A DNA stretch of 64,000 bases from Escherichia phage AidaStucki_Bas93. This document shows positions 1-64,000 of the stretch, one piece after another (positions within the stretch are counted from its first letter, which is position 1; every line of letters begins with the position of its first letter). The position numbers and the translations under genes were made by a program. The notes below the pieces were generated by a model. The model had not been told where the DNA came from. It did not search any database and saw only the letters and a list, made by a program, of their open reading frames with translations. The stretch lies in sequence record PQ850593.1, one strand, 5' to 3'.

Positions 1-1542
1 ATGTCATTAGATAAACAAATTTATGAAGCTCTAACTGGTAACAACCTTAGTGTAGACGAAAAGAAAGCACTATTGAATATGTTGAAAGAGCGTGACCAAT
101 GGAGGAAGTATAATAAGATTTTGTCTTTCAAGGCGTATGACTTCCAAAAGAAATTTTATGCAGCAGGATTGAATCATCGCTTCAGATTCTTGTGTGCAGC
201 GAACCGTGTTGGTAAATCTTATAGCGAGGCATACGAGTTTGCTTGTCATGTCACAGGTCGCTACCCAACTTGGTGGACAGGGTATAAATTTAAAAGACCT
301 ATCTTAGCATGGGCAGTTGGTATTACAGGGGATTCAACAAGGAAGGTATTGCAAAAGGAGTTGTTTGGTACACCTATCGGAAAGGATACAAATTTATTAG
401 GGACAGGTGTCATTCCTCGTGATGCTATCGTCATTGATACGATAGAACGAGATGGTAACAAACTTCAAATCGTACAAATCAAACATCAAAATGAGAGAGG
501 AGAATTTGACGGTTTAAGTACATTAGAATTCCGTTCAACCCAACAGGGTGAACACACATTGATGGGTGCAACAGTTGACTACATTTGGTTAGACGAGGAA
601 GATCCATACGAGTCTATGGCTATATTCGCACAGTGCGTCACACGTACACTCACAACTAAAGGTCTAGTTACAATTACAGCTACACCAGAGAATGGTTTAA
701 CTGAACTGGTAGATAAATTTATGAAAGGTGAAGGAGATGAGAACACAGGTTCTCTATATTTCCAGAATGCTTCTTGGTGGGATGCTCATGTAGACCTAGG
801 TGGACACATCACTGACCAAGATATAAAAGATATGACTGAAGGTATTCCAGCGTGGCAGTTAGAGATGCGTTCAAAAGGTATGCCATTGTTAGGAAGTGGT
901 TTGATTTATGATATATCGGATGACATAATTAAATGTGAACCATTCGAAATTCCTGATACGTGGAAACGTGTCTGTGCAATTGATATTGGTATTGATCACC
1001 CAACTGCTGCTGTTTGGACAGCTTACGACGCAAACACGGATACTATCTATGTCTACGACTCATATAAAGAAGGTGGCTTTACTCCAGTGTATCATGCTCC
1101 AGCTATTAATGGTCGTGGTCAGTGGATTCCTGTCATCCTGCCGCATGATGCGGACAATATTGAGAAAGGTAGTGGTTCATCTGTTGCTCAATTCTATAAG
1201 AATGCAGGGGTTAATGTACAGAGTGAGACCTTCTACAACAAAATTGGAATGGATGGTAAAAAGAACTTCTTTGTAGAACCGGGAATCACAGATATCCGAG
1301 AAAGAATGATGAGTGGACGCTTTAAAATCTTTAACACAGCCGCTAACGCTAAGCTATTCGAAGAGAAAGCTAGATATCACCGTAAGGTTGGTAAGATTAT
1401 TAAAGAACACGATGACTTAATGGATGCAATGCGCTATTCAGCGTGTTCCGTTACACATCGTGGTCGCTCTAAGCATGATGCTAGCTACGGAAGCGCTTCT
1501 TTGTATGAGGCAAACGTAAGCAGATGGAATCAGAGCTACTAA
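1..1542 (+). CDS. terL: terminase large subunit
   Basis: 513-aa ORF starting exactly at window position 1 (upstream context unknown); P-loop-like NRVGKS near N-terminus; immediately followed by portal gene. Confidence 0.8.
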   Translation: MSLDKQIYEALTGNNLSVDEKKALLNMLKERDQWRKYNKILSFKAYDFQKKFYAAGLNHRFRFLCAANRVGKSYSEAYEFACHVTGRYPTWWTGYKFKRPILAWAVGITGDSTRKVLQKELFGTPIGKDTNLLGTGVIPRDAIVIDTIERDGNKLQIVQIKHQNERGEFDGLSTLEFRSTQQGEHTLMGATVDYIWLDEEDPYESMAIFAQCVTRTLTTKGLVTITATPENGLTELVDKFMKGEGDENTGSLYFQNASWWDAHVDLGGHITDQDIKDMTEGIPAWQLEMRSKGMPLLGSGLIYDISDDIIKCEPFEIPDTWKRVCAIDIGIDHPTAAVWTAYDANTDTIYVYDSYKEGGFTPVYHAPAINGRGQWIPVILPHDADNIEKGSGSSVAQFYKNAGVNVQSETFYNKIGMDGKKNFFVEPGITDIRERMMSGRFKIFNTAANAKLFEEKARYHRKVGKIIKEHDDLMDAMRYSACSVTHRGRSKHDASYGSASLYEANVSRWNQSY

Positions 1543-1547
1543 AGTAA

Positions 1548-1576
1548 GGGGAGGTTTGTCCTCCCTTCTTTTATTT
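1548..1576 (+). terminator. hairpin plus T-run between terminase and portal (possible attenuator)
   Basis: GGGAGG/CCTCCC stem with 5-nt loop followed by TTCTTTTATTT. Confidence 0.4.
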
Positions 1577-1602
1577 AAGCTATCAACCGAGGGAGAGAAT
1601 AG

Positions 1603-3846
1603 ATGGCTAAGCAAAAATATAGTGAAGAGGTGTTGGACGAGTTACGTGTTGACCTTCAACGTCGTTTTAATTACGCTCAAGGTTACGTTGACATGGCTGT
1701 TAAGGGCTATGCTCGTGAAGCTTGGGAATATTTCTATGGTAACTTACCTGCACCAGTAACTGCTGGCAGCTCTAGTTGGGTAGATCGTACTGTTTGGGAG
1801 TCTGTTAACGGTACGCTGCAAGATATTATTAACGTATTCTGTTCTGGTGATGAAGCAGTTATTTTCGTAGCTGATAACCAACAGGATTCTGATGCTGCTG
1901 ACGTAGCAACTAAATTAGTTAATCAAATTCTTCTGCGTGATAATCCGGGATACAACATTATCTCTTCTGCTGCACAAGAATGTCTGGTTACTCGTAACTC
2001 TTTTATCAAATATTATTGGGATGAGCACACTTCTACCCAAACCGAAGAAGCTGAAGGTGTACCACCGGAGGCATTGGCTGCATATGTTCAGGGATTAGAA
2101 GCTGGTGGACTCAAGAATCTGGAAATCTTCACTGAAGAAAACGAAGATGGTACAGTAGATGTTAAAGTTACTTATGAACAAACTGTTAAACGTGTGAAAG
2201 TTGAATATGTTCCTTCAGAGCAAATCTTTGTTGACGAACATGCTACCTCTTTTGCAGATGCACAATATTTCTGTCATCGTGTACGTCGTTCTAAAGAAGA
2301 TCTGGTTGCTATGGGCTTCCCTAAAGACGAGATTGAAGCATTCAACGACTGGACAGATACGATGGATACCACTCAATCTACAGTTGCTTGGTCTCGTACT
2401 GACTGGCGTCAGGACATTGATGCTGACATTGGTACAGATACCGAAGATATCGCTTCTATGGTTTGGGTTTATGAGCACTACATCCGTACTGGTGTTCTAG
2501 ATAAGAATAAAGAGTCTAAACTCTATCAGGTTATTCAAGCTGGTGAGCATATCCTTCACACTGAAGAAGTAACTCATATTCCGTTTGTAACCTTCTGCCC
2601 ATATCCGATTCCGGGTTCCTTCTATGGTCAGTCAGTCTATGACATTACGAAAGATATTCAGGATTTACGTACCGCGTTAGTTCGTGGTTATATTGATAAC
2701 GTCAACAATGCTAACTATGGTCGATACAAAGCACTCGTTGGTGCATACGATCGTCGCTCTCTGCTTGATAATCGTCCCGGTGGAGTGGTTGAAATGGAAC
2801 GTCAGGACGCTATTGACCTGTTCCCATACCATAACCTACCTCAAGGTATTGACGGCCTATTAGGTATGTCTGAGGAGCTTAAAGAGACACGTACTGGTGT
2901 AACTAAACTTGGCATGGGTATCAACCCTGACGTGTTTAAGAATGATAACGCTTATGCAACTGTAGGCTTGATGATGAATGCTGCACAGAACCGTCTCCGT
3001 ATGGTATGTCGTAATATTGCTCACAACGGCATGGTTGAATTGATGCGTGGTATTTACAACCTTGTCAGAGAAAACGGTGAAGTTCCTATTGAGGTACAAA
3101 CCCCTCGTGGTATGGTTCAGGTAAATCCGAAACAATTACCAGCTCGTCACAATCTTCAAGTTGTGGTAGCTATTTCTCCTAATGAGAAAGCAGAACGTGC
3201 ACAGAAATTAATTAGCTTGAAACAGCTGATTGCAGCAGATGCACAGTTAGCACCTCTCTTTGGTTTGGAGCAAGACCGTTACATGACTGCACAGATCTTT
3301 GAGTTGATGGGTATTAAGGACACTCATAAGTACTTACTGCCTCTGGAACAGTATCAGCCTCCTGAGCCGTCTCCGATGGAAATCCTCCAGCTCGAGATGA
3401 CTAAAGCACAGGTTGAGAACGTACAGGCTTCCTCTCAGAAAATGATTGCTGATGCATTCGACCAACGTGAACGTACTACATTCGAACAGCAGAAAGCTGC
3501 GGATGAGTTAAGTCTGCGTCAGGAAGAGTTGCAGTTCAAGCAAGAAAATGCAGCAGATGCTATGACTCTGGAAAACCGTAAAGAAGATAACAATGCAACT
3601 CTGGAACAAGCAAAGCACAAGTTAGCTCTTATGCAACAGCAGGTCCGTCAGTATGAGTCTGTACTGAAAGAATTGCAGATGGTTATGGAGCATCAGGTAG
3701 ACCAAGAGAAGATTGTTCAGCAATTTCGTGTTCAGGATAAAACTTTGGAACTCCAAAAGAAAGAAGCTAATGTAACTAAGAAAGAGCAACAAGCCTCTCT
3801 CAAAGATTCACGGATTCCAGGCAAACGTCTTGGAAGTAAAAAGTAA
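1603..3846 (+). CDS. portal protein
   Basis: 747-aa ORF directly after terminase; Q/E-rich coiled-coil C-terminus; gene order terminase-portal-scaffold-capsid. Confidence 0.7.
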   Translation: MAKQKYSEEVLDELRVDLQRRFNYAQGYVDMAVKGYAREAWEYFYGNLPAPVTAGSSSWVDRTVWESVNGTLQDIINVFCSGDEAVIFVADNQQDSDAADVATKLVNQILLRDNPGYNIISSAAQECLVTRNSFIKYYWDEHTSTQTEEAEGVPPEALAAYVQGLEAGGLKNLEIFTEENEDGTVDVKVTYEQTVKRVKVEYVPSEQIFVDEHATSFADAQYFCHRVRRSKEDLVAMGFPKDEIEAFNDWTDTMDTTQSTVAWSRTDWRQDIDADIGTDTEDIASMVWVYEHYIRTGVLDKNKESKLYQVIQAGEHILHTEEVTHIPFVTFCPYPIPGSFYGQSVYDITKDIQDLRTALVRGYIDNVNNANYGRYKALVGAYDRRSLLDNRPGGVVEMERQDAIDLFPYHNLPQGIDGLLGMSEELKETRTGVTKLGMGINPDVFKNDNAYATVGLMMNAAQNRLRMVCRNIAHNGMVELMRGIYNLVRENGEVPIEVQTPRGMVQVNPKQLPARHNLQVVVAISPNEKAERAQKLISLKQLIAADAQLAPLFGLEQDRYMTAQIFELMGIKDTHKYLLPLEQYQPPEPSPMEILQLEMTKAQVENVQASSQKMIADAFDQRERTTFEQQKAADELSLRQEELQFKQENAADAMTLENRKEDNNATLEQAKHKLALMQQQVRQYESVLKELQMVMEHQVDQEKIVQQFRVQDKTLELQKKEANVTKKEQQASLKDSRIPGKRLGSKK

Positions 3847-3855
3847 GGACGTCGA

Positions 3856-4092
3856 ATGAACATTAGGCATCAATTCAATAAAGAGCACGCCGCCGCTTTG
3901 GCGGCTCTCAACCTTAACGGCAGTCTTGACGCAGCATTAGAGGCATTGAAAGAGAGACTCATGACAGAAATAGTTCAAACTGAACCTCATGAGAATAAGA
4001 AACGCGAAGATTGTTATCAAAAGTATAAAATGGTGGGTAGCTTAAAAGAGGTCATAAAAGCTGCTATCAATAGTGCAGGAGATGTTTCATAA
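3856..4092 (+). CDS. hypothetical protein
   Basis: 78-aa ORF packed between portal and scaffold genes. Confidence 0.4.
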   Translation: MNIRHQFNKEHAAALAALNLNGSLDAALEALKERLMTEIVQTEPHENKKREDCYQKYKMVGSLKEVIKAAINSAGDVS

Positions 4093-5177
4093 TGCCACAA
4101 GATAATTATATTGACCCGAACGATTTTAAATCTTTCCTCCAACTGGATGACCTGAAGGGTTCTTTCAAAGAAGAACTTGGTCGATTAGAATCTGAACAAG
4201 AACCAGAAGTGGACATTGACGATGAGTTCCCGGAAAAAGATGGTGACGATTTCGACTTTGATACCGACCTTCTCGGTGAAAGCGATGAGCTTAAGTTCGA
4301 AGATGAAGATGGTTGGGAAGATCGTGATGAGGAAGGCGAAGTCGAAGAAGATGGGGACAACTCTGACGAAGGTGATGAAAACGCTGAAGTAGAAGAGGAA
4401 GACTCAAGCGATGCAGGATATGGAGATGATTCTGCTGACGGTGAAGGTGAAGTCTTTGATGTAGACTATGAAACCGTTATCACCCTTCCTGATGGACGTG
4501 AGATGACTATTGAAGAACTCTCCAATGGCTATCTTACTGGTGCTGATATGGCTGAACGTGAGACTACTCTTCAGCGTCACATGGAAGCATTTGAGGAACG
4601 TGTAGTAGGTTTGAAGGATGTATTAGAATTAGCGTCTTTAGAAGCAGACCGAGTAATTGAGGATTACAACGGTTTTGATTGGGACAAGCTTGCAGTAGAA
4701 GATCCTCAAGCATATGTTGAAAACAAACGTTTCCTAGAGAAGTATACAGCTCGTCGTAACCAGCTTGAACAGGCTCAGATCCGTATTAAGCAGGAAGCAG
4801 CAGCTAAAGAGCAGGAAGCTTTCCAAGCCAAGAGCATTGAATGTGTTAATATTCTGAAACGTGAGATTCCAAATTGGGATGAAAACTTATATCAAAACTT
4901 AATGCAATACGCAATTGACTTAGGTGCTACTGAAGAAGAAGTATTGAAGGAAAACCGTCCGTCTATTTTCCTAGCCCTTCACAAAGCATACCAATTTGAT
5001 AAAGGTAAGCAGCAGGTGATGGCTAAGATTAAACGTCCCGGTGCTCCACGCAAGGTTGTGAAGTCTGATGCTGCAAAGTCTCGCACTTCCAATAAGCCAG
5101 ACAACGCTAAGGTTGCCAAGGCATTCGCAGAGGGTCGCGTTAGTCACGAAGACGCATTCAAATTCCTCGTAGATTAA
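4092..5177 (+). CDS. putative scaffolding protein
   Basis: 361 aa with extremely acidic D/E-rich N-terminal half and helical C-terminal half; sits between portal and major capsid. Confidence 0.55.
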   Translation: MPQDNYIDPNDFKSFLQLDDLKGSFKEELGRLESEQEPEVDIDDEFPEKDGDDFDFDTDLLGESDELKFEDEDGWEDRDEEGEVEEDGDNSDEGDENAEVEEEDSSDAGYGDDSADGEGEVFDVDYETVITLPDGREMTIEELSNGYLTGADMAERETTLQRHMEAFEERVVGLKDVLELASLEADRVIEDYNGFDWDKLAVEDPQAYVENKRFLEKYTARRNQLEQAQIRIKQEAAAKEQEAFQAKSIECVNILKREIPNWDENLYQNLMQYAIDLGATEEEVLKENRPSIFLALHKAYQFDKGKQQVMAKIKRPGAPRKVVKSDAAKSRTSNKPDNAKVAKAFAEGRVSHEDAFKFLVD

Positions 5178-5218
5178 TCGACAAATTAATTATTTAATAG
5201 TATAGGAGCTAACATAAC

Positions 5219-6280
5219 ATGGCTAATCCAACTTTATTTGTATCGTATGACCAGAATGGTAAAAAACTTTCTTTTGCTAACTGGATTTCTGTTCTGTCCC
5301 CTCAGGATACCCCGTTCGTATCTATGACCGGTAAAGAGTCTATCAACCAGACTATCTTTAGCTGGCAGACCGATGCACTGGCAAGCGTTGACGGTAATAA
5401 CGCACACGTCGAAGGCTCTCGTGCTGAAGACGGCGAAATGAAACCGACTGTTATCAAATCTAACGTTACTCAGATTCTGCGTAAGGTTGTTCGTGTTTCT
5501 GATACTGCTAACACCACCGCTAACTACGGTCGTGGTCGTGAACTGATGTATCAGCTGGAGAAGAAAGGTAAAGAGATCAAGCGTGACCTCGAGAAAATCC
5601 TTCTGTCCGGTCAGGCTCGTACCGATGTTCTGGCTGACCAATACCTGACTAACTCCGCAACTGATCCTGCAGCTGTTGGTCTGAACGACACCCACGCAGC
5701 TCGTAAGACTGGTGCTTTCCAGTTCCTGTGTGCACACAACGGTGTTTCTGCTGGTGTTGTTAAGAAAGAAAATGGCCCTGCTGATCCGGATACTGGTGCA
5801 GTAACTGTTAAAGTTGCACAGAATGCTTCTAACCCGACCACTAACGTTGGTTTTGATGAAGCTGATATCTTTGATATGACTCTGCAACTGTACACTGCTG
5901 GTTCTGAAGCAGATATCATCATGATCAACCCTGCTCATGCTAAGATCTTCGCTGGTCTGCAAGAAAACACTCAGGGTTCACGTAAGCGTATCTTTGAGAA
6001 CACCAAGCAGTTCATCTACGAAGTTAACAGCATCACTGACCCGCTGGGCCAGAACTACAAAATCATCGTTAACCGTTGGATGCCTACCGATGCAGTTTAC
6101 TTCTTCCGTAGCGCTGACTGGACTCAGATGGTCCTGCGTGCTCCGAAACGTACTGAACTGGCAAAAGATGGTTCTTATGAGAAGTGGATGATTGAAATGG
6201 AAGTTGGTCTGCGTCACCGCAACCCTTATGCTTCCGGAGTTCTGTTCACTGCTGCGGGAAAGTTGGATCCGCAACAGTAG
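5219..6280 (+). CDS. major capsid protein
   Basis: 353-aa ORF with codon usage typical of a highly expressed gene, TAGGAG RBS, followed by a strong intrinsic terminator. Confidence 0.7.
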   Translation: MANPTLFVSYDQNGKKLSFANWISVLSPQDTPFVSMTGKESINQTIFSWQTDALASVDGNNAHVEGSRAEDGEMKPTVIKSNVTQILRKVVRVSDTANTTANYGRGRELMYQLEKKGKEIKRDLEKILLSGQARTDVLADQYLTNSATDPAAVGLNDTHAARKTGAFQFLCAHNGVSAGVVKKENGPADPDTGAVTVKVAQNASNPTTNVGFDEADIFDMTLQLYTAGSEADIIMINPAHAKIFAGLQENTQGSRKRIFENTKQFIYEVNSITDPLGQNYKIIVNRWMPTDAVYFFRSADWTQMVLRAPKRTELAKDGSYEKWMIEMEVGLRHRNPYASGVLFTAAGKLDPQQ

Positions 6281-6798
6281 ACAGTGTGACTGTTAGCCCT
6301 GCGTCTGTAGAAAGTCTAGAGACAGGGGCTACTCAGCAGTTTACTGCAAGCGCTGAGAAGAGTGACGGCTCTACCGAAACAACTGGCTTTACTTGGTCAG
6401 TAACAGGAGGCGGTTCTATCACTCAGTCTGGTTTGTATACTGCTCCGAGTGCGGCTCAATCCACTGATGTATCCATTACTGCGACTTTAGAGGGTGTTTC
6501 TGGTACAGCAACCATTTCTGAAATTGTTGATCCTGCCCCTACTATTGTAGCTAAGGGTCCAATTACAGGTAAAACTGGTGGTTCTTCCACTAACTTCACT
6601 ACCATGTTTACTGTAACTAATTCTACTGCTGCGGATTACACGTTTGTTGTAACCCCTGCAGAAGCTGGTACAGTAAGCGCTGCTGGTGCGTTAACCTTAG
6701 ATGATGCTGCAAGTGGCGAAGTTACTGTTCAAGCAAGTTTGACAGCTGACCCGTCCATCAATGCAACATGCACTTTTACTGGTGTAACACCTGCTTAA
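5219..6798 (+). CDS. putative frameshift product: capsid with C-terminal Ig-like (BIG2-type) extension
   Basis: -1 frame downstream of the slippery site encodes VTVSPASVESLETGATQQFTASAEK... (BIG2-like); the six-frame track only reports it as a GTG-initiated ORF 6286..6798 with no RBS of its own. Confidence 0.5.
6256..6262 (+). promoter_or_regulatory. candidate -1 programmed frameshift slippery heptamer G_GGA_AAG
   Basis: X_XXY_YYZ heptamer in capsid frame 6 codons before the capsid stop; the -1 frame is open from 6196 to 6798. Confidence 0.5.
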
Positions 6799-6805
6799 AA
6801 CTAGA

Positions 6806-6829
6806 CCCTGCCTTCGGGCGGGGTTTTTT
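6806..6829 (+). terminator. rho-independent terminator after capsid gene
   Basis: CCCTGCC-TTCG-GGCGGGG hairpin followed by TTTTTT. Confidence 0.75.
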
Positions 6830-6855
6830 CGTTTTAAGACCTATACAAGCCAGCG

Positions 6856-6868
6856 TGTAATGTATATT
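6856..6868 (+). promoter_or_regulatory. candidate phage promoter motif GTAATGTATATTC
   Basis: TAATGTATA core about 35 nt upstream of the 6900 start codon; same core recurs upstream of other genes. Confidence 0.4.
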
Positions 6869-6899
6869 CTTTGTCTACATATAACAAGGAGGACAACCT

Positions 6900-7652
6900 A
6901 TGGCAATGCCAGATGTTCAATACCCCATCAATACCTATGGGTGGCTAAAGAAGGCCGTGGCCCTCTGGGCAGATAGGGACGATGACGAATTTGTTAATCA
7001 AATTCCAAACTTTATTAACTTTGCAGAGAAAGAGATTTATCGTAACTTACGTATCCCTCCTCTGGAAAAAGAAGTGTACTTAGATATTAAAGATGGAGTA
7101 GCTTACATTCCTCCTGATTACTTAGAAGCTCAATGGATGATGAGAGCCAAAGATGGTACAATCTTCCAAGTAACATCTCCTGAAGAGATTAGCTATCGTA
7201 GACAGCATGGAACAATTAACCCATCTCATTGGAATAACCAACCTGTTAACTTTGCTCGTTTCGGTAGTCGTTTCATTTTCTACCCTAGCATCGAAGCAGA
7301 CACTCCGTACTATCCTGATGATGGAAGTCCTTTGATTCCAGCAGAAAACTCAGTAATTCTTAGTTATTATGCAGACCCACCGGAATTTCATGAAGATACA
7401 GATACCAGTGCTATCCTTACTATTGCACCAGAACTTCTTCTGTATTTCACTCTACGTCATGCTTGCTTGTTTGTTCAAGATGATAATGGAGTTCAGAAAT
7501 GGTCAGCATTAGGGAAAGCTATCCTTGATGAAATGGTAGAACAGAATAAGAAACAAGAGTACTCAGGTTCACCTATCGCAATTCCGAATAACATGACTCG
7601 ACTTCAGAGCAGCTTGCCTGATATTTATGGTATTCGTACTTCTCGTGTATAA
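6900..7652 (+). CDS. virion structural protein (possible head-tail adaptor or tail tube)
   Basis: 250-aa ORF with AAGGAGG RBS, first gene after the capsid terminator. Confidence 0.45.
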   Translation: MAMPDVQYPINTYGWLKKAVALWADRDDDEFVNQIPNFINFAEKEIYRNLRIPPLEKEVYLDIKDGVAYIPPDYLEAQWMMRAKDGTIFQVTSPEEISYRRQHGTINPSHWNNQPVNFARFGSRFIFYPSIEADTPYYPDDGSPLIPAENSVILSYYADPPEFHEDTDTSAILTIAPELLLYFTLRHACLFVQDDNGVQKWSALGKAILDEMVEQNKKQEYSGSPIAIPNNMTRLQSSLPDIYGIRTSRV

Positions 7653-7661
7653 GGAGATAAT

Positions 7662-10220
7662 ATGATCGTTTATAATAACCAAGCACCTGATGCAGTGAAT
7701 AACGTTGGGCAGTTTGGTGCTACTGAAGGCTCTATCGGAGCTTACAAGCAAGCGGCAGAATATGCAGCTGATTCTAAGTATTGGTCACTGTTGGCAGAGG
7801 CTAAGTTTGGTACAGTTGATGACTTGATTGCTCAGGTTGAGATTCTATACAAACAAGGTGTTCTATTAAGAGAAGATATTGAAGACTTAAAACAAGACTT
7901 CATTGCACAAGATGCTCGTTTGATGAACCTCATTGCTCAAACTAACGCAGCTGTAGCTGATGCAAATAATGCAGTTGCTCTGATTAATCAGAAACTTGTA
8001 GAAGTTCAGAATCAACTCGACGTTCTGTTGGGAATGTCTGTTGACGTAACTACACTTCCTCCGGGAACTCCGGCTACTGGCTCTTTTAATCCGAACACTG
8101 GTGTAATCTCTCTGGGTATCCCAGAAGGTGATCCCGGAAAGGATGGTTCTGTTACTGACCTATCTGCTGCTCCTACCGGTACACCGGAGCTGGGGGACAT
8201 CGGTTTCTATGTTGACAAAGATGATAACATTGTTCACAAAACAACTCTCGAAGATATTGCAAACCTGATCCCATCTGTTCGTTCTGTTTCAGTTAACGAT
8301 GGCCCTGCGCTTGATGGTGAAGTTGCTCTTACACTCAACAAAGAGACGGTAGGTCTTGGGAACGTTTTGAACGTGGCTCAGTACAGCCGCCAAGAGATTA
8401 ATGATAAGTTTGACAAAACAACTAAAACCTACCAATCGAAAGCCGAAGCTGATGCGGATGCTCAATACCGACAGGTAGGAGAAAAGGTTTTGGTGTGGGA
8501 CTCAACGAAGTATGAATTCTATACTGTTGCAGCGAATAAAACCCTTACTCCGGTTAAAACAGAAGGTCGTATCCTAACTGTTAACTCCCGTGCTCCTGAT
8601 TCAACTGGTAACATCGATATCGTAATCCCAACAGGAAACCCATCTTTGTATTTAGGGGAGATGGTAATGTTCCCTTATGACCCAGCTAAAGCTGTCTCCT
8701 ATCCGGGCATTCTTCCTGCGGACGGTCGTTTGGTGTCAAAAGAATCTGCTTTGGATTTAGGCCCATCCCTTATCAGTGGACAACTCCCTGTTGTTTCTGA
8801 AACAGAGTGGCAAGCTGGTGCTAAGCAGTATTTCTCTTGGGGTAAATTAGCCGATGGCATCACTGATGCAGATTCTACTAACTATATCAATATCCGTCTT
8901 CCTGATTGGACAGGCGGTGAGGCTATTCGATCCCCTGATTCTGTAAAAGATAGTGCATATAAAGGTAATGTTCAAAGTCAGGTCCCTTATGTAGTCACTG
9001 TAAATAACCAAGCTCCTGATGAGATTACAGGTAACGTCAATATCTCCAGATCTATCTTAGGTGCTGCTGCTGCTGGTGCAAACTCTGATATAACATCTCT
9101 CGCAGGGCTTACAACAGCGCTTTCTGTCACTCAGGGTGGAACAGGTGCAAAGAATTCCAATGATGCTAAGGTAAATTTAGATTTAGACAGAATAGAGCAA
9201 GGTTCTGGAGAGACTAAGATCCTATCTCCAAATAAAGAAACCTACATGTTTGTTGATAATGACGGGTGGGGTTGTTACCGTACCACGGCTGGGTTGGTCG
9301 GTACTGTAGCTTTGTCAGTTGAGAGAGGGGGCACTGGAGCAACAGATGTTGCTAGTGCAAGAGATAATCTAGGACTTAAATCTCTTTCTACATTAGATAT
9401 TGTTCCAGTAACAAAAGGTGGTACAGGTGCTAGTGATGCTGCCGGTGCAAGGTTTAATTTGGGGTTGGGAAATGTTTCTACTCTGGACAACGTACCAATC
9501 GCTAGTGGTGGTACAGGTGCTAGTGATGCTGCCGGTGCCCGAAGCAACCTCGGAGCGCTGAGTAACACTCCAGCAAACACAGGTGCAGGTAATACTGGTG
9601 CGCGAGTCCAACATGCCACCGGAAGAGGTCTGTTTACTTTAGACATGTTTAACTGCTACTGGTATATGCAGCCAGAGGATACTAACTTCTGGGTTGCCCA
9701 CGGTGTGTCATATGCAGGGCCTAATGGCGAAGCCTCAGAGTATGGTCGTATATCTTACGCAATAAAGATTGCAGATGGAACAACAAAATATGTCCATTGT
9801 CTTACAAACAAAAACACCATCATTGATACAGGCGGATTTATCAAAGCGGCATCTCCGGTAGTTAACATTTATGCCAACGGTCGGTATGAAACGAACGATG
9901 AGTCTGAGGGGGTTAGTGTCATCCGGCAGGGTATTGGTGAATATCTGATTACCGGTTGCCTCGGTCTTAACTCTGATGCAAGATGGGGTGGGGTGGATGG
10001 GGGGTTTGAAATCCCAACAGATCGCAACAAGCAACCTAGGATTTGGCTGGACTATGAGGTTAAAGAAGATGGTTCTATTTTAGTTAAAACCTATCACAGA
10101 ACTCACCCAACCTCTCCAGTTTTTGCTAGAAACGAGATAGAAGGTTTTTCTGATGGGGACCCTATTGATATTCCAAGTGATGCTTTTATCTCAGTTCGTG
10201 TAGAGATGCCAGCTGAGTAA
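7662..10220 (+). CDS. tail fibre/spike protein with GGTGA-type fibre repeats
   Basis: 852 aa; repeated GGTGA(T/S)D..ARxNLGL segments characteristic of phage tail-fibre repeats. Confidence 0.65.
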   Translation: MIVYNNQAPDAVNNVGQFGATEGSIGAYKQAAEYAADSKYWSLLAEAKFGTVDDLIAQVEILYKQGVLLREDIEDLKQDFIAQDARLMNLIAQTNAAVADANNAVALINQKLVEVQNQLDVLLGMSVDVTTLPPGTPATGSFNPNTGVISLGIPEGDPGKDGSVTDLSAAPTGTPELGDIGFYVDKDDNIVHKTTLEDIANLIPSVRSVSVNDGPALDGEVALTLNKETVGLGNVLNVAQYSRQEINDKFDKTTKTYQSKAEADADAQYRQVGEKVLVWDSTKYEFYTVAANKTLTPVKTEGRILTVNSRAPDSTGNIDIVIPTGNPSLYLGEMVMFPYDPAKAVSYPGILPADGRLVSKESALDLGPSLISGQLPVVSETEWQAGAKQYFSWGKLADGITDADSTNYINIRLPDWTGGEAIRSPDSVKDSAYKGNVQSQVPYVVTVNNQAPDEITGNVNISRSILGAAAAGANSDITSLAGLTTALSVTQGGTGAKNSNDAKVNLDLDRIEQGSGETKILSPNKETYMFVDNDGWGCYRTTAGLVGTVALSVERGGTGATDVASARDNLGLKSLSTLDIVPVTKGGTGASDAAGARFNLGLGNVSTLDNVPIASGGTGASDAAGARSNLGALSNTPANTGAGNTGARVQHATGRGLFTLDMFNCYWYMQPEDTNFWVAHGVSYAGPNGEASEYGRISYAIKIADGTTKYVHCLTNKNTIIDTGGFIKAASPVVNIYANGRYETNDESEGVSVIRQGIGEYLITGCLGLNSDARWGGVDGGFEIPTDRNKQPRIWLDYEVKEDGSILVKTYHRTHPTSPVFARNEIEGFSDGDPIDIPSDAFISVRVEMPAE
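9418..9538 (+). repeat. exact 32-bp direct repeat (two copies, 89 bp apart) inside the tail fibre gene
   Basis: ggtggtacaggtgctagtgatgctgccggtgc at 9418-9449 and 9507-9538. Confidence 0.8.
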
Positions 10221-10229
10221 ATAAAACAT

Positions 10230-10250
10230 GCTCCCTTCGGGGAGCTTTAT
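10230..10250 (+). terminator. terminator-like hairpin after tail fibre gene
   Basis: GCTCCC-TTCG-GGGAGC hairpin followed by TTTAT, then GGAGG RBS of the next gene. Confidence 0.45.
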
Positions 10251-10262
10251 GGAGGATTATAA

Positions 10263-12140
10263 ATGTCTAGAGAATTAATGCCCAAATCTGGGATAATGAT
10301 GCCTCATGTGGTAGTTACTAGAGATGCCGCAGTTGTGGGTGTGTCTACAGTTGATGGCGTGGCAGGTGCTGTTAATTTAACAGATAAATATCTACAAAAG
10401 TCTGATGCTGAAGCAACATATCAAACGAAAGCAGAAGGGGCTACTAAGCAATATGTAACCGATGCTATTAACCCTATTATGACAAATGCTCTGTTTAAAG
10501 ATGACCCTTTTGTCAATAATGATACACCTATCCGCTCTGGTGGCGGTAATGGTGTTGAATCAGTGGATATGATTAAAGTTACCCCCGAGAACTCTATCAA
10601 ACTAGGGAGTTATGCTTCTTCTGTTCAGGGGGTTGAGATTCACTCTGCTGGTCGTGTTCAGGTTGTTGATCAGAATGATGGTGGAGTAGAAACTAAGTAT
10701 CCTATCTATTCTAAAAGGTATCGTCCTGAGATTGAGGATTTGCCTTTCGCTGCAATTGGTTCTTATGTCAAGGATTCTCAAGGTCGTACTGTTGGTGTTA
10801 CTCGTACAGGGATTAACTCTGATATCAAACAGCTTACTCAGAAGGTGACTTTCACTCAACCAGTTACTGTTCCTGATGCAGTTGGAGATTATGATGCAGT
10901 TACTTTGAGACAGCTTCGTAACAGTGGTGGTGGCTCTGGCGGTCCTACCATGAGCGGTATTTCTAACTTTGGTATTGGTGATTTTCATTTACGTGACAGC
11001 CGTGCTTTCATTCCCGCTTTTGAAGTAACCTCTGATGGACAGCTTCTCAGTCGTTCAGAGTATCCAGACCTTTGGGCTTATGCTCAACTGTTGACACCTA
11101 TCTCGGATGCTGATTGGTTGGCTGATCCTCAGAAACGTGGTAAATACTCAACAGGTGATGGTTCTACTACTTTCCGTGTCCCTGACCGAAATGGTGTCCA
11201 ATCAGGTTCAATTAAAGAGTTGTTTGGGAGAGGGGACGGAGGATCTTCCTCTAACAATGGTACAATCTACGAAGCAGCAGCGCCAGACATTGGAGGGGCA
11301 GCAGCTGGCGTATCTCAAGGTACTTATGCGCAAATTTTTGGTACAGCATCAAGAGGTGCGTTTTTCGCAGATAACGGTTTATATCCACAAGGTCAAGGTG
11401 AAACTATTCCGGGCGGAGCTGGTGCTACAGAAGGTCGTCAGAATACTCTGAATTTCCTAGCAAGTAGATCTAATGCTACTTATGGGAGATACGGTGTTTC
11501 AGATAACATCCTCCCTCGTAACTTTATTGGTGTTTGGACTATCCGTGCGCATGGTGGTTTTACGGCAGCTAACACTTCTTGGTCTGTGATTAATAGTGGC
11601 ACTACTGTACCTCCACCTAACGCGGTTGTTTACGGCGGTCAAGTTTCCAGTGAGTACAGAGTCAACGGTGCACTACGTGTAGGCTCAAGCATCATGACGC
11701 GCTATACGGAAAATGGAGAAATTATCCCGATTGTTCGTGTTACTGATAACCGTACAGGTACGTCATCGTCTTATGACAGACCACTCCGTGATGCTTATCA
11801 GGTTACCAATACTGGAACAGGGGGTCGGTCACTTAACATCGTTAAAAACAATACTCGCGGTTGGCAAACTATATCGTGCCGTTTTCCTGTAACATGCCCT
11901 CCTAACTCAGCTACAAACTGGAACTGGAATTTTGTAAGCGAAGGAGCAACACCATTCGTCAACTATCCTGGGATATCGGCTAATGGGGAAAGTAGTAACT
12001 CTGCGGACTGGTTGGTTCAGGTGGAAGGTATTACAGGTAGTCAGTGTGCAGGCTTTATTCACAACAAATCATCAGCAACTTTGGTAGTATGGGTGATGTT
12101 AATCGCACACGGCATAATTGCCTCAACCTGGGAGGGATAA
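10263..12140 (+). CDS. putative tail fibre / receptor-binding protein
   Basis: 625-aa G/S/T-rich ORF within the tail gene block. Confidence 0.5.
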   Translation: MSRELMPKSGIMMPHVVVTRDAAVVGVSTVDGVAGAVNLTDKYLQKSDAEATYQTKAEGATKQYVTDAINPIMTNALFKDDPFVNNDTPIRSGGGNGVESVDMIKVTPENSIKLGSYASSVQGVEIHSAGRVQVVDQNDGGVETKYPIYSKRYRPEIEDLPFAAIGSYVKDSQGRTVGVTRTGINSDIKQLTQKVTFTQPVTVPDAVGDYDAVTLRQLRNSGGGSGGPTMSGISNFGIGDFHLRDSRAFIPAFEVTSDGQLLSRSEYPDLWAYAQLLTPISDADWLADPQKRGKYSTGDGSTTFRVPDRNGVQSGSIKELFGRGDGGSSSNNGTIYEAAAPDIGGAAAGVSQGTYAQIFGTASRGAFFADNGLYPQGQGETIPGGAGATEGRQNTLNFLASRSNATYGRYGVSDNILPRNFIGVWTIRAHGGFTAANTSWSVINSGTTVPPPNAVVYGGQVSSEYRVNGALRVGSSIMTRYTENGEIIPIVRVTDNRTGTSSSYDRPLRDAYQVTNTGTGGRSLNIVKNNTRGWQTISCRFPVTCPPNSATNWNWNFVSEGATPFVNYPGISANGESSNSADWLVQVEGITGSQCAGFIHNKSSATLVVWVMLIAHGIIASTWEG

Positions 12141-12141
12141 T

Positions 12142-12351
12142 ATGGTCACTACAAATGTTAATTACGCTAAGACGGCTGAAATGAGACTTGCAACATGTGT
12201 AACTAAAATACAGGAATGCACAGCAATGGCGAGTTTCGTTGATGAATATAAGGACAAACTGGTCGAGTGGCAGAACTACTACATTGCTGCAAAACCTTTG
12301 AGTGATGCAGGAAAGTTTGAAGAGCTTTTCAACATCCCACTTCCCGACTAG
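12142..12351 (+). CDS. hypothetical protein
   Basis: start moved to the MVTTNV methionine, which has a GGAGGG RBS. Confidence 0.4.
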   Translation: MVTTNVNYAKTAEMRLATCVTKIQECTAMASFVDEYKDKLVEWQNYYIAAKPLSDAGKFEELFNIPLPD

Positions 12352-12407
12352 TCTGGCAAGTAATCTACAGTCCTGCTATGATGCTCTGATTAACGGAGGA
12401 TGAAATC

Positions 12408-12566
12408 ATGGCAGGACGTCAAGTTACCTACACAACCCGTAGCTTAGGCGAGATTGTGAATCGCCTTGATCCTAAACGTTTAACGGAACCCAAAATAGTT
12501 TATATTCTGGATAACAGGAAGAGGGTCAAGAAGATTCTAATCTTTCTGATCCACGACTTTCGCTGA
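12408..12566 (+). CDS. hypothetical small protein (52 aa)
   Basis: hand-translated ORF below the track cutoff; GGAGGA RBS 6 nt upstream of ATG. Confidence 0.25.
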   Translation: MAGRQVTYTTRSLGEIVNRLDPKRLTEPKIVYILDNRKRVKKILIFLIHDFR

Positions 12567-12791
12567 ACAAAGGACTGGTGACCCCGGTTTAATCACAAAC
12601 TGGAGGTGGTTTTAATAAGGGACTTGAACACTAATGGAGGTGTTAATATTTTTGTTAAAATTGCATCATCTATAGCAGAACTTAAGTCTGATAAATAGTC
12701 TACTGCCCCTTCGGGGGCTTTAGTAGTAAGTATGTTCAAGAGGTAATGAAACTACTATATCACAAAAGGAATACACATAGGAGATACGAAG

Positions 12792-13010
12792 ATGAAAATG
12801 ATGAAACAAATCAGTTATGGGCTAGCTTGCGTTGCTACCGGTTTTGTTGTGTCAGTGGCTGTTCCTGTTAACGCAGTGCATCCTCTGATAACACAGCCTG
12901 CACCAGTTGAGAAGTTAAGTGCATCTTGTAAGCAGCGTACAATTCAGAATAATCTTGTGGTTATTTGTCCGGACTCTGATTCTAGTGCTCTGAGAAACAT
13001 GCTTCAGTAA
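12792..13010 (+). CDS. small membrane/secreted protein (holin candidate)
   Basis: 72 aa with one N-terminal hydrophobic segment; lies immediately upstream of the lysozyme gene. Confidence 0.4.
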   Translation: MKMMKQISYGLACVATGFVVSVAVPVNAVHPLITQPAPVEKLSASCKQRTIQNNLVVICPDSDSSALRNMLQ

Positions 13011-13039
13011 TTTAGAGCTAACTGGAAGGGAGGTGAAAA

Positions 13040-13531
13040 ATGGATAATGTCGCATTGCCACCGATACAGCTGAGCTTAAGCCCAGACGGGATGGAATTCA
13101 TCATGAAGCATGAAGGTATGAGAACTCGTGCTTACAAAGATTCCGCAGGTATCTGGACGATATGTGTTGGGGCTACGCGCGATATGAATGGGTATCCAGT
13201 TAGACAGGGATTAACGTATTCTATAGAGGATTGTCTAGCTCTGCTAGATAGAGACACACAAGACTCTGTTCGTGCCACTCAGAAAAATATTAGGGTTCCT
13301 TTGTTAACCCACGAGTTTGATGCTCTCACCTCTTTCAACTTCAACGTTGGTGGTGAGGCTTTATCAACTTCTAAACTTAGGAAAGTTATTAACGGAGATG
13401 TGAAGGGTGATGTTTATTCCGAATTTCTTCGTTGGGATAAAATAACGGTAAGGGGAGAGAAGCAGAGAAGTCAGGGTCTTCATAACAGAAGGGTTGCAGA
13501 AGCTGATCTTTACACCGAAGGTAAATATTAA
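13040..13531 (+). CDS. lysozyme (GH24, T4-lysozyme-like)
   Basis: N-terminal EGxRxxAYKDSAGIWTICVG motif typical of GH24 phage lysozymes. Confidence 0.75.
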   Translation: MDNVALPPIQLSLSPDGMEFIMKHEGMRTRAYKDSAGIWTICVGATRDMNGYPVRQGLTYSIEDCLALLDRDTQDSVRATQKNIRVPLLTHEFDALTSFNFNVGGEALSTSKLRKVINGDVKGDVYSEFLRWDKITVRGEKQRSQGLHNRRVAEADLYTEGKY

Positions 13532-13543
13532 TGGAGGTGCCTT

Positions 13544-14347
13544 TTGGCTATCGAAACTAATGCGGTAGTTGTTACCGATTTAAACCCGCTCTATCCTAGA
13601 GACAGGGATTACATCTACGAAGGGGCGGCTCAAATCCGCCTCATTAAACAAACATTACAGAACACATTCCCAAATGTTACAGAGCCAGTTCAGTTGGACT
13701 CAGATTCTCTCAATATTCTGGCTAGCAAAGTTACCTTTACTGGTGACTCTATGGATGTTGGTGGGTTGATGATCAAGAATGCCACTCCGGGTACAGGTGA
13801 TAGCGATGTTGTCACTAAAGGCCAGATGGAAGCTTTCATGCAGAACTGGATGGCTAATAAGCTTTACAGGATTGGCTCTTACTATATCACTGAAGAAGAT
13901 ATTAACCCCGGTGATAGTTCTTCTCTTGGTTTTGGCTCTTGGACTAAAGTGACTGGTGTTATTATGGGTACTGGTGTAGTAAACCCTGATGGCTCTGTTC
14001 CTAATGCTCAGAGGGTTGAATTCCAAGCAGGTGGTACTGGTGGTCGTGTATTCAATACCATTCGTACAGAGAACGTACCTTTGATGACAGTTAATGGCTC
14101 CAGCTTCTCTTTATCCAGCAACACCCACAGTCACAACATGGTATTTGGTCGTGGAGATGCTAGTGGTCATAACAGCTCACCTAACTGGTATAGTCCGGGT
14201 GGTGGTTACAGTCAGAGAACTGATAATGACACTCACACTCATACAATCTCTGGTAGTGTAAGTCTTGGTCGTGATGATATCTCTCGTCAACCTATTAACA
14301 CTTTGCCACCATTCAGAGCGGCTCACATTTGGAGACGTATTAGTTAA
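13544..14347 (+). CDS. putative tail fibre protein
   Basis: 267-aa ORF in the tail block, tightly packed with neighbours. Confidence 0.45.
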   Translation: MAIETNAVVVTDLNPLYPRDRDYIYEGAAQIRLIKQTLQNTFPNVTEPVQLDSDSLNILASKVTFTGDSMDVGGLMIKNATPGTGDSDVVTKGQMEAFMQNWMANKLYRIGSYYITEEDINPGDSSSLGFGSWTKVTGVIMGTGVVNPDGSVPNAQRVEFQAGGTGGRVFNTIRTENVPLMTVNGSSFSLSSNTHSHNMVFGRGDASGHNSSPNWYSPGGGYSQRTDNDTHTHTISGSVSLGRDDISRQPINTLPPFRAAHIWRRIS

Positions 14348-14356
14348 GGAGGAATT

Positions 14357-17300
14357 ATGGCGCTGTATCCAATAAAGTCACTAGGTGCTGTAGGCGTTAT
14401 CGCTGATCAGGCTCCGACAGACTTAGCTCCTAATGCTTTCACTAATGCTATAAATGCTCGATTTGTTGAGCAGAGAGTGTTTAAGACGGGGGGCAATGCC
14501 CCTCTTTCTTATGTAGATGAAGATAAGGATTTAACCCCTCTGTCTTTCGTGTCTATGCCTTTCGATTATTATAGCGCAGGTAATAGCTTTCTTGTTGTAG
14601 GTACGAATAAGAAGTTATATAAACTGACAGATGAAAGCTTGACTGACATTAGCCGTAAGGTTGCTACAGTCACTAAGAAGGCTTCTGCCTCAATTAAGAT
14701 CTATCCAGTTGTTTCTCAAATCGTTCCTAAAGAATCAACTATTTCAATGAACTTCAATCAGACTAAGAATCTAGAAGTTTCTCTTCTTCCTGCTGATGCT
14801 AACAATACCGACCTTGTTTGGGAGGTTAGTAATTCAACCTATGGAAGTATTGCAGTAGACCCTAATGATTCTAAACTTGCTACTCTAACATCTTTTGAGA
14901 GAGAGGGGAATCTTGTAGTAACCATCTCTACTGCTGATGATTCTGTAGTGGCTCAGATTGCTGTGAACATTATAGATGGTGATTCGGGAATCTTCTTGAG
15001 TCAGGACACTGTTACTATCCGTAAAGGAGGGACTACCACTCTTACGGCTGTTACTGGTAAAACCCCTGTTACTTGGTCTAGCAGTAATGCTTCTATTGTA
15101 TCCGTAACCCCTAACGCTAATTCTCTAACTTCTGTTATTACTGCTAATGGTGAGGGCAACGTAACAATCACTGCCGATAATGGAACGAAGACTGCTTCTT
15201 GTGAGGTTGTTTCTATACCTCAGATTGATAGCATCTCTTTAAGCCAGTCGGATGTTATTGTAAGCAGAGGTTCTCAGTACATCTTAACTGCTACCCTTTC
15301 TCCTGCTGATGCCCCTAATCAAAACATTACTTGGACCTCTTCTAATCCAAATATTGCAACAGTATCAGGGACTAGTACACAAGGGACGATCAATGCCTTA
15401 CTTGCTGGATTTACTGAGATTACGGCTACCACTGAAGAAGGTAACAGAGTTGCTGTCTGTACTGTACGAGTAGATTTAGCTGGAAGGGCGATGAGAACAA
15501 GTGCTATGGCATTTGCTGCACCTGCATCAGAACCAATTGAATCACAAGAGGAAGAAGTAGTAACTTCTCCTGAAAGTGAAGAGACGGTTTATTTTGCTGA
15601 TCCTGTGTCTGGTATCGATACGTCAGGGATGTATGAAGGTAATAACTTCTACGACTACTCTAACGTGAACGACATTGAAGGTTTTGCAAGAGCTTCTTTA
15701 CTAGAAACCCCTTTGTCATCCGTAACCTTGGATGTTGTCAGTGCTTCTCTTGATGTTGGTGAGGAAATAGTTATTACAGCTACAGCTTCTCCAGAAGGTG
15801 AGTATTCCTATCAGTGGTCTGTCGATAAGACTGGTTATGTTTCTACAACTTCAGTTACTGGTAAATCTATCAAACTGGTTGCTCTTCGTAAAGGAGAGAT
15901 TAACGTAACATGTACTGTCAGTCAGATGACCCAGAAAGATTACGATGCTTTTGATGACTACCCTTGGTATCACGCTGTTATCTCTAACTGTGCAGTTGCT
16001 ACAACTCACTATGAAACTCCTCAGGTAAAAGAGTTCGAATCAGAATACTTTGTAGACCTTCCGGGGTGGGGTGAGCAAACAGTTGTTGATAGTGATGGAA
16101 ACCCTTCAGTCAAAAAGTTTAACTGGAAATGTGAGAGAGTAAGATCTTTTAACAACCGTCTTTTTGCTCTGAATATGAGAGAGGCTAATGCTTCTGGTGT
16201 TACCACTAACTACCCTCTTCGTCTTCGTTGGTCTAATTTTGCCAACGAGAACAAAGCTCCTACTTTATGGGATGACTTTGCCTATGATCGAGTTGTGTCT
16301 TCGGACTTGGCTTCTAACATCGTAGGACAGACTCAGGCTTTAGAAAATGGATATGCTGGTTACATCGACTTAGCTGACTCTAACGGCAGCTTGATTGATA
16401 TCCTACCTCTTAAAGATTACTTGTTCGTTTATACAGAGTTTGAAACGTACATTGGTTCTCCAACTAATAACACGTACCAACCTCTGATGTTCAAGAAACT
16501 CTTTAACGATTCCGGTATCCTTGCTCCTGAGTGTGTAGTAGAAGTTGAAGGTAGTCATTTCGTAGTTACTCAGAACGATGTAATCTTACACAATGGTGCA
16601 ACTAAGAAGTCAATCGCTTCTAACCGTGTTAAGAATATGCTAATTAATGAGATATGTCTGGTTAACCCTTTAGCTACTCGAGTACATTTGCATCAGGATA
16701 AGAAAGAAGTTTGGATTCTGTACGTAGGTCCGGGAGAACCAAAAGAAAGCTTCGCTTGTACTAAAGCTGCTGTATGGAACTACGAGTTTGATACTTGGTC
16801 CTTCCGTACTATTCCTTATGCTCAGTGTATCGGTCTAGTTGACCCTCCTGTTTTAGAGAGAGGTCCAATCTGGTCTGACTTCCAAGAGATCACTTGGGAT
16901 GACCAATCTATCAAAGAACTCGTTTGGAGAAAGGATGCAACAAACTTTAGACAGAGGGTTACGATAGTAGGTTCGTTCTTGAGGGGGTTCTATCAAGTGG
17001 ATGTAGGTGCTCTTGATTATTTCTATGATAGGCTTAATGATAAGATTATAGAAAAACCACTGGAGATGAGGTTAGAGAGAACTGGCATTGATTTTGATAA
17101 CATCACTAATGAGTGGAATCAAAAGCATATCAATAGGTTCAGACCTCAGACGACAGGTTCTGGTACGTATACTTTTGAGGCGGGTGGTAGTCAATTCTCT
17201 AACGAGTATGGTCATCCACATACATCCAAGACGTATACGATTGGTGTTGATAGGCATGTCTCGGTGAGACTGAACCATCCATACCTTTTCTATAATGTTA

Positions 17301-17374
17301 TAGATAATGATGTTAACAGCAATGCTGCTATCAATGGATTAACGATAGAGTTTGCTGTTGGCGGGCGGAGATAA
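14357..17374 (+). CDS. large tail/host-specificity protein with Ig-like domains
   Basis: 1005 aa; tandem BIG2-like segments in the N-terminal third. Confidence 0.55.
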   Translation: MALYPIKSLGAVGVIADQAPTDLAPNAFTNAINARFVEQRVFKTGGNAPLSYVDEDKDLTPLSFVSMPFDYYSAGNSFLVVGTNKKLYKLTDESLTDISRKVATVTKKASASIKIYPVVSQIVPKESTISMNFNQTKNLEVSLLPADANNTDLVWEVSNSTYGSIAVDPNDSKLATLTSFEREGNLVVTISTADDSVVAQIAVNIIDGDSGIFLSQDTVTIRKGGTTTLTAVTGKTPVTWSSSNASIVSVTPNANSLTSVITANGEGNVTITADNGTKTASCEVVSIPQIDSISLSQSDVIVSRGSQYILTATLSPADAPNQNITWTSSNPNIATVSGTSTQGTINALLAGFTEITATTEEGNRVAVCTVRVDLAGRAMRTSAMAFAAPASEPIESQEEEVVTSPESEETVYFADPVSGIDTSGMYEGNNFYDYSNVNDIEGFARASLLETPLSSVTLDVVSASLDVGEEIVITATASPEGEYSYQWSVDKTGYVSTTSVTGKSIKLVALRKGEINVTCTVSQMTQKDYDAFDDYPWYHAVISNCAVATTHYETPQVKEFESEYFVDLPGWGEQTVVDSDGNPSVKKFNWKCERVRSFNNRLFALNMREANASGVTTNYPLRLRWSNFANENKAPTLWDDFAYDRVVSSDLASNIVGQTQALENGYAGYIDLADSNGSLIDILPLKDYLFVYTEFETYIGSPTNNTYQPLMFKKLFNDSGILAPECVVEVEGSHFVVTQNDVILHNGATKKSIASNRVKNMLINEICLVNPLATRVHLHQDKKEVWILYVGPGEPKESFACTKAAVWNYEFDTWSFRTIPYAQCIGLVDPPVLERGPIWSDFQEITWDDQSIKELVWRKDATNFRQRVTIVGSFLRGFYQVDVGALDYFYDRLNDKIIEKPLEMRLERTGIDFDNITNEWNQKHINRFRPQTTGSGTYTFEAGGSQFSNEYGHPHTSKTYTIGVDRHVSVRLNHPYLFYNVIDNDVNSNAAINGLTIEFAVGGRR

Positions 17375-17378
17375 CAAC

Positions 17379-17408
17379 AAGGGGCTTCGTGCCCCTTTTA
17401 TTGTTTTT
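17379..17408 (+). terminator. rho-independent terminator
   Basis: GGGGC-TTCGT-GCCCC hairpin followed by TTTTATTGTTTTT. Confidence 0.5.
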
Positions 17409-17418
17409 GGAGGAACTT

Positions 17419-18387
17419 ATGGGTGCAGGTGGTTTTCGTAAGAACACTGGTCGCAATAACACCACACTCCCGTACAACGTTGGGTTTCTCAATAATGTAC
17501 AGGACACAGAAACTTATAACGTAGCCGTTTATGATGAACTACAGAAAGTCAGCACAGCTACTAACCAAATGTTCCAAGCTATAGATGAAATTCACGAAGA
17601 GATTGATGTTCGTATCAAAGCTCTTCATGCGATGAATCTACAATTTGATGAGCTTGAGAATAGAATTACTACAGAGATAGAAACAGCTATTGCAGACATT
17701 CAAACACAGATGGGGAACCTCTCCACTGATGATATTTGGGATAACTCTGTTCAACCTCCGGTAAAGCTAGAAAGCACAGTATCTGGCTTTAAGACAAGTA
17801 TTGAAGGTAACACAACTAAAATACAGACTGTCGAAGGTATTGTTAATGATCAAGGTCAAGAGATTGCTTTAGTTCAGACAGAGATTCAAAACATTAATGG
17901 AAGCCTCTCTCAGTATATGAAGCTCTCTGAGTATGAAGCTACGTGGGGTGTTAACTCTACAGTCAACGGAAGATATGCTGGGGTCAAGTTAACTAACAAC
18001 GGAACAAACAGCCAATTCCAAGTAACAGCTAACAAATTTATTGTTGGTGATGGCAACTCTGGTAACACTCCCTTCGTGTTTGAAGGTGGGCGAGCTAGGA
18101 TGGAATTCGCTGACATAAAGAACGTCAATATCACAACAGCTCAGATTGCTAATGCTAGGATTCAGTGGGCACAGATTGATAACGTATCCATCTCCAACGC
18201 CCAAATTCAGAACTTGTCAGCGGATAAAATCACTGCTGGTTCTATGTGGGGTTCTAACTGGAGACTTACTGTTGGGGGTGACTTTGTTATGGGCGGCACA
18301 GGTGGGGCACAATTGTGGATGAATGGGAACAGGATAGACTTCTATGATGGAAGTGGTGCTCTGAGAATTAGGATAGGGAGTTGGTGA
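17419..18387 (+). CDS. putative tail protein
   Basis: start moved to MGAGG (GGAGG RBS), in frame with track ORF 17389..18387; the track N-terminus overlaps the terminator. Confidence 0.5.
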   Translation: MGAGGFRKNTGRNNTTLPYNVGFLNNVQDTETYNVAVYDELQKVSTATNQMFQAIDEIHEEIDVRIKALHAMNLQFDELENRITTEIETAIADIQTQMGNLSTDDIWDNSVQPPVKLESTVSGFKTSIEGNTTKIQTVEGIVNDQGQEIALVQTEIQNINGSLSQYMKLSEYEATWGVNSTVNGRYAGVKLTNNGTNSQFQVTANKFIVGDGNSGNTPFVFEGGRARMEFADIKNVNITTAQIANARIQWAQIDNVSISNAQIQNLSADKITAGSMWGSNWRLTVGGDFVMGGTGGAQLWMNGNRIDFYDGSGALRIRIGSW

Positions 18388-18388
18388 T

Positions 18389-19408
18389 ATGGCATATGGA
18401 ATATGGTGTCAACCGGTAGGTCCGGGGCCAGCCGCCCCTGCCTCTCTTTTTATAGATAGTAATTTAACATTTCCACAATATCTAGGAGCATACAATATAT
18501 CTCCTTCGTGGAGTGCTAGAAATGCTTCTTTTAACGTAGGCTCTTTTGATGGTCAAGGTGAGTTATTAATTGTCCCGACTAGTAGACTTATTCAAGATTA
18601 TTATGTAGGGACAGATTTAATGCCCAGTTTTAGTTATGTAACAGGTATAGGGACTTCTGGACAAACAGTAAATATTAACATAGAGCCTGCTGGAGCTAGT
18701 GGTAACAATAACAGAAACTTCCCAATGTCTTTCCAAGCATATAAACTCTGGCCTAGAGGTAATAGAAGCTACGGAATAACTTTCTCAAACTCAGCAGATT
18801 TCTTTTCTATCTCTGATAGTGGGGTTGTTGGTCAGTGTGTTTGGGCGTACAGAGGGGCTGTAGGAGACGGTTTTACTGTCCCTAATGCTGGCCCCAACGC
18901 TCTAGTATTTGCCAACTGGAATCAGGGTGGGGTGTGTGCTTCTTACAACGCAAGCAACGGTCAAATGATCATAACCCACGATAGATCAAACCAGTCTGGC
19001 AGTAACAGAGGTGCAGTAATATATGATATGAGAATTGCTGTTTTTGCTAGTGGTGTGGGTGTACCAGAACATAATGGAGGTCTGAATATATACTCTCCCG
19101 GAACTACAACTTGTGTATTCTCTACTTACAGGACTCCGTTTGCTATCAGCAGGTTCTTCCCATCTAGTGGGGGTTATACAGGTCTAGGCATTCCTATGAT
19201 GTGTATGAATGTCACTAATGGAGCCATAACAGCGCAAGGTGGTGGATGGATGTGGGTTCATGAAAGATCTCATACAATGAGTGGTACGTCAGTAGGAACA
19301 GGCTTTGGCCCACTCGTGGCTAACTGGACTGACCGATACCCAATCAACGTTAACATAAACCTAGGATTCAATTACCCAATGTTGGAAGGTTCTTTAATTT
19401 ATGCATAA
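18389..19408 (+). CDS. hypothetical virion protein
   Basis: 339-aa ORF in the structural block. Confidence 0.4.
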   Translation: MAYGIWCQPVGPGPAAPASLFIDSNLTFPQYLGAYNISPSWSARNASFNVGSFDGQGELLIVPTSRLIQDYYVGTDLMPSFSYVTGIGTSGQTVNINIEPAGASGNNNRNFPMSFQAYKLWPRGNRSYGITFSNSADFFSISDSGVVGQCVWAYRGAVGDGFTVPNAGPNALVFANWNQGGVCASYNASNGQMIITHDRSNQSGSNRGAVIYDMRIAVFASGVGVPEHNGGLNIYSPGTTTCVFSTYRTPFAISRFFPSSGGYTGLGIPMMCMNVTNGAITAQGGGWMWVHERSHTMSGTSVGTGFGPLVANWTDRYPINVNINLGFNYPMLEGSLIYA

Positions 19409-19417
19409 GGAGATATT

Positions 19418-20200
19418 ATGGCAATTAGAATGGGTATCGAAGAACTAGACCCAATGGTGCAACAGGCTTCAAAGAAGTATGGAATACCAGCTGCTTTGAT
19501 TCATGCTGTAATCCAAAGGGAGTCTAGTGGTCGTCCTACGGTGGCCTCTGGAACTGGTCCTGTAGGTTTAATGCAGATCAGTAAAGGAGTAGCCAAAGAT
19601 TATGGTTACAAACTAGAAGATAGACTTGACCCGGCAAAGAACATTGATATGGGTGCTCGTTACATCAGAGACAATCTGAAAGCTTTTAATGGTGATGTTA
19701 AGAAAGCGATGGTTGGTTATTCAGAAGGTATTAGTGGTGCTAAGCAGATGTTCGCTGGTAAAAGAGGTTTTACTTCTCAGGCTCTTGACTCAATGAATAA
19801 CAAACACTTTCTCCCTTTCTATGGTGACGCATCTTCTCAGATTGCTAACCCTATTGGAGCTTTACAAGCTGTTCAGCCCGTCAACCAGTTCAGTTCGGGC
19901 TATTTAGATAGAGAGAAGGCTGCACAAGCTCCAACCCAGGCAGAGATTGCTGCTTCTAAGACAGGTGCTTTAGGCGGTAATCCTGTAGGGTTTTACTCTG
20001 ATGAAGTGCAGGAAGGTGAAGACCAGAAGCCCCAACAGAACTTTGGTAATGCAGTATTAGGGTTGGCTGCTATGCTTGCTGGTAAACCTCCTACCTCTCA
20101 AACAGTTCAGAGGGCAAGTGCACCTCATGCAGCAGGTTCTCAGTACAGCCCACAAACACAAGCAGTGCTTAGACGTCTGGCTAGCATTGGTGTTAAGTAA
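19418..20200 (+). CDS. lytic transglycosylase (SLT domain), probably virion-associated
   Basis: QRESSGRP ... GLMQIS motif of the SLT family. Confidence 0.75.
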   Translation: MAIRMGIEELDPMVQQASKKYGIPAALIHAVIQRESSGRPTVASGTGPVGLMQISKGVAKDYGYKLEDRLDPAKNIDMGARYIRDNLKAFNGDVKKAMVGYSEGISGAKQMFAGKRGFTSQALDSMNNKHFLPFYGDASSQIANPIGALQAVQPVNQFSSGYLDREKAAQAPTQAEIAASKTGALGGNPVGFYSDEVQEGEDQKPQQNFGNAVLGLAAMLAGKPPTSQTVQRASAPHAAGSQYSPQTQAVLRRLASIGVK

Positions 20201-20219
20201 TAATCGTTAAGGAGGACTT

Positions 20220-21272
20220 ATGTCTTTATTTGGAAAATCAGCTTCTAGCAAAACCACAGTGGCTCCTTCCTCTCAGGTTGATGCCCTGCTGAAGCAGATT
20301 GTTGCTAATGCTCAGAATATGCAGAACAACGATCAGGGATTCATTTCCCAACAGCTGGCTGGGTTTAATGGCAACCAACAAGGTGCTCTGAACAACTTGG
20401 CAGCTTCTACTACTCAAAAGCAATTGGCTGATATGTACACACCTCGTACACAGCAAGGGCTAGACCAACTGAATTCTCTTGCCCAGCAGTATCAGAATAT
20501 TGTTAATGGTGGTGGCCTGACTGCTGACGGTGTTAATAACTTTAGTAGAGGTTTAAACAACTCAGCTCTTGCTCAAGCTACCAGTAAAGCAGCTTCCAAT
20601 GTATCTCTTGGAAATGGTTCTGACTCAGGATCTCTTCGTAGAGCTGCTGCTCAGGGTGCTGCTCTTAATGGTGCTAATACAAATCTCTCTCGTACCATCA
20701 ATGGTAAGAACATGGGAATTAGTGCTCTTCAACAAGATCAAAACTTCCAGAGAGGTTTGCTTGGTGCTCAGTCTGGTTTAGCTGGACAGAACCTCAATCT
20801 CGGTGCACAAGGTGTTCAGGCAACTCAGCAAGCTATCCAGAATCAACTCATGGCTGGTAATTTACAACAGCAACAAGCTCAAGATCAAGCAGATATCAAT
20901 TGGCAGAATACTATTGGTTCTCGGCAGTATGGGTGGAATCAGCTTAATAATCAGCTTAATGTATTAAACAGTGTAAGCCCGATGGCTGGATATACGATTA
21001 AGAATGCTGCTCCGGGTATCAATACAGGACAACAGCTCCTAGGTGCTGGTATTACTGGTTTAGGTATTGCAGGTCGTTTGGGTGCTTTCTCTCCTGACCA
21101 ACAGACTCAGAATGCTTGGAGTTCCTATAACAATTCAGGCGGGCAATCTGGAATGGCTGGTCCTATGATTGGGGGTTCTAATCTTTCTCAACAGAAAGGT
21201 CAGTCTAACTGGTTATCCACAATGGGTAATAATATCTTAGGTGGTGTCTTAGGGGCATTCGGAGCAAACTAA
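20220..21272 (+). CDS. Q/N/G-rich putative internal virion protein
   Basis: 350-aa low-complexity ORF in the structural block. Confidence 0.4.
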   Translation: MSLFGKSASSKTTVAPSSQVDALLKQIVANAQNMQNNDQGFISQQLAGFNGNQQGALNNLAASTTQKQLADMYTPRTQQGLDQLNSLAQQYQNIVNGGGLTADGVNNFSRGLNNSALAQATSKAASNVSLGNGSDSGSLRRAAAQGAALNGANTNLSRTINGKNMGISALQQDQNFQRGLLGAQSGLAGQNLNLGAQGVQATQQAIQNQLMAGNLQQQQAQDQADINWQNTIGSRQYGWNQLNNQLNVLNSVSPMAGYTIKNAAPGINTGQQLLGAGITGLGIAGRLGAFSPDQQTQNAWSSYNNSGGQSGMAGPMIGGSNLSQQKGQSNWLSTMGNNILGGVLGAFGAN

Positions 21273-21284
21273 AGGAGATTTGAT

Positions 21285-22253
21285 ATGGCTTTATTTGGAG
21301 GAGGGAATAGTAAAACTACTTCCCAAATGATTCGCCCTGAATACATTCAACAGTATATTGACCAGCTTAACCAACTGATTGGTAATACTAGTTCAGGGGA
21401 TTATGTTTATCGTGACAATGTAGGGTTTAATAATAACCAGACAGAAGCTCTTAACAACTTAGCACAATCTGGTGCTCTAGGGACTCTCTCGCAGCAATAT
21501 ATGGATGCAGCAGGTCAAGGGTTAGGTTATCTGGATAATGCCTATAAAGGTTATCAGAGCCTTTCTGGACAAGGCGGAGTTACTGGAGAACAGATTGGTG
21601 CTCTTGCTGGTCAACTATATGATGACGATGCTGTGCAAGCAGCTATTACAGCTAATAATGAACAAGTTCAACAAAACCTAGCACGTAATGCTCTTCCTCA
21701 GCTAGCTCAACAATATGCTGGTCAGCAGGGTTCAGGTGCTCGTATGGCTAAATCTTTTGCTCAAGGCGATGCTCTGAATCAGATGCAAGGACAAGCAACA
21801 GATATTACCAACAGTGCCTATAATTCGGCTATCAGTCAAGCTGAAAGCATTCTCTCTGGTAATAGACAGAATCAGGCAGCTGCTCTCTCAGGTCTTTCCA
21901 ATATTGGTTCTAACCTTTCTAACTTAGGTCAGCAAGGTGCTAATTTGTCTCAACAGCAAATGTTGAATCAATGGAATGCAGGGTTGCAGCAACAACAGCA
22001 ACAACAGAATGAATATGATAATGCCTACCAGAATGCCCAGAATGCAGCTAACTGGGGATGGCAGGATATCAATAACCAACTCGGTGCAGCAGGTGTACTT
22101 AACGGTGCTCTTGGACAAACTACAACTACCAAAACATCTGGTGGTGGCGGTGGCTTCTTAGGTGGAGCTATGAGTGGTGCAGCGGCAGGTTCTTCCTTTG
22201 GACCTTGGGGTGCATTGGCAGGGGGCGTAATCGGTGGGTTGGCTAGTAATTAA
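21285..22253 (+). CDS. Q/N/G-rich putative internal virion protein
   Basis: 322 aa, composition similar to the preceding ORF (possible paralogue). Confidence 0.4.
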   Translation: MALFGGGNSKTTSQMIRPEYIQQYIDQLNQLIGNTSSGDYVYRDNVGFNNNQTEALNNLAQSGALGTLSQQYMDAAGQGLGYLDNAYKGYQSLSGQGGVTGEQIGALAGQLYDDDAVQAAITANNEQVQQNLARNALPQLAQQYAGQQGSGARMAKSFAQGDALNQMQGQATDITNSAYNSAISQAESILSGNRQNQAAALSGLSNIGSNLSNLGQQGANLSQQQMLNQWNAGLQQQQQQQNEYDNAYQNAQNAANWGWQDINNQLGAAGVLNGALGQTTTTKTSGGGGGFLGGAMSGAAAGSSFGPWGALAGGVIGGLASN

Positions 22254-22266
22254 TTAGGAGACAAAT

Positions 22267-23922
22267 ATGCAACAGACAACTTACGCTCAGGTCAGAAGTC
22301 GTGACCCGAGAAATACTTTCTATGGTGTTAATCCGGGAGCGGCTTCGGCCTCTCCTTATATGGCTAGACCTATTCAGACAGCAGATGTTTCTATGTACCG
22401 ACGTCCTTCTGTACCTCCATCTCTCGCAGGTCTTATCTCTCAGGCAGAAGAAGATCAGAATGCTATGGTGAATCCGGGATTCCAGCAACGTCTTATGGAA
22501 CAACAGAATCGAGGAACCCCAACAAGTCTTCAGGGTATTGATATTGGAGCACCAGCCCCTGTAGCAGCTAATCCTAATTTATCCACTGATCAGGGTTTAC
22601 AAGATGCTGGACTTATGCCTAGCGACCCTCTTCCGGTAACGCCTCCTACTAAACCGCTAGAAGATGGCCCTATGGAGTTTACTCCTTCTCAAGTGGAACA
22701 GGCACAAGGTGTTGTTACTACTCTTGCTCAAGGTCAGGACACTGGAGACGGAATGGCTGGGGCTACTCGTATTAAAGATCAGGAACGTGTTAATAATGAT
22801 ATCATGCAAATTGCTAAAGCTAAAGACCCTTCCGAAGCTTGGAATAAACTACAGAAAGAACCTTTCTATCAGAATTCCAGTTTCTATACAGGTTTGATGG
22901 GTGTAGGTCTTTCTATCATGTCAGGTAAATCTCCTATCGAAGCATTCCAAATTGGTCAGGGAATGGCTAATCAAGATGAGACTAAGAAGCAACTAGAAGC
23001 TAACCGTGATGCTCTGATTGAACAAGGTTTCTCTCAAGATTCAATTGCAGCTGCTATTGCTAACGGAGATCCATCTCTTCTGAAGATGAAAGCTGTAGAC
23101 CCTGCTCAGAAAGAAGCGTTGTATGCTGCTCGTGAAGAACGACAGAATGCTGAATGGGACAGACGTCAACAGATTCAAGAGCAGACTATGCGTGAGCGTG
23201 CTGAGGAAACTCGTCGTGCCGCTGAAGAAAGGGCTAATATGAACTTTGAACGTCAGAAAGAGTTGATTGGATATCGTGATCAAGTTAAGGCTGAACGTGC
23301 CGAACAAGCTGCTCAGAGTTTTAACTTTAACCCGAAAGAAGTTCGTCTTGCTCAGAATACAGCTGAAGGTACGGTTGCTAAGCAGTGGGCAGAGAAAGGT
23401 GGCCTGTTTAACCAGTCTAACAAAGACTTGGATTTGGCTGACAAAGCAGTTAAAGATAAAGATTATCAGACAGCTCGTTCTGCTTACATGCAGGCTATTA
23501 TGAACTCCGCAAGGGCTGAAATCGGTGCTACTCGTTCTCTTACCGAAGAAGACTTGGGGCACTTTGCAGAAGACCCATCAATCTTCATTCGTGTTGGCAA
23601 CAAGTTTGCACTGAAATCTGGATGGCGTCCTACTGATTCTGCTCTTGCTTATGCTCGTAAGCAAGCTAACGTTGGTCACACCTCTGCAATGAAAGGTGTT
23701 GCTGATGCTAAGAGAGCTACGATTGAAGCTTACATCGGTTCTGGTATGGATAAGAAGAGAGCTACTGCATTGGTTAACCGTGCAATCCCTTCTGGCGGTT
23801 TCTATGATCCTCTCGGTGTTTTCTCTGAGGAAGCAGAAGAGGCAGTTGGTGGTGCAGCAACCAATCCTAAACTGAATGGTGCTTTATCAGCTGTTGAAGA
23901 CACTAGCTGGTTCACTGAGTAA
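22267..23922 (+). CDS. hypothetical virion protein
   Basis: 551-aa ORF with a charged coiled-coil region. Confidence 0.4.
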   Translation: MQQTTYAQVRSRDPRNTFYGVNPGAASASPYMARPIQTADVSMYRRPSVPPSLAGLISQAEEDQNAMVNPGFQQRLMEQQNRGTPTSLQGIDIGAPAPVAANPNLSTDQGLQDAGLMPSDPLPVTPPTKPLEDGPMEFTPSQVEQAQGVVTTLAQGQDTGDGMAGATRIKDQERVNNDIMQIAKAKDPSEAWNKLQKEPFYQNSSFYTGLMGVGLSIMSGKSPIEAFQIGQGMANQDETKKQLEANRDALIEQGFSQDSIAAAIANGDPSLLKMKAVDPAQKEALYAAREERQNAEWDRRQQIQEQTMRERAEETRRAAEERANMNFERQKELIGYRDQVKAERAEQAAQSFNFNPKEVRLAQNTAEGTVAKQWAEKGGLFNQSNKDLDLADKAVKDKDYQTARSAYMQAIMNSARAEIGATRSLTEEDLGHFAEDPSIFIRVGNKFALKSGWRPTDSALAYARKQANVGHTSAMKGVADAKRATIEAYIGSGMDKKRATALVNRAIPSGGFYDPLGVFSEEAEEAVGGAATNPKLNGALSAVEDTSWFTE

Positions 23923-23940
23923 GACCTAAGTCCTGCCTTC

Positions 23941-23955
23941 CATAATGTATATAGG
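23941..23955 (+). promoter_or_regulatory. candidate phage promoter motif CATAATGTATATAGG
   Basis: TAATGTATA core about 40 nt upstream of the ATG at 23990. Confidence 0.4.
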
Positions 23956-23989
23956 AGGTAGGACATTTTTATTTATAAAAGGAGACGTT

Positions 23990-26900
23990 ATGGCTAACAT
24001 TAAACCGTGGGAAGAAGCTTCCAAAGCTCCTGCGTATCTGAATGCCTCTCCGGAGCAACAGGCTCAAATGAGAGAACAATATAAGGCAGCAGGTGGCTTT
24101 ATTCCTGAGGAACAACCAGTAGCACAACCACAACAAGAAGAACGTGGTGTTATAGGTGAGTTTGCTCAAGGTGTGTCAAATGCTCTTCAATCTGGTGGTG
24201 CAAACATTGCAGCTAGTGCTGCTAAAGGTATTGGTGGTTTAGTTGAGATTGGTGAAGACCTAATTGGAGCACAAACTAGTTATGGTAAGCGTATCCAAGA
24301 GAACTCTCAGAACCTTCTGAAAGAACGTATGGATAAGATTGAGGATGGGATTGGTAAAACTGCTGGGCAATATGCTGGGGTTGTTGGTGATATTGGTTTG
24401 ACAGTTACTAATCCGTTAGCTGCCGCTGCTATCATCGCAGGTCGTGAGACAGGTCGTGCATATGCGGATCAAACCCCTGAAGAGGGAGAAGACAAGTCTG
24501 TTCTGGATGCAGCCTTAGTTGGTGGTGCTAACTATGCAGCTCAGAGAATTCTTCCGGGTGCTGTTGGTACAGCTGAATCTACACTTGGTCGTATCGGTCA
24601 GAACGTTGTTACTAACGCAGTGGCTGGTGCTAAAGGCGGTGCTCTTGTAGGTGCTGCTGAAGCTCAGAACAAATATGGTGATGACACAACCTTTGCTAAT
24701 GTCTTAGAAGGCGCTATTGAAGAAGGTGCTATTGGTGCTGCATTCGGTGGTGCAGTGGGTGGTGTTCACGGTTTGATCAGCCGTCCAGATTCTGCTGTCT
24801 TCAAGAATACTCCAGAATATGCAAAGACTGACATTGCTGCTGACGATGAGCTGATTCGTAGTGCTAAGACTGTTGATGAACTGAAAGAAGCCTACTCTAA
24901 AGCTGAAACTGCTAACGCCGCTTCCGCTCTTAATCTTCTGGATGAGAATGGATTCCGTATTACTGATGCTGTTGCTGTAGATTCTCCTGCTGCTCAGCGT
25001 ATTCTTAATACAGACCAAGCTCGTGCTGAGAAAGCTGCTTCTGTTCAGAAAGAACATTCTAATATTCCGGGCCTTAATCCTTTGGCTTCTCCTGCTAAGA
25101 CTCGTGGTAAAGCATTCGCTGATAATGAGCACAACCAGAAGCAAGCTGTTGCTATGAAAGATGCAATGGCTGACTACACCAAGGATAACACGAAAGCTCT
25201 TACAGATGTTCTAGATAACCTAGACCGTGAATTAACTGCTTACCGAGCTGCTGATGATTTTACTGGCAATCCACTTGATGTCAAGAATCGCACACAAGCT
25301 GACCGTGACTTCGTTGATGCTTATAAGACTTTCTATAATGAAGCAAATCGATTCAAAGCTCGTGATGGTGAAGACTTTAACAACTTTGTAGAGAAAGCTA
25401 CTGAGCTACGGAAGATGGCTGATAACGTTTCTCCAGAGATGAAGAAAGCTATTAGTGGGTTGAAGAAACTGAAAGGTATGCCTGAAGGTTTTAACCCTAT
25501 TCAAGATGCTTATACTCTGAACAATGCAGCTAAGTTCATGAGCAACCAAGACCGTGGTTGGACTTCCCTGACCGATGATGGATTCCGTGAGGCTTCTTCT
25601 CCTAGTCTGGTTATGAACACACTCGGTGCTGCTAAGTATGCTCTGAATCGCTTCTCTTCTCAGCGTGCTCGCTCTCAACGTGTTAAGCAACAAGAAGCTA
25701 ACAGCGAAGCTATCCGCTCTCTGGCTCGTGGTGATTTGGAAGTTGCTCGTGCTAAATCTACTGCTGATGAAGCTCGTGCTAAAATGGAAGAAGAACCAGT
25801 TGTTGATGACATTAAATTTAAGACGCAAAATGACGTGGAAACCGAACCGGTTCGGGAGCCTTCTTCTAGTACTGTGACGGAAGAAAATCTTCCTTCTTCC
25901 ACTCCTCAAGAAGCCCCTCTTACAGCTCGCGATTTAGTTGCTCAAAGACGTGCAGTTAAGCAGGCAGAACAGCGTCGTGCTCAAGAAGAGGCCGCACAGG
26001 CTCCAGAACCCACTGTAGAGGAACCAACAGTCAAAGCCGAGCCATTACCTGCCCGTGCTCCTAAAGCTCCTAAGGAGTCTATACAGGACGTTAAACCGGC
26101 AAGTGGTGTAGAACGTTTAGCTGCCATGTCTAGTGCTGCTCGTCAGGCTACTATAGATCGTGCAGAACGTTTTGCTCGTTCTCTGTACTCTCAGACTGCT
26201 AAGGCTAAGGCCACTGCTGAAAACTTCTTGGCTTACAAGGGAAGTTATAGGGAGTTGATGCGTCGGATTCGTCAGGAAGATAATGCTATCAACACTGAGC
26301 GTCATGAAGAGATGGCTCGTAATCAGCTAGCTTCTCAGCAAGGTATTGCTACTGCTAAGAACAACACTGTACGAACTAACTTTGCTGAATGGGTTAAGGA
26401 ACGTGGTCTGCCAGAAGACATTGCTACTAAGGCATTACGTGCTGAAGAGAAGGGTTTAGGTGGGAACGTGACTAACTTAGATAGTCTGAAACGTCGTGCT
26501 GAAAGGTTGTATCAGAAGCAGCGTGAGGATGAGTTTGATAGACTGTATCAACAGGCTCTGGAAGAGAATAAAGCTTTTGATAAGAAGAATGCTCCTAAAC
26601 TGGCTGACCAGAAGAAAGAGCTTCAATCTGAGATTGACACTTTGATTGATTCAGAACCTTTACGTCCTGCTCAGAAAGATGCTGTGCGTAAACTGATGAA
26701 TGACTTTGTAGATGAGAAGTTTAAATCTTCAGAGAAGGCTGGTAGGGAAGAAGCTTTGGAAGTAGGTCAGATGAAGGATATTTGGGATGGGTTTATTAAC
26801 ACCTATAACAGAGAAGTGAATGCCTTCAACAAAGCTAACAAGAACTCTCAGTATGAGGCTGCTGCTAAACACTTGCAGGCTCGTGAGGAGCGTCTTATCT

Positions 26901-28297
26901 CTTTACGTAACAGAGCAGAAGCTCGTGCTCAAGCGAAAGCTACAGCAGAAGCTGAACGTCAGTTACTCGAAGCTATTGCTGGTCAGAAGACTGAGATAGA
27001 GAAGATGTTTGATGAGTTACCTAAACCTGTCCGCGAGGCTCAGGAAAGCCGTACTCTGAAACAGCTTGCAGCTCACCATGATAAGAACTCCCCTGTTCCT
27101 CCAGAACGTTTCCGTAGTATTATCGAACGTATCCACAACGCCGAGTCAGATTACCTTGATCGTCAGCGTCGTTTAACTGATGCAGAAGAAGATGCTCGTC
27201 AGGCTAAGTGGAACAAAATGTATGAGCAAGCGGAAGAGATGGACCGTAAGTTTGAGATAGACAAAAGGGTTAAGCGCAGTGAAGAGCTTAAAGCGGCTCA
27301 GAAGCGTGAGAATGACCTTATGGCGGTACAACGTCAACGTGACGACATCCATCGTCGCCTGATGCATACTTTGGAGGATAGGGGCATATCTAAAGAGGAT
27401 GCTGAAGCATTTGCTGGTTCCTACATGGATAACCGTTATGCACTTCTTGATAAGCCTATGACTCCTACTGAACATCAGAATGCTCGTTCTCGTATTGAGG
27501 CTGATGTTGAGAAGTTTGCTAAGAAGTACGAATCAATGACTCCTATTGAGAAAGAGATTGTTAAGGTTACTGGAGATACTGAAGGTAAGCTTGATAACTT
27601 GGATGCGGATACTAGGAAGGCTATTGAGGAGGCTCAGAAGGTGGACTCTGATATTAAGAAACTGCAAGAGGAAGAGATGGAGATGGAGAAGATTCGTTCT
27701 GCTCTGCCTGATGATGAAAGATCTCAAGCAAATTCTGATATCTTGGAAAGCATTAAACAGCAGGAAGAAGCCTTTGCTGATAAAGCAGAGAAAGCTTTCT
27801 TGAATGGGAAGAGCTTGGATGAGTTGGCTAGTGTGGCTGAAGTTTTAGACAGGGTTCATGGTGCAGACAAGGCTGGTAACAACCGTCGCTTTGTACGTGC
27901 ATTGCAGACTGCTGCTGAAAACAAGAAGAAGTATGGTGATAATCCGGTAGCTTGGTTTAGTGCTGATGATTATTCTGCTATTGCTAAACTTGGTGCTTCT
28001 TCCGCAGGTGGTAACAAATCTAGAGCACTGGAGAAAATCTTTGGTTCTACAGCTGAACAAGCTAAGAGTAAGTTGCTTGGCAGGGATGATGTAGCGAAGA
28101 TGAGACGTGTAATTGAAGAGAACCCTGATATTAAGATTCCTTCTTACAAGACAACGAATCGTACTGAGTACTTGCAGTTCTTGGAGAAGTTTAATGACGA
28201 AGGGAAGCCGAAGATTAAACGTGGCTCATTGTCAGAGAAGCTTGAACGCAGTAAGCGTCAATCGAGACTCCGTGTAAGAGTTCGATCTAAGGAGTGA
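23990..28297 (+). CDS. large putative internal virion/ejection protein
   Basis: about 1435 aa, charged and helical; start moved to MANIKPW (AAAGGAG RBS); last gene of the plus-strand arm. Confidence 0.5.
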   Translation: MANIKPWEEASKAPAYLNASPEQQAQMREQYKAAGGFIPEEQPVAQPQQEERGVIGEFAQGVSNALQSGGANIAASAAKGIGGLVEIGEDLIGAQTSYGKRIQENSQNLLKERMDKIEDGIGKTAGQYAGVVGDIGLTVTNPLAAAAIIAGRETGRAYADQTPEEGEDKSVLDAALVGGANYAAQRILPGAVGTAESTLGRIGQNVVTNAVAGAKGGALVGAAEAQNKYGDDTTFANVLEGAIEEGAIGAAFGGAVGGVHGLISRPDSAVFKNTPEYAKTDIAADDELIRSAKTVDELKEAYSKAETANAASALNLLDENGFRITDAVAVDSPAAQRILNTDQARAEKAASVQKEHSNIPGLNPLASPAKTRGKAFADNEHNQKQAVAMKDAMADYTKDNTKALTDVLDNLDRELTAYRAADDFTGNPLDVKNRTQADRDFVDAYKTFYNEANRFKARDGEDFNNFVEKATELRKMADNVSPEMKKAISGLKKLKGMPEGFNPIQDAYTLNNAAKFMSNQDRGWTSLTDDGFREASSPSLVMNTLGAAKYALNRFSSQRARSQRVKQQEANSEAIRSLARGDLEVARAKSTADEARAKMEEEPVVDDIKFKTQNDVETEPVREPSSSTVTEENLPSSTPQEAPLTARDLVAQRRAVKQAEQRRAQEEAAQAPEPTVEEPTVKAEPLPARAPKAPKESIQDVKPASGVERLAAMSSAARQATIDRAERFARSLYSQTAKAKATAENFLAYKGSYRELMRRIRQEDNAINTERHEEMARNQLASQQGIATAKNNTVRTNFAEWVKERGLPEDIATKALRAEEKGLGGNVTNLDSLKRRAERLYQKQREDEFDRLYQQALEENKAFDKKNAPKLADQKKELQSEIDTLIDSEPLRPAQKDAVRKLMNDFVDEKFKSSEKAGREEALEVGQMKDIWDGFINTYNREVNAFNKANKNSQYEAAAKHLQAREERLISLRNRAEARAQAKATAEAERQLLEAIAGQKTEIEKMFDELPKPVREAQESRTLKQLAAHHDKNSPVPPERFRSIIERIHNAESDYLDRQRRLTDAEEDARQAKWNKMYEQAEEMDRKFEIDKRVKRSEELKAAQKRENDLMAVQRQRDDIHRRLMHTLEDRGISKEDAEAFAGSYMDNRYALLDKPMTPTEHQNARSRIEADVEKFAKKYESMTPIEKEIVKVTGDTEGKLDNLDADTRKAIEEAQKVDSDIKKLQEEEMEMEKIRSALPDDERSQANSDILESIKQQEEAFADKAEKAFLNGKSLDELASVAEVLDRVHGADKAGNNRRFVRALQTAAENKKKYGDNPVAWFSADDYSAIAKLGASSAGGNKSRALEKIFGSTAEQAKSKLLGRDDVAKMRRVIEENPDIKIPSYKTTNRTEYLQFLEKFNDEGKPKIKRGSLSEKLERSKRQSRLRVRVRSKE

Positions 28298-28304
28298 TAA
28301 AAGA

Positions 28305-28349
28305 AAAGCCCTCAAGGAGAAAATCTCTTTGAGGGCTTTATTTGTTTTT
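28305..28349. terminator. bidirectional rho-independent terminator at the convergence point
   Basis: AGCCCTCAAGGAGA / TCTCTTTGAGGGCT hairpin flanked by A-run upstream and T-run downstream. Confidence 0.7.
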
Positions 28350-28602
28350 AGATTAAATCATAATACTGAATAATGTCAGAGAGTTTGAACTCTCGAATCT
28401 CATCTTTCTCTATATCTATCGCTGTCATAATCCAACAAGGTTTGCCACCGTTATGAAAACGGGAGCTAGCAACGGAGGTTCGGAGTGGAATAACGGACCG
28501 GTCAGCAACCTCGCCTCTCCAATTGCGATAGCGAAAGCGAAGCACTTGTTGCGTAGATTTTTGATCATCATTCATTTCCTTTCTTGAATTGTTTTCTTGC
28601 AT
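28348..28602 (-). CDS. hypothetical protein
   Basis: 84-aa ORF, last gene of the minus-strand arm. Confidence 0.4.
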   Translation of the reverse strand: MQENNSRKEMNDDQKSTQQVLRFRYRNWRGEVADRSVIPLRTSVASSRFHNGGKPCWIMTAIDIEKDEIREFKLSDIIQYYDLI

Positions 28603-28969
28603 CGTTTTCCATCTTTGTTTTTAGTTTATGACAAGGGTCTTTACACAGAACCTGAAAACCTTCTTTCTCACACAGAGCACGAGAGATGATTTCATCCCAA
28701 GTTGCTTCATGGTCAAGAGGTACTATAGGCTCTATGTGGTCAATAGCCATATCCTTTACAGGGTGGTCAGAACCACACATGGCACACCTAAAGTGCATTG
28801 CCAGTCTACCTGTCTTTGGATTAATCTTCTGCTCTGTCTTGGCTTCTGCTAGTGCATCGAACATGGGCTTCCACTTTCTAGTCAGAGAACGAATCCCTGA
28901 CTTAATGAAAGAGTTGTAACGAGCTTCAGTCCAAGTTCCACTACAGCGTGTCTTCTCAGACTTCGCCAT
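28568..28969 (-). CDS. HNH endonuclease
   Basis: CAMCG ... AIDHIEPI ... QVLCKDPCHKLKT HNH/zinc motif. Confidence 0.75.
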   Translation of the reverse strand: MAKSEKTRCSGTWTEARYNSFIKSGIRSLTRKWKPMFDALAEAKTEQKINPKTGRLAMHFRCAMCGSDHPVKDMAIDHIEPIVPLDHEATWDEIISRALCEKEGFQVLCKDPCHKLKTKMENDARKQFKKGNE

Positions 28970-29135
28970 AATCAGCTTCTTCCCAAACTCGTTTGTTTAC
29001 ACGATGACTCACTTTGCCCTCACGAGGAATACGACCTGTCCTCTGATCAAACAGTTGATGTTTAATCTTTTGATCTTTACGAGATTCACGATTGGAGGAG
29101 TTTTCATCATATGAACGATAATCAAATTTACCCAT
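28956..29135 (-). CDS. hypothetical small basic protein (59 aa)
   Basis: hand-translated ORF below track cutoff, AAGGA RBS; stop overlaps the HNH start. Confidence 0.25.
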   Translation of the reverse strand: MGKFDYRSYDENSSNRESRKDQKIKHQLFDQRTGRIPREGKVSHRVNKRVWEEADYGEV

Positions 29136-29148
29136 TATAATATCCTTA

Positions 29149-29967
29149 TTACCAAGATTTATCTAACCATGTCCAGTCGAACAGGTCTTCCGGAGCCTGA
29201 CCAACAAAGAGAAGCCGAGCATTCTCAAGCATTTTCTCTTCATCTTCAGTATCGAACTTCTTATAATATTCCATTCGTACTATATGATACATGGTCCACT
29301 TATCTGTAACCCCAGCCAACAACTTAGCTGCTGCTTTCTTCCCTATCCCTTGACGTCGAAGCTGGAGCTTACCGCCCCACATCACTTCTTTACGTTCACC
29401 ACATCCGGGAATATTATCTGTTCCATCTCCAATCAGCATCTGATAGAAGAAATTTTGCCATGAAACTAAATCAGATACGTAGTGAGGAGGAACCTCTTTT
29501 TGTCTTTCTCCACAAGCCCAACGGTAATGCCATCCGGGAGTTATTAACAAATCTTTGTCTCTAGTACAGATGATAGTGTTCTTATCTCTACGTTGCCTTT
29601 CAGCTAGTGCATCATCAGCCTCTCTCCCAAATACATCTATGTATTCATACTTACCTTTAATATAATCACCGACATTTTGCCAGTGAAAAGGTCTTTCTCC
29701 GGGAGGTCTGTTTGCTTTGTAGTCTTGCTGCTTAGCAACATCGAAACGGAAGTTACCGCCTTCGCTGAAGTAGAACACAACCTTACTGCAACCTGAGCGA
29801 GCAATGATAGTATCTATCTTGTACTGAAGTCGTTCAATCATGAAATTATAATCAACTGGAACACGTCCTGTGTCAAGAAAGGGATGCTCCTGAGTAAGGG
29901 CACCCACTTCATATCGAAGAACATCTCCGTCCACAATCGCTACTTCTGGATAAGATATATCACTCAT
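29149..29967 (-). CDS. 5'-3' exonuclease / flap endonuclease (FEN family)
   Basis: N-terminal AIVDGD and GIGKKAAAKLL helix-3-turn-helix motif; start moved to MSDISYPEV with GGAGG RBS. Confidence 0.75.
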   Translation of the reverse strand: MSDISYPEVAIVDGDVLRYEVGALTQEHPFLDTGRVPVDYNFMIERLQYKIDTIIARSGCSKVVFYFSEGGNFRFDVAKQQDYKANRPPGERPFHWQNVGDYIKGKYEYIDVFGREADDALAERQRRDKNTIICTRDKDLLITPGWHYRWACGERQKEVPPHYVSDLVSWQNFFYQMLIGDGTDNIPGCGERKEVMWGGKLQLRRQGIGKKAAAKLLAGVTDKWTMYHIVRMEYYKKFDTEDEEKMLENARLLFVGQAPEDLFDWTWLDKSW

Positions 29968-30403
29968 GATTTCCTCCATGGTGTCGGATAAGGTGACAAT
30001 TAGCACAGAGCATGACACATTTATCTAACTCTGCCTTAAGTTTAGGCCAGTACCGATAGTATGAAGGGTTTTCGTCTTTTGTTTGTTCATCCAGATGATG
30101 GAACTGCATAACACAAGGTGGGTATTCTTTTTTACAATCTAAGCAAACACCTCCCATGTATTCTATTGCTTTTATCTTAAGATCTCTATTTGCCTTATTA
30201 GCAACCTCTTGCCGTCTTTTTCTATTGGCAGCATACCAAGCTCTTTTCTTTTCTGCGGTACAAATCCTACAAGTTCCAGTAACACCCTTAGTACACATCT
30301 TATTGGGGTGATATTCTGTTATGGCTTTTTCAACCCCACAAACGTTACACACCTTAGTATCAGCATCCACTATAGCTACTTCAGGGAGCTTAACGTCTTC
30401 CAT
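29960..30403 (-). CDS. HNH endonuclease, free-standing
   Basis: Cys-rich zinc-binding N-terminus and QFHHLD ... NCHLIRHH motif; stop overlaps the FEN start codon. Confidence 0.7.
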   Translation of the reverse strand: MEDVKLPEVAIVDADTKVCNVCGVEKAITEYHPNKMCTKGVTGTCRICTAEKKRAWYAANRKRRQEVANKANRDLKIKAIEYMGGVCLDCKKEYPPCVMQFHHLDEQTKDENPSYYRYWPKLKAELDKCVMLCANCHLIRHHGGNHE

Positions 30404-30404
30404 A

Positions 30405-30928
30405 TTATTCTCCTAATAACTTACGAATTTCAATACGGAAATTATCATACTCTTCAGGGTATTCAAACCCACATTCAAGAAGAGCATAGTGAACAACCTT
30501 CAGCAAATCCTGAACCTTATTCTTATCTTTGTGTCGATAAGCATATTTGATCATGTTGGTTTGTTGAAAGTTCAACTGAGGGTTTGCATGATAAAACTCG
30601 ATAGGTTGAATCTTCTTGCTATCAGGGTTATAGTGGGAACCTCCCACCATAGAAACTAATGCTGGGTTACCTTGAGATGCCATTTCTAACTTCTCCGTGT
30701 GGTCATGTGAGTAGTCTACTGGAGAGGTTTTGTTACCAGTAATTTTAGGTAAAATCGCTCTAACTGTTTCTATGTACTTACCGCCATCAACATTAATTTG
30801 AAACTCCACAAGTTCATCCTGTAGTTCATACCCTGATAAGCTTGATAGTTCCTCTAGCTCGTCTCTGAGGAAGTTTGTGTGCTTTCTTTGGGTTGCAAGC
30901 GCTTTCTTTAAAAGAACTATTTCTTCAC

Positions 30929-30938
<10 letters not shown>
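30405..30938 (-). CDS. hypothetical protein (DUF3310-like C-terminus?)
   Basis: GSHYN ... IKYAYRHKDK ... VHYALLE resembles phage DUF3310 proteins as I recall them. Confidence 0.4.
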
Positions 30939-32222
<1,284 letters not shown>

Positions 32223-32470
32223 AATGCATCTCTTTATAAATAGTTTCCGTGTTCTTCTTCCAGTTAGATAAACCGGTAAGAACCCTCTGAGCAACTTCAT
32301 CAGCTGCCTTACTTCTTTCAATCTCTAACTCTTGTTGATGCTTTTCTTTATCCAGATTGTTACTATCTGTTCTGTACTCATTAAACTTCATTCCGCCAAA
32401 GAACACCAGAGCAGAGAAGATAACAAATCCTAGATTATCACTTAAAGTGCTTTGCATATTGACCCCAACG

Positions 32471-32492
32471 AAAAAAGCCACCCGAAGGTGGC
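32471..32492 (-). terminator. rho-independent terminator after SSB gene
   Basis: minus-strand GCCACC-TTCG-GGTGGC hairpin followed by TTTTTT. Confidence 0.6.
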
Positions 32493-32514
32493 TAAGCTAT
32501 AACAAGGAGAGTTA

Positions 32515-33261
32515 TCAGAAAGGCGAATCGTTATCGTCTTCATAAGTAGAAGCAGGTTCTTTATCAATCGTAGGGATCGAAGGGGTAGCTTCTTTCTGTT
32601 CTGTTTCAGAAGCACGAGTAATTTCACGACCAGCCAGAGGTATGTTCTTAGCGTCATTAGCTTGAGTAAGCAGGTTGCGCTGGAACGGGAACATCAGTTG
32701 ATAAGATGCTACGTTCTCATCGGTTTCAGCATACGGTTCGAAGAATACCAGAGGACTACGAGCTTCACCAACTGCTGCACGATATTTGGTTGGGATTGGA
32801 GAAATGGTTTTGATGGAGTTTTTAACTTCACCAGCTTTGTTAGTGTAGGAGTTAACCAGAATGTTAACAGGCTGACCTAACAGCACATCCTTAAACCAAG
32901 ACAGATCACCTTTCAGTGCTTGAATGCTTGGGTCAATCATCTTGCAAAGATCAAGGATACCAGAGTTCTTAGCTCGTGGGTTTACATCATAACTCTTGAA
33001 CTGGCAAGCAGGACGTGGTTCTAATGCCTTACCATCGGAATCTTTACCCGTAGCATCAACACCAATCAGCTCGAAAGCCAAATCCATACGGAAAGCTGGA
33101 TTCTTAGGAGTTACTGCTTTGGTCTTCGGGTCAATCCAAGGGTCGCGATTGTGAACACCCAAACCTACTACACGAACAATACGTGCTTCGTATTCACCAT
33201 CAGGGATTACATCGTAGTTAGATTTACGGGAAGAAGTTGCGATAGTTGGAATCATGCTCAT
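32515..33261 (-). CDS. single-stranded DNA-binding protein (T7 gp2.5-like)
   Basis: acidic C-terminal tail ending ...YEDDNDSPF, the hallmark C-terminal Phe of gp2.5-type SSBs. Confidence 0.6.
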   Translation of the reverse strand: MSMIPTIATSSRKSNYDVIPDGEYEARIVRVVGLGVHNRDPWIDPKTKAVTPKNPAFRMDLAFELIGVDATGKDSDGKALEPRPACQFKSYDVNPRAKNSGILDLCKMIDPSIQALKGDLSWFKDVLLGQPVNILVNSYTNKAGEVKNSIKTISPIPTKYRAAVGEARSPLVFFEPYAETDENVASYQLMFPFQRNLLTQANDAKNIPLAGREITRASETEQKEATPSIPTIDKEPASTYEDDNDSPF

Positions 33262-33681
33262 TGTTAATTTCCTTATTTAATTTGAAAGATTGTTGCTCTC
33301 TTTGAGCGGTTATGTATAATATACATTACGCTTATACCGATAAGAGTACTATATAATATAAGTATCTTTGGTAGTAGATATAACACACTAGTAATGTATA
33401 TATTGTATAGCTGATAAAGTTATTGCAGGCTTGTACATTGGGCAATTCATAGAATCCCTTGCAAGTACCGAAGGGCAGGAGCCACCTGCGAGATAAAAAT
33501 AGAGAATTAAGGAATCCTTGATTTAGGTTGTAGGGACTCCTAGGGACTTTGATTCTCTATTTAAAAGAATAAATAATTACTATATCTAATACTAAACAGA
33601 CTGAAACAAAGATAAGAAACTTCTTATAAATACTCATTACTTATCATCTAAATAGTTAACTAATCTCTGATATAAAGAAGT
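33262..33681. promoter_or_regulatory. 420-bp AT-rich non-coding region with promoter-like motifs on both strands
   Basis: TAATGTATA cores at about 33310-33328 (minus sense, upstream of SSB) and 33390-33405 (plus sense); direct repeat tagggact x2. Confidence 0.4.
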
Positions 33682-33870
33682 TTAAATCAAGCATCCATCA
33701 CAAACATAGTCTCCACTAAGAGACTCTTGTAACAAACGATTTTGTTCCTCTGAATATAGAGAATTTACTAATTCTTTTAACTCTGAAAGAGTGATGAAAT
33801 CAATAGTATTTCCATTATCTAAAATAGAAGAGTTAAGTAAATATTCATTGTCTTTAATTTTATTAATCAT
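33682..33870 (-). CDS. hypothetical protein
   Basis: 62-aa ORF. Confidence 0.35.
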   Translation of the reverse strand: MINKIKDNEYLLNSSILDNGNTIDFITLSELKELVNSLYSEEQNRLLQESLSGDYVCDGCLI

Positions 33871-34037
33871 TCTTCATTTCCTTTTACTTCAGCGTAGACT
33901 TTGATAATGCCCTTAAGAACTTCCTTAGAAGCAATAGCACTTTCTTCAGAGGTGTGAATAGTAGAAAACTCTTTCTTTCCAATCTTGTAAGTGTGAACCC
34001 AAATCATACTTATTCCTCGTATTCCCAATTTCTTTCA
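33867..34037 (-). CDS. hypothetical small protein (56 aa)
   Basis: hand-translated; stop overlaps the next start (ATGA). Confidence 0.25.
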
Positions 34038-34167
34038 TAATATCCAGAGTTATAATTTAGAGCGCATCTCTCAGCCTCCTCTATGTCATCAGTGTTTAGG
34101 ATATTTACCCACCCACCAACTTCATCAAAACCTTCTTCTACTTCATTAAACCATACGCTATACTTTT

Positions 34168-34560
34168 TCATCGAATCACCAAAGGCTCTTCAGAGTACAC
34201 AGGAGCGGCTATTTCTACAGGAGGTGCTGCCCTAAGGTCATTAAGTCTTACGCCCTTCAGCATTCCATCTAGGTGGTCCTTTTTGGGTATTCCAACAGGG
34301 AAGTCGTCAATCCAGATATCTACAAAGAAACCTAACTGGCGACATACGTCATCTTTCTGAACACCATTGCAAAAGATGATAGGAATCTGCAAACGCTCTG
34401 CATCAATCTTAATGTCGTGATTATCATACCCATTAGGCTCTGCAAAGCGGTAAGTTACAAAACGTACATCATAACCTTTGGCTTGCATTAATGCCACCAC
34501 AGATCGCCACAGCTCTTTATCTGAGGTGTAAGTATCATCGTAATCTAAACCAATATTCAT
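34168..34560 (-). CDS. HAD-like phosphatase (possible 5'-nucleotidase)
   Basis: N-terminal GLDYDDT (DxDxT) and downstream DD motif. Confidence 0.45.
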   Translation of the reverse strand: MNIGLDYDDTYTSDKELWRSVVALMQAKGYDVRFVTYRFAEPNGYDNHDIKIDAERLQIPIIFCNGVQKDDVCRQLGFFVDIWIDDFPVGIPKKDHLDGMLKGVRLNDLRAAPPVEIAAPVYSEEPLVIR

Positions 34561-34798
34561 GTTGAATCCTTTTAGACAAGAAAAGCCGCCCTAAGGCAGC
34601 TTCTTATTTAACTATTCACTTTAGCTTCAAGTGTTTCATTTTCAATACTCAAGTCAATCACTACGCCAGTAAGCTCAACGACTGCTTGGCGAAGGGCGTC
34701 TTTACCCATAGAATGTACTTGAGATAAGAAGAAAGCTTTACCTTCTTCCGTGGATAGGGTTTCTTTTAATTCAGAAGCAGTCATTGATATTCCTTATT

Positions 34799-34990
34799 TT
34801 ACATTGTATAAATTCGCATGATTGTACCACCATCAGCTTCAATAGTAGAAACAACTTCATCTCGTTCTTCATCCGTGTACACTAGTACACTTTTAAACGA
34901 GCCAGTCACATCTGTGTACAAAATGTTGTACTTGGGAGGTGGTTTACGGTAAATACCTTCCATCATTCTTTCTCCTCTCGTTCTTTCCAC
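34799..34990 (-). CDS. hypothetical protein
   Basis: 63-aa ORF. Confidence 0.35.
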   Translation of the reverse strand: MERTRGERMMEGIYRKPPPKYNILYTDVTGSFKSVLVYTDEERDEVVSTIEADGGTIMRIYTM

Positions 34991-35160
34991 AGTTCAGCAA
35001 GCTCTAGGTAGAACTCAGCTTCATCAGGACGTCCTTGTTCATTACAGATGGCGCTTTGACGATAACACCAATCCGATGGCATCTCTTCCACTTCAATCTC
35101 CTTGTTATGAACTAATCAATAAGACTAGTTCATTTGTATTTCAATCTTTCAGTTCTGAAT

Positions 35161-35654
35161 TTAGTGTGTATGCATCCAATTTAACCCAATCTGACAATCA
35201 GAAGCCAGAGGACATTCCATGTTCAAGTACTCACCAGCCTTCTTAACACAAAGCTCGGTGTACTCTTTGAGTTTCTGTACATCATTACGGTTCACTGAGA
35301 ACTGGCCCTCATCGTGCATATCAATTACCTTAGCACAACGAACTCCATCTTTCTCAATCCACTTGTTAAGGAACATCATAGCATATTTCATAACAACAGC
35401 ACCAGCACATTGCAGGAGTGTGTTAAGGGCTTTATGAACCATAACCTTACCAGTGGCATCCCGTCTCATTGTAATCTTACGACCATCAACGCCAATCAAA
35501 TACCCTTGAGCAGCTTTCTCTGTCATACGATCAATGAGGATTGCAATACATGGGTTCTCTGCCAAGAAGCGTGCTCGCATCACTGAACCTTCGTCAGCTC
35601 CACCACCTACGATTGAACCAAGTTTAGCATCACCAGCACCATAGTTAAACGCAT
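35161..35654 (-). CDS. DNA polymerase (family A, T7 gp5-like), exon 2
   Basis: frame reads ...YGAGDAKLGSIVGG ... ALNTLLQCAG ... VIDMHDEGQF, matching motif B end through motif C; the frame is open upstream of the track's GTG start. Confidence 0.75.
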
Positions 35655-36360
35655 CTCATATATTCGACAAGAGCCGCAACACTCTCGCCCGTTCTCTTAT
35701 GAACTGCTACATGTCGCCATGTAGGATAGACTATATCATCACCCTCTATCGAGGGGTTGGGCGCTTCCACCGGCATTAGCTTCCGGCGTACTCCTTTCGG
35801 ATAGTCGTTGCACCTTCAAGTATTCTATAGCTGTTTCTAATCGGCTAACATCATCTTTCAATAGCCCTAAAGCTCTGTTGCAGTTGTGACACAACAGACC
35901 GCGTATTACTCCGGATTCATGGCAATGATCAACCACAAGTTTAATTCTGTGATGTGTTGCCATTACAAACCCTTCGCCCTTACAGATAGCACACTTCCCA
36001 TCCTGATCAGCGTACATCTTTTCGTAATCGCTGGCTGTGATTCCATAAATTCGTTTGAAGTAGGAATTTCTCCAGCCCCTATCTTTGCATTCATCAGAGC
36101 AATAATGTTCAGATGGTGCATTTGGTTGAAAATCTTTTGAGCAATTACGACAAGGTTTTGGATTGAACCGACCTTGAGGGTATTTACTTGCCTCAGCAGT
36201 CTGTTCTTCTTTAGTTTTAGTTACAGTTGTATATTCCATAAGCACCTCCATGTTGAGTTGCTATAGAATACTTGCTTGGCTCAGGATTGTCTACTAGAGA
36301 GTTTCCCTGAGTTCACCCAATTTAATCGACGAGATTACTCTCGAAGTATCCATTTACGTC
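35655..36360 (-). mobile_element. putative group I intron in the DNA polymerase gene
   Basis: 706 nt between exon 1 ending on a U (first base of the in-frame TGA) and exon 2 beginning after a G; joining gives RDNAKTFI-Y-AFNYGAGD, a continuous motif B. Confidence 0.55.
35739..36251 (-). CDS. intron-encoded HNH homing endonuclease
   Basis: 170 aa with HNH/Endo-VII-like CAICKG ... DHCHESG ... CHNCN motif, located inside the polymerase interruption. Confidence 0.7.
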   Translation of the reverse strand: MEVLMEYTTVTKTKEEQTAEASKYPQGRFNPKPCRNCSKDFQPNAPSEHYCSDECKDRGWRNSYFKRIYGITASDYEKMYADQDGKCAICKGEGFVMATHHRIKLVVDHCHESGVIRGLLCHNCNRALGLLKDDVSRLETAIEYLKVQRLSERSTPEANAGGSAQPLDRG

Positions 36361-37711
36361 AGATAAACGTTTTAGCGTTGTCACGAGTAGGAAGACCAGC
36401 AAGTTTCTGGTTGTGGGAGTGGATATCACCTTCAAGAAGGATATCACGATACATAATAGCAGAAGCTAAACCACGTTCTGCCAGAGCTTTCTTAGCTGGA
36501 TTATTCTCTTCGATTGCTTCAGCAAGCATATCCCTACACTCTTTAATGAGGTAGTGAGCGAGCATACGAAGTTCAAGTCCAGAACCATCATACCCTAAGA
36601 ATACTTCTTTACCAGCGGGTATGTAATATTTGTAAGCACCTACAGGCTTATCTTTCTTCCCCGGCTTACCTTTCTCGTAAATTACGTTAGTACCTTTTCG
36701 TATATAACAACCATCAGGAACAACGTTAGTAATAACGAAAGGACGAGAGTGATCACTGTCTGAATTATAGTCAGACTCAAACAAACTGCGACACTCATGA
36801 CCAAACAAACCACGAGAGGGAATATTAACCACGATACGATGTTTGAATCGAAAAGTTGGCGTAGCGCAGCTGTTAGCTTCTGCCGAAAGTTTACCATCTT
36901 CGCGTTCCTTTGCTATGAGTCCACTGATAAGACCTAGCCTGTGAGCCGCTACAACGCGCCTCTTAAGCAAACTTCCAACACTCCCTAGCTCGCCCCCTAA
37001 CCCTTCTTCAAGAGTCTCCTCGAGGTTTGTAGGAGCTGTAGGCCACTTGTTTGAGGTAGCTAGTGCTATCTTAATCTCATCAAACGTGATAGGTCTACGT
37101 CGGTTAGGGTTTAAACCTAAACCAAACACATAAGCCTTCATATAGTTCTTAGTCTTAAACCTAAAATGCTTCTCTAAGAACCTCCTAATATCTGCGTCAA
37201 CCATCTCGGCTGTCTGCTTCTGTTTAGCATTACCTCGCATCCAAGCTGAATACCACGCTTGGTATGTTCCATACTTTCGTATATCTTTCTTGATTTCAAA
37301 AGTATTCCAAGGTTTCTTTGATACGTTAAACTCTGGAGGAAGAAAACCCTCATCCATAAGGGCTTCTTTAACTCGTGCATCTTTCGATGGGTCAAAGTCC
37401 ACGTATTCAACACAGGTGAATGCTCCACCAATGTCTTCTCTCTTAAGGCCAACTCTATCACAATAGGCTTGAGGCCACTTCTGTAAAGCTCCAGACTTCT
37501 TAAATGGCTTCATATAAGTAGAGCCATCTAATCTCATCTTAGGTAAGAGAGGGATCAGTTCTTTGTCGATATTAACAATAATCTCTTTAAGGAGGTGAAC
37601 ATACCACCGAGCATTTCTTCGGTTGAAACTCACTCCGTGCTTCGCTTGCTTAGAGATTATATCAGCGACAGTCATCTCTGTCAAAAATGGGAGAGCGTCC
37701 GGGTTGCTCAC
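36361..37711 (-). CDS. DNA polymerase (family A, T7 gp5-like), exon 1
   Basis: YDGSGLELRMLAHY (motif A) and ...LPTRDNAKTFI (start of motif B); colinear with the T7 gp5 polymerase domain but lacks the N-terminal exonuclease domain. Confidence 0.8.
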
Positions 37712-37727
37712 TTTATACTCCTTTAAA

Positions 37728-38150
37728 TTATTGGTAAAGTAAATCTGTAAATGCTTGGTTGTCTTCTACTACATCTAACAAGGTTGCTTCGTTACTATAA
37801 GACCTAACCGTCCCGTTGACAACTGTCCGAGTAGGAGAGGGAGGTGGTGTATGGTTAGCCCTAGCTTCGCGAGGTTGCTCTCGTACTAAATGAGCCATAG
37901 CCATTTGGTTAGCGACTTCTTCTCTTTCTCGAATAGCTCTCTGAATATAAGCTAGCTTCATGCCCCAAGCTTCTTCAAATTCTTGAGGATGTTTGTCACT
38001 GATAACCACATATTGACGTTCAGGGATACCAGAGCGAATCTCTGATAAGAGTTCACAGAACAAATCCAGTTCGTGTTCAGTGAGATTCATTTCGATATCA
38101 TCCCACTTGAGAACTAGGAAACGGTTTTGATATCTAGTCGGTAATGACAT
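37728..38150 (-). CDS. hypothetical protein
   Basis: 140-aa ORF. Confidence 0.4.
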   Translation of the reverse strand: MSLPTRYQNRFLVLKWDDIEMNLTEHELDLFCELLSEIRSGIPERQYVVISDKHPQEFEEAWGMKLAYIQRAIREREEVANQMAMAHLVREQPREARANHTPPPSPTRTVVNGTVRSYSNEATLLDVVEDNQAFTDLLYQ

Positions 38151-38153
38151 AGC

Positions 38154-38408
38154 TTAACCTTTAGGGAATGGGATGAGGTTTTCTACTGCAACACGGAATT
38201 CTTTCTCTACATCTTTATTCTTATAAGAAATGAATTTCCCATCAGTACCACGGAGGATTACGTTAGTGCGAGCTGTTTTTGGGTTATGACTGATTTGGTT
38301 TGCAATGAGACTAATGTTGAGTTTAGTGTTGTGGTTATTGGTGAATTTCCACTTAGCCAGACGATTAGTCATTACATCAATGATAGTTACAGTTTTTACA
38401 ATAGACAT
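38154..38408 (-). CDS. hypothetical protein
   Basis: 84-aa ORF. Confidence 0.4.
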   Translation of the reverse strand: MSIVKTVTIIDVMTNRLAKWKFTNNHNTKLNISLIANQISHNPKTARTNVILRGTDGKFISYKNKDVEKEFRVAVENLIPFPKG

Positions 38409-38443
38409 AGTTATTACCTAAGAAGTTTAGTTTGGTTTATATA

Positions 38444-38471
38444 AAAGAAAAGGCCACCCATTTGGGTAGCC
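38444..38471 (-). terminator. rho-independent terminator
   Basis: minus-strand GGCTACCC-AAAT-GGGTGGCC hairpin followed by TTTTCTTTT. Confidence 0.5.
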
Positions 38472-38476
38472 TCATA

Positions 38477-38794
38477 TTACGATGAGCTTAAAGCTCCTTT
38501 GCGTGCTCCAGCTGCCTTCCCAGTTCGATCTCCACTTTTGCCGCCAGCTGAACGATTTCCGCTGACTGTTTCAACACGTAAGTTGCTTGACGCATTAGAG
38601 CCTCCTGACTTGATAGCTCGTTTGTGTCCAACGTCTTTACCTCTGACAGCAGCTTTTCCATCGCGCTTTTCAACGATGCGACGTGCACGGTGGCGCTGAG
38701 CATCTCCGCTCTTGCTACCAATTCCCGTTTCACCCCTTGCGATGGCGGTACGTCTTTCTTGTGCATAATCTCTCTTTCCTACATGGTCTGCCAT
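38477..38794 (-). CDS. basic Gly/Lys/Arg-rich protein
   Basis: AAGGAG RBS 7 nt upstream of ATG; a 92-aa alternative-frame ORF (38488..38766) overlaps and cannot be excluded. Confidence 0.4.
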   Translation of the reverse strand: MADHVGKRDYAQERRTAIARGETGIGSKSGDAQRHRARRIVEKRDGKAAVRGKDVGHKRAIKSGGSNASSNLRVETVSGNRSAGGKSGDRTGKAAGARKGALSSS

Positions 38795-38829
38795 TTAGAA
38801 CTCCTTAATATATCAGTGTACACTAAGGA

Positions 38830-38841
38830 GTATACATTATG
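38830..38841 (-). promoter_or_regulatory. candidate phage promoter motif (minus sense CATAATGTATAC)
   Basis: TAATGTATA core about 40 nt upstream of the 38794 start. Confidence 0.35.
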
Positions 38842-38848
38842 AATGATG

Positions 38849-39094
38849 TTAAAACTCTGCTAAGTATTTAATATCAGAGGCATATACCTCATCAAAGGAA
38901 ATAACTTCTCCATTGTAAAGAAGTTCTATCTTCAATATACCAGAGCATTTGGTGTCTTTAGAATCAACCCTGATAGAGAGCTTATCAACTATCTGAGCTT
39001 TAATCTCTTCTATCATTAACTCTTGAGTGTTATTCACTCCACCCTCCCGGTGGTACAAAATCATCAGGAACGTCAATGATAGTAGGTTCTCCAT
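38849..39094 (-). CDS. hypothetical protein
   Basis: 81-aa ORF; 5' end overlaps the upstream ORF, true start uncertain. Confidence 0.3.
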   Translation of the reverse strand: MENLLSLTFLMILYHREGGVNNTQELMIEEIKAQIVDKLSIRVDSKDTKCSGILKIELLYNGEVISFDEVYASDIKYLAEF

Positions 39095-39215
39095 TATTCA
39101 TGCAGGTGTCTTCATTGAACTCTTCACACTCAAAGCATGCTCGTTCGATATTTTTGTAGAAGTCGATGGTTGCTGAACCATCACCACAATCTCGGATAAC
39201 TAGAGCTACTTTCAT
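39030..39215 (-). CDS. hypothetical Cys-containing small protein
   Basis: 61-aa ORF. Confidence 0.3.
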   Translation of the reverse strand: MKVALVIRDCGDGSATIDFYKNIERACFECEEFNEDTCMNNGEPTIIDVPDDFVPPGGWSE

Positions 39216-39955
39216 TTCTCTTGTCCTTTTTCCATTGCTTTAACAATAGCTTTACAGAAACCAGAACGAACAATGTCATCTGATTCACCATCTACAATCT
39301 CAGCGAACTCATACAGATCATGTTCATCAATAAAGTTAGTAGCCCAAGTAAGACCACTCTCACGACCACGCATGTCATGCTGGTTAGTATCACCCATGCA
39401 GAACAGTTGAGAGGTTTCTCCCAATCGAGTCATGATTGAGAAGGCTTCATCTTTAGTGGTGTTCTGGAATTCATCAACAATAACAACAGCATCATTGAAA
39501 GAACGACCACGGAGATATTCCAGAGGTACGAACTCAATATTACTGTTACCAAGCTGGCATTCATAGAACCCCTTACCATATCGCTGAGTAATAACATCGA
39601 TGATAGGCATCAGGTATGGTTCAAACTTCTCACGCATCCCTCCCGGAAGTAACCCAAGAGAGTTGCCCATACCAACTGAAGGACGGCTAAGAATGATCTT
39701 CTGAATCTTACCACTCTTCAGAGCATCGATAACTGTAGAAGTGATTACATAGGTCTTACCACAGCCCGCAGGAGCGTCTGTGAACACCACTTGTTTAGTC
39801 TTGATAGCATTGAGTAGCTCAGATTGAAACTGATTCTGAGGAACCACTGGCTTCGCTAAAACAACCTCTTCATACTCACGCTTACCTTTCTTAGTGACCA
39901 AGGCTTCACGACGTAAATCTTTACGAGATTCTCTACGGGACTGTCTACGGCTCAT
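39212..39955 (-). CDS. phoH: PhoH-like ATPase
   Basis: Walker A DAPAGCGKTY and conserved PhoH core. Confidence 0.8.
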   Translation of the reverse strand: MSRRQSRRESRKDLRREALVTKKGKREYEEVVLAKPVVPQNQFQSELLNAIKTKQVVFTDAPAGCGKTYVITSTVIDALKSGKIQKIILSRPSVGMGNSLGLLPGGMREKFEPYLMPIIDVITQRYGKGFYECQLGNSNIEFVPLEYLRGRSFNDAVVIVDEFQNTTKDEAFSIMTRLGETSQLFCMGDTNQHDMRGRESGLTWATNFIDEHDLYEFAEIVDGESDDIVRSGFCKAIVKAMEKGQEK

Positions 39956-40137
39956 TTGCGCTCTCCTAGCTCTTCGTAATTAAATACAGAGGTTCGACAA
40001 TCTTTACATGTTGTTGTATAGACTCGAACATTAATGTACTTCTTGTTCTTCCCTTTGGTTGGAGAGCCTTTAGCAAGCTCTCTGATAACCTTGTTACTTG
40101 AGTGAAGGTTTGTGCCTTCGCATTTAGAGCACTTCAC
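39952..40137 (-). CDS. zinc-ribbon small protein
   Basis: CxxC ... CxxC arrangement, 61 aa. Confidence 0.4.
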   Translation of the reverse strand: MKCSKCEGTNLHSSNKVIRELAKGSPTKGKNKKYINVRVYTTTCKDCRTSVFNYEELGERK

Positions 40138-40358
40138 TCAGGCTCACCAACAGTAACTTCCCATACAACTTGAGAGATGATATTGTTGATCTGTTTGATT
40201 TGCTCGTAAGTCAGTTGCATACCTTTCATCTTCCGAGAGGCATTGCTTCGTGCTCTTCGCTGACGGTAGAAGTTATTCTTTTTAGTAGAGTGTAATCTAC
40301 TCATTTCACAAGCTCCACTTCTTCAATACTGTACCCTTCAAAATACTCACCATCTTGA

Positions 40359-40715
40359 TCATACTGGTTGATTGCTCTTGTTAGTACCCACACTTTCATT
40401 ATTCTTCTCTTTATGAAGTCTATAAACAGCTGTCGCCATGCAAGCAACAGCTTCATTGTGTGGGAGATGCATCCCTGTAGAACCATCCCAATCTTTGAAC
40501 TCATTGTCAAAGACTCCGGTAGGCTCTGGATACAGAGCTTGCAGCTCAACCAAATCATTAGCAACTTGTTGCCATTTATCATCAGACCAGATAGGGTCAT
40601 CCAACCAGTAATACAAATAGGAATGGATGATTAATTGCCTTCTGTGCCGATTAATTACTTCAGCGGGACTTATCTCACTTCCATTTGAAGTCCTAAATGT
40701 ATTACTGTCAATCAT
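40359..40715 (-). CDS. hypothetical protein (weak resemblance to NAD-ligase domain Ia)
   Basis: HSYLYYWLDDPIWSDDKWQQ ... ELQALYPE pattern; too short for a ligase, so resemblance is tentative. Confidence 0.35.
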   Translation of the reverse strand: MIDSNTFRTSNGSEISPAEVINRHRRQLIIHSYLYYWLDDPIWSDDKWQQVANDLVELQALYPEPTGVFDNEFKDWDGSTGMHLPHNEAVACMATAVYRLHKEKNNESVGTNKSNQPV

Positions 40716-40717
40716 GA

Positions 40718-41374
40718 TTAATTATTCCAAGTAGTTGATAAGGCTTTCCAAGAGATAGGATAAAGTTTCTTCATTTCTTCATCAATAGTTTGTGCAAACA
40801 GTCGGACCTCATACTGAGCGTGCTCTGACAGACGTTGACGGCACACATCTGACCAGCCATATAGAGAGCCAGTCCACACCCACTCAGTGATCATCCCCTG
40901 AGGAAGAACAAATCGAGCTTGCTCTGGTGCAACAAATTCAATCAACTTATCATATGCTGCTAGAGAGGATTCATATGCATCGTTAATCAGCATTAATGCT
41001 TCAGCTCGTTCTCCATCGATGAGTTGAATCCCTGAACCTGCATGGAGGTCCGAAGGTCTCGCAAAAATCTCTTTAGGGATGAAGACTTCAACTGCTCCAT
41101 CTTTATACCGACGGGACATTTCGTTCCACGAGAATCCAACCTGATGCTTGCCCAGCTGTCTCGCAATTGCGATAGGTGCTTTGCATCGGAAACTGACTTG
41201 TGGGTGTCGGAATGGAGTAACATGCTTTTCTCTTGCGAGGAAGTTGATGAGACGTTCATCACGTTCATTTAAATCACCTTCACGGGTTACGCCAAAGGAA
41301 ACTCGAGCTGCGTTTACTACGCTACGATCACTTCCCATAGCTTCGATTAATGTTGCTTGTAGTTGTTCATTCAT
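40718..41374 (-). CDS. thyX: flavin-dependent thymidylate synthase ThyX
   Basis: ThyX signature region ...ARQLGKHQVGFSWNEMSRRY. Confidence 0.75.
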   Translation of the reverse strand: MNEQLQATLIEAMGSDRSVVNAARVSFGVTREGDLNERDERLINFLAREKHVTPFRHPQVSFRCKAPIAIARQLGKHQVGFSWNEMSRRYKDGAVEVFIPKEIFARPSDLHAGSGIQLIDGERAEALMLINDAYESSLAAYDKLIEFVAPEQARFVLPQGMITEWVWTGSLYGWSDVCRQRLSEHAQYEVRLFAQTIDEEMKKLYPISWKALSTTWNN

Positions 41375-41389
41375 CCGTGAATATCCTTA

Positions 41390-41665
41390 TTATTTATTGC
41401 TCAGTGCTGTGTCCAAAAATGCTTTCAGGTTTGCTTCAGTCTGCATACCAGAGAGGCTGTAATGTGCGCCACTATTCCGGTCAGGCACAACGAAAGCAGG
41501 AATGCTTCGTACACCATACTTAACAGCTTGTTCACGACCGTCACCCTCAAGGATATTAATCTCTTCCACTTCTACATCGAACTCCTTAACAACCTTCTCA
41601 AAGATAGGAGCCATTGCTTTACATGGAGCACACTGATCACTATAAAACTTAATTACTTTAGACAT
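41390..41665 (-). CDS. thioredoxin/glutaredoxin-like protein
   Basis: 91 aa with CAPC redox motif near the N-terminus. Confidence 0.6.
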   Translation of the reverse strand: MSKVIKFYSDQCAPCKAMAPIFEKVVKEFDVEVEEINILEGDGREQAVKYGVRSIPAFVVPDRNSGAHYSLSGMQTEANLKAFLDTALSNK

Positions 41666-41673
41666 GTAAATCC

Positions 41674-49994: not shown

Positions 49995-52025
49995 TTAACC
50001 TCTATTCAATGAACATTTAGGAGAATTACAATAAACTTGATTCATAGAACCAAGCGTACAACTTTCAGCATCGCGCCACGGAATCTGCTTAAAACACCCT
50101 GAGCAGTAGCCGAGGGTTGACCACATTGCTTTGGTGAAGTCAGTGCTTCGATTTCCGTCGAAGCTGACAACAGTTTTGCGGAGAGCTGTTCGTGATTCAG
50201 GAAACACACCTGCTTTCTCAGCAGGTTCCTCCTTTTTTGGCTTAGTTGAGATTGCAAAAATACTGTTGCTACGTTTCTCAACATAAGCATCAACAACATC
50301 CTCCAGAGTAATGCCTGTCTGTTTCGCTGAGGAAGGTAATACAGTCATACGACCAATCATATCTTCAGTTACACGTAAAGCAAATTCAGGACGACGGGCG
50401 TTTGTTGTATCTGTTGCTTTAATCCAGACATAACCATCTTTGATCGTAGCATTAGATACTTTCTTCTTTATATCTACAGCGCAGACTTTACAGATGTCTT
50501 CACCACGAAGACGACTGAGTTCATCATCAAACTCGTTCTCTGTTTTAACTTCACCACAGATTTCACAAACACCAATAGGAGTTTCCTCCTCTTCTTCATC
50601 TTTAGGCTTAGTCAAACCTTCCAGACATTCAGGGTGCCAGTAGCATTGATATGCGAAGACTGCTTTAGGTGCATCCTTCCAATCAATGTGTTTATCACAA
50701 CCGCCACAATCACCATGAGAATGTGCTTCCCAGAATTTACGAGTGATAGTAACGCCATTCTTGTTGACGAAACTATCATTCATATCAAAAGGGATATCAT
50801 CATCAAAGTCAGCAGTAGTTGACTCAGGCTCCTTTTTCTCCAGAGATGGGTCAACAAAACGACCTGCTGTGATCACTAAACGAACCATAGCATTAACTTC
50901 GGAGATACAGGATACTGTCCCACGGTAAACAATTTTAGGGTCTTTCAGGGCATCCTGATAAGCCTTAATGTCTACGTTATGAACATCACCTTCGATATAC
51001 TCTTGAGATTTCTCATCGTAGATATAACCAATCATCTTACCACGAGAAGGAACAGCACCAGCAGTTGCATAAGGGACAAACTCATGTGGTGTGATCTCCA
51101 CAGTCATGTCGCGGCGAATGTCAATGTTTCGATCGCTTGCGATTTTGTTTTGACTTACCACTGCGTTTCTTCGACGAACGTCTGCCGCTGTCACTCCCGG
51201 CTTCGTGTCGTAAGGATTGCTTGTACTGCTTTTTGAGGAACTTTGATAGTTGCTTTGGCTGTAGTTGTTCGAGTAGTAATTGCCCCAACGATTGATTACC
51301 GTAAAAACCGGAAGCTCGTGGGCGACCTCTTCAACTAGAGTCATGCTGTTGTTTGACACATCAAAGATGTATTCTGTACCAACTTTACATTCAAAGTGCT
51401 CATCAATGCGATTCTTGTGAGACCTAGAACGCTTCAGAATCCACATCAACATATCTTCTTCAGAAGCACCAAACCAATCTCTGTTACAACGTGCAAGATG
51501 GAAAGGACGCTCTTCATTACGGATGATATGAAGACGATTATCAGAAGCATCGTGCCAGATTAAGGTGAAAGCACCATCCAGCTTTTGAATAGTCTCTGCT
51601 GCACCAATAGTGTTAATAGAGTGGCAGATGTTTTCACTGTCTACCTCGAAGTTTTTACTGTCAGGTAACAGGTCTTGGTTCATCAAGGTTCCGTTATGAA
51701 CCAGAGTGATGTTACCGTGTTGGAAAGGATGGGCGTTCTTGGCGTTAACTGCACCTTTCGTTGCATGACGGCTGTGACCAACAATCCATGAAGGTGCTAC
51801 AGTGTAAGCTGTTTCACCAGTGGTGTGCTTCTTGTACTCATCTTTAAGGATGAATGCGAAAGAAGGAAGTGCCTCTTTATAAGTGAAGACCTCTTTAGTG
51901 CTTTTACGCTGACCAAAGATACCAGAGGAGTGCTGTCCTCGGAATACTCCAGCATAAAAGAGTTGGTTAAATATATCTAAATCAGTGCTTGACAGATTAC
52001 CGCCAGCTAATACGATGCCACAAAT
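49995..52025 (-). CDS. class-II (Ntn) glutamine amidotransferase domain fused to a Cys-rich C-terminal region; apparent non-AUG start
   Basis: frame is open upstream of the track's TTG start back to a TAG at 52029-52031 and begins K-I-CGIVLAGG (catalytic N-terminal Cys); AGGTGG sits 8 nt upstream of the ATT preceding the Cys codon. Confidence 0.5.
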   Translation of the reverse strand: MCGIVLAGGNLSSTDLDIFNQLFYAGVFRGQHSSGIFGQRKSTKEVFTYKEALPSFAFILKDEYKKHTTGETAYTVAPSWIVGHSRHATKGAVNAKNAHPFQHGNITLVHNGTLMNQDLLPDSKNFEVDSENICHSINTIGAAETIQKLDGAFTLIWHDASDNRLHIIRNEERPFHLARCNRDWFGASEEDMLMWILKRSRSHKNRIDEHFECKVGTEYIFDVSNNSMTLVEEVAHELPVFTVINRWGNYYSNNYSQSNYQSSSKSSTSNPYDTKPGVTAADVRRRNAVVSQNKIASDRNIDIRRDMTVEITPHEFVPYATAGAVPSRGKMIGYIYDEKSQEYIEGDVHNVDIKAYQDALKDPKIVYRGTVSCISEVNAMVRLVITAGRFVDPSLEKKEPESTTADFDDDIPFDMNDSFVNKNGVTITRKFWEAHSHGDCGGCDKHIDWKDAPKAVFAYQCYWHPECLEGLTKPKDEEEEETPIGVCEICGEVKTENEFDDELSRLRGEDICKVCAVDIKKKVSNATIKDGYVWIKATDTTNARRPEFALRVTEDMIGRMTVLPSSAKQTGITLEDVVDAYVEKRSNSIFAISTKPKKEEPAEKAGVFPESRTALRKTVVSFDGNRSTDFTKAMWSTLGYCSGCFKQIPWRDAESCTLGSMNQVYCNSPKCSLNRG

Positions 52026-52104
52026 TTTCTAATCCACCTGAAGGGTAAACCCTTTCATCTAATTAACCTTTAAATTATGCCCCTTCGTCAGAGGCACCCA
52101 TTGA

Positions 52105-53208
52105 TTACAGCGCTTGCTCTAACTGATTTTCCAGATGATCTGGAATATATCCTGTGATGTTGTTATCACTGTGTCCTGACTCACGTAGCAAGTCAAAAAT
52201 AGCACGGATACGCTGTTCTGATGCAGATCGTACAGTAGATAGGTCAGTTGTACGAAGCATAACCAGAATTTCTTGGTACAAGTTGTTAGCGTTCCCTCGA
52301 ATATACCCAAGGAACCCATAGAAGTCTGGAATAAGACGTAAGTCAACAAGGACTTCTCCGTTGGAGTCGGTTCGACGTAAACGAATACGACCAGACTGCT
52401 CTACTTCATGAGAACGACAATACAAAACATCACGGGCCATACAATACCCTGAATGCAAATCCGATTCGTCCAGATTGTAATCCAGAGGAAGATAAGGAAG
52501 CATTGGGGCAAATCGTACAGTATTTAAATGCTCAATAAACTGGTCATTGCTCATCTCTGCGTTATCTAAAGCCAGCTTCTTCAACATTAAGAAGCGGTTA
52601 ACCAGATTGAGAAGTTGACCACGTTTCCACTTAGGCTCGCTGATACGAAACTCAATTGAGCCGTATTGGGCAAGTGGCAGAAGGTTCAGAGATGTATACT
52701 TATCCCATGAACGAACCAGACGGTTGAAGAACTCTTCACCGTCGTAGTTAAATGCGTCAGAGGCGTTCATTACCTGTGCTTGTACCACTGCGAAAGCAGG
52801 GCAGAAGTTGCTACGGTAACGATGATAGCCTGAACACTTGAACAACATTTTTTCATAGAAGGTCCAAGCGAGGATGGTTTTCTTGAGGATATTACTATCA
52901 GCATCCCTCATATCCATATGAACGTGAGTAGAGCAACGCCAAGTCCCCTCGGCGTGCGATTCAGCTACTGCTTCACTCAGGTTGTTGATAGCGTCTAACA
53001 ACTCCTGTCCATTGTAAGGTCGTGAACATACCATTTCACAACCATTACGCAGGGAACCATCCTCTGTACAATCCCACATATCTGCTTCAATATGGTCGGA
53101 ACCTTCGAGTTCTAGTTCGATACCGATACCGCACTGAAGTGCAATTGAACTATGCGCCTCAGTTAAACGACCTTCTCGGTATCCAAAAGTTTGCGCTACA
53201 GTTGTCAT
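52105..53208 (-). CDS. candidate GS-like amidoligase
   Basis: GIGIELELEG near N-terminus and CSTHVHMD downstream; assignment needs profile search. Confidence 0.4.
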   Translation of the reverse strand: MTTVAQTFGYREGRLTEAHSSIALQCGIGIELELEGSDHIEADMWDCTEDGSLRNGCEMVCSRPYNGQELLDAINNLSEAVAESHAEGTWRCSTHVHMDMRDADSNILKKTILAWTFYEKMLFKCSGYHRYRSNFCPAFAVVQAQVMNASDAFNYDGEEFFNRLVRSWDKYTSLNLLPLAQYGSIEFRISEPKWKRGQLLNLVNRFLMLKKLALDNAEMSNDQFIEHLNTVRFAPMLPYLPLDYNLDESDLHSGYCMARDVLYCRSHEVEQSGRIRLRRTDSNGEVLVDLRLIPDFYGFLGYIRGNANNLYQEILVMLRTTDLSTVRSASEQRIRAIFDLLRESGHSDNNITGYIPDHLENQLEQAL

Positions 53209-53822
53209 AACGAATCCACCAACGTAATATTATAATTGCTAAGATTTTCAGAGATGTGATGAAAATGTTCCAGAAGTCGCATCGGTTGCTGACCATAAGA
53301 GTCACGAGGTGCTTCTAGATCTACTTGTCCTACCAGTGCACCTTTATAATGCACTTTACCATCTGTAGGATTGATGTAAATGTAACGAGTGACCAATCCA
53401 TCAAACTCTGGATTGAACAAACTGTAAACCATCTCCCCAGAGATAGAACGACCAATCCCAGGAGCATTTCGAATCTTATTACCCATTAAACCCTTTGCTC
53501 TCTGACGAACAGGGTTAATATGAGTCCAGCTCACAGTGTTACCGTTATGGAACAGATAACCAACATCAGGTGATTCAAGAATCAAGGTTGGGTCGAACAC
53601 TGGAATATTCATCACAGTGTTTCGAAGATTCCCATGCTCGTTCTTGTACCACTGCTCTACAACAAAATACAGAGCCTGCTCTGCTTCGTGAGAGAAGTCA
53701 TCGCTGCGGAAGTTACCGCTCTGCTCAACACCAATCACAAAACATGGAAGGTTGATATTACCTGCTCGTTTAGCAATCCATGTACCGTTATAGTAATGAG
53801 AAAAATCAGATACTAAGCTCAC
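53205..53822 (-). CDS. hypothetical protein
   Basis: 205-aa ORF overlapping neighbours by 4 nt (operon-like). Confidence 0.4.
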   Translation of the reverse strand: MSLVSDFSHYYNGTWIAKRAGNINLPCFVIGVEQSGNFRSDDFSHEAEQALYFVVEQWYKNEHGNLRNTVMNIPVFDPTLILESPDVGYLFHNGNTVSWTHINPVRQRAKGLMGNKIRNAPGIGRSISGEMVYSLFNPEFDGLVTRYIYINPTDGKVHYKGALVGQVDLEAPRDSYGQQPMRLLEHFHHISENLSNYNITLVDSL

Positions 53823-53831
53823 GATAACCTC

Positions 53832-54638
53832 TTATGCTACCTGAAGGCGTTTAATCTGCTGGTCCGCTTCTTTAACGTTATTACCGTTAATGATTTCATG
53901 AAGCTTCTCAATCGGAAGGCGAGAGTGCAATGCCATCAGAGTGGACATGTCACACTGCTGAACAACCTTGTCAACCTGATCATAAACAAACTTACGGTTT
54001 TCACGATCACTAATCCAGAAGTTAGACAGGGAACGATATTCAATACCATAGTCCTTGTAGCGGATTGCAGATGCTTTACCGTAGAGTTCTTTACGGCGAG
54101 TGTCTTTATCCATAATAACTGCTGGGAGGGATAGGAAGTAGTCACACAGCACACCCAGCATCATCTGAGTTTGCAGGGTGATATCCAAAGCACCAACTAC
54201 GCCAAGATGTACGTGACCACCGGCAGTACGAAGCCCCTTATTTTGAGAAGTCGGGGATGGGTTCTTCTGACCAGTGAAAGCGTTGAAATCAGGAGTACAT
54301 CCAAAGATGAACGCTGATTCATTGAAAGTCTTCATCTCTTCTTCAGTGAAGATGTGAGAGCTAACACCCGGAGCTGTTTCCATGTCCAGTTTGTTCAGGA
54401 CATTATTGGTGAGATCGATACCACGTTGCATGTTGTCATTAAACGCTTCAAAACCACTCTGTGGGTCAATATCAAACTCAGCCAGTACGTTGTCCTCTTG
54501 AAGACGAACATCCTTAGCCAGAGCGATCTTATCGTCCTTAGAACAACCTAACAGACCAGCTACAGAAGTGATGATTCCTTTGCTGGTACGAACGAACATT
54601 TCCGGATCCGATCCTATTAAGAATTTGCGCTTAGTCAT
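53832..54638 (-). CDS. hypothetical protein (second candidate GS-like amidoligase)
   Basis: FLIGSDPEMFV near N-terminus and AGGHVHLGV downstream; tentative. Confidence 0.35.
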   Translation of the reverse strand: MTKRKFLIGSDPEMFVRTSKGIITSVAGLLGCSKDDKIALAKDVRLQEDNVLAEFDIDPQSGFEAFNDNMQRGIDLTNNVLNKLDMETAPGVSSHIFTEEEMKTFNESAFIFGCTPDFNAFTGQKNPSPTSQNKGLRTAGGHVHLGVVGALDITLQTQMMLGVLCDYFLSLPAVIMDKDTRRKELYGKASAIRYKDYGIEYRSLSNFWISDRENRKFVYDQVDKVVQQCDMSTLMALHSRLPIEKLHEIINGNNVKEADQQIKRLQVA

Positions 54639-55602
54639 TGTAATACTCCACTAGTTCAGAAAAGAGAGATGAGATTGTGTTACCGATTTCTTCAGGATTA
54701 AGACCAGAATCTATTCCAGTACGCTGAATTATTCGTGCTGTAAAGTTTTGTACTGTAATGTTTTCCAACTTATTATCTATTGCTTCACGTTTGTGACCAT
54801 AACAGTTGGACCAGAGTTTTAACCACTCTGACATTGTTTCATACTCATCTGGATCTTGATCTTTAGCACGAGCAAATCTTCGTAAGACATCTGTGTTGTG
54901 GTTACGAACATAACCATTCTCGTTGTCACCAACACCGAAGGGGTTTTGAACCCATACTTGCTTCGTGTATTCATCAGAGTCAACAACCAAAGGAAGGAAT
55001 GCTGCTGCTGACATATTGTTGTCAATAACAACAGACGTGCTTTCACTACTCCCATTGGAAGCTCCTCGTTGAGACCACCTACCAAAGAAGTCACGACCCA
55101 ACCCAGCTAACAACAGAGCGATGCCAATGCGTTTACGCTTCAGCCACTCTTCCCTGTCTTCAATTCCTTCTGCTAGGAAATCCATTCCACGATACTGCCC
55201 TTCCAAAATGCTACGGAAGAGCATAAGTCCTGTGAAGATTTGATCTGCTGGATGCTCACGGAGGTTGACAGCTACGCTATTCGCTGAAGTGATTGTGAAT
55301 ACATCGCGATAGCAAGACATGGAGTTCATAATATCTGCTGTTTCAACCAAGTTCTTTTCAATATAAGATGCATCATGACCGTGAAAAGAGTGAGTCCAGT
55401 AATTCAGCATCTCCAGTTGCAAGTTGATATCACGGTTGAAGCGTCTATAACGCCCCTCTTCCATGATAACTTCGCCATTAATATCGCTTACACATTGGCC
55501 TTGCATGTAGTTGTGAATACCGAAGCACCCACGACCTAAGAACTTCTGTTCCCCTAAATCTTGTTGAAGATTCAGAGGTACGATCGTTGTGGAGATTGAC
55601 AT
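54631..55602 (-). CDS. hypothetical protein
   Basis: 323-aa ORF with no motif I recognise. Confidence 0.4.
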   Translation of the reverse strand: MSISTTIVPLNLQQDLGEQKFLGRGCFGIHNYMQGQCVSDINGEVIMEEGRYRRFNRDINLQLEMLNYWTHSFHGHDASYIEKNLVETADIMNSMSCYRDVFTITSANSVAVNLREHPADQIFTGLMLFRSILEGQYRGMDFLAEGIEDREEWLKRKRIGIALLLAGLGRDFFGRWSQRGASNGSSESTSVVIDNNMSAAAFLPLVVDSDEYTKQVWVQNPFGVGDNENGYVRNHNTDVLRRFARAKDQDPDEYETMSEWLKLWSNCYGHKREAIDNKLENITVQNFTARIIQRTGIDSGLNPEEIGNTISSLFSELVEYYND

Positions 55603-55612
55603 AACTAACCTT

Positions 55613-56809
55613 TTATTTTCCTAAAAATAATCCGCTCATAATACCATCCCACTCAGAGGATGGAATCACTGAATACTCCGAACTTTGGTCCAGAGTTCCA
55701 CTACTAAATCTCTGAACAATGTTATAGATGTTGAACAGGTCTTTAGCCTCAGTACGGATACCGTAGACTAATTTATCAGATGTTCTTTCATCTTTAGATA
55801 CCCGACGAGCAAAATTAACCAGAAGGTTGTCACATTTAAGCGTTTCTGACCCACTCTCTACCAAATCAGGGTGCATCACAGGCAAGAACATCGAGTTATT
55901 GACTCGCAACTCTGCTGTTTCGTCATTCTCATAATGAATCCACTTAAAGTCTTCATCACGGAAGTGACCACAACCGTCTCTGTACGACTGCTGACGCCAA
56001 GGCACTTTAAATGCTTTAGCATACTTATCAGCCATGCCAACTGTAAACAACGACGCTGGGAAGATGCAAGCATCCCAATCATTACCGACCAGAGTTGCTT
56101 TCGTTTCACCCAAGAGGTTAGTATAAGTGCTAATCATTCGGGAATAAATATAAGCCTGAAGGATTGTCCAACCTTCAATCAACCATTTATGAAGGAAGGT
56201 TTCAACTTGACTCTCTTCGTCTTCGCAATAGAAGGTTCGGTCTAGCATTAAATAGAACAGACAACGATCAGCAGGGATGTTCTCAGTTGCTACACCCATA
56301 AAACCTTTCTCGTGCCAGCGTAAACAGGAGGGACGATCTTTGTCCACAAATGCTTCCATAGCTTCCAGTACAGCACGAGGTGAGGTTTGGTATTCAGGGT
56401 TTTTACTATTCCAACGATCAATGTTGTTCTTAGGAGGTGTGTCTTCATCTTCATACGAACACCAACTTAAAGCTTCAGATACGTGCTTTTCATCACACCA
56501 ATGCCTAAAACCTAACATCTTCATGTGAGTTCCGGAGTTCCAGATATGCTTGATTTTACACATATCCATCTCTCGGCTTAACAGGAACTCTTCCCCATCA
56601 GCGCTACGAACGTTAGCTTCTTCATTCCACACTCGAACGTGCATATTCCACCCATAAGTTGCCTCATACGTGTTAGGGTCGAAGTATTCATATTCGTCAT
56701 CATCTTCATCAACGCCACCGTTATAGTTGCGGAGCTGAAGGAATCCATAGCAAGGAGGATAGACCGTTAAAACTCTACCTTCAATATCTTCTAATGTTAC
56801 TGGAAACAT
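55613..56809 (-). CDS. hypothetical protein
   Basis: 398-aa ORF, Cys/His/Trp-rich, no motif I recognise. Confidence 0.4.
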   Translation of the reverse strand: MFPVTLEDIEGRVLTVYPPCYGFLQLRNYNGGVDEDDDEYEYFDPNTYEATYGWNMHVRVWNEEANVRSADGEEFLLSREMDMCKIKHIWNSGTHMKMLGFRHWCDEKHVSEALSWCSYEDEDTPPKNNIDRWNSKNPEYQTSPRAVLEAMEAFVDKDRPSCLRWHEKGFMGVATENIPADRCLFYLMLDRTFYCEDEESQVETFLHKWLIEGWTILQAYIYSRMISTYTNLLGETKATLVGNDWDACIFPASLFTVGMADKYAKAFKVPWRQQSYRDGCGHFRDEDFKWIHYENDETAELRVNNSMFLPVMHPDLVESGSETLKCDNLLVNFARRVSKDERTSDKLVYGIRTEAKDLFNIYNIVQRFSSGTLDQSSEYSVIPSSEWDGIMSGLFLGK

Positions 56810-56820
56810 TATACCAACCT

Positions 56821-57183
56821 CTATTGGTTTTTAATCAACTCAATAGACTTACGGATATAAAGAATATCTCGGAAGTTTCTGTAGTTGTTCATAAATTGAT
56901 GCTTCTGGAACTCAGCTTCTTCCAGAGCTTTCTTTGCGTCTGCATAGCCCTTACGAGCAAGATATACAACACGCTCTGGTAACATGTTTGCACGATGGAT
57001 TAGATACTTGTGAGCTTTCATGTTGCTTTGCTCACGAGCAATCTTACCTTTAGCAACTTTGATACCATTTGCAATCCAAGCAAGTTCTTGCTCAAGCTCA
57101 TCGTTGGACATTCCACCGAGGTTTGATGCAACCTTGTTCAGAGTTTCAATATTAACGTTGCCCTTGATGGGACGTGTATTCAT
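56821..57183 (-). CDS. hypothetical protein
   Basis: 120-aa ORF. Confidence 0.4.
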   Translation of the reverse strand: MNTRPIKGNVNIETLNKVASNLGGMSNDELEQELAWIANGIKVAKGKIAREQSNMKAHKYLIHRANMLPERVVYLARKGYADAKKALEEAEFQKHQFMNNYRNFRDILYIRKSIELIKNQ

Positions 57184-57185
57184 AC

Positions 57186-57338
57186 TTACTCCTGTTGTTT
57201 ACACTCGTCAATAACCCACTGATAAGTGGATTGCCCAGAAAAGAAACACTGAATAAATCCAGACGTTCTCTGCGTTACCAGTGCTAGTGCACAAATCACT
57301 ACCGCTGCTGCTAGCAGTTTTAAATCTAATTTAGACAT
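57186..57338 (-). CDS. small membrane protein
   Basis: start moved to MSKLDLK (AGAGAGGAAAT RBS); one hydrophobic helix. Confidence 0.4.
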   Translation of the reverse strand: MSKLDLKLLAAAVVICALALVTQRTSGFIQCFFSGQSTYQWVIDECKQQE

Positions 57339-57568
57339 ATTTCCTCTCTTTGAATTTAAAAAAGGACTCTCCGAAAAGAGCCAAGCTTTAAATCCAAAAA
57401 AGATATTACCCAATATCTGTGGATAACCTGCTCTTAAAATATCTATCCGACGGATGTTTGAGGAACACTCCTCGCCCTAGCATCGGCCCCATACGGGAAA
57501 TAAATTAAGATTAGGTTAGTTGAGTCAGAATAACTCACATAGCCTTCTCCGGAAGAAGGCTATAGATG

Positions 57569-57802
57569 TTACTCGCCTTTCTTAGCACGATCTTTGGCAG
57601 TTTTGCCAGTGCGGATGCGGTGTGAAACGTTAACCAGAGTGCCGCCATCAACTACGGTAACGCTCTTGTTTTTAGCCAGATCAAACACAGCCTTCTCTGT
57701 GCCACCCAAGCGAATTTGCTTAGGCTCACTGAAGGTTTGGGTTGATTTGGATTGGAACTGGAACGGTTGACGGATTGCATCAATTGCACTTACTTTAGAC
57801 AT
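57569..57802 (-). CDS. hypothetical protein
   Basis: 77-aa ORF. Confidence 0.4.
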   Translation of the reverse strand: MSKVSAIDAIRQPFQFQSKSTQTFSEPKQIRLGGTEKAVFDLAKNKSVTVVDGGTLVNVSHRIRTGKTAKDRAKKGE

Positions 57803-58102
57803 AGGGGAAATTCCTTAAAAAGTCATGGCTGCGTAGAGGGAATTCCCTACGCAAATTGGGCCGCCTAAAAAGAGGCGTCATAGTACTAAAAGGAGGAGAG
57901 AAGAGGGCTTATTTAGCTACCTTTTTCTGACCATTTACGAACCAGATAATTGTGCCATCAGGCTGCCGTTGACCGAAGCCTTTAATAGTTAGCATGTCTT
58001 CCGAAAACTCTTTAAAAGTAATCATTTACTTATCCTTACATTAGAGTTAATATGATCTCTGCTTTGGCAAACTTCTCACCAACTTCGAGAGTATCAGCAA
58101 TC

Positions 58103-58348
58103 CTACTCCTGAACCACAGACATACGAATCATTTCCACCGGAGTGTCACCCTTCATAACACCCAGCACACCAGACATAAGGTTAACTGTGGTAATCCAGT
58201 CTTTTTCTACAGAGATTTTGCTGGACACATTGGCAACACGCATATAATACTGAGGTGATGCTGAACCTCGCTGGACTACGAAAGGATTTCCGGGGATGAT
58301 AGTATCCAGCGGATGTGTGTTATCTTTAATCTTAGGGATAATTTTCAT
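58103..58348 (-). CDS. hypothetical protein
   Basis: 81-aa ORF. Confidence 0.35.
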   Translation of the reverse strand: MKIIPKIKDNTHPLDTIIPGNPFVVQRGSASPQYYMRVANVSSKISVEKDWITTVNLMSGVLGVMKGDTPVEMIRMSVVQE

Positions 58349-58356
58349 CTTGATTC

Positions 58357-58668
58357 CTATTTAAGTTTGAGGCTGATATTAAGGTGCATACACGCCCTGT
58401 TCTGTACAGCGGCATAACTTCTGCCGAGCATGTCTGCCATTCTCTGAATAGGCATGAACCCAGCATTACGAATAACAAACTGATCTTCTTCTTCCGTCCA
58501 CTTGACACGAAGAGTAGCTCTGGAAATTTTGAACTTGGTACAGGCTGTGTTAACAGCATTCTCTGTAACATTCATAATCTGAGCAACCTCTTGAACCGAG
58601 TACTCTTTGATCAGTCTCCGAAGATTTTCAATCTGCATCGGAGTCCATATAGTTCTTCGTGCTTTCAT
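58357..58668 (-). CDS. putative helix-turn-helix DNA-binding regulator
   Basis: two HTH-like segments (YSVQEVAQIMNVTENAV and IQRMADMLGRSYAAVQNR). Confidence 0.4.
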   Translation of the reverse strand: MKARRTIWTPMQIENLRRLIKEYSVQEVAQIMNVTENAVNTACTKFKISRATLRVKWTEEEDQFVIRNAGFMPIQRMADMLGRSYAAVQNRACMHLNISLKLK

Positions 58669-59162
58669 ATACCCTCCAATTAAACATTTATATAAGACTT
58701 GCTTAGATAAAGATTCAATAAAATAGGGGGAGGGGACGAATCCTCCCTTATCCTATTAATTAGTATTGCATGTAAGATCTAACAATCGGTTTCCTTTGTA
58801 GGAATAAGCGTTATGCTCATCCAGCACTAAACTCCCGCCCCCTTAGTGGGCTGGGTTATTAAAGGGTAACGCCCTTATGGGCTAGTTACGTGAATGTTAG
58901 TTTGATAGGAGATCTGAAGTCCTATCTCAAAGGACTCTCGTAAGAATCCTTCACGATAAGCTCTTAATATACTAATCCGTGTAAGAGAAACACTCTCTTA
59001 GTTAACTCTGCTTTAGCTCTGTAATAAGCCGTAGAACCTAACAGGCGGCTCTTAACAAAGAACTTGATGTCATTGCTTACGTCTTGTATTAAACGCTCCT
59101 GTACAGCTTCTGAGGAGCTATTAATTGAATCAATTAACACCTTTGTAGATGTGTAATTCACA

Positions 59163-59444
59163 TCACCACTCCTTACCGGTTGTAGTTGTAGAGCCACCAC
59201 ACCACTGTGCATTAGATAAGGTTTTAGTCTCCTCATCCATTGCTGCACCATTCATGCATGAGATACCATTGTAACGCATATCAATTTCGCCAGAAGGAAC
59301 CTTCTCACCTTTATGCCAGCGAGATACACAAATACCTTCCACTGCTACTGCACACCATCCATCAGGACGGCTCTGTACACAGCCTGTAAGGGCCACACAG
59401 ACAAGGAAGATACAGATTAAGGATATTACACCACCCCAACTCAT
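59163..59444 (-). CDS. putative lipoprotein
   Basis: signal peptide with lipobox ALTGC; GGAGGT RBS 7 nt upstream of ATG; start moved from the track's 59501, which runs through the upstream inverted repeat. Confidence 0.5.
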   Translation of the reverse strand: MSWGGVISLICIFLVCVALTGCVQSRPDGWCAVAVEGICVSRWHKGEKVPSGEIDMRYNGISCMNGAAMDEETKTLSNAQWCGGSTTTTGKEW

Positions 59445-59456
59445 AACACACCTCCA

Positions 59457-59558
59457 AGAGCTTCTAGCGAGGATGACAGGGTTCGAACCTGCATACTCCA
59501 ATTACTTCTTTAACGACCGCTTAGAAGGCGGGGAAGATACATCCTCGCTAGAAGCTCT
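59457..59558 (-). ncRNA. structured element: 19-bp perfect inverted repeat enclosing a 64-nt loop with tRNA-like T-arm (not a canonical tRNA)
   Basis: AGAGCTTCTAGCGAGGATG (59457-59475) pairs with 59540-59558; loop contains GCAGG-TTCGAAC-CCTGT and CCGC-CTTCTAA-GCGG hairpins; no D-arm could be folded. Confidence 0.35.
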
Positions 59559-60064
59559 TATTTATTATTGAAACCCTTGCTCCAGTAATACTTACCATTG
59601 CAAGACCTACTACAAAAATGATTTTGGTTTTCTTTGTGGACCTTGTTACTCCTTCTCTCAAAAGATGTGCCACAATTACTGCAAACCAAAGTTATGACCA
59701 CACCCTTAGGTCTGTTCTCTAAGGTCTTCTTTAAGTGATCATTTGTGCTTAGAATCTGAAGGTTAGATATCTCATCATTGGTTGGATTTTGATCAACATG
59801 ATCTACCTCTTCCTCTGTAGTGAGATATCTTCCTATGTGGCAGGACATTAAGTACCTAGCATAAGAAACAGTAGACCTGTCTTTATCAGAGTTGTAAAGA
59901 TCTACAACCCTTCTCCCCTCTCGATTTTGACGAAGATATCCCCACCTCCAGTCATTGCAGTAGGGATAATCTAATTGTATTTTCAAATTACCTCCTGCTC
60001 TATCCATTGAGCTAAGAGCGCTTAATTTATTTAGATCATATCTCGCTTGGTGATAGGACCACAC
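59558..60064 (-). CDS. HNH homing endonuclease with C-terminal zinc finger
   Basis: HVDQNPTNDEISNLQILSTNDH HNH motif plus CSNCG ... CSRSC; stop abuts the inverted-repeat element. Confidence 0.7.
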   Translation of the reverse strand: MWSYHQARYDLNKLSALSSMDRAGGNLKIQLDYPYCNDWRWGYLRQNREGRRVVDLYNSDKDRSTVSYARYLMSCHIGRYLTTEEEVDHVDQNPTNDEISNLQILSTNDHLKKTLENRPKGVVITLVCSNCGTSFERRSNKVHKENQNHFCSRSCNGKYYWSKGFNNK

Positions 60065-60084
60065 ACTTTACATTCATACCAACC

Positions 60085-60336
60085 TTAAGCACATGCAGGG
60101 AGTGTGATGATTTCAGGTTTACCTTCGAACTCTTCAAACAAACCCAAGAATGTAGGGCTATACGTACCAGTACAAACAAACTCATCAAAGAGTTCATTGT
60201 ATGAGGGCTTAATCTTCCAAGCCCACACATAGCCCATCTTATCAATTGCAATGTAACGAGTGTTTAGAGGAACAGTCATCATCACACCATCAACTTCGAC
60301 CACTTTAGTGATTGGTGCAGCTTGGAAGTTTTTCAT
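60085..60336 (-). CDS. hypothetical protein
   Basis: 83-aa ORF. Confidence 0.4.
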   Translation of the reverse strand: MKNFQAAPITKVVEVDGVMMTVPLNTRYIAIDKMGYVWAWKIKPSYNELFDEFVCTGTYSPTFLGLFEEFEGKPEIITLPACA

Positions 60337-60362
60337 ACTTTACCCTTAATTAAAACAACAAA

Positions 60363-60388
60363 GGCCACCCGATTGGGCAGCCTTTTTT
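60363..60388. terminator. terminator-like hairpin
   Basis: GGCCACCC-GATT-GGGCAGCC hairpin with T-run on plus and T-rich run on minus; same hairpin motif as at 38452. Confidence 0.45.
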
Positions 60389-60835
60389 ATTTGTTAACTG
60401 TTATAGATCCAATTACCTTGCTTGTTACGGATAGTGGACATTGCATGAACCCAGAAGCCTTCCAGTTTCAGAGCACCATTAGTTACTGCATCCATACGTT
60501 CAGGGCGGTTCATACGTTTGGTTGATACTTTCATACCTATCTCTCTCTTTGTTAGTGGAGGCATTATTGCCAGTTGATATAGCAGATAACCCTATTAAAA
60601 GGACTACCGACTATCTAAACTGGTGAAGACTCCCTACCCCTAGAGAGTCTCCTGAATCCCAAACCAATATGTACCCCTACATATCGGAAAGTCTACCGAA
60701 AATTAACAGGTTTTAGTCTAACACCGGATGTTCGAGCAAGCTCTCCCTAGCGGTGTGGCATATGCCTGATTTAATAAGTTAATGAGGAACACCCTCACAT
60801 AGCCCTCTGATAAGCACAAGGGCTATAAGTCGGTG

Positions 60836-61132
60836 TTACTTGTCGGCTTCAATCTCTTGATGCTTAGCTATAGCTACTCTCAAGTCCTCATTAGCACGAG
60901 TAAGGCGTAATACTTCATGGTTGAGATTCTGAAGACGCTTGTTTCTATCTTCAACTTGCGTAATAAGATCATTAAGAGTTTCTTTAACTTTCTCACTATA
61001 CATCTCATCCACTCGGACTAGAGATTTGTACATTCTCTCCCAGCTTGCTGCTTTGTTCCTAAGGATAATAAATCCTATAACGCTGATAGTTAAACAGCTT
61101 ACAAAAAGGAATTTATATATCTCTAAAGTCAT
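60836..61132 (-). CDS. membrane-anchored coiled-coil protein
   Basis: N-terminal transmembrane helix then charged helical region. Confidence 0.4.
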   Translation of the reverse strand: MTLEIYKFLFVSCLTISVIGFIILRNKAASWERMYKSLVRVDEMYSEKVKETLNDLITQVEDRNKRLQNLNHEVLRLTRANEDLRVAIAKHQEIEADK

Positions 61133-61331
61133 ATTATTTACCCTTTATCAGAGATTAAAAGTAATATTATTTAAGTAAGTTATATTTAGTAAACTTATTT
61201 TCTAAGAAATTTTCAAAGGGTCTATATACAGAGCATTACCCATAGTCCCAGAACACTACCATCTTTTTCAATAAATTTACTAAGTGGTTGGTTTATAAAG
61301 GAATTTAGTTTGTCAAATCTGGCACTAGAGA

Positions 61332-61721
61332 TTATTCCCTAGAGCTATTATCGAACACTAAATCACCACAATACATAGGATTGGCATACCATTTTGGCAC
61401 CCCTTCGCTCTTACTCTGAAAGTAAGTCCCACTATACAGCGGAACATAATTCTTCTTAAGGGCACGTTTAGCAAGTCGCTCGCTTTCTCCAATGGCTTGC
61501 TTAGTCATCGGATTTTTATCACGAATCAGCTTTACATAACGTTTATAAGGTTTCTCCTGTTTTAATAGTACCGGAATCCACTCAAACTGGTTCTTTTGTC
61601 TTATCACCTGTTCAGCGGTCAGTTTTCGTTGGGCCATTCTATTTATCACGGTATCCGCAACTAAAGCCTTACATGCGGTTGGCTGATTCCCTGCCTCATA
61701 ATAAATAGTCAATGTCAACAT
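61332..61721 (-). CDS. cell-wall hydrolase (SleB/Hydrolase_2-like), endolysin candidate
   Basis: LTIYYEAGNQPTACKALVADTVINRM resembles the Hydrolase_2 N-terminal motif. Confidence 0.5.
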   Translation of the reverse strand: MLTLTIYYEAGNQPTACKALVADTVINRMAQRKLTAEQVIRQKNQFEWIPVLLKQEKPYKRYVKLIRDKNPMTKQAIGESERLAKRALKKNYVPLYSGTYFQSKSEGVPKWYANPMYCGDLVFDNSSRE

Positions 61722-61770
61722 TAGCTGGGCCGTTGTTATCAGAACTTGCTACCTCCTGTTTTACGGGCAT

Positions 61771-61796
61771 AAAAAAGCCCCAGCCGTAGCCGGGGC
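61771..61796 (-). terminator. rho-independent terminator
   Basis: minus-strand GCCCC...GGGGC hairpin followed by TTTTTT. Confidence 0.5.
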
Positions 61797-61856
61797 AAAC
61801 CTGAAAGCAACGCATGACCATTGCTATAAATACACTCGCAAATGCACTTACAGCAA

Positions 61857-61881
61857 CGCAAAAAGCCGCTCAAAGGCGGCT
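61857..61881 (-). terminator. terminator-like hairpin
   Basis: minus-strand AGCCGCC-TTTGA-GCGGCT hairpin followed by TTTTT. Confidence 0.4.
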
Positions 61882-61961
61882 ATGTGGAAGCTTCAAATGG
61901 GGAGAGGGCACGACGCGGCAGAAAGAGCGTCATAGTACTAAAAGAGGGGGCTGCATTCCTA

Positions 61962-62405
61962 CTACTTAACCCTTGCTTCTTTGATGGGGTCAATGTATTT
62001 TTCAACTCCCCACTTGCGTTTACTGTCAGCGTAGAAAACATCAGGTGCACACTGGCTTGTCTTAGGAAATGCTTGCGGGTCTTTCGTGCTACCTTTAAAC
62101 TTCTGTTTACCACGGGTGCGACCATTACAGAAGATCTCTAACTTCTTCTCTTCTTCTGTTTTAGCTCCACCGCTCCGTAATAAAGAGCGTTTATGATCGG
62201 CTAACAATAACGCATCAGCACGATGGACACGATGACCTAAACGTTTTGCCACACTGGAAGGAATAGGAGATTCAGCTTCAGCCTTTGCAGCACGACGTTT
62301 TAAACTACGCTTGCTAATGTGATTAGTTGCCTTTGGTTTCTCTTTCTCCAATTCAGAAATAGAAAAACAACGCCCGCCCTTCATGCTGATTTTAGATTTA
62401 GCCAT
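61962..62405 (-). CDS. hypothetical basic protein
   Basis: 147 aa, K/R-rich. Confidence 0.4.
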   Translation of the reverse strand: MAKSKISMKGGRCFSISELEKEKPKATNHISKRSLKRRAAKAEAESPIPSSVAKRLGHRVHRADALLLADHKRSLLRSGGAKTEEEKKLEIFCNGRTRGKQKFKGSTKDPQAFPKTSQCAPDVFYADSKRKWGVEKYIDPIKEARVK

Positions 62406-62474
62406 TATCTTATTCCTTTCAGTGATAAGTTATATCGGGCAAGCCCATCAAGGCGATAGGCTTGAACAAATAAC

Positions 62475-62684
62475 TCAACCAAGTAAACCAAATGATTTCC
62501 AACTACGCAGTAAGATCGTACCATCATCCATAGTTACGCATAATTTTAGTAGTCGCTTACTGGTACTGCTCACCGTTGTGATTCGTCCGGTTGTGCATTT
62601 ACCTTTATTGCTATAAAGATATATAACACGATGGCCTAACAAGCGGGAAGGAGCTTTCTTAAATTCTGAGATGTTAGTGATCAT
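62475..62684 (-). CDS. hypothetical protein
   Basis: 69-aa ORF. Confidence 0.3.
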   Translation of the reverse strand: MITNISEFKKAPSRLLGHRVIYLYSNKGKCTTGRITTVSSTSKRLLKLCVTMDDGTILLRSWKSFGLLG

Positions 62685-62902
62685 TATCCATATACCTTAA
62701 CATGATTGATTCGACGTGAATGATGATAAGAAGACTCAACAGCCATTGCCTTTAATTCTTCTTTTCGTTGGTTAGTGTGTACAATATCCCAATGATTATG
62801 ATCGTGTTGGCGCTGTAATATCTTACTACATTTGCGATGGTTTCCCGTGCTGCGACGTTTCTCACAAATAGGACACTTGCCAAAATTATTACTGAATATC
62901 AT
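62684..62902 (-). CDS. zinc-finger small protein
   Basis: CPICEKRR ... H-rich segment. Confidence 0.35.
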   Translation of the reverse strand: MIFSNNFGKCPICEKRRSTGNHRKCSKILQRQHDHNHWDIVHTNQRKEELKAMAVESSYHHSRRINHVKVYG

Positions 62903-63126
62903 TTTCTCAATCCTAACTTTCTTAAGACACGGCCTAACGTTGTTTCTTGGGTGATAGTATACCTGACCGCTTCACGTTCCAACGTTTCAATCTTCATTGG
63001 CGACGGATACCATTCACCGGTAAGCATACACCTATACTCAACGCCATACTTTTTAGATAGGCGGTAATGTTGACCGTTGACAAGATTCCTATAAATCGTG
63101 GTATGCGTCGTTAACATAATCGTCAC
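62899..63126 (-). CDS. hypothetical protein
   Basis: 75-aa ORF. Confidence 0.35.
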   Translation of the reverse strand: MTIMLTTHTTIYRNLVNGQHYRLSKKYGVEYRCMLTGEWYPSPMKIETLEREAVRYTITQETTLGRVLRKLGLRK

Positions 63127-63229
63127 CTTTGATTAGATTCTTTGATTAGTACACTGAATCAATGCACTGATAAAAGAAAAGGCGCTACCCGTTAAAGATA
63201 GCGCCTTATGTTTATTTAGATTGTCTTAC

Positions 63230-64000
63230 TTATGCCGCCTGACGTGCCGCCATAATTTCAGCCGCTTTGCGCAATACTTCTTCTTCTTCTGCTTTCGCCG
63301 CTTGTTCGGTACGGGTAGCAACCGTTGAAGAGATACGACCGCGCAGATTATCTAACTTCTCTTGCATAGCTGCGATGGTCTTTTCCATTTCATCAGCGTA
63401 TGAGTCCAGTGATTCTAGTTCCTTGCTCGATGCGTTCATCAGATAATCATCCGAGATCGCTACCGTCGAGGCCGTGACTTTCTTGATCAGTGAGTCAAAG
63501 GATTTTTTAACCTTCCCTACTTCTTCACTTAAGGCAATAGTGTTATCACTGGTAGCGCCGTTGCGCTCGTCAGCCAGCAATTTAGCTTCAATACGGATTG
63601 CATTCAAGCGGTCAACTAAAGCGTAAATATCCTGATTAAAATCTTCCTTGTTTTTCGCCGGGATTTGCAGGTGTGCCGCCACGTTGTCATTGCAACCTTT
63701 ATAGAAGTTAGGATTATCTACTTCAATTGCACGACCTAACGCAAAGTTTTCGAAAGCATTTGACCAGCGAGCGCGGTTTTGTTCCATTTTGGCCTTAATT
63801 TGCGCTTCTTTCGCATCTTCTTTCGCTTTCGCTTCACCTTCCAGATTAATCCATTTTTTACGACCGTTTGCCGCACCAGTATTAAACTTGATTGGAGTTA
63901 AGAAAGTAATTGCAGTGGCAATAACATCCATATCGCGGAAACGTTCAGTTAACAGAAAATCGACCGCCGCTTGCAATACATCTAACTTTTTACCGTTGCT
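63230..64000 (-). CDS. hypothetical protein, 5'-truncated by the window edge
   Basis: frame stays open to position 64000; K/E/A-rich helical protein; sequence looks more GC- and CG-rich than the rest of the window. Confidence 0.4.
   Translation of the reverse strand, partial: SNGKKLDVLQAAVDFLLTERFRDMDVIATAITFLTPIKFNTGAANGRKKWINLEGEAKAKEDAKEAQIKAKMEQNRARWSNAFENFALGRAIEVDNPNFYKGCNDNVAAHLQIPAKNKEDFNQDIYALVDRLNAIRIEAKLLADERNGATSDNTIALSEEVGKVKKSFDSLIKKVTASTVAISDDYLMNASSKELESLDSYADEMEKTIAAMQEKLDNLRGRISSTVATRTEQAAKAEEEEVLRKAAEIMAARQAA

Follow-up and report, generated by a model that had tools for sequence, protein, structure and literature searches.

Where does translation of the glutamine amidotransferase (GATase) gene of Escherichia phage AidaStucki_Bas93 begin? 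The window analyzed here, a stretch of 64,000 nucleotides from sequence record PQ850593.1, belongs to a phiEco32-like Kuravirus and carries this gene on its minus strand, the strand of all the features described below. A mechanical listing of open reading frames (ORFs) starts the gene at a TTG at 51686 (51684 to 51686), which gives a product of 563 amino acids. The original prediction held that the frame stays open for a further 113 codons upstream, as far as a TAG, and direct reading confirmed this: the extension consists of an ATT and 112 codons, or of 114 open codons if the AAA before the ATT is counted. Along the minus strand, the order is AGGTGG (52039 to 52034), the 8-nt spacer ATTAGAAA, ATT (52025 to 52023), TGT (52022 to 52020), and GGC ATC GTA, which encodes G-I-V; the Shine–Dalgarno (SD) motif predicted 8 nt upstream of the ATT is thus where it was said to be. 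The TAG (52031 to 52029) is in frame with the GATase, AAA and ATT are the sole codons between it and the Cys codon, and no canonical start (ATG, GTG, or TTG) was found by direct reading in frame between the two. Counted from the ATT, the coding sequence spans 49995 to 52025, or 676 codons plus a TAA, and its translation, Pfam matches, and annotated relatives identify it as a homologue of phiEco32 phi32_83.

Could the ATT be an artifact? The 62 nt around it are identical or differ at one base in 96 of 96 Gordonclarkvirinae records from at least three genera (100% identical in 68 independent records and one base off in the other 28), and in the three one-mismatch records that were read, GGC has become GGT, with no change of amino acid. 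That the ATT is an ATG misread in sequencing or assembly has nothing in its favor but the rarity of ATT starts; this reading is refuted by the occurrence of the same sequence in these 96 independently sequenced records, in 5 IMG/VR contigs, and in several metagenome contigs, and its probability is practically nil. All six outgroup phages that were read, from three other families or genera, have ATG-TGT at the homologous position. The expectation that relatives might show an ATG here was therefore borne out in six of six outgroups and not within Gordonclarkvirinae, where the ATT is invariant; the outgroup ATG-TGT fixes where initiation occurs and is no argument against ATT in Gordonclarkvirinae.

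Does the extension encode a working enzyme? It had been read as the N terminus of a class-II GATase, and it is indeed homologous from residue 1 to phage GATases and has not stayed open by mere chance. By alignment and by profile match, the Ntn glutaminase domain runs from Cys1 to about residue 240 (51303 to 52022). In the protein, Pfam recognizes GATase_6 (56.7 bits against a cut-off of 27) and GATase_7 (30 bits against a cut-off of 25), and a profile of the glutaminase-domain alignment matches the glutaminase domain of Escherichia coli GlmS (1xff) with E = 4e-9. The TGT directly after the initiator codon (TAG-AAA-ATT-TGT) encodes the catalytic N-terminal nucleophile Cys1, as homologues begin M-C-G-(I/L)-V and all that are correctly framed start C-G-(I/L)-V at this point. 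Cys1, Arg85, Asn110-Gly111, and Asp128 are invariant in the homologue alignment, and the last three elements align to the GlmS motifs HTRWATHG, HNG, and ETDTE (Arg73, Asn98-Gly99, and Asp123 in GlmS). The phage enzyme thus shares its nucleophile, Cys1, and its other glutaminase residues (Arg, Asn-Gly, and Asp) with GlmS, PurF, and AsnB. It differs from these enzymes in that a Cys-rich C-terminal region takes the place of the isomerase, PRTase, or synthetase acceptor domain and in that the gene lies in a cluster with amidoligase, COOH-NH2 ligase, and ATP-grasp genes (Pfam; PMC10580990). Over the 112 codons upstream of the TTG, pN/pS is 0.04 to 0.23 with synonymous change near saturation. This purifying selection after Cys1, together with the invariant Ntn glutaminase residues, excludes the N-terminal disruption that had been offered as an alternative, so that a rare AUU start is the only one of the three options originally considered to survive. 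From the sequence evidence—leader conservation, the outgroup ATG-TGT, purifying selection, and the complete Ntn catalytic set—we conclude that the start codon of this phage GATase is ATT, and that the ATT is neither a sequencing error nor the mark of a pseudogene.

How, then, has the gene been annotated? In GenBank, the ATT start is already annotated for phiEco32, LAMP, and the Bas phages, and the gene is shortened in most related records. The phiEco32, LAMP, and Bas92 records carry a CDS of the same 2031-nt length from the homologous ATT; phiEco32 phi32_83 and LAMP gp83 are orthologues with 93 to 99% DNA identity, entered as "glutamine amidotransferase" in GenBank/RefSeq. Among 60 Gordonclarkvirinae records listed, a CDS over the true start was absent in 44 and present in 9. 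We found no discussion of the choice of start codon in the literature on these phages, the phiEco32 genome paper lying outside that search. That the GATase is made only from the TTG or from another internal start, with the 113 codons upstream untranslated or decaying, is what mechanical ORF calling yields and what many GenBank annotations imply. Phage Paul, for example, is annotated from the homologous TTG together with a ribosome-binding site, and in phage SU10, where mass spectrometry yielded 9 peptides of the orthologue, the proteomics was reported against the shortened annotation, with an expected mass of 63.8 kDa (PMC4281155). The constraint on the 112 upstream codons speaks against this reading, as do the invariant Cys1, Arg85, and Asn110-Gly111, which sit in the extension, and the alignment from residue 1 of homologues in 312 of the 334 phage records that matched. 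Judged by these residues, a TTG-initiated product could not be a glutaminase, because Cys1, Arg85, and Asn110-Gly111 would be deleted; we regard the TTG as a false start and exclusive initiation there as extremely unlikely. The N-terminal peptide that distinguishes the 676-amino-acid form, within residues 1 to 113, is CGIVLAGGNLSSTDLDIFNQLFYAGVFR.

Might Cys1 instead be exposed by removal of a propeptide? Some Ntn amidotransferases, such as Bacillus subtilis PurF, mature in this way, and this is the one caveat to the predicted necessity of initiating on the ATT, which is otherwise supported: no propeptide fits between the in-frame TAG and Cys1, and initiation would thus have to occur on the ATT itself. 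A rival reading is that translation begins upstream of the TAG. A mini-ORF of nine codons (ATG AAA GGG TTT ACC CTT CAG GTG GAT TAG, encoding MKGFTLQVD; 52029 to 52058) lies in frame with the GATase and ends at the TAG 3 nt before the ATT; its ATG at 52058 is preceded by AAAGG 7 nt upstream, and the arrangement is invariant in Gordonclarkvirinae. Starting at this ATG and reading through the UAG would produce a 12-residue propeptide, MKGFTLQVD-X-KI, to be removed autocatalytically. This would require UAG read-through, for which neither a signal nor a suppressor is in evidence, and the six outgroups that were read have Met-Cys with no propeptide. Other lineages with the GGATTAG-AAA-ATT junction also differ in frame upstream: among the GATase homologue lineages of this analysis (numbered with the prefix L), L252 has a whole HNH ORF there and L267 has no usable start, and in L183 the ATT is preceded by a double stop, TAG TAA. 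A read-through propeptide is, on this comparison, very unlikely, and we return to initiation on the AUU.

What does the leader of the GATase contain? In the window, the amidoligase gene (Amidoligase_2 by Pfam; 52105 to 53208) lies upstream of the GATase, separated from the GATase start by a spacer of 79 nt; in most homologous clusters, the amidoligase directly abuts the GATase start, according to a PHROG scan of upstream ORFs and spacer statistics. Exact matches define an invariant 58-nt leader block (52018 to 52075) that takes in the mini-ORF with the SD, the ATT, and the 8 nt of coding sequence that follow it, and the synonymous sites adjoining it have a pS of 0.6 to 0.73. It is the longest exact match (56 to 58 nt) to SU7, KBNP1711, and EK010 within a 5.7-kb cluster whose overall identity is about 71%. 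We do not present the block as a genome-wide ultraconserved outlier: among exact matches of the window to the whole SU7 genome it is only the 14th longest, with 13 longer, so its invariance could partly reflect mosaic recombination rather than selection. The best anti-SD complement within the SD-like AGGTGG (52034 to 52039) is AGGTG, 5 nt, and the distance from this AGGUG core to the AUU is 9 nt, which is rather long. The sequence of the leader suggests that the mini-ORF may be translated.

Fold prediction faintly suggests that the leader RNA is structured. A small hairpin, AAGGG-TTTA-CCCTT (52041 to 52054), can be seen in the sequence within the mini-ORF, just 5' of the SD, and its pairing is kept in the homologous leader of lineage L183, as AGGGAT-TT-ATCCCT. 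A GC-rich hairpin is predicted just after the amidoligase stop (52077 to 52097), with compensatory stem changes between genera (GTGCCTC/GGGGCAC in the window vs. GCGCTCT/AGGGCGC in SU7) and an analogous hairpin in outgroups. The predicted minimum free energy of the leader, −31.5 kcal/mol vs. −26.0 kcal/mol for shuffled sequences, is not significant (z = −1.72), and the invariance of the leader block leaves no covariation within Gordonclarkvirinae to support a fold. The SD could be sequestered in another hairpin, but this one depends on four G-U pairs, and we do not rely on it. The leader matched no known riboswitch or leader family above threshold, as an Rfam scan of 51800 to 52300 at E ≤ 1 returned two sub-threshold chance matches, on the other strand. 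The phiEco32 gp36 promoter motif tAATGTATAtA was absent from the leader at up to two mismatches, with good copies elsewhere in the window (e.g., at 23943 and 33392); a sigma-70 promoter scan found nothing on the minus strand, and a repeat search found the leader to be unique within the window.

How could such a site work? By analogy with general bacterial initiation, the 30S subunit would be held by the AGGUGG 8 nt upstream while fMet-tRNA pairs with the AUU, and deformylase and methionine aminopeptidase would then strip the fMet and expose Cys1 as the nucleophile. AUU is an inefficient start codon, disfavored by IF3, so the GATase would be produced in small amounts that may vary with IF3; with an E. 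coli reporter, expression from AUU is 6- to 8-fold below that from AUG (PMC3592434). Ribosomes that finish the mini-ORF at its UAG, 3 nt short of the AUU, may account for part of the initiation. The closest parallel is the thrS-infC junction of E. coli, where an AUU start likewise follows a stop exactly 3 nt upstream (UAA GGU AUU vs. UAG AAA AUU in the phage) and about half of the initiation at this type of junction comes from reinitiation (PMC3592434). In both cases, the SD lies inside the end of the upstream ORF, and by analogy, one would expect little GATase to be made, in an amount governed by IF3 discrimination. However, where infC follows a full gene, the phage GATase follows a mini-ORF of nine codons, and autoregulation has no evident logic for a product that is an amidotransferase rather than IF3. 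The AUU of E. coli pcnB, which encodes poly(A) polymerase I, limits the level of that enzyme according to Binns and Masters 2002, as this work is cited in PMC3592434; pcnB differs from the phage GATase in having no coupled upstream ORF.

How widespread are ATT starts among GATase homologues? The family is essentially phage-borne: cellular homologues occur at only 7 loci in 185,579 genomes, most of them on very short scaffolds that resemble phage fragments. Among 157 distinct homologue N termini, the start codon is ATG in 132, ATT in 15, GTG in 4, TTG in 3, and ATC in 2, and of 124 clusters drawn at 70% identity, 10 contain ATT, 4 of them alongside ATG members. The ATT/ATC lineages have a common junction, GGAGGAT(T)AG-N3-4-ATT, which is found across GATase lineages only about 35% identical in protein. 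GAT(T)AG or GATGAG stands just upstream of the start in 10 of 13 ATT/ATC junctions vs. 5 of 125 ATG junctions (P = 1.6e-9), and a stop at position −7 or −6 is present in 10 of 13 vs. 33 of 125 (P = 5e-4). The median spacer preceding the start is 43 nt long in ATT/ATC lineages vs. 1 nt in ATG lineages (P = 1.8e-4). A stronger SD making up for the AUU was ruled out, because the mean SD length is 5.0 nt in ATT/ATC vs. 5.1 nt in ATG junctions; there is no visible SD compensation for the weak codon. As far as can be told, the recurrence of ATT starts and their association with this junction and with endonucleases are new results.

What gave rise to the ATT? An HNH endonuclease ORF lies directly upstream of the GATase in lineages L252, L095, and L050, vs. 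none of 119 ATG lineages, and the junction anatomy places these elements inside or at ATG|TGT. In L183, the leader homologous to that of the window is traversed by an ORF that is related (E = 5e-5) to the HTH at the C terminus of HNH_3 endonucleases. The window junction, CAGGTGGATTAGAAAATTTGTGG, is identical at 22 of 23 positions to the 3' junction of the HNH ORF in L252. In the 79-nt spacer of the window, tblastn found no significant similarity to HNH ORFs that would mark an endonuclease ORF or coding remnant, the junction likeness extending over at most about 20 nt; likewise, the spacers of ATT lineages gave only chance-level tblastn matches to endonucleases, no endonuclease was seen in the ATT lineages L048, L049, L079, and L184, and none of the 96 Gordonclarkvirinae relatives has an insert within the 62-nt block. 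The link is also not an obligatory one: in phage UFV-P2, this site holds an HNH_3 gene and the start is still ATG, so insertion does not force ATT. The window junction also resembles the 3' end of a Pseudotevenvirus homing endonuclease gene (31 nt, 87%, E = 0.03); kinship with this T4-like junction was set aside as a curiosity, the proteins being unrelated.

These inserts resemble free-standing HNH homing endonucleases of the T4 seg/mob type, which are likewise inserted between or into conserved genes beside a highly conserved target and likewise leave alleles with and without the endonuclease in close relatives (L095 vs. L084 and L252 vs. L255). They differ in their position at the junction of start codon and Cys1 and in that the downstream gene appears to be restarted on an AUU from the 3' end of the element, an arrangement of which we know no example in the literature. 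From these comparative data, we infer that the AUU is a retained insertion scar that now serves as a weak, possibly uORF-coupled, infC-like initiation site. A mobile element, most likely an HNH homing endonuclease gene, would have been inserted at the ATG-TGT junction; the insert would later have been deleted, while the AUU and the SD-stop junction were retained and became fixed in the ancestor of Gordonclarkvirinae. Taken as a whole, the explanation of a functional Ntn GATase with an AUU start at 52025 to 52023, weak and possibly coupled initiation, and an endonuclease-insertion scar is very probably correct.

Has the AUU any regulatory value? It may be a real start and yet a frozen by-product of homing-endonuclease biology, as an allele that is immune to cleavage or was co-converted and that persists by drift or because ATG revertants would be cut and re-converted. 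Such a history would fit the link between HNH genes and ATT/ATC starts, the way the elements sit at ATG|TGT, the sharing of the junction by such distant lineages, and the lack of SD compensation. It accounts less well for an ATT that is invariant in 96 genomes with no endonuclease at the site, although a single-base reversion to ATG is available, or for the endonuclease of UFV-P2, which adjoins an ATG allele; moreover, the surrounding 58 nt are invariant as well, which points to selection on the leader itself. We consider a start of no regulatory value possible but doubtful. A bolder version of the scar explanation, which we offer only tentatively, is that at least two homing endonuclease families have repeatedly hit the Met-Cys1 junction (ATG-TGT), the least mutable DNA of phage Ntn amidotransferase genes, captured the start of the gene for themselves, and restarted the GATase from an element-borne AUU. 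Because Cys1 must stay residue 1, the GATase could not shift its start, and the AUU would outlast the loss of the endonuclease; in Gordonclarkvirinae, the scar would then have been turned into an invariant 58-nt leader acting as an infC-like, IF3-sensitive, uORF-coupled translational throttle of a potentially harmful glutaminase.

What do these findings mean for the phages and for the GATase family? Gordonclarkvirinae are widely used in phage-therapy work, and most of their deposited genomes annotate a shortened, catalytically dead amidotransferase; the correct product has 676 amino acids and begins at Cys1. Well-supported AUU starts are very few, with infC and pcnB as the E. coli examples (PMC3592434). 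Since catalysis pins the N terminus, start codons can be assigned reliably in the GATase family, in which ATT outnumbers GTG and TTG combined about two to one (15 vs. 7). The use of AUU could thus be studied in this family on a set of natural initiation sites that have matched relatives with ATG, and the link between insertion, HNH endonucleases, and the ATG-TGT junction suggests a route by which selfish elements could create noncanonical starts.

The window belongs to a phiEco32-like podovirus (Gordonclarkvirinae, Kuravirus) with 99.5% identity over the query to Bas92 and LAMP, and its glutamine amidotransferase (GATase) is the orthologue of phiEco32 phi32_83. The early cluster runs COOH-NH2 ligase, hypothetical gene, amidoligase, GATase, two small ORFs, ATP-grasp gene; phage papers that cite Iyer et al. 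2009 offer a cell-wall or peptide modification as its possible product (PMC10580990). Past the glutaminase domain, the C-terminal ~420 residues of the GATase (49995-51250, minus strand) have no Pfam match and carry three Cys-rich motifs (CGGCDKHIDW...YQCYWHPEC, CEICGEV...CKVC, and CSGCFKQIPW...CNSPKC) that resemble zinc ribbons or treble clefts.

Where does translation of this gene begin? Mechanical ORF calling starts it at a TTG at 51686 (563 aa). The original prediction placed the start upstream, on an ATT directly before the Cys codon and 8 nt from an AGGTGG, and its reading of the sequence was accurate: the minus strand is CAGGTGGAT TAG AAA ATT TGT GGC ATC GTA, with an in-frame TAG at 52031-52029, the ATT at 52025-52023, the Cys codon TGT at 52022-52020, and the Shine-Dalgarno (SD) AGGTGG at 52039-52034, separated from the ATT by an 8-nt spacer. 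No ATG, GTG, or TTG occurs from the TAG to the Cys codon, and the ATT-initiated ORF has 676 codons and ends at 49995.

A sequencing error at the ATT, one alternative in the original prediction, is ruled out because the 62 nt at 52011-52072 are kept across 96 Gordonclarkvirinae GenBank records (100% identity in 68, a one-base difference in the remaining 28, which in the three examined, SU7, KBNP1711, and EK010, is a synonymous GGC to GGT change), and the start region is intact in 96/96. The other alternative, N-terminal disruption, is contradicted by the 112 codons from Cys1 to the TTG, which evolve at pN/pS 0.04-0.23 (between-genera pS 0.6-0.73), and by the invariance of Cys1, Arg85, Asn110-Gly111, and Asp128 in the homologue alignment, residues that align with glutaminase residues of Escherichia coli GlmS (1xff). 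Pfam GATase_6 and GATase_7 both score above thresholds; the gene is functional and conserved, and initiation at the TTG was rejected because the product would be missing the active site. Orthologues had been proposed as a check for ATG at this position, and they divide: all 96 Gordonclarkvirinae records keep the ATT region, and 6/6 outgroup phages (Proteus J3S, Cronobacter GAP52, Vibrio Vp_R1, Salmonella 7-11, Aeromonas LAh_6, and Pseudoalteromonas HP1) have ATG-TGT (M-C-G-(I/L)-V) there, which fixes the position of initiation. Mass spectrometry recovered 9 peptides of the SU10 orthologue, in a study that did not address the N-terminus (PMC4281155). Given the block conservation, the outgroup ATG-TGT, the constrained catalytic codons, and the SU10 peptides, the GATase start codon is AUU, the interpretation originally preferred. 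Under the general rules of bacterial initiation, the AUU would be decoded by fMet-tRNA and the Met then removed, exposing Cys1.

The AUU start is in part already known through existing annotations: a CDS begins at this ATT in the phiEco32 RefSeq record, LAMP, and the Bas phages. Among the 60 records listed, a CDS covers the start in 9, none does in 44, and 7 have no annotation whatever. The annotation of phage Paul begins at the TTG, and those of SU7 and EK010 at a later ATG. Most deposited Gordonclarkvirinae genomes have the GATase starting from the downstream TTG/ATG or leave its 5' part unannotated; a downstream start yields an annotated product without the catalytic Cys1. The accessible literature, which did not include the phiEco32 genome paper, nowhere discusses the start codon.

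How widespread is ATT initiation among related GATases? For a homologue set combining IMG/VR, GTDB genomes, metagenomes, and six annotated phages (243 loci, 157 distinct N-termini), we scored the codon preceding the catalytic Cys. It was ATG in 132 of the distinct N-termini, ATT in 15, ATC in 2, GTG in 4, and TTG in 3, with one M-C-C lineage. ATT thus recurs in this phage Ntn-GATase family as the commonest non-ATG start, and its excess over GTG and TTG together is the opposite of normal usage. It is present in 10/124 clusters (70% identity), 4 of which also have ATG members (L095 with L084; L252 with L254 and L256; L044 with L223; Gordonclarkvirinae/L183 with L192), and a canonical in-frame upstream start is absent from all ATT/ATC cases. 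The SD is no stronger at ATT/ATC than at ATG junctions. The sequence GGAGGAT(T)AG or GGAGATGAG, followed by 3-4 nt and ATT, marks 10/13 ATT/ATC vs. 5/125 ATG junctions (p = 1.6e-9), and a stop codon lies at -7 or -6 in 10/13 vs. 33/125 (p = 5e-4). The median spacer from the preceding long ORF is 43 nt in ATT/ATC vs. 1 nt in ATG lineages (p = 1.8e-4), the amidoligase stop usually overlapping the GATase start in the latter. Several short scaffolds (560-924 nt; L180-L183) of an assembly of the actinobacterium Herbiconiux daphne encode Gordonclarkvirinae/Grimontviridae-like GATase N-termini whose starts are TTG, GTG, and ATT, and look like contamination from more than one phage rather than host genes.

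ATT starts correlate with insertions at the ATG-TGT junction. An HNH endonuclease ORF (Pfam HNH_3, plus phrog_374, E = 1e-63, or phrog_6254) ends 1-24 nt before the start in L252 (ATT), L095 (ATT), and L050 (ATC), whereas no endonuclease PHROG match was found in the 119 ATG lineages whose upstream ORF is 50 aa or longer (3/13 vs. 0/119; p = 8e-4). The inserts lie at or inside the amidoligase/GATase junction (L095:1000-1500, L252:78-590, L050:1063-1500). L084 reads CTATA ATG TGT GGA ATC GTT without an insert; its close relative L095 reads CTATA ATG TGT GG, then TAGTTGACA, the HNH ORF, and CCTAAA ATT TGT GGA ATC GTT, the element sitting inside the first GATase codons between ATGTGTGG and, on the other side, ATTTGTGG. 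The first codons are thereby split, with ATGTGTGG repeated as ATTTGTGG, and the element has its own promoter-like site (TTGACA-17 nt-TATAAT). L255 has GAATA ATG TGT GGA ATT TGG, and L252 has TTTGT ATG AGA AAT, the HNH ORF, and CAG GAG GAT TAG AAA ATT TGT GGA ATC TGG: the endonuclease occupies the original ATG position and the GATase restarts on an ATT 3 nt past the endonuclease stop. The window's CAGGTGGATTAGAAAATTTGTGG is identical to the L252 junction at 22/23 positions, though the proteins are only ~35% identical, and L267 has the same junction and ATT start without an endonuclease. The closest ATT-start lineage outside the Gordonclarkvirinae, L183 (60% protein identity), has a leader homologous to that of the window, with hairpin pairing retained; an ORF running through it, ending GED TAG TAA ATT, is related to the HNH_3 endonucleases of UFV-P2 (E = 5e-5) and L050 (E = 1e-4) in their C-terminal HTH. 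Pseudomonas phage UFV-P2 is a counter-example, with an HNH_3 gene between amidoligase and GATase (L268:268-690) but the ATG kept (PMC3890496). The HNH genes at this junction belong to at least two families. In SU7 (L269:39150-40000, L270:1-1601), a homing endonuclease gene is annotated as interrupting the DNA polymerase gene (SU7_49, SU7_50, SU7_51), and 2.6 kb upstream of the GATase is the HNH endonuclease SU7_85; Gordonclarkvirinae therefore have active mobile endonucleases. Cronobacter phage Dev_CS701 and six further T4-like phages (L271:1140-1240) carry an unrelated homing endonuclease gene whose 3' end, CAGCAGGGGGATTAGAAAATTTTTGG, resembles the GGATTAGAAAATTTGTGG junction (87% over 31 nt, E = 0.03); the endonuclease proteins lack homology, and the resemblance may be coincidence.

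Is the leader itself unusual? Within a 5.7-kb cluster that is ~71% identical overall between the window and three phages of the two remaining genera, no exact match is longer than that at 52075-52018 (56-58 nt); when the whole SU7 genome is compared, it ranks 14th (longest match, 236 nt). Nothing in the early region is better conserved than the leader, though it is no genome-wide outlier. It contains a nine-codon mini-ORF, MKGFTLQVD*, in frame with the GATase (ATG 52058 to TAG 52029, minus strand), a small hairpin (AAGGG-TTTA-CCCTT), the SD, and the ATT. The junction UAG AAA AUU has the geometry (stop, 3 nt, AUU) of the thrS-infC junction UAA GGU AUU, where, according to a reporter study, reinitiating ribosomes account for about half of initiation; AUU was 6- to 8-fold weaker than AUG in that study (PMC3592434). 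The leader had no Rfam match, no gp36 promoter motif, no sigma-70 promoter on the minus strand, and no significant stability of its predicted fold. Elsewhere in the window, perfect or one-mismatch copies of the promoter motif of gp36, the phiEco32 sigma factor (TAATGTATATA; 6858, 23943, 33318, 33392, and 42835), probably mark middle and late promoters. Immediately 3' of the amidoligase stop is a GC-rich hairpin (52077-52097, minus strand) whose stem differs between genera by compensatory changes (GTGCCTC/GGGGCAC vs. GCGCTCT/AGGGCGC); an analogous hairpin in the outgroups is followed by TTTAAATGTAAA. Without a T-run the 52077-52097 hairpin is not a classical terminator, and it may be an mRNA-stabilizing or processing element.

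We infer that GATase translation would be low and IF3-sensitive, with part of initiation occurring by reinitiation after the mini-ORF, and that the AUU junction may be the 3' end left behind when a homing-endonuclease element was deleted, persisting because Cys1 must stay residue 1 and the start would be unable to move. The ATT may be kept to control expression, to confer immunity to an endonuclease, or through inertia; the invariance of ATT and leader in 96 genomes that have no endonuclease at the site favors a function. The parts that deserve follow-up are the recurrent use of ATT in this GATase family and its link to endonuclease insertion.

Follow-up and report, generated by a model that had tools for sequence, protein, structure and literature searches.

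The 64,000-nt stretch analysed here (hereafter, the window) comes from a phiEco32-like phage of the genus Kuravirus (99.7% to Bas92). In an exact search, the 18-mer GCGTCATAGTACTAAAAG was found precisely twice on its plus strand, at 57875-57892 and 61927-61944, confirming what the initial annotation had reported as an identical motif at two distant intergenic places. On the gene (minus) strand it reads CTTTTAGTACTATGACGC and contains the conserved core GTACTATGAC(G). Site 1 lies between the ORF 57569..57802 and a 39-codon phi32_94 homologue, and site 2 between 61962..62405 (a phi32_120 homologue) and 61332..61721. All four flanking ORFs are on the minus strand, so that both copies indeed occupy non-coding DNA among minus-strand early genes, and the hairpins said to follow the motif on that strand were also recovered, together with a terminator-like pair beyond site 2. 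Further copies had been suggested as a check in relatives: in the complete phiEco32 genome both intergenic copies recur, differing from those of the window by one A-to-G substitution in one of them, and there is no further copy. The 18-mer is one of three exact repeats of at least 18 nt in the window. Allowing up to 3 mismatches, one extra match appears in the window, at 25863-25880; 0.05 matches are expected from shuffled sequence at this threshold, and none of 100 shuffles reached three. The initial annotation had included neither this degenerate third copy, located in a late gene, nor the 10-nt conserved core. The features of the motif regions are as follows.

57875..57892, minus strand: site 1, exact match to the 18-mer, with core TACTATGACG at 57885..57876
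61927..61944, minus strand: site 2, exact match to the 18-mer, with core TACTATGACG at 61937..61928
25870..25879, plus strand: site 3, reading TACTGTGACG, within the late ORF 23945..28297 (1450 aa, phi32_26 homologue)
57860..57879, minus strand: small hairpin at site 1, its 5' arm being the 3' end of the core (CGCCT-CTTTTT-AGGCG)
61912..61931, minus strand: small hairpin at site 2, its 5' arm being the 3' end of the core (GACGC-loop-GCGTC)
61881-61864 and 61796-61777, minus strand: two predicted intrinsic-terminator-like hairpins, on the downstream side of site 2 at distances of 46 and 131 nt

At sites 1 and 2, TACTRTGACG is invariant in six Gordonclarkvirinae genomes besides the window, representing three genera. 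The sole variation within the core is A or G at the R position (site 2 of phiEco32, for instance, is TACTGTGACG, a permitted R variant), and variation outside it affects the -1 base, the TTTTAG tract and what lies downstream. In an alignment of site 2 from seven kuraviruses, the flanks can hardly be matched up between genera, and the core is intact in all of them. Site 3 is retained within a variable low-complexity stretch in seven genomes of Kuravirus, Nieuwekanaalvirus (EP335, KBNP1711) and Suseptimavirus (SU7); here, conservation could instead stem from the protein sequence (T-V-T-E). In our reading, the functional unit is the core 5'-TACTRTGACG-3' on the gene strand rather than the 18-mer.

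Such a core has a close counterpart in phages of Pseudomonas. In the LUZ24-like P. aeruginosa phages P1-14Or01 and Ab22, nick sites reading GTACTATGAC or GTACTGTGAC were found at read pile-ups (Essoh et al. 2013, 2015; PMC3634792, PMC4482731). The minus-strand core of both intergenic copies equals the first of these forms letter for letter, and site 3 contains the second. In Pseudomonas putida phage tf, the consensus TACT/RTGMC of the localized single-chain interruptions (sci) comes from run-off sequencing, primer extension and ligase-sensitive alkaline gels; the interruptions are ligatable 3'-OH/5'-P nicks, and a single substitution at position 1, 3 or 4 is enough to prevent nicking (PMC3517423). 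These three positions are unchanged in every kuravirus copy examined. In Rembedalsseter, WACTRTGAC was mapped by strand-specific ONT coverage drops (Dougherty et al. 2025, PMC11780129). The site takes the form GTACTRTGAC in LUZ24-like phages. All three window copies match 5'-TACTRTGMC-3', the core also fits WACTRTGAC, and the base after the site, nearly always G in tf and LUZ24, is G in all three. The resemblance extends to the genomes: about 20 core proteins are common to the window, tf and LUZ24, among them the terminase, portal, capsid, split DNA polymerase and amidoligase cluster, with the primase-helicase showing 45-47% identity to those of tf and LUZ24. Core structural and replication genes are thus held in common with nicked phages, and the three sites are syntenic across three Gordonclarkvirinae genera. 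Because the conserved core is the exact nick sequence of related Pseudomonas phages, we conclude that this phiEco32-like E. coli phage probably carries programmed single-strand cuts too. More specifically, we propose, with a rough probability of 0.6, that TACTRTGACG is the kuravirus version of the LUZ24-like/tf/Vicosavirus nick site and that a putative 105-aa nuclease would cut at its three copies; it is from sequence that we infer both the nicking itself and the enzyme. In the searchable literature, a scope with the two primary phiEco32 papers outside it, we found no report of nicks in kuravirus DNA.

Motif counts bear on whether the sites are still in use. The 9-mer TACTRTGMC occurs three times in the window against 1.94 expected, which is not significant, and across the kuraviruses three copies against 1.9-2.3 expected amount to no over-representation. 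Counts at chance level agree with the view that the motif is a relic of an ancestral nicking system, or a chance match, whose copies are no longer cut and owe their conservation to low divergence and coding constraint. Consistent with this, identity across the motif regions exceeds 90% for most kuravirus genomes, site 3 is coding, and GAP52 shows that specificity is able to drift from TACTRTGAC. However, for the 10-mer TACTRTGACG the window's three copies compare with an expectation of 0.17 (P = 7.5e-4, 18-fold), with a similar excess in phiEco32 and MLP3, the core has outlasted the almost unalignable flanks of site 2, and the gene for the putative enzyme is both intact and strongly conserved. 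Overall, we consider a relic or chance origin rather unlikely.

The strands on which the copies lie need comment. In tf, 14 sci sites occupy one physical strand, mostly inside genes (Glukhov et al. 2012, PMC3517423). Like these, the kuravirus sites fit the 9-nt consensus exactly (both R variants occur among kuraviruses), are followed by G as most tf sites are, and cluster in the early-gene part. Unlike tf, kuraviruses have three sites, two of them intergenic with a pyrimidine tract and a hairpin and one on the opposite strand; moreover, the tf nicks were shown physically, whereas those of kuraviruses are predicted from sequence. The LUZ24-like phages and Rembedalsseter likewise carry their 6-13 sites per ~45 kb on a single strand, in contrast to three sites on both strands. 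In the window, phiEco32 and MLP3, two copies are on the minus strand and one on the plus strand, which departs from the one-strand arrangement of the nick-site family; each of the three kuravirus copies is on the coding strand of its own genome arm. Outside the kuraviruses, phage 7-11 has 13 copies of TACTRTGMC, 12 minus and one plus, versus 2.35 expected (P = 1e-6), Pantoea phage TacPo2 has its 5 copies all on the plus strand (P = 1e-6), which is the coding strand of the gene region where they lie, and in Lyrsu01, 8 exact and 12/13 one-mismatch copies are all on one strand. GAP52 carries 8 copies of the variant TACGGTGACG (7 minus, 1 plus) versus 0.06 expected. The single plus-strand copies of 7-11 and GAP52 each fall in the plus-strand late-gene arm. 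The enriched relatives 7-11, TacPo2 and GAP52 are without reported nicks. The phiKMV-like nicks (CGACNNNNNCCTA/CTCCGG) and those of T5 resemble the kuravirus prediction in being few (3-5 sites, a comparable number), site- and strand-specific, and located in virion DNA of lytic phages, although their consensus sequences and the phages themselves are unrelated.

For T5, the genes sciA and sciB have been mapped genetically, according to the account of T5 in PMC3517423. The reports of Essoh et al. and Dougherty et al. concern Pseudomonas phages only and name no enzyme (PMC3634792, PMC4482731, PMC11780129), and within the searchable literature we found none named for the TACT/RTGMC family. A candidate gene is present in all motif-bearing genomes examined and missing from the single motif-less related control:

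38477..38794, minus strand: candidate nickase gene, encoding a 105-aa basic protein, homologue of phi32_58, 7-11 gp068 and phrog_4590
38831..38839, minus strand: exact copy of the gp36-holoenzyme promoter consensus, TAATGTATA, 37 nt upstream of the gene above

An HMM of this family matched the window, phiEco32, MLP3, 7-11, GAP52, tf and LUZ24 at E <= 1e-39 and gave no match in Vibrio phage 1.262.O, the single negative control, which has 0 sites. Four window ORFs occur in all five fully compared motif genomes but not in the control, namely the candidate, two polymerase parts and the polymerase's 3'-5' exonuclease. The candidate's 58-64% identity to homologues from Pseudomonas and Salmonella phages exceeds that of every other shared protein. 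The ORF is unannotated in the reference records of tf and LUZ24, having been overlooked because another frame was annotated. The 26-member family has the invariant residues H57, N71 and N80 within VDHK..GGSN..NL...N; Pfam HNH weakly matches 19 of its members (best E = 1.5e-3) and HNH_3 weakly matches 8 (best E = 2e-5), E-values at or above the usual thresholds, and the window's own protein matches neither. The predicted model (mean pLDDT 62.5) contains a beta-beta-alpha core with strands at 53-57 and 72-76 and a helix at 77-84, at pLDDT of about 75. HNH enzymes commonly cut one strand. Foldseek matches in the PDB were mostly HNH nucleases at the top, with E of about 3 and none individually significant, the best being a 97-aa HNH nicking endonuclease. 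In its H...N...N beta-beta-alpha core and its size of about 100 aa the candidate resembles small HNH nicking endonucleases (Gme HNH, PDB 4h9d; the Cas9 HNH domain), with weak similarity scores; unlike them, it has no zinc-binding cysteines, its N-terminal helix is long and basic, and its tail is Gly/Lys-rich. The upstream TAATGTATA corresponds to phiEco32 promoter P58, and gene 58 is among six genes behind gp36-dependent promoters (PMC8948821). On sequence and predicted structure, we propose this HNH-like protein as a candidate nickase. It is tempting to go further and suppose, tentatively and at somewhat less than even odds, that phi32_58/7-11 gp068/phrog_4590 is the nickase behind TACT/RTGMC nicks and that a nuclease-plus-site system spans a large podophage clade, with specificity co-evolving with the sites, as in GAP52. 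The hosts in such a clade-wide reading would be Pseudomonas, Escherichia, Salmonella, Cronobacter and Pantoea, and probably Proteus and Aeromonas.

The scenario that we propose for the kuraviruses is the following. In mid infection, a phage nuclease, for which the protein expressed from behind the gp36-type middle promoter is the candidate, would recognise the three copies and cut only the motif-bearing strand, which at all three sites is the coding (non-template) strand. The predicted positions are:

Between 57882 and 57881, minus strand: predicted nick at site 1, TACT/ATGACG
Between 61934 and 61933, minus strand: predicted nick at site 2
Between 25873 and 25874, plus strand: predicted nick at site 3
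63067/63066, 70589/70588 and 27944/27945 in phiEco32: equivalents of the predicted nicks

The nicks would stay in packaged DNA and presumably be sealed on entry into the next host. The sites cluster at the early-gene end in tf, 7-11, GAP52 and the kuraviruses, and our guess is that the nicks have a role connected with packaging or ejection of that genome end.

Phage genomes with programmed nicks have been on record for about 50 years, beginning with T5. If phiEco32-like coliphages carry the same nicks, the question of what such nicks do moves into E. coli, a tractable host, with phages of this kind already in standard collections (BASEL Bas88-94). Kuraviruses would then be the simplest model for nick function, with three sites and one small candidate gene, and GAP52 a natural specificity variant usable for swap comparisons. 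Nicks also distort the read-start statistics used for calling genome termini, break native long reads on one strand, and may affect phage engineering at these intergenic positions.

Among the roles initially offered for the 18-mer, that of a protein-binding site holds in a broad sense, since the evidence points to a sequence-specific nuclease recognition site; the more specific roles of promoter, operator and RNA-processing signal are not supported. The RNA-level version would make the motif and hairpin an attenuator, weak terminator, RNase processing site or mRNA-stabilising hairpin of the early transcript, the likeness to a nick consensus being secondary. Indeed, a hairpin directly follows both intergenic copies and uses the 3' end of the motif, its stems varying by site and phage (the equivalent site-1 hairpins of other kuraviruses have different stems); a T-rich run comes after it at MLP3 site 2 and KBNP1711 site 1, and site 2 is just upstream of the two terminator-like hairpins. 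The MLP3 site-2 hairpin is a 7-bp version, and a 66-nt stretch including the next hairpin folds at z -5.1. Yet what stays invariant lies 5' of the hairpin and not in its stem, and the core is also found in coding DNA, both at site 3 and at most of the sites in 7-11 and tf, a poor fit to an intergenic processing signal. An Rfam search gave no family match, and the motif-proximal hairpins are weak as DNA folds (-5.3 kcal/mol, z -2.35 at site 1; -4.3 kcal/mol, z -2.93 at site 2). In the window they have no U tract and were not called by terminator prediction, so that no intrinsic terminator is predicted at the motif itself. The terminator pair at 61777..61881 is context outside the motif, and some related records annotate terminators there. 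An RNA-level element in place of a nick site therefore appears unlikely to us. The hairpins adjoining the motif do exist, and they may serve a separate function at the RNA level, one that may act alongside nicking rather than in its place. The pyrimidine tract and hairpin are a kuravirus-specific addition, and since the intergenic copies have them in common beyond the core, other selection acts there too.

A transcription signal in DNA, either a host or gp36 promoter or an operator through which the HTH protein 58357..58668 controls downstream early genes, is highly improbable and has been largely refuted. The copies are intergenic and oriented with the genes, contain a -10-like TACTAT and, in this phage, an 8-bp palindrome TAGTACTA. 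However, no -35/-10 pair (sigma-70, 16-18 bp spacing) is predicted at either copy, and early promoters have been mapped or predicted at other places, namely the region upstream of gene 128 and the 124/125 spacer. The palindrome reads CTACTATG or ACTACTGTG in other kuravirus genera, and the upstream tract is not conserved across genera either. The middle/late phiEco32 promoters that depend on gp36 have the consensus tAATGTAtA (Pavlova et al. 2012, as cited in PMC8948821), set 6-8 bp upstream of a start site. Like them, the 18-mer is a short, highly conserved, low-copy single element, intergenic and found in the same phage group; unlike them (they precede genes 6, 13, 26, 40, 58 and 68), it has an unrelated sequence, and its copies fall in the early region and, for site 3, within gene 26. 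Exact TAATGTATA copies are elsewhere in the window, at 6858, 23943, 33320, 33392 and 38831. The same core is also found, inside genes, in LUZ24-like phages whose records have no annotated sigma factor.

Finally, it is scarcely credible that the ATG within TACTATGAC starts unannotated small ORFs of 29 and 17 codons (peptides beginning MTPLF and MTLFL): the motif RTG is the annotated start codon of three tf genes (sci1, sci4, sci11), and the 7-11 sites at 83748 and 57091 coincide with annotated starts, but here a pyrimidine-rich tract, CTCCTCC, stands upstream in place of a Shine-Dalgarno sequence, downstream sequence and ORF length vary among kuraviruses, and phiEco32 site 2 has GTG.

The 18-mer GCGTCATAGTACTAAAAG stands exactly at 57875-57892 (site 1) and 61927-61944 (site 2), as the initial annotation had reported, and the ORF layout confirms its statement that both copies are intergenic. 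The neighboring genes belong to the minus-strand early cluster, and on this strand the 18-mer reads CTTTTAGTACTATGACGC. There are three exact repeats of at least 18 nt in the window in all. When up to three mismatches were allowed, GCGTCATAGTACTAAAAG gave one extra match (25863-25880), while shuffled sequences averaged 0.05 matches and none of 100 reached three. The repeated 18-mer is therefore a real feature, and the sites considered here are as follows:

57875-57892 (-), site 1, intergenic copy of the 18-mer
61927-61944 (-), site 2, intergenic copy of the 18-mer
25870-25879 (+), site 3, within a late ORF
38477-38794 (-), gene for a 105-aa HNH-like protein, the candidate nickase

The segment 57000-63000 matches Escherichia phage JacquesWildberger_Bas92 at 99.7% identity and approximately 100 phiEco32-like phages (Kuravirus and allies, Gordonclarkvirinae) at 91-97%; the regions of sites 1 and 2 are kept in about 100 related phages. 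Since the window runs from within the large terminase gene into a phi32_124 homologue, it excludes the early-promoter region and terminal repeats. The search of relatives that the initial annotation had called for was run on the phiEco32 genome (77,554 bp) and returned sites 1 and 2, with none beyond: site 1 is unchanged between phi32_93 and phi32_94, and site 2, with a single A-to-G change, lies between phi32_119 and phi32_120. In IMG/VR, the 18-mer was found on three contigs, all kuravirus; hits to two 14-mers (26 and 31 loci) were set aside as probable chance matches, single-copy and scattered. Several kuravirus GenBank records begin 100-600 nt from site 2, and none begin at it.

These sites are best explained as the kuravirus representatives of a phage nick-site class that is already known, the nicking itself being predicted from sequence. 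The core on the minus strand, GTACTATGAC, coincides in every letter with the nick sequence of P. aeruginosa LUZ24-like phages, in which single-strand interruptions, seen by Essoh et al. as pile-ups of read starts, occur at GTACTATGAC and its variant GTACTGTGAC (PMC3634792; PMC4482731). The core also fits the consensus 5'-TACT/RTGMC-3', the site of 14 mapped nicks in P. putida phage tf; in that phage, the alkaline-gel fragments were sensitive to T4 ligase, primer extension placed the break after T4, and changing T4 or C3 abolished nicking (PMC3517423). It likewise fits WACTRTGAC of phage Rembedalsseter, where native nanopore coverage falls to zero on one strand (PMC11780129). The site-2 variant of phiEco32, TACTGTGAC, is the main tf site, and the three-mismatch match at 25863-25880 carries TACTGTGACG on the plus strand, within a 1450-aa late ORF (23945..28297). 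A G after the 9-mer is found nearly always in tf and LUZ24 and in all three kuravirus copies.

Approximately 20 window proteins have tf and LUZ24 homologues, so that a shared DNA-level feature is plausible by descent. They include the large terminase, portal, scaffold, capsid and tail proteins, the primase-helicase (45-47% identity), the DNA polymerase with its separate 3'-5' exonuclease, a 5'-3' exonuclease and an amidoligase/ATP-grasp cluster. We found no report of this nick class in phiEco32-like coliphages, 7-11, GAP52 or TacPo2 in the searchable literature. As a separate observation, the family-A DNA polymerase (35161-37711, minus strand) consists of two ORFs, 36359..37711 and 35161..35583, split by an Endonuclease VII-type gene (35739..36251; Pfam 1.5e-23) whose product shares 56% identity with gp35, the endonuclease encoded in LUZ24's own polymerase intron; the phiEco32 polymerase is uninterrupted.

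In kuraviruses, the 9-mer TACTRTGMC is not enriched (3 observed vs. 1.9-2.3 expected). The 10-mer TACTRTGACG occurs three times in the window vs. 0.17 expected (P = 7.5e-4), and is likewise enriched in phiEco32 and MLP3. The conservation footprint is a stronger argument than such counts. It comprised all three syntenic sites in phiEco32, NJ01, a metagenomic kuravirus, MLP3, ECBP2 and KBNP1711, with EP335, SU7 and TH34 added for site 3, covering the genera Kuravirus, Nieuwekanaalvirus and Suseptimavirus; the IMG/VR related-locus search that fed into it gave only five kuravirus loci. Between genera, TACTRTGACG is intact at site 2 within flanks that are near unalignable. At site 1, the core is constant, while G gives way to C at -1 and both the TTTTAG tract and the downstream sequence vary. 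Across the footprint genomes, the core varies by A/G at the R position and nothing else. As the core is invariant while its flanks vary, it is the nick consensus that is under selection; on the sequences compared, what else the 18-mer contains is common to the phiEco32-close group only.

The motif was counted in further relatives, none of which is reported to carry nicks:

Salmonella phage 7-11: TACTRTGMC, 13 copies (12 minus, 1 plus), 2.35 expected, P 1e-6
Pantoea phage TacPo2, first 50 kb: TACTRTGACG, 5 copies (all plus), 0.18 expected, P 1e-6
Pseudomonas phage Lyrsu01: TACTRTGACG, 8 copies (all minus), 0.18 expected, P 2.6e-11
Cronobacter phage GAP52: variant TACGGTGACG, 8 copies (7 minus, 1 plus), 0.06 expected, P 7e-15
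Cronobacter phage GAP52: TACTATGACG, 1 copy (minus), 0.23 expected, P 0.21
Vibrio phage 1.262.O (control): TACTRTGMC, 0 copies, 1.96 expected, P 1

The Vibrio control has related replication and amidoligase genes. The 7-11 sites share the flank consensus aCTACTGTGACGg and cluster at the early right end, seven of the 13 falling within 14 kb of it; at two sites (83744 and 57087) the motif meets an annotated start codon. TacPo2 has aacTACTRTGACG five times exactly and once with one mismatch, in every case on the plus strand in the plus-strand gene arm, and Lyrsu01 has 13 additional one-mismatch copies, of which 12 fall outside the M variant. The GAP52 variant acTACGGTGACG shares the 'ac' flank upstream and occurs in none of the other genomes; its eight copies, against one of TACTATGACG, suggest that recognition specificity has shifted at position 4. 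A search of Privateer, over the first half of its genome, gave no exact site. Sites track the coding strand of each gene arm in kuraviruses, 7-11, GAP52 and TacPo2, whereas in tf, LUZ24 and Lyrsu01 all lie on one physical strand.

The product of 38477-38794 is a basic, 105-aa protein, corresponding to phi32_58, 7-11 gp068 and phrog_4590 and annotated as of 'unknown function'. At 58% identity to its tf and LUZ24 homologues, above the helicase, it is the most conserved protein common to the three phages. The homologous ORFs (tf 16126-16413, LUZ24 15622-15930) are missing from the RefSeq annotation, which calls another frame there (tf_29 and gp26, described as transmembrane proteins), so that the annotated proteins fail to align with the family; we recovered the homologues with stop-to-stop ORFs. 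The TacPo2 gene lies at 16068-16376. Invariant in the family are R8, Y10, E13, R34, A37, R38, R39, H57, G64, N71, N80 and K93, around the core VDHK..K.GGSN..SNLRV.S..N. Weak Pfam HNH matches were obtained for 19 of 26 members and HNH_3 matches for 8 of 26 (best 2e-5), with no Pfam match for the window protein itself. Against PDB sequences, the family profile gave a Cas9-HNH alignment only, at an insignificant E = 3.9. The AlphaFold model (mean pLDDT 62.5, core ~75) has a strand-strand-helix at 53-84; its top PDB matches, all at E ~3, are mostly HNH nucleases, the first being a 97-aa Mn-dependent HNH nicking endonuclease.

The family HMM matches every motif-bearing genome tested and nothing in the Vibrio control. 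Among window ORFs that all five motif genomes compared in full possess and the control lacks, the 105-aa gene is the only one besides the polymerase and its exonuclease. In a phage collection, the protein occurs in 253 records, among them phages of Pseudomonas (105), Escherichia (94), Aeromonas (11), Proteus (8), Salmonella (7), Cronobacter (6) and Vibrio (5). From these results, with the Vibrio phage as the one negative control, we infer the 105-aa protein to be a candidate nickase; no paper naming the nickase of TACT/RTGMC sites was found in the literature searched. An exact gp36-promoter consensus (38831-38839, minus strand) lies 37 nt upstream of the gene start, at the P58 position, and gene 58 is among six phiEco32 genes known downstream of gp36 promoters (PMC8948821); the 105-aa gene would thus be expressed in the middle period. 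Such expression would fit the reappearance of nicks after an early repair step, as cited for phikF77 in PMC3517423. Relic or chance matches to the nick consensus are disfavoured as a reading of the sites: the site-2 core is kept within diverged flanks, and the candidate nickase gene is intact and highly conserved.

The promoter or operator role suggested in the initial annotation is not supported, since a sigma-70 promoter and terminator scan of 57000-63000 found nothing at the 18-mer copies, the sequence is unlike tAATGTAtA, and other genera have not kept the palindrome TAGTACTA. In exact form, the gp36 consensus TAATGTATA stands at 6858, 23943, 33320, 33392 and 38831, never at the 18-mer; the 23943 copy overlaps the first ATG of the site-3 ORF (P26 position). 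Small ORFs starting at the internal ATG are also unlikely, as this ATG lacks a ribosome-binding site and the downstream sequence is not conserved. Rfam and ARAGORN, run on the whole window, gave no family at either intergenic site. T7-type primases recognize GTGTC, vs. GTGAC here, and this reading was dropped. The 'promoter' motifs predicted in 7-11 by Guzina and Djordjevic are unrelated to the 18-mer.

A pyrimidine tract precedes each intergenic copy on the 5' side, and a short hairpin follows, its 5' arm formed by the end of the core:

57860-57879 (-), hairpin at site 1, -5.3 kcal/mol, z ~-2.4
61912-61931 (-), hairpin at site 2, -4.3 kcal/mol, z ~-2.9

The stems vary by site and by phage (7 bp at MLP3 site 2), and two terminator-like hairpins lie downstream of site 2. 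Unlike these kuravirus sites, those of tf, LUZ24 and 7-11 showed no such tract and hairpin, which may be RNA-level signals beside the site or a DNA feature aiding cleavage. Because the sites of tf, 7-11, GAP52 and kuraviruses gather toward the genome end that carries the early genes, we would guess, and hold it weakly, that the predicted nicks are linked to packaging or ejection of that end.

Several other elements were observed. The spacer from site 1 to the next gene holds an imperfect palindromic hairpin (57815-57845, minus strand; GCGTAGGGAATTCCCTCTACGC), which contains an EcoRI site and lies just upstream of the ribosome-binding region of gene 57569..57802; it is kept in phiEco32 and KBNP1711 and replaced in MLP3 and ECBP2. 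Both terminator-like hairpins are overlapped by a 41-codon 'tail protein' annotated in Bas92 (61739-61873, minus strand), which appears to be what is left of phi32_119 (265 aa in phiEco32), mostly deleted in this phage. At 59456-59561 (minus strand), a 20-bp inverted repeat, AAGAGCTTCTAGCGAGGATG / CATCCTCGCTAGAAGCTCTT, surrounds a tRNA-like core (59468-59546; Rfam tRNA 29.7 bits, gathering score 29), for which relatives carry a tRNA-Arg annotation, adjoining an HNH endonuclease ORF (59558..60064); ARAGORN found no tRNA in the window. Finally, the late-gene region holds an exact 32-nt direct repeat, GGTGGTACAGGTGCTAGTGATGCTGCCGGTGC, at 9417-9448 and 9507-9538 (plus strand), 90 nt apart.

What the first reader, a model, noticed from the sequence alone, without database searches (positions are those of the whole stretch)
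59457..59558. 102-nt structured element: 19-bp perfect inverted repeat with tRNA-like inner hairpins, flanked by an HNH gene
A perfect 19-bp inverted repeat (59457-59475 and 59540-59558) encloses 64 nt that contain a T-arm-like hairpin (GCAGG-TTCGAAC-CCTGT, minus sense) and a 7-nt-loop hairpin CCGC-CTTCTAA-GCGG resembling an anticodon loop. I could not fold a canonical cloverleaf because no D-arm is present. The element lies exactly between the stop of an HNH homing endonuclease and the RBS of a lipoprotein gene. Candidates are a tRNA-like or degenerate tRNA remnant, an RNase III processing site (a 19-bp duplex is a good substrate), or a homing/recombination target.
Basis: seen in the sequence. 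Interest (0 to 1): 0.55.

Follow-up and report, generated by a model that had tools for sequence, protein, structure and literature searches.

The report
Rewired arginine tRNA carried by phages
The hairpin is one copy of a conserved RNA, found only in phages and absent from Rfam and the papers searched, that looks like an arginine tRNA (anticodon UCU) with two inner segments swapped, so it has no D-arm and tRNA finders miss it; here it sits beside a homing-endonuclease gene that has split the phage's ordinary arginine tRNA gene.

Summary
A perfect 20-bp inverted repeat (59456-59475 / 59540-59559) encloses a tRNA-like core on the minus strand.

The core is not a degenerate remnant. It belongs to a conserved family that lies mostly within or next to tRNA gene clusters of many unrelated phages. 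These include phi92-like, rV5-like, FelixO1-like, T5-like, T4-like, jumbo, Vibrio and Streptomyces phages. The family was absent from 5,426 E. coli genomes and almost absent from 185,579 species genomes.

Covariation supports four helices: acceptor, anticodon stem, T stem, and a 3-4-bp "helix X" that encloses the anticodon arm. A D-loop-like strand, UAAUUGGAGUAU, runs straight into the T stem. When the two inner segments are swapped back in silico, ARAGORN detection rises from 0/35 to 35/35 canonical tRNA-Arg(UCU).

Every member has an Arg anticodon: UCU, or CCU once. Carrier phages almost never have a canonical tRNA-Arg(UCU).

In this kuravirus window, an HNH gene plus this element sits in the position of a canonical tRNA-Arg(UCU). 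Its first 27 nt survive at 59995-60021.

The 13-bp extension of the acceptor stem marks a subclass that lacks an encoded CCA. It is probably a processing stem.

I infer that the element is a working AGA decoder. That has not been shown.

The parts
59456..59559 (-). Whole element: tRNA-like core plus a leader/trailer stem. It forms a 20-bp perfect helix made of 13 bp of extension and the 7-bp acceptor stem.
59547..59559 (-). 5' leader arm of the extension (AAGAGCUUCUAGC). It starts inside the HNH stop codon.
   Evidence: The extension is a subclass feature.
59540..59546 (-). Acceptor stem, 5' strand (GAGGAUG).
   Evidence: All 7 pairs covary across the family.
59537..59539 (-). U8-A9-U10 connector, invariant in the 35 aligned sequences.
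59533..59536 (-). Helix X, 5' strand (CUUC). Proposed counterpart of D-stem positions 22-25.
59516..59532 (-). Anticodon arm CCCGC-CUUCUAA-GCGGU. The anticodon UCU is at 59525-59523.
59509..59515 (-). Conserved bulge CGUUAAA between the anticodon stem and the 3' strand of helix X. Proposed counterpart of the variable loop.
   Evidence: A divergent member has AGU here instead.
59505..59508 (-). Helix X, 3' strand (GAAG). Proposed counterpart of D-stem positions 10-13.
59493..59504 (-). D-loop-like strand UAAUUGGAGUAU. Proposed counterparts: A14, A15, G18 G19, A20, A21, U48. It runs directly into the T stem.
   Evidence: Compare the canonical kuravirus tRNA-Arg D-loops AAUGGAUA and AGUGGAUA.
59476..59492 (-). 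T arm GCAGG-UUCGAAC-CCUGU.
59468..59475 (-). Acceptor stem, 3' strand (CAUCCUC, 59475-59469) and discriminator G (59468).
59456..59467 (-). 3' trailer arm of the extension (CUAGAAGCUCUU). No CCA is encoded. It ends 1 nt before the RBS of the next gene.
59558..59986 (-). HNH endonuclease gene, 142 aa from TTG 59986 behind an AGGAGG RBS. An in-frame ATG at 60007 is an alternative start.
   Evidence: Pfam HNH_3 at 22 bits, below the 24.8 cut-off. 67% identical to the annotated HNH endonuclease of phage YF01 and 87% to the FH3 homologue.
59995..60021 (-). First 27 nt (acceptor 5' strand, D-arm, start of the anticodon stem) of a canonical tRNA-Arg(UCU) gene, cut off by the HNH cassette.
   Evidence: Identical to positions 1-27 of the intact tRNA-Arg of phage LAMP at the same locus.
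59163..59443 (-). Downstream lipoprotein gene (lipobox LTGC). RBS GGAGG at 59455-59451.
   Evidence: LAMP gp106, 'putative lipoprotein'.

Best explanation
The element is a gene for a non-cloverleaf tRNA-Arg(UCU). It belongs to a conserved family found only in phages. In this family the segment that normally forms the 5' D-stem strand plus D-loop (positions 10-21) has changed places with the segment that holds the 3' D-stem strand, anticodon arm and variable loop (positions 22-47).

The result is an acceptor stem, then UAU, then a 3-4-bp helix X that encloses the anticodon arm and a CGUUAA bulge. After that comes a D-loop-like strand (UAAUUGGAGUAU) that runs straight into a normal T arm.

Shown here: the conservation, the four helices with covariation, the restriction to Arg anticodons, the phage-only distribution, and the near absence of a canonical tRNA-Arg(UCU) in carrier phages.

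Inferred: the RNA still folds into an L-shape, because the usual tertiary partners are present (U8, A14/A15-like, G18 G19-like, A20-like, U48-like, T-loop). It would then be charged by ArgRS and read AGA, a codon this phage uses at 9.2 per 1000.

In this window the gene arrived, or was kept, as cargo next to an HNH homing endonuclease gene that split the resident canonical tRNA-Arg(UCU) gene. It therefore replaces the tRNA that the endonuclease cassette destroyed.

The outer 13 bp pair the 5' leader with the 3' trailer. This is a subclass trait tied to the lack of an encoded CCA. It most likely serves as a processing stem that frees the tRNA from the polycistronic HNH-lipoprotein transcript (RNase III or similar, then RNase P, 3' trimming and CCA addition). 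These steps are inferred.
For: 1. Family. blastn finds the inner 65-74 nt at about 80% identity in 145 phage records from very different groups. Most are unannotated; some are labelled 'tRNA-OTHER' or 'Undet', and one is mislabelled tRNA-Val. Two pattern scans of IMG/VR gave 38 and 41 loci.
2. Structure. In 35 distinct sequences, 94.7% of cells pair against 63% in shuffles, and 19 of 21 pairs show double changes. Helix X alone is 100% paired against 71.5% in shuffles (0/500), and 12-40% when slid. By eye there are seven different complementary versions of helix X.
3. Segment swap. ARAGORN/35 native sequences and 35/35 after the swap is reversed in silico. At a 115% threshold it still, comparable to real kuravirus tRNA-Arg genes (3/3). 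Off-register, shuffled or helix-broken controls give 0-1 of 35.
4. Arg identity. The anticodon is UCU in all pattern-derived members, even when the pattern left the loop free, and CCU in a Vibrio phage. The discriminator is G or A in all but two distinct flank contexts. NCCA is encoded in 29 of 46 distinct flank contexts.
5. Complementary distribution. phi92 has 15 tRNAs and no Arg. Sugarland has 25 tRNAs and only Arg-ACG. Contigs with 22-24 tRNAs have only Arg-ACG. Streptomyces-type contigs carry Arg GCG, UCG and CCU but not UCU. The exceptions are L028, and L015 where the family copy is truncated.
6. This locus. LAMP has an intact canonical tRNA-Arg(UCU) at the same place. The window keeps its first 27 nt, followed by the HNH gene and then the element. 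Relatives YF01 and O18-011 carry a 67%-identical HNH followed by a canonical replacement tRNA-Arg(UCU).
7. Codon need. AGA is 9.2 per 1000 codons and 17% of Arg codons. ARAGORN finds no tRNA in the window, and this element is the only Rfam tRNA match.
8. Feasibility. The E. coli ribosome, EF-Tu and HisRS accept a tRNA that lacks the D-arm (PMC11551756).
Against: There is no expression, processing, aminoacylation or decoding data for any member. The L-shape and the ArgRS recognition are inferred from sequence motifs only. The invariant motifs show no covariation that could test the tertiary contacts, and part of that invariance was imposed by the search patterns. RNAalifold does not predict helix X on energy grounds. 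The window copy has no encoded CCA, and its acceptor stem is buried in a 20-bp helix, an unusual substrate for RNase P. One phage contig (L028) has both a canonical tRNA-Arg(UCU) and a full family member, so the two are not strictly exclusive. Most loci cover only part of a genome, so a canonical copy elsewhere cannot be excluded for them.
Confidence: 0.6

Rival explanations
1. The family is a real, conserved tRNA mimic that is not used for decoding. It could be a decoy or sponge for a host factor that recognises the tRNA-Arg(UCU) anticodon loop or the acceptor/T domain, such as an anticodon nuclease or another tRNA-targeting defence. It could also be a regulatory RNA.
For: The body is non-canonical while the anticodon loop is kept exactly like that of a normal tRNA-Arg(UCU). 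Phage tRNAs are known to counter tRNA-targeting defences (PMC10264068 and PMC13096335, listed). One contig, L028, has both a canonical tRNA-Arg(UCU) and the element.
Against: A decoy would not need to exclude a canonical tRNA-Arg(UCU), yet carriers nearly always lack one. The encoded CCA, the G/A discriminator, and a wobble change that stays within Arg (UCU to CCU) fit a charged decoder better. In this window it stands exactly where the canonical tRNA-Arg was destroyed.
Confidence: 0.2
2. The main function in this window is at the mRNA level. The 20-bp stem would be an RNase III or mRNA-stability hairpin between the HNH and lipoprotein cistrons, and the tRNA-like interior would be incidental.
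For: A long perfect duplex lies exactly between a stop codon and an RBS. No promoter or terminator was predicted next to it, so it is probably inside one transcript. Leader/trailer pairing recurs in 10 distinct members.
Against: About three quarters of the family have no extension at all yet keep the core. The core, not the extension, is what is conserved across phage groups. In Bas94 the 5' arm is largely lost while the core is 97% identical.
Confidence: 0.07
3. The inverted repeat acts at the DNA level, as a recognition, cleavage or recombination site for the neighbouring HNH endonuclease, or as a cruciform that marks the cassette end.
For: HNH_3-type genes lie directly next to family members in at least eight separate contexts. 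The repeat is perfect in the window, which cannot distinguish DNA from RNA pairing.
Against: In relatives the extension contains G.U pairs on the tRNA-sense strand. These would be A/C mismatches on the other strand and would not pair in DNA (FH3; LPML1, L030 and HC-25922). The arm sequences differ completely between phages while the pairing is kept. An endonuclease gene normally sits in a genome that lacks its own target.
Confidence: 0.05
4. It is a decaying tRNA pseudogene left by recombination.
For: There is no D-arm and no encoded CCA, the Rfam score is marginal (29.7 against 29), and the locus is littered with real tRNA fragments.
Against: The same 82-nt architecture recurs with compensatory changes in unrelated phages. 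The window copy has every family-invariant residue and scores 98 bits, although it was in the training set. Genuine decayed copies look different: L015 and L064 are truncated and score 41-48 bits.
Confidence: 0.03

Closest known systems
Canonical bacterial and phage tRNA-Arg(UCU) (Rfam RF00005), for example the tRNA-Arg of kuraviruses LAMP, YF01 and Bas92
   Same: 7-bp acceptor stem; anticodon arm with loop CUUCUAA; T arm with UUCGAAY; G/A discriminator; often an encoded CCA; D-loop-like sequence AAU(U)GGA(G)UA; position in tRNA clusters, or at the single kuravirus tRNA locus.
   Different: There is no D hairpin. The D-stem strands come in reverse order, so the anticodon arm lies inside the helix and the D-loop-like strand joins the T stem. 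ARAGORN misses it, and the Rfam tRNA model gives 30-39 bits against 44-70 for neighbouring tRNAs.
D-arm-lacking mitochondrial tRNAs, for example metazoan mt-tRNA-Ser(AGY) and Ascaris mt-tRNA-Ser(UCU) (PMC7609411)
   Same: There is no D hairpin. It is a three-way junction of acceptor stem, anticodon arm and T arm. By coincidence both read AGN codons.
   Different: The mitochondrial forms replace the D-arm with a short connector, often shorten the T arm, and have lost the D-loop/T-loop contacts. This family keeps a full T arm, a GG-containing D-loop-like strand and an extra helix X. It occurs in phages of bacteria, and there is no sign of common descent.
Free-standing homing endonuclease cassettes in phage tRNA regions, for example T4 SegB (PMC2330249) and HEGs at exchange boundaries (PMC10448857)
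   Same: A small endonuclease gene is inserted in or next to a tRNA gene. It is present or absent among near-identical genomes. Flanking DNA is replaced, and fragments of the previous allele are left behind.
   Different: Here the cassette repeatedly carries a replacement tRNA of the same specificity (canonical in YF01 and Bas92, rewired in this window). The endonuclease is HNH_3-like, not GIY-YIG. Activity and target are untested.
RNase III processing stems (rRNA leader/trailer helices, T7 intercistronic sites; from my own knowledge)
   Same: 5' and 3' flanks pair to form about 20 bp of duplex around a stable RNA inside a longer transcript.
   Different: No cleavage data exist. The stem is continuous with a tRNA acceptor stem, and it occurs only in the CCA-less subclass.
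Circularly permuted tRNA genes of Cyanidioschyzon merolae (PMC3978253)
   Same: The order of tRNA segments in the gene differs from the canonical order.
   Different: Those genes are permuted as a whole and are processed through a circular intermediate into a normal tRNA. Here only two internal segments are exchanged, and no simple cut-and-join event would restore the normal chain, so the mature RNA should keep the new topology.

Membership tests
Canonical tRNA (Rfam RF00005 / ARAGORN cloverleaf) | 7-bp acceptor stem closing the molecule | tested here: met
   GAGGAUG / CAUCCUC. All 7 pairs covary in the family.
Canonical tRNA (Rfam RF00005 / ARAGORN cloverleaf) | D-arm hairpin between position 9 and the anticodon stem | tested here: not met
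   Only 4 nt occupy the place of about 15 in the cmscan alignment. ARAGORN finds no tRNA in the window and/35 family sequences.
Canonical tRNA (Rfam RF00005 / ARAGORN cloverleaf) | Anticodon arm with a 7-nt loop, U33 and a purine at position 37 | tested here: met
   CCCGC-CUUCUAA-GCGGU; the first pair is C/U, as in 6 of 35 members.
Canonical tRNA (Rfam RF00005 / ARAGORN cloverleaf) | T arm with a 5-bp stem and a UUCRANY loop | tested here: met
   GCAGG-UUCGAAC-CCUGU.
Canonical tRNA (Rfam RF00005 / ARAGORN cloverleaf) | Score at or above Rfam's gathering threshold | tested here: inconclusive
   29.7 bits against a threshold of 29. Other members score 30-39 bits or fall below the threshold, while neighbouring canonical tRNAs score 44-70.
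Canonical tRNA (Rfam RF00005 / ARAGORN cloverleaf) | Aminoacylation and decoding | not testable with these tools
   Supported only indirectly, by complementary distribution with canonical tRNA-Arg(UCU) and by the restriction to Arg anticodons.
Phage segment-swapped tRNA-Arg family (defined here, model R1) | Helix X (C-N-N(-N) / (N-)N-N-G) enclosing the anticodon arm | tested here: met
   CUUC / GAAG, 4 bp in the window. The family is 100% paired at three positions.
Phage segment-swapped tRNA-Arg family (defined here, model R1) | UAU connector, CGUUAA bulge, and the GUAAUUGGAGUAU strand leading into the T stem | tested here: met
   All are present in the window copy. It scores 98 bits on R1, but it was part of the training set. 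Members outside the training set score 87-103 bits.
Phage segment-swapped tRNA-Arg family (defined here, model R1) | Arg anticodon (UCU, rarely CCU) | tested here: met
   UCU at 59525-59523.
Phage segment-swapped tRNA-Arg family (defined here, model R1) | Becomes a canonical cloverleaf when the two inner segments are exchanged | tested here: met
   The window sequence (s0) and all 35 are called tRNA-Arg(tct) by ARAGORN after the swap. Controls fail at a raised threshold.
Free-standing HNH homing endonuclease cassette | HNH catalytic motif | tested here: inconclusive
   Pfam HNH_3 at 22.0 bits against a cut-off of 24.8. A DH...N...N...H pattern is visible in the sequence. It is homologous to annotated HNH endonucleases of YF01 and O18-011 (67% identity).
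Free-standing HNH homing endonuclease cassette | Present or absent among close relatives, with the target gene interrupted | tested here: met
   LAMP and Bas94 lack the gene. The window, FH3, YF01 and O18-011 have it inside a truncated tRNA-Arg.
Free-standing HNH homing endonuclease cassette | Site-specific cleavage of the empty allele and homing in co-infection | not testable with these tools
   No tool available here can test DNA cleavage or homing.
RNase III processing site | About two turns of uninterrupted dsRNA | tested here: met
   20 perfect base pairs. The T stem may stack on them, but that is an inference.
RNase III processing site | Cleavage by RNase III in vivo or in vitro | not testable with these tools
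   No tool available here can test RNA cleavage.
D-arm-less mitochondrial-type tRNA | D-arm replaced by a short unstructured connector, with loss of the D-loop/T-loop elbow contacts | tested here: not met
   The family has an extra covarying helix X and an invariant GG-containing D-loop-like strand.

The most novel reading that the evidence does not exclude
Phages of both Gram-negative and Gram-positive bacteria carry a natural, functional tRNA-Arg whose core is topologically permuted: D-stem strands reversed, anticodon arm nested inside the D-stem, and D-loop fused to the T stem. It would still form an L-shape, be charged by ArgRS and work on bacterial ribosomes. It would spread between unrelated phages as the immune replacement allele of HNH homing endonucleases that destroy ordinary tRNA-Arg(UCU) genes. 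[quoted passage not shown]
Probability: 0.5. Interest if true: 0.9.

Novelty: new variant of a known kind. Interest (0 to 1): 0.8.

Why it matters
If the RNA is a working decoder, the cloverleaf chain order is not required for function on bacterial ribosomes, and nature has already produced a permuted solution. That would be useful for tRNA structural biology and for designing orthogonal tRNAs.

It also has practical consequences. Standard annotation misses or mislabels this gene: it is unannotated in most records, sometimes labelled 'tRNA-OTHER' or 'Undet', and once labelled 'tRNA-Val'. Phage tRNA inventories and codon-usage arguments for AGA are therefore systematically incomplete.

Finally, the kuravirus locus gives a clear natural series. 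It runs from an intact tRNA, to an HNH gene with a canonical replacement, to an HNH gene with the rewired replacement, to the rewired tRNA alone. This series makes it possible to test whether homing endonucleases drive turnover of essential RNA genes by carrying immune alleles.

Tried and rejected
1. ARAGORN on the window and on native family sequences found nothing.
2. Rfam at permissive thresholds gave only the marginal tRNA hit plus chance matches (sau-19, L17DE, UPD-PKd), all far below their thresholds.
3. The single-sequence MFE fold breaks the anticodon hairpin and proposes other inner pairs. I rejected it because the family covariation supports the anticodon stem and helix X instead.
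4. RNAalifold recovers only the three classical helices, not helix X. Helix X rests on pair counts and their controls.
5. I looked for a stem inside the 20-nt "variable" region that would make a type-II long variable arm. There are only weak A-U options, and nothing is conserved.
6. I looked for the scaffold with non-Arg anticodons by leaving the loop free in the pattern. All loci gave UCU, and CCU appeared once through BLAST and the covariance model.
7. A scan of bacterial genomes gave 4 hits, all on MAG contigs. The E. coli complete genomes gave none, so a host or prophage origin is rejected.
8. My first re-permutation control (an off-register swap) was still called by ARAGORN in 25/35 sequences at the default threshold. 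I therefore added a threshold series and more controls.
9. Eight literature searches found no description of this RNA. The library lacks most subscription journals, so an earlier description cannot be excluded.
10. Promoter and terminator scans near the element gave nothing adjacent.
Full report
**1. The observation**

The window carries a perfect 20-bp inverted repeat, 59456-59475 and 59540-59559, with 64 nt between the arms. By direct calculation, a repeat of this kind is expected about 6e-6 times by chance in 64 kb. The minus-strand RNA folds far better than shuffled copies, with z = -6.2.

All neighbouring genes are on the minus strand. In that sense the sequence reads:

AAGAGCUUCUAGC-GAGGAUG-UAU-CUUC-CCCGC-CUUCUAA-GCGGU-CGUUAAA-GAAG-UAAUUGGAGUAU-GCAGG-UUCGAAC-CCUGU-CAUCCUC-G-CUAGAAGCUCUU

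Rfam's tRNA model matches 59468-59546(-) at 29.7 bits, against a threshold of 29. The match has a full acceptor stem, an anticodon arm (loop CUUCUAA, anticodon UCU) and a T arm. Only 4 nt stand where the D-arm should be, and there is a 20-nt insert before the T arm. ARAGORN reports no tRNA anywhere in the window.

The element begins inside the TAA stop of an HNH-like ORF and ends 1 nt before the GGAGG of a lipoprotein gene. The description is therefore accurate.

**2. The genomic setting**

The window is a kuravirus-like (phiEco32-like) coliphage. Relatives have a single tRNA gene, tRNA-Arg(UCU), exactly here, just upstream of the lipoprotein gene.

In the window, the first 27 nt of that LAMP-type tRNA (GCGCUCUUAGCUCAAUGGAUAGAGCAG) survive at 59995-60021. 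They are followed at once by an RBS and the HNH ORF (59986-59558), and then by the element.

The locus is highly variable among close relatives:

- **LAMP:** intact canonical tRNA.
- **YF01 and O18-011:** the same 5' fragment, a 67%-identical HNH gene, and a different canonical tRNA-Arg(UCU). YF01 also has a further 3' tRNA remnant.
- **Bas92 and Ptacy1479:** an unrelated annotated HNH gene on the other strand, with another canonical tRNA-Arg. Bas92 also keeps the 3' remnant of the LAMP-type tRNA.
- **FH3, 1-6af and 1-6bf:** the same element as the window at 99% identity; FH3 also carries the same HNH gene.
- **Bas94:** the element without the HNH gene.
- **HC-25922:** a related element followed by the 3' remnant of the YF01-type tRNA.

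This is the signature of repeated invasion by homing-endonuclease cassettes, each bringing its own tRNA-Arg(UCU) allele.

**3. The element belongs to a large, conserved family**

A sensitive blastn with the element hit 145 phage records. Outside the kuraviruses, the match covers the inner tRNA-like part at about 80% identity. The hits come from:

- phi92-like phages
- Vequintavirinae (rV5-like, KB57, SSBI34, A73)
- FelixO1-like phages (LPML1)
- T5-like phages (Sugarland, Roth39)
- jumbo Asteriusvirus
- a T4-like Pectobacterium phage
- Vibrio phages
- Streptomyces phages

Most copies lie within or next to tRNA gene clusters. Most are unannotated. A few are labelled 'tRNA-OTHER' or 'Undet', and one is mislabelled tRNA-Val(aac).

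Two pattern scans of IMG/VR added 47 loci. A scan of one genome for each of 185,579 bacterial and archaeal species gave only four hits, all on MAG contigs. The 5,426 complete E. coli genomes gave none. The family is therefore essentially phage-only.

Rfam has no dedicated model for it, and eight literature searches found no description. [quoted passage not shown]

**4. Secondary structure**

Thirty-five distinct sequences align without internal gaps, apart from one U. The structure I tested has an acceptor stem (7 bp), helix X (cols 11-14 with 39-42), an anticodon stem (5 bp) and a T stem (5 bp).

- Overall, 94.7% of cells pair, against 63% in shuffles.
- 19 of 21 pairs show changes on both sides.
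- Slid controls pair at 34-47%.

Helix X taken alone (three pairs) is paired in 105 of 105 cells, against 71.5% in shuffles (0/500) and 12-40% when slid. By eye it occurs in seven complementary versions:

- CUC/GAG
- CGC/GCG
- CAC/GUG
- CAG(C)/(G)CUG
- CAU(C)/(G)AUG
- CGG/CCG
- CUU(C)/(G)AAG, the window's version

Two caveats apply. RNAalifold finds the three classical helices but not helix X, which is too short to count energetically. Several "invariant" columns were also fixed by the search patterns. However, members recovered independently by BLAST and the covariance model keep these motifs with at most one substitution.

A covariance model (R1) separates members cleanly from canonical tRNAs. 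Members score 87-103 bits (the window scores 98 but was in the training set). Canonical tRNAs score 32 bits or less.

**5. It reads as a tRNA-Arg with two inner segments exchanged**

The strand after helix X, U-AAUUGGAGUA-U, resembles the D-loop of canonical kuravirus tRNA-Arg genes (AAUGGAUA, AGUGGAUA). It includes counterparts of A14, A15, G18 G19, A20 and A21, followed by a U in the place of U48 just before the T stem. From my own knowledge, A20 is the main ArgRS determinant in E. coli.

The 5' strand of helix X runs straight into the anticodon stem, as D-stem positions 22-25 do. The 3' strand runs into the D-loop-like sequence, as positions 10-13 do. The chain order is therefore 8-9-[22-47]-[10-21]-48, instead of 8-9-[10-21]-[22-47]-48.

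I tested this by moving alignment columns 40-53 in front of columns 10-39 in silico:

| Sequence set | ARAGORN calls, default | At 110% threshold | At 115% threshold |
|---|---|---|---|
| Native family sequences | 0/35 | 0/35 | 0/35 |
| Re-permuted, in register | 35/35 | 29/35 | 25/35 |
| Off-register swaps (two versions) | 25/35, 31/35 | 0/35 | 0/35 |
| Moved segment shuffled | 30/35 | 7/35 | 1/35 |
| Helix X broken | 34/35 | 4/35 | 0/35 |
| Moved segment deleted | 0/35 | 0/35 | 0/35 |
| Real kuravirus tRNA-Arg genes | 3/3 | 3/3 | 3/3 |

All re-permuted sequences were called canonical tRNA-Arg(tct). A tandem duplication of the inner region followed by loss of the outer copies would produce such a swap; this is an inference. 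That the RNA still forms an L-shape is also an inference.

**6. Evidence that it serves as the phage's tRNA-Arg(UCU)**

- **Anticodon.** All pattern-derived members have the anticodon UCU even when the loop was left unconstrained (loops CUUCUAA, CUUCUAC, UUUCUAA). A Vibrio phage member has CUCCUAA, that is CCU, also Arg.
- **3' end.** The discriminator is G or A in all but two of the distinct flank contexts, and NCCA is encoded in 29 of 46.
- **Distribution.** Carriers nearly always lack a canonical tRNA-Arg(UCU), even with large tRNA sets:
  - phi92 has 15 tRNAs and no Arg.
  - Sugarland has 25 tRNAs and only Arg-ACG.
  - L018, L025, L029 and L039 have 22-24 tRNAs and only Arg-ACG.
  - L035 and L047 have Arg GCG and UCG (L035 also CCU), but not UCU.
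  - The exceptions are L028, which has both, and L015, where the family copy is truncated and a canonical gene is present.
- **This locus.** In the window the element stands where the canonical gene was destroyed.
- **Codon need.** The phage uses AGA at 9.2 per 1000 codons, 17% of its Arg codons. From my own knowledge, AGA is a rare codon in E. coli.
- **Feasibility.** E. coli EF-Tu and ribosomes accept an engineered tRNA that lacks the D-arm (PMC11551756).

None of this shows expression or charging.

**7. The outer stem**

The flanks fall into two classes. Ten distinct members have 13-19 leader/trailer pairs continuing the acceptor stem:

- the window
- FH3
- SSBI34
- A73
- LPML1
- L030
- HC-25922
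- L012
- L018
- L028

All ten lack CCA; their tails are GCUA (eight times), GCAA and ACAA. None of the 29 NCCA members has more than 2 such pairs.

The arm sequences differ between phages while the pairing is kept. The arms contain G.U pairs on the tRNA-sense strand: FH3 has one A-to-G change that gives U.G, and LPML1, L030 and HC-25922 have several. This points to an RNA-level role.

The most likely role is a processing stem that releases the tRNA from a longer transcript. In this scheme RNase III or a similar enzyme cuts first, followed by RNase P, 3' trimming and CCA addition by the host enzyme. From my own knowledge, CCA-less T4 tRNAs are matured in this way. No promoter or terminator was predicted next to the element, so it is probably co-transcribed with the HNH and lipoprotein genes. 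These steps are inferred.

**8. Link with HNH endonucleases**

HNH_3-type ORFs on the same strand lie directly downstream of family members in six contexts:

- SSBI34
- L030 (FelixO1-like)
- L038 (jumbo)
- L016
- L067
- Sugarland

They lie directly upstream in the window and in FH3.

In L064, a family copy truncated in the T arm is followed by a different HNH-type ORF on the other strand and then by a complete, divergent family copy. The rewired gene can therefore itself be invaded.

KB57 (a myovirus) and Sugarland (T5-like), both Klebsiella phages, share an identical core and differ only in the acceptor stem. This fits exchange between unrelated phages.

My reading is that tRNA-Arg(UCU) genes are recurrent homing targets, that the cassettes carry replacement alleles, and that the rewired allele lacks the contiguous D-arm/anticodon-stem sequence where the kuravirus HNH cassette is inserted. 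Immunity of the rewired gene to cleavage is speculation.

**9. Verdict**

It is a full member of a conserved, phage-specific family of tRNA-Arg-like genes with a permuted core. The family is absent from Rfam and from the papers searched. The window copy carries the leader/trailer stem subclass trait and sits in a homing-endonuclease hot spot.

The fold and the family are well supported. The decoding function, the L-shape and the processing pathway are inferred.

Noticed in passing
window 59995-60021 (-): A 27-nt 5' fragment of a canonical tRNA-Arg(UCU) gene, identical to phage LAMP, sits directly upstream of the HNH ORF. The ORF lister reads through it from an upstream GTG, so the listed 168-aa ORF is probably too long.
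   Followed up: yes
window about 29981-30187 (-): A second HNH-like coding stretch elsewhere in the window. tblastn with the Bas92 annotated HNH gives 51% identity over 71 aa.
   Followed up: no
L064 1458-2182: A family copy truncated in the T arm, then a 168-aa HNH-type ORF on the opposite strand (1570-2076), then a complete divergent copy (2103-2182) with AGU in place of the CGUUAA bulge. This looks like a homing event into the rewired tRNA gene itself.
   Followed up: partly
L015 6108-6183 (-) and 5435-5512 (-): A family copy cut off after GUAAUU (41 bits) lies in the same contig as a canonical tRNA-Arg(UCU). This is one of the two cases where the two coexist.
   Followed up: partly
L060 (phage HC-25922) 2494-2625: The family member, with a UAACUGG variant of the D-loop-like strand, is followed by the 3' remnant (T arm, acceptor strand, CCA) of the YF01-type canonical tRNA-Arg. 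No HNH gene is present.
   Followed up: partly
L005 (phage YF01) 1690-1740 (-): A further orphan tRNA 3' end (GGTTCGATTCCAGATAGTCCACCA) lies between the replacement tRNA-Arg and the lipoprotein gene. This is a third layer of tRNA debris at this locus.
   Followed up: no
L010 (Streptomyces phage Yaboi) 1495-1573: The family member is annotated in GenBank as tRNA-Val(aac). The anticodon was apparently read from the conserved CGUUAAC bulge.
   Followed up: partly
L007 2133-2208; L008 1065-1139 and 2741-2810: ARAGORN reports 'tRNA-???' with two-base anticodons (tt, ga, gt) in the phi92 and KB57 tRNA clusters. The phi92 one is annotated tRNA-Lys. These may be tRNAs with unusual anticodon loops.
   Followed up: no
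L008 versus L023/L063: KB57 (Vequintavirinae) and Sugarland (T5-like), both Klebsiella phages, have family members that are identical from position 8 to 71 and differ only in the acceptor stem. This suggests recent exchange or very strong constraint.
   Followed up: no
window 60385-60360 (-) and 58747-58728 (-): Terminator-like hairpins bracket the block that holds the gene at 60085-60336, the tRNA fragment, the HNH gene, the element, the lipoprotein gene and the small genes downstream.
   Followed up: no
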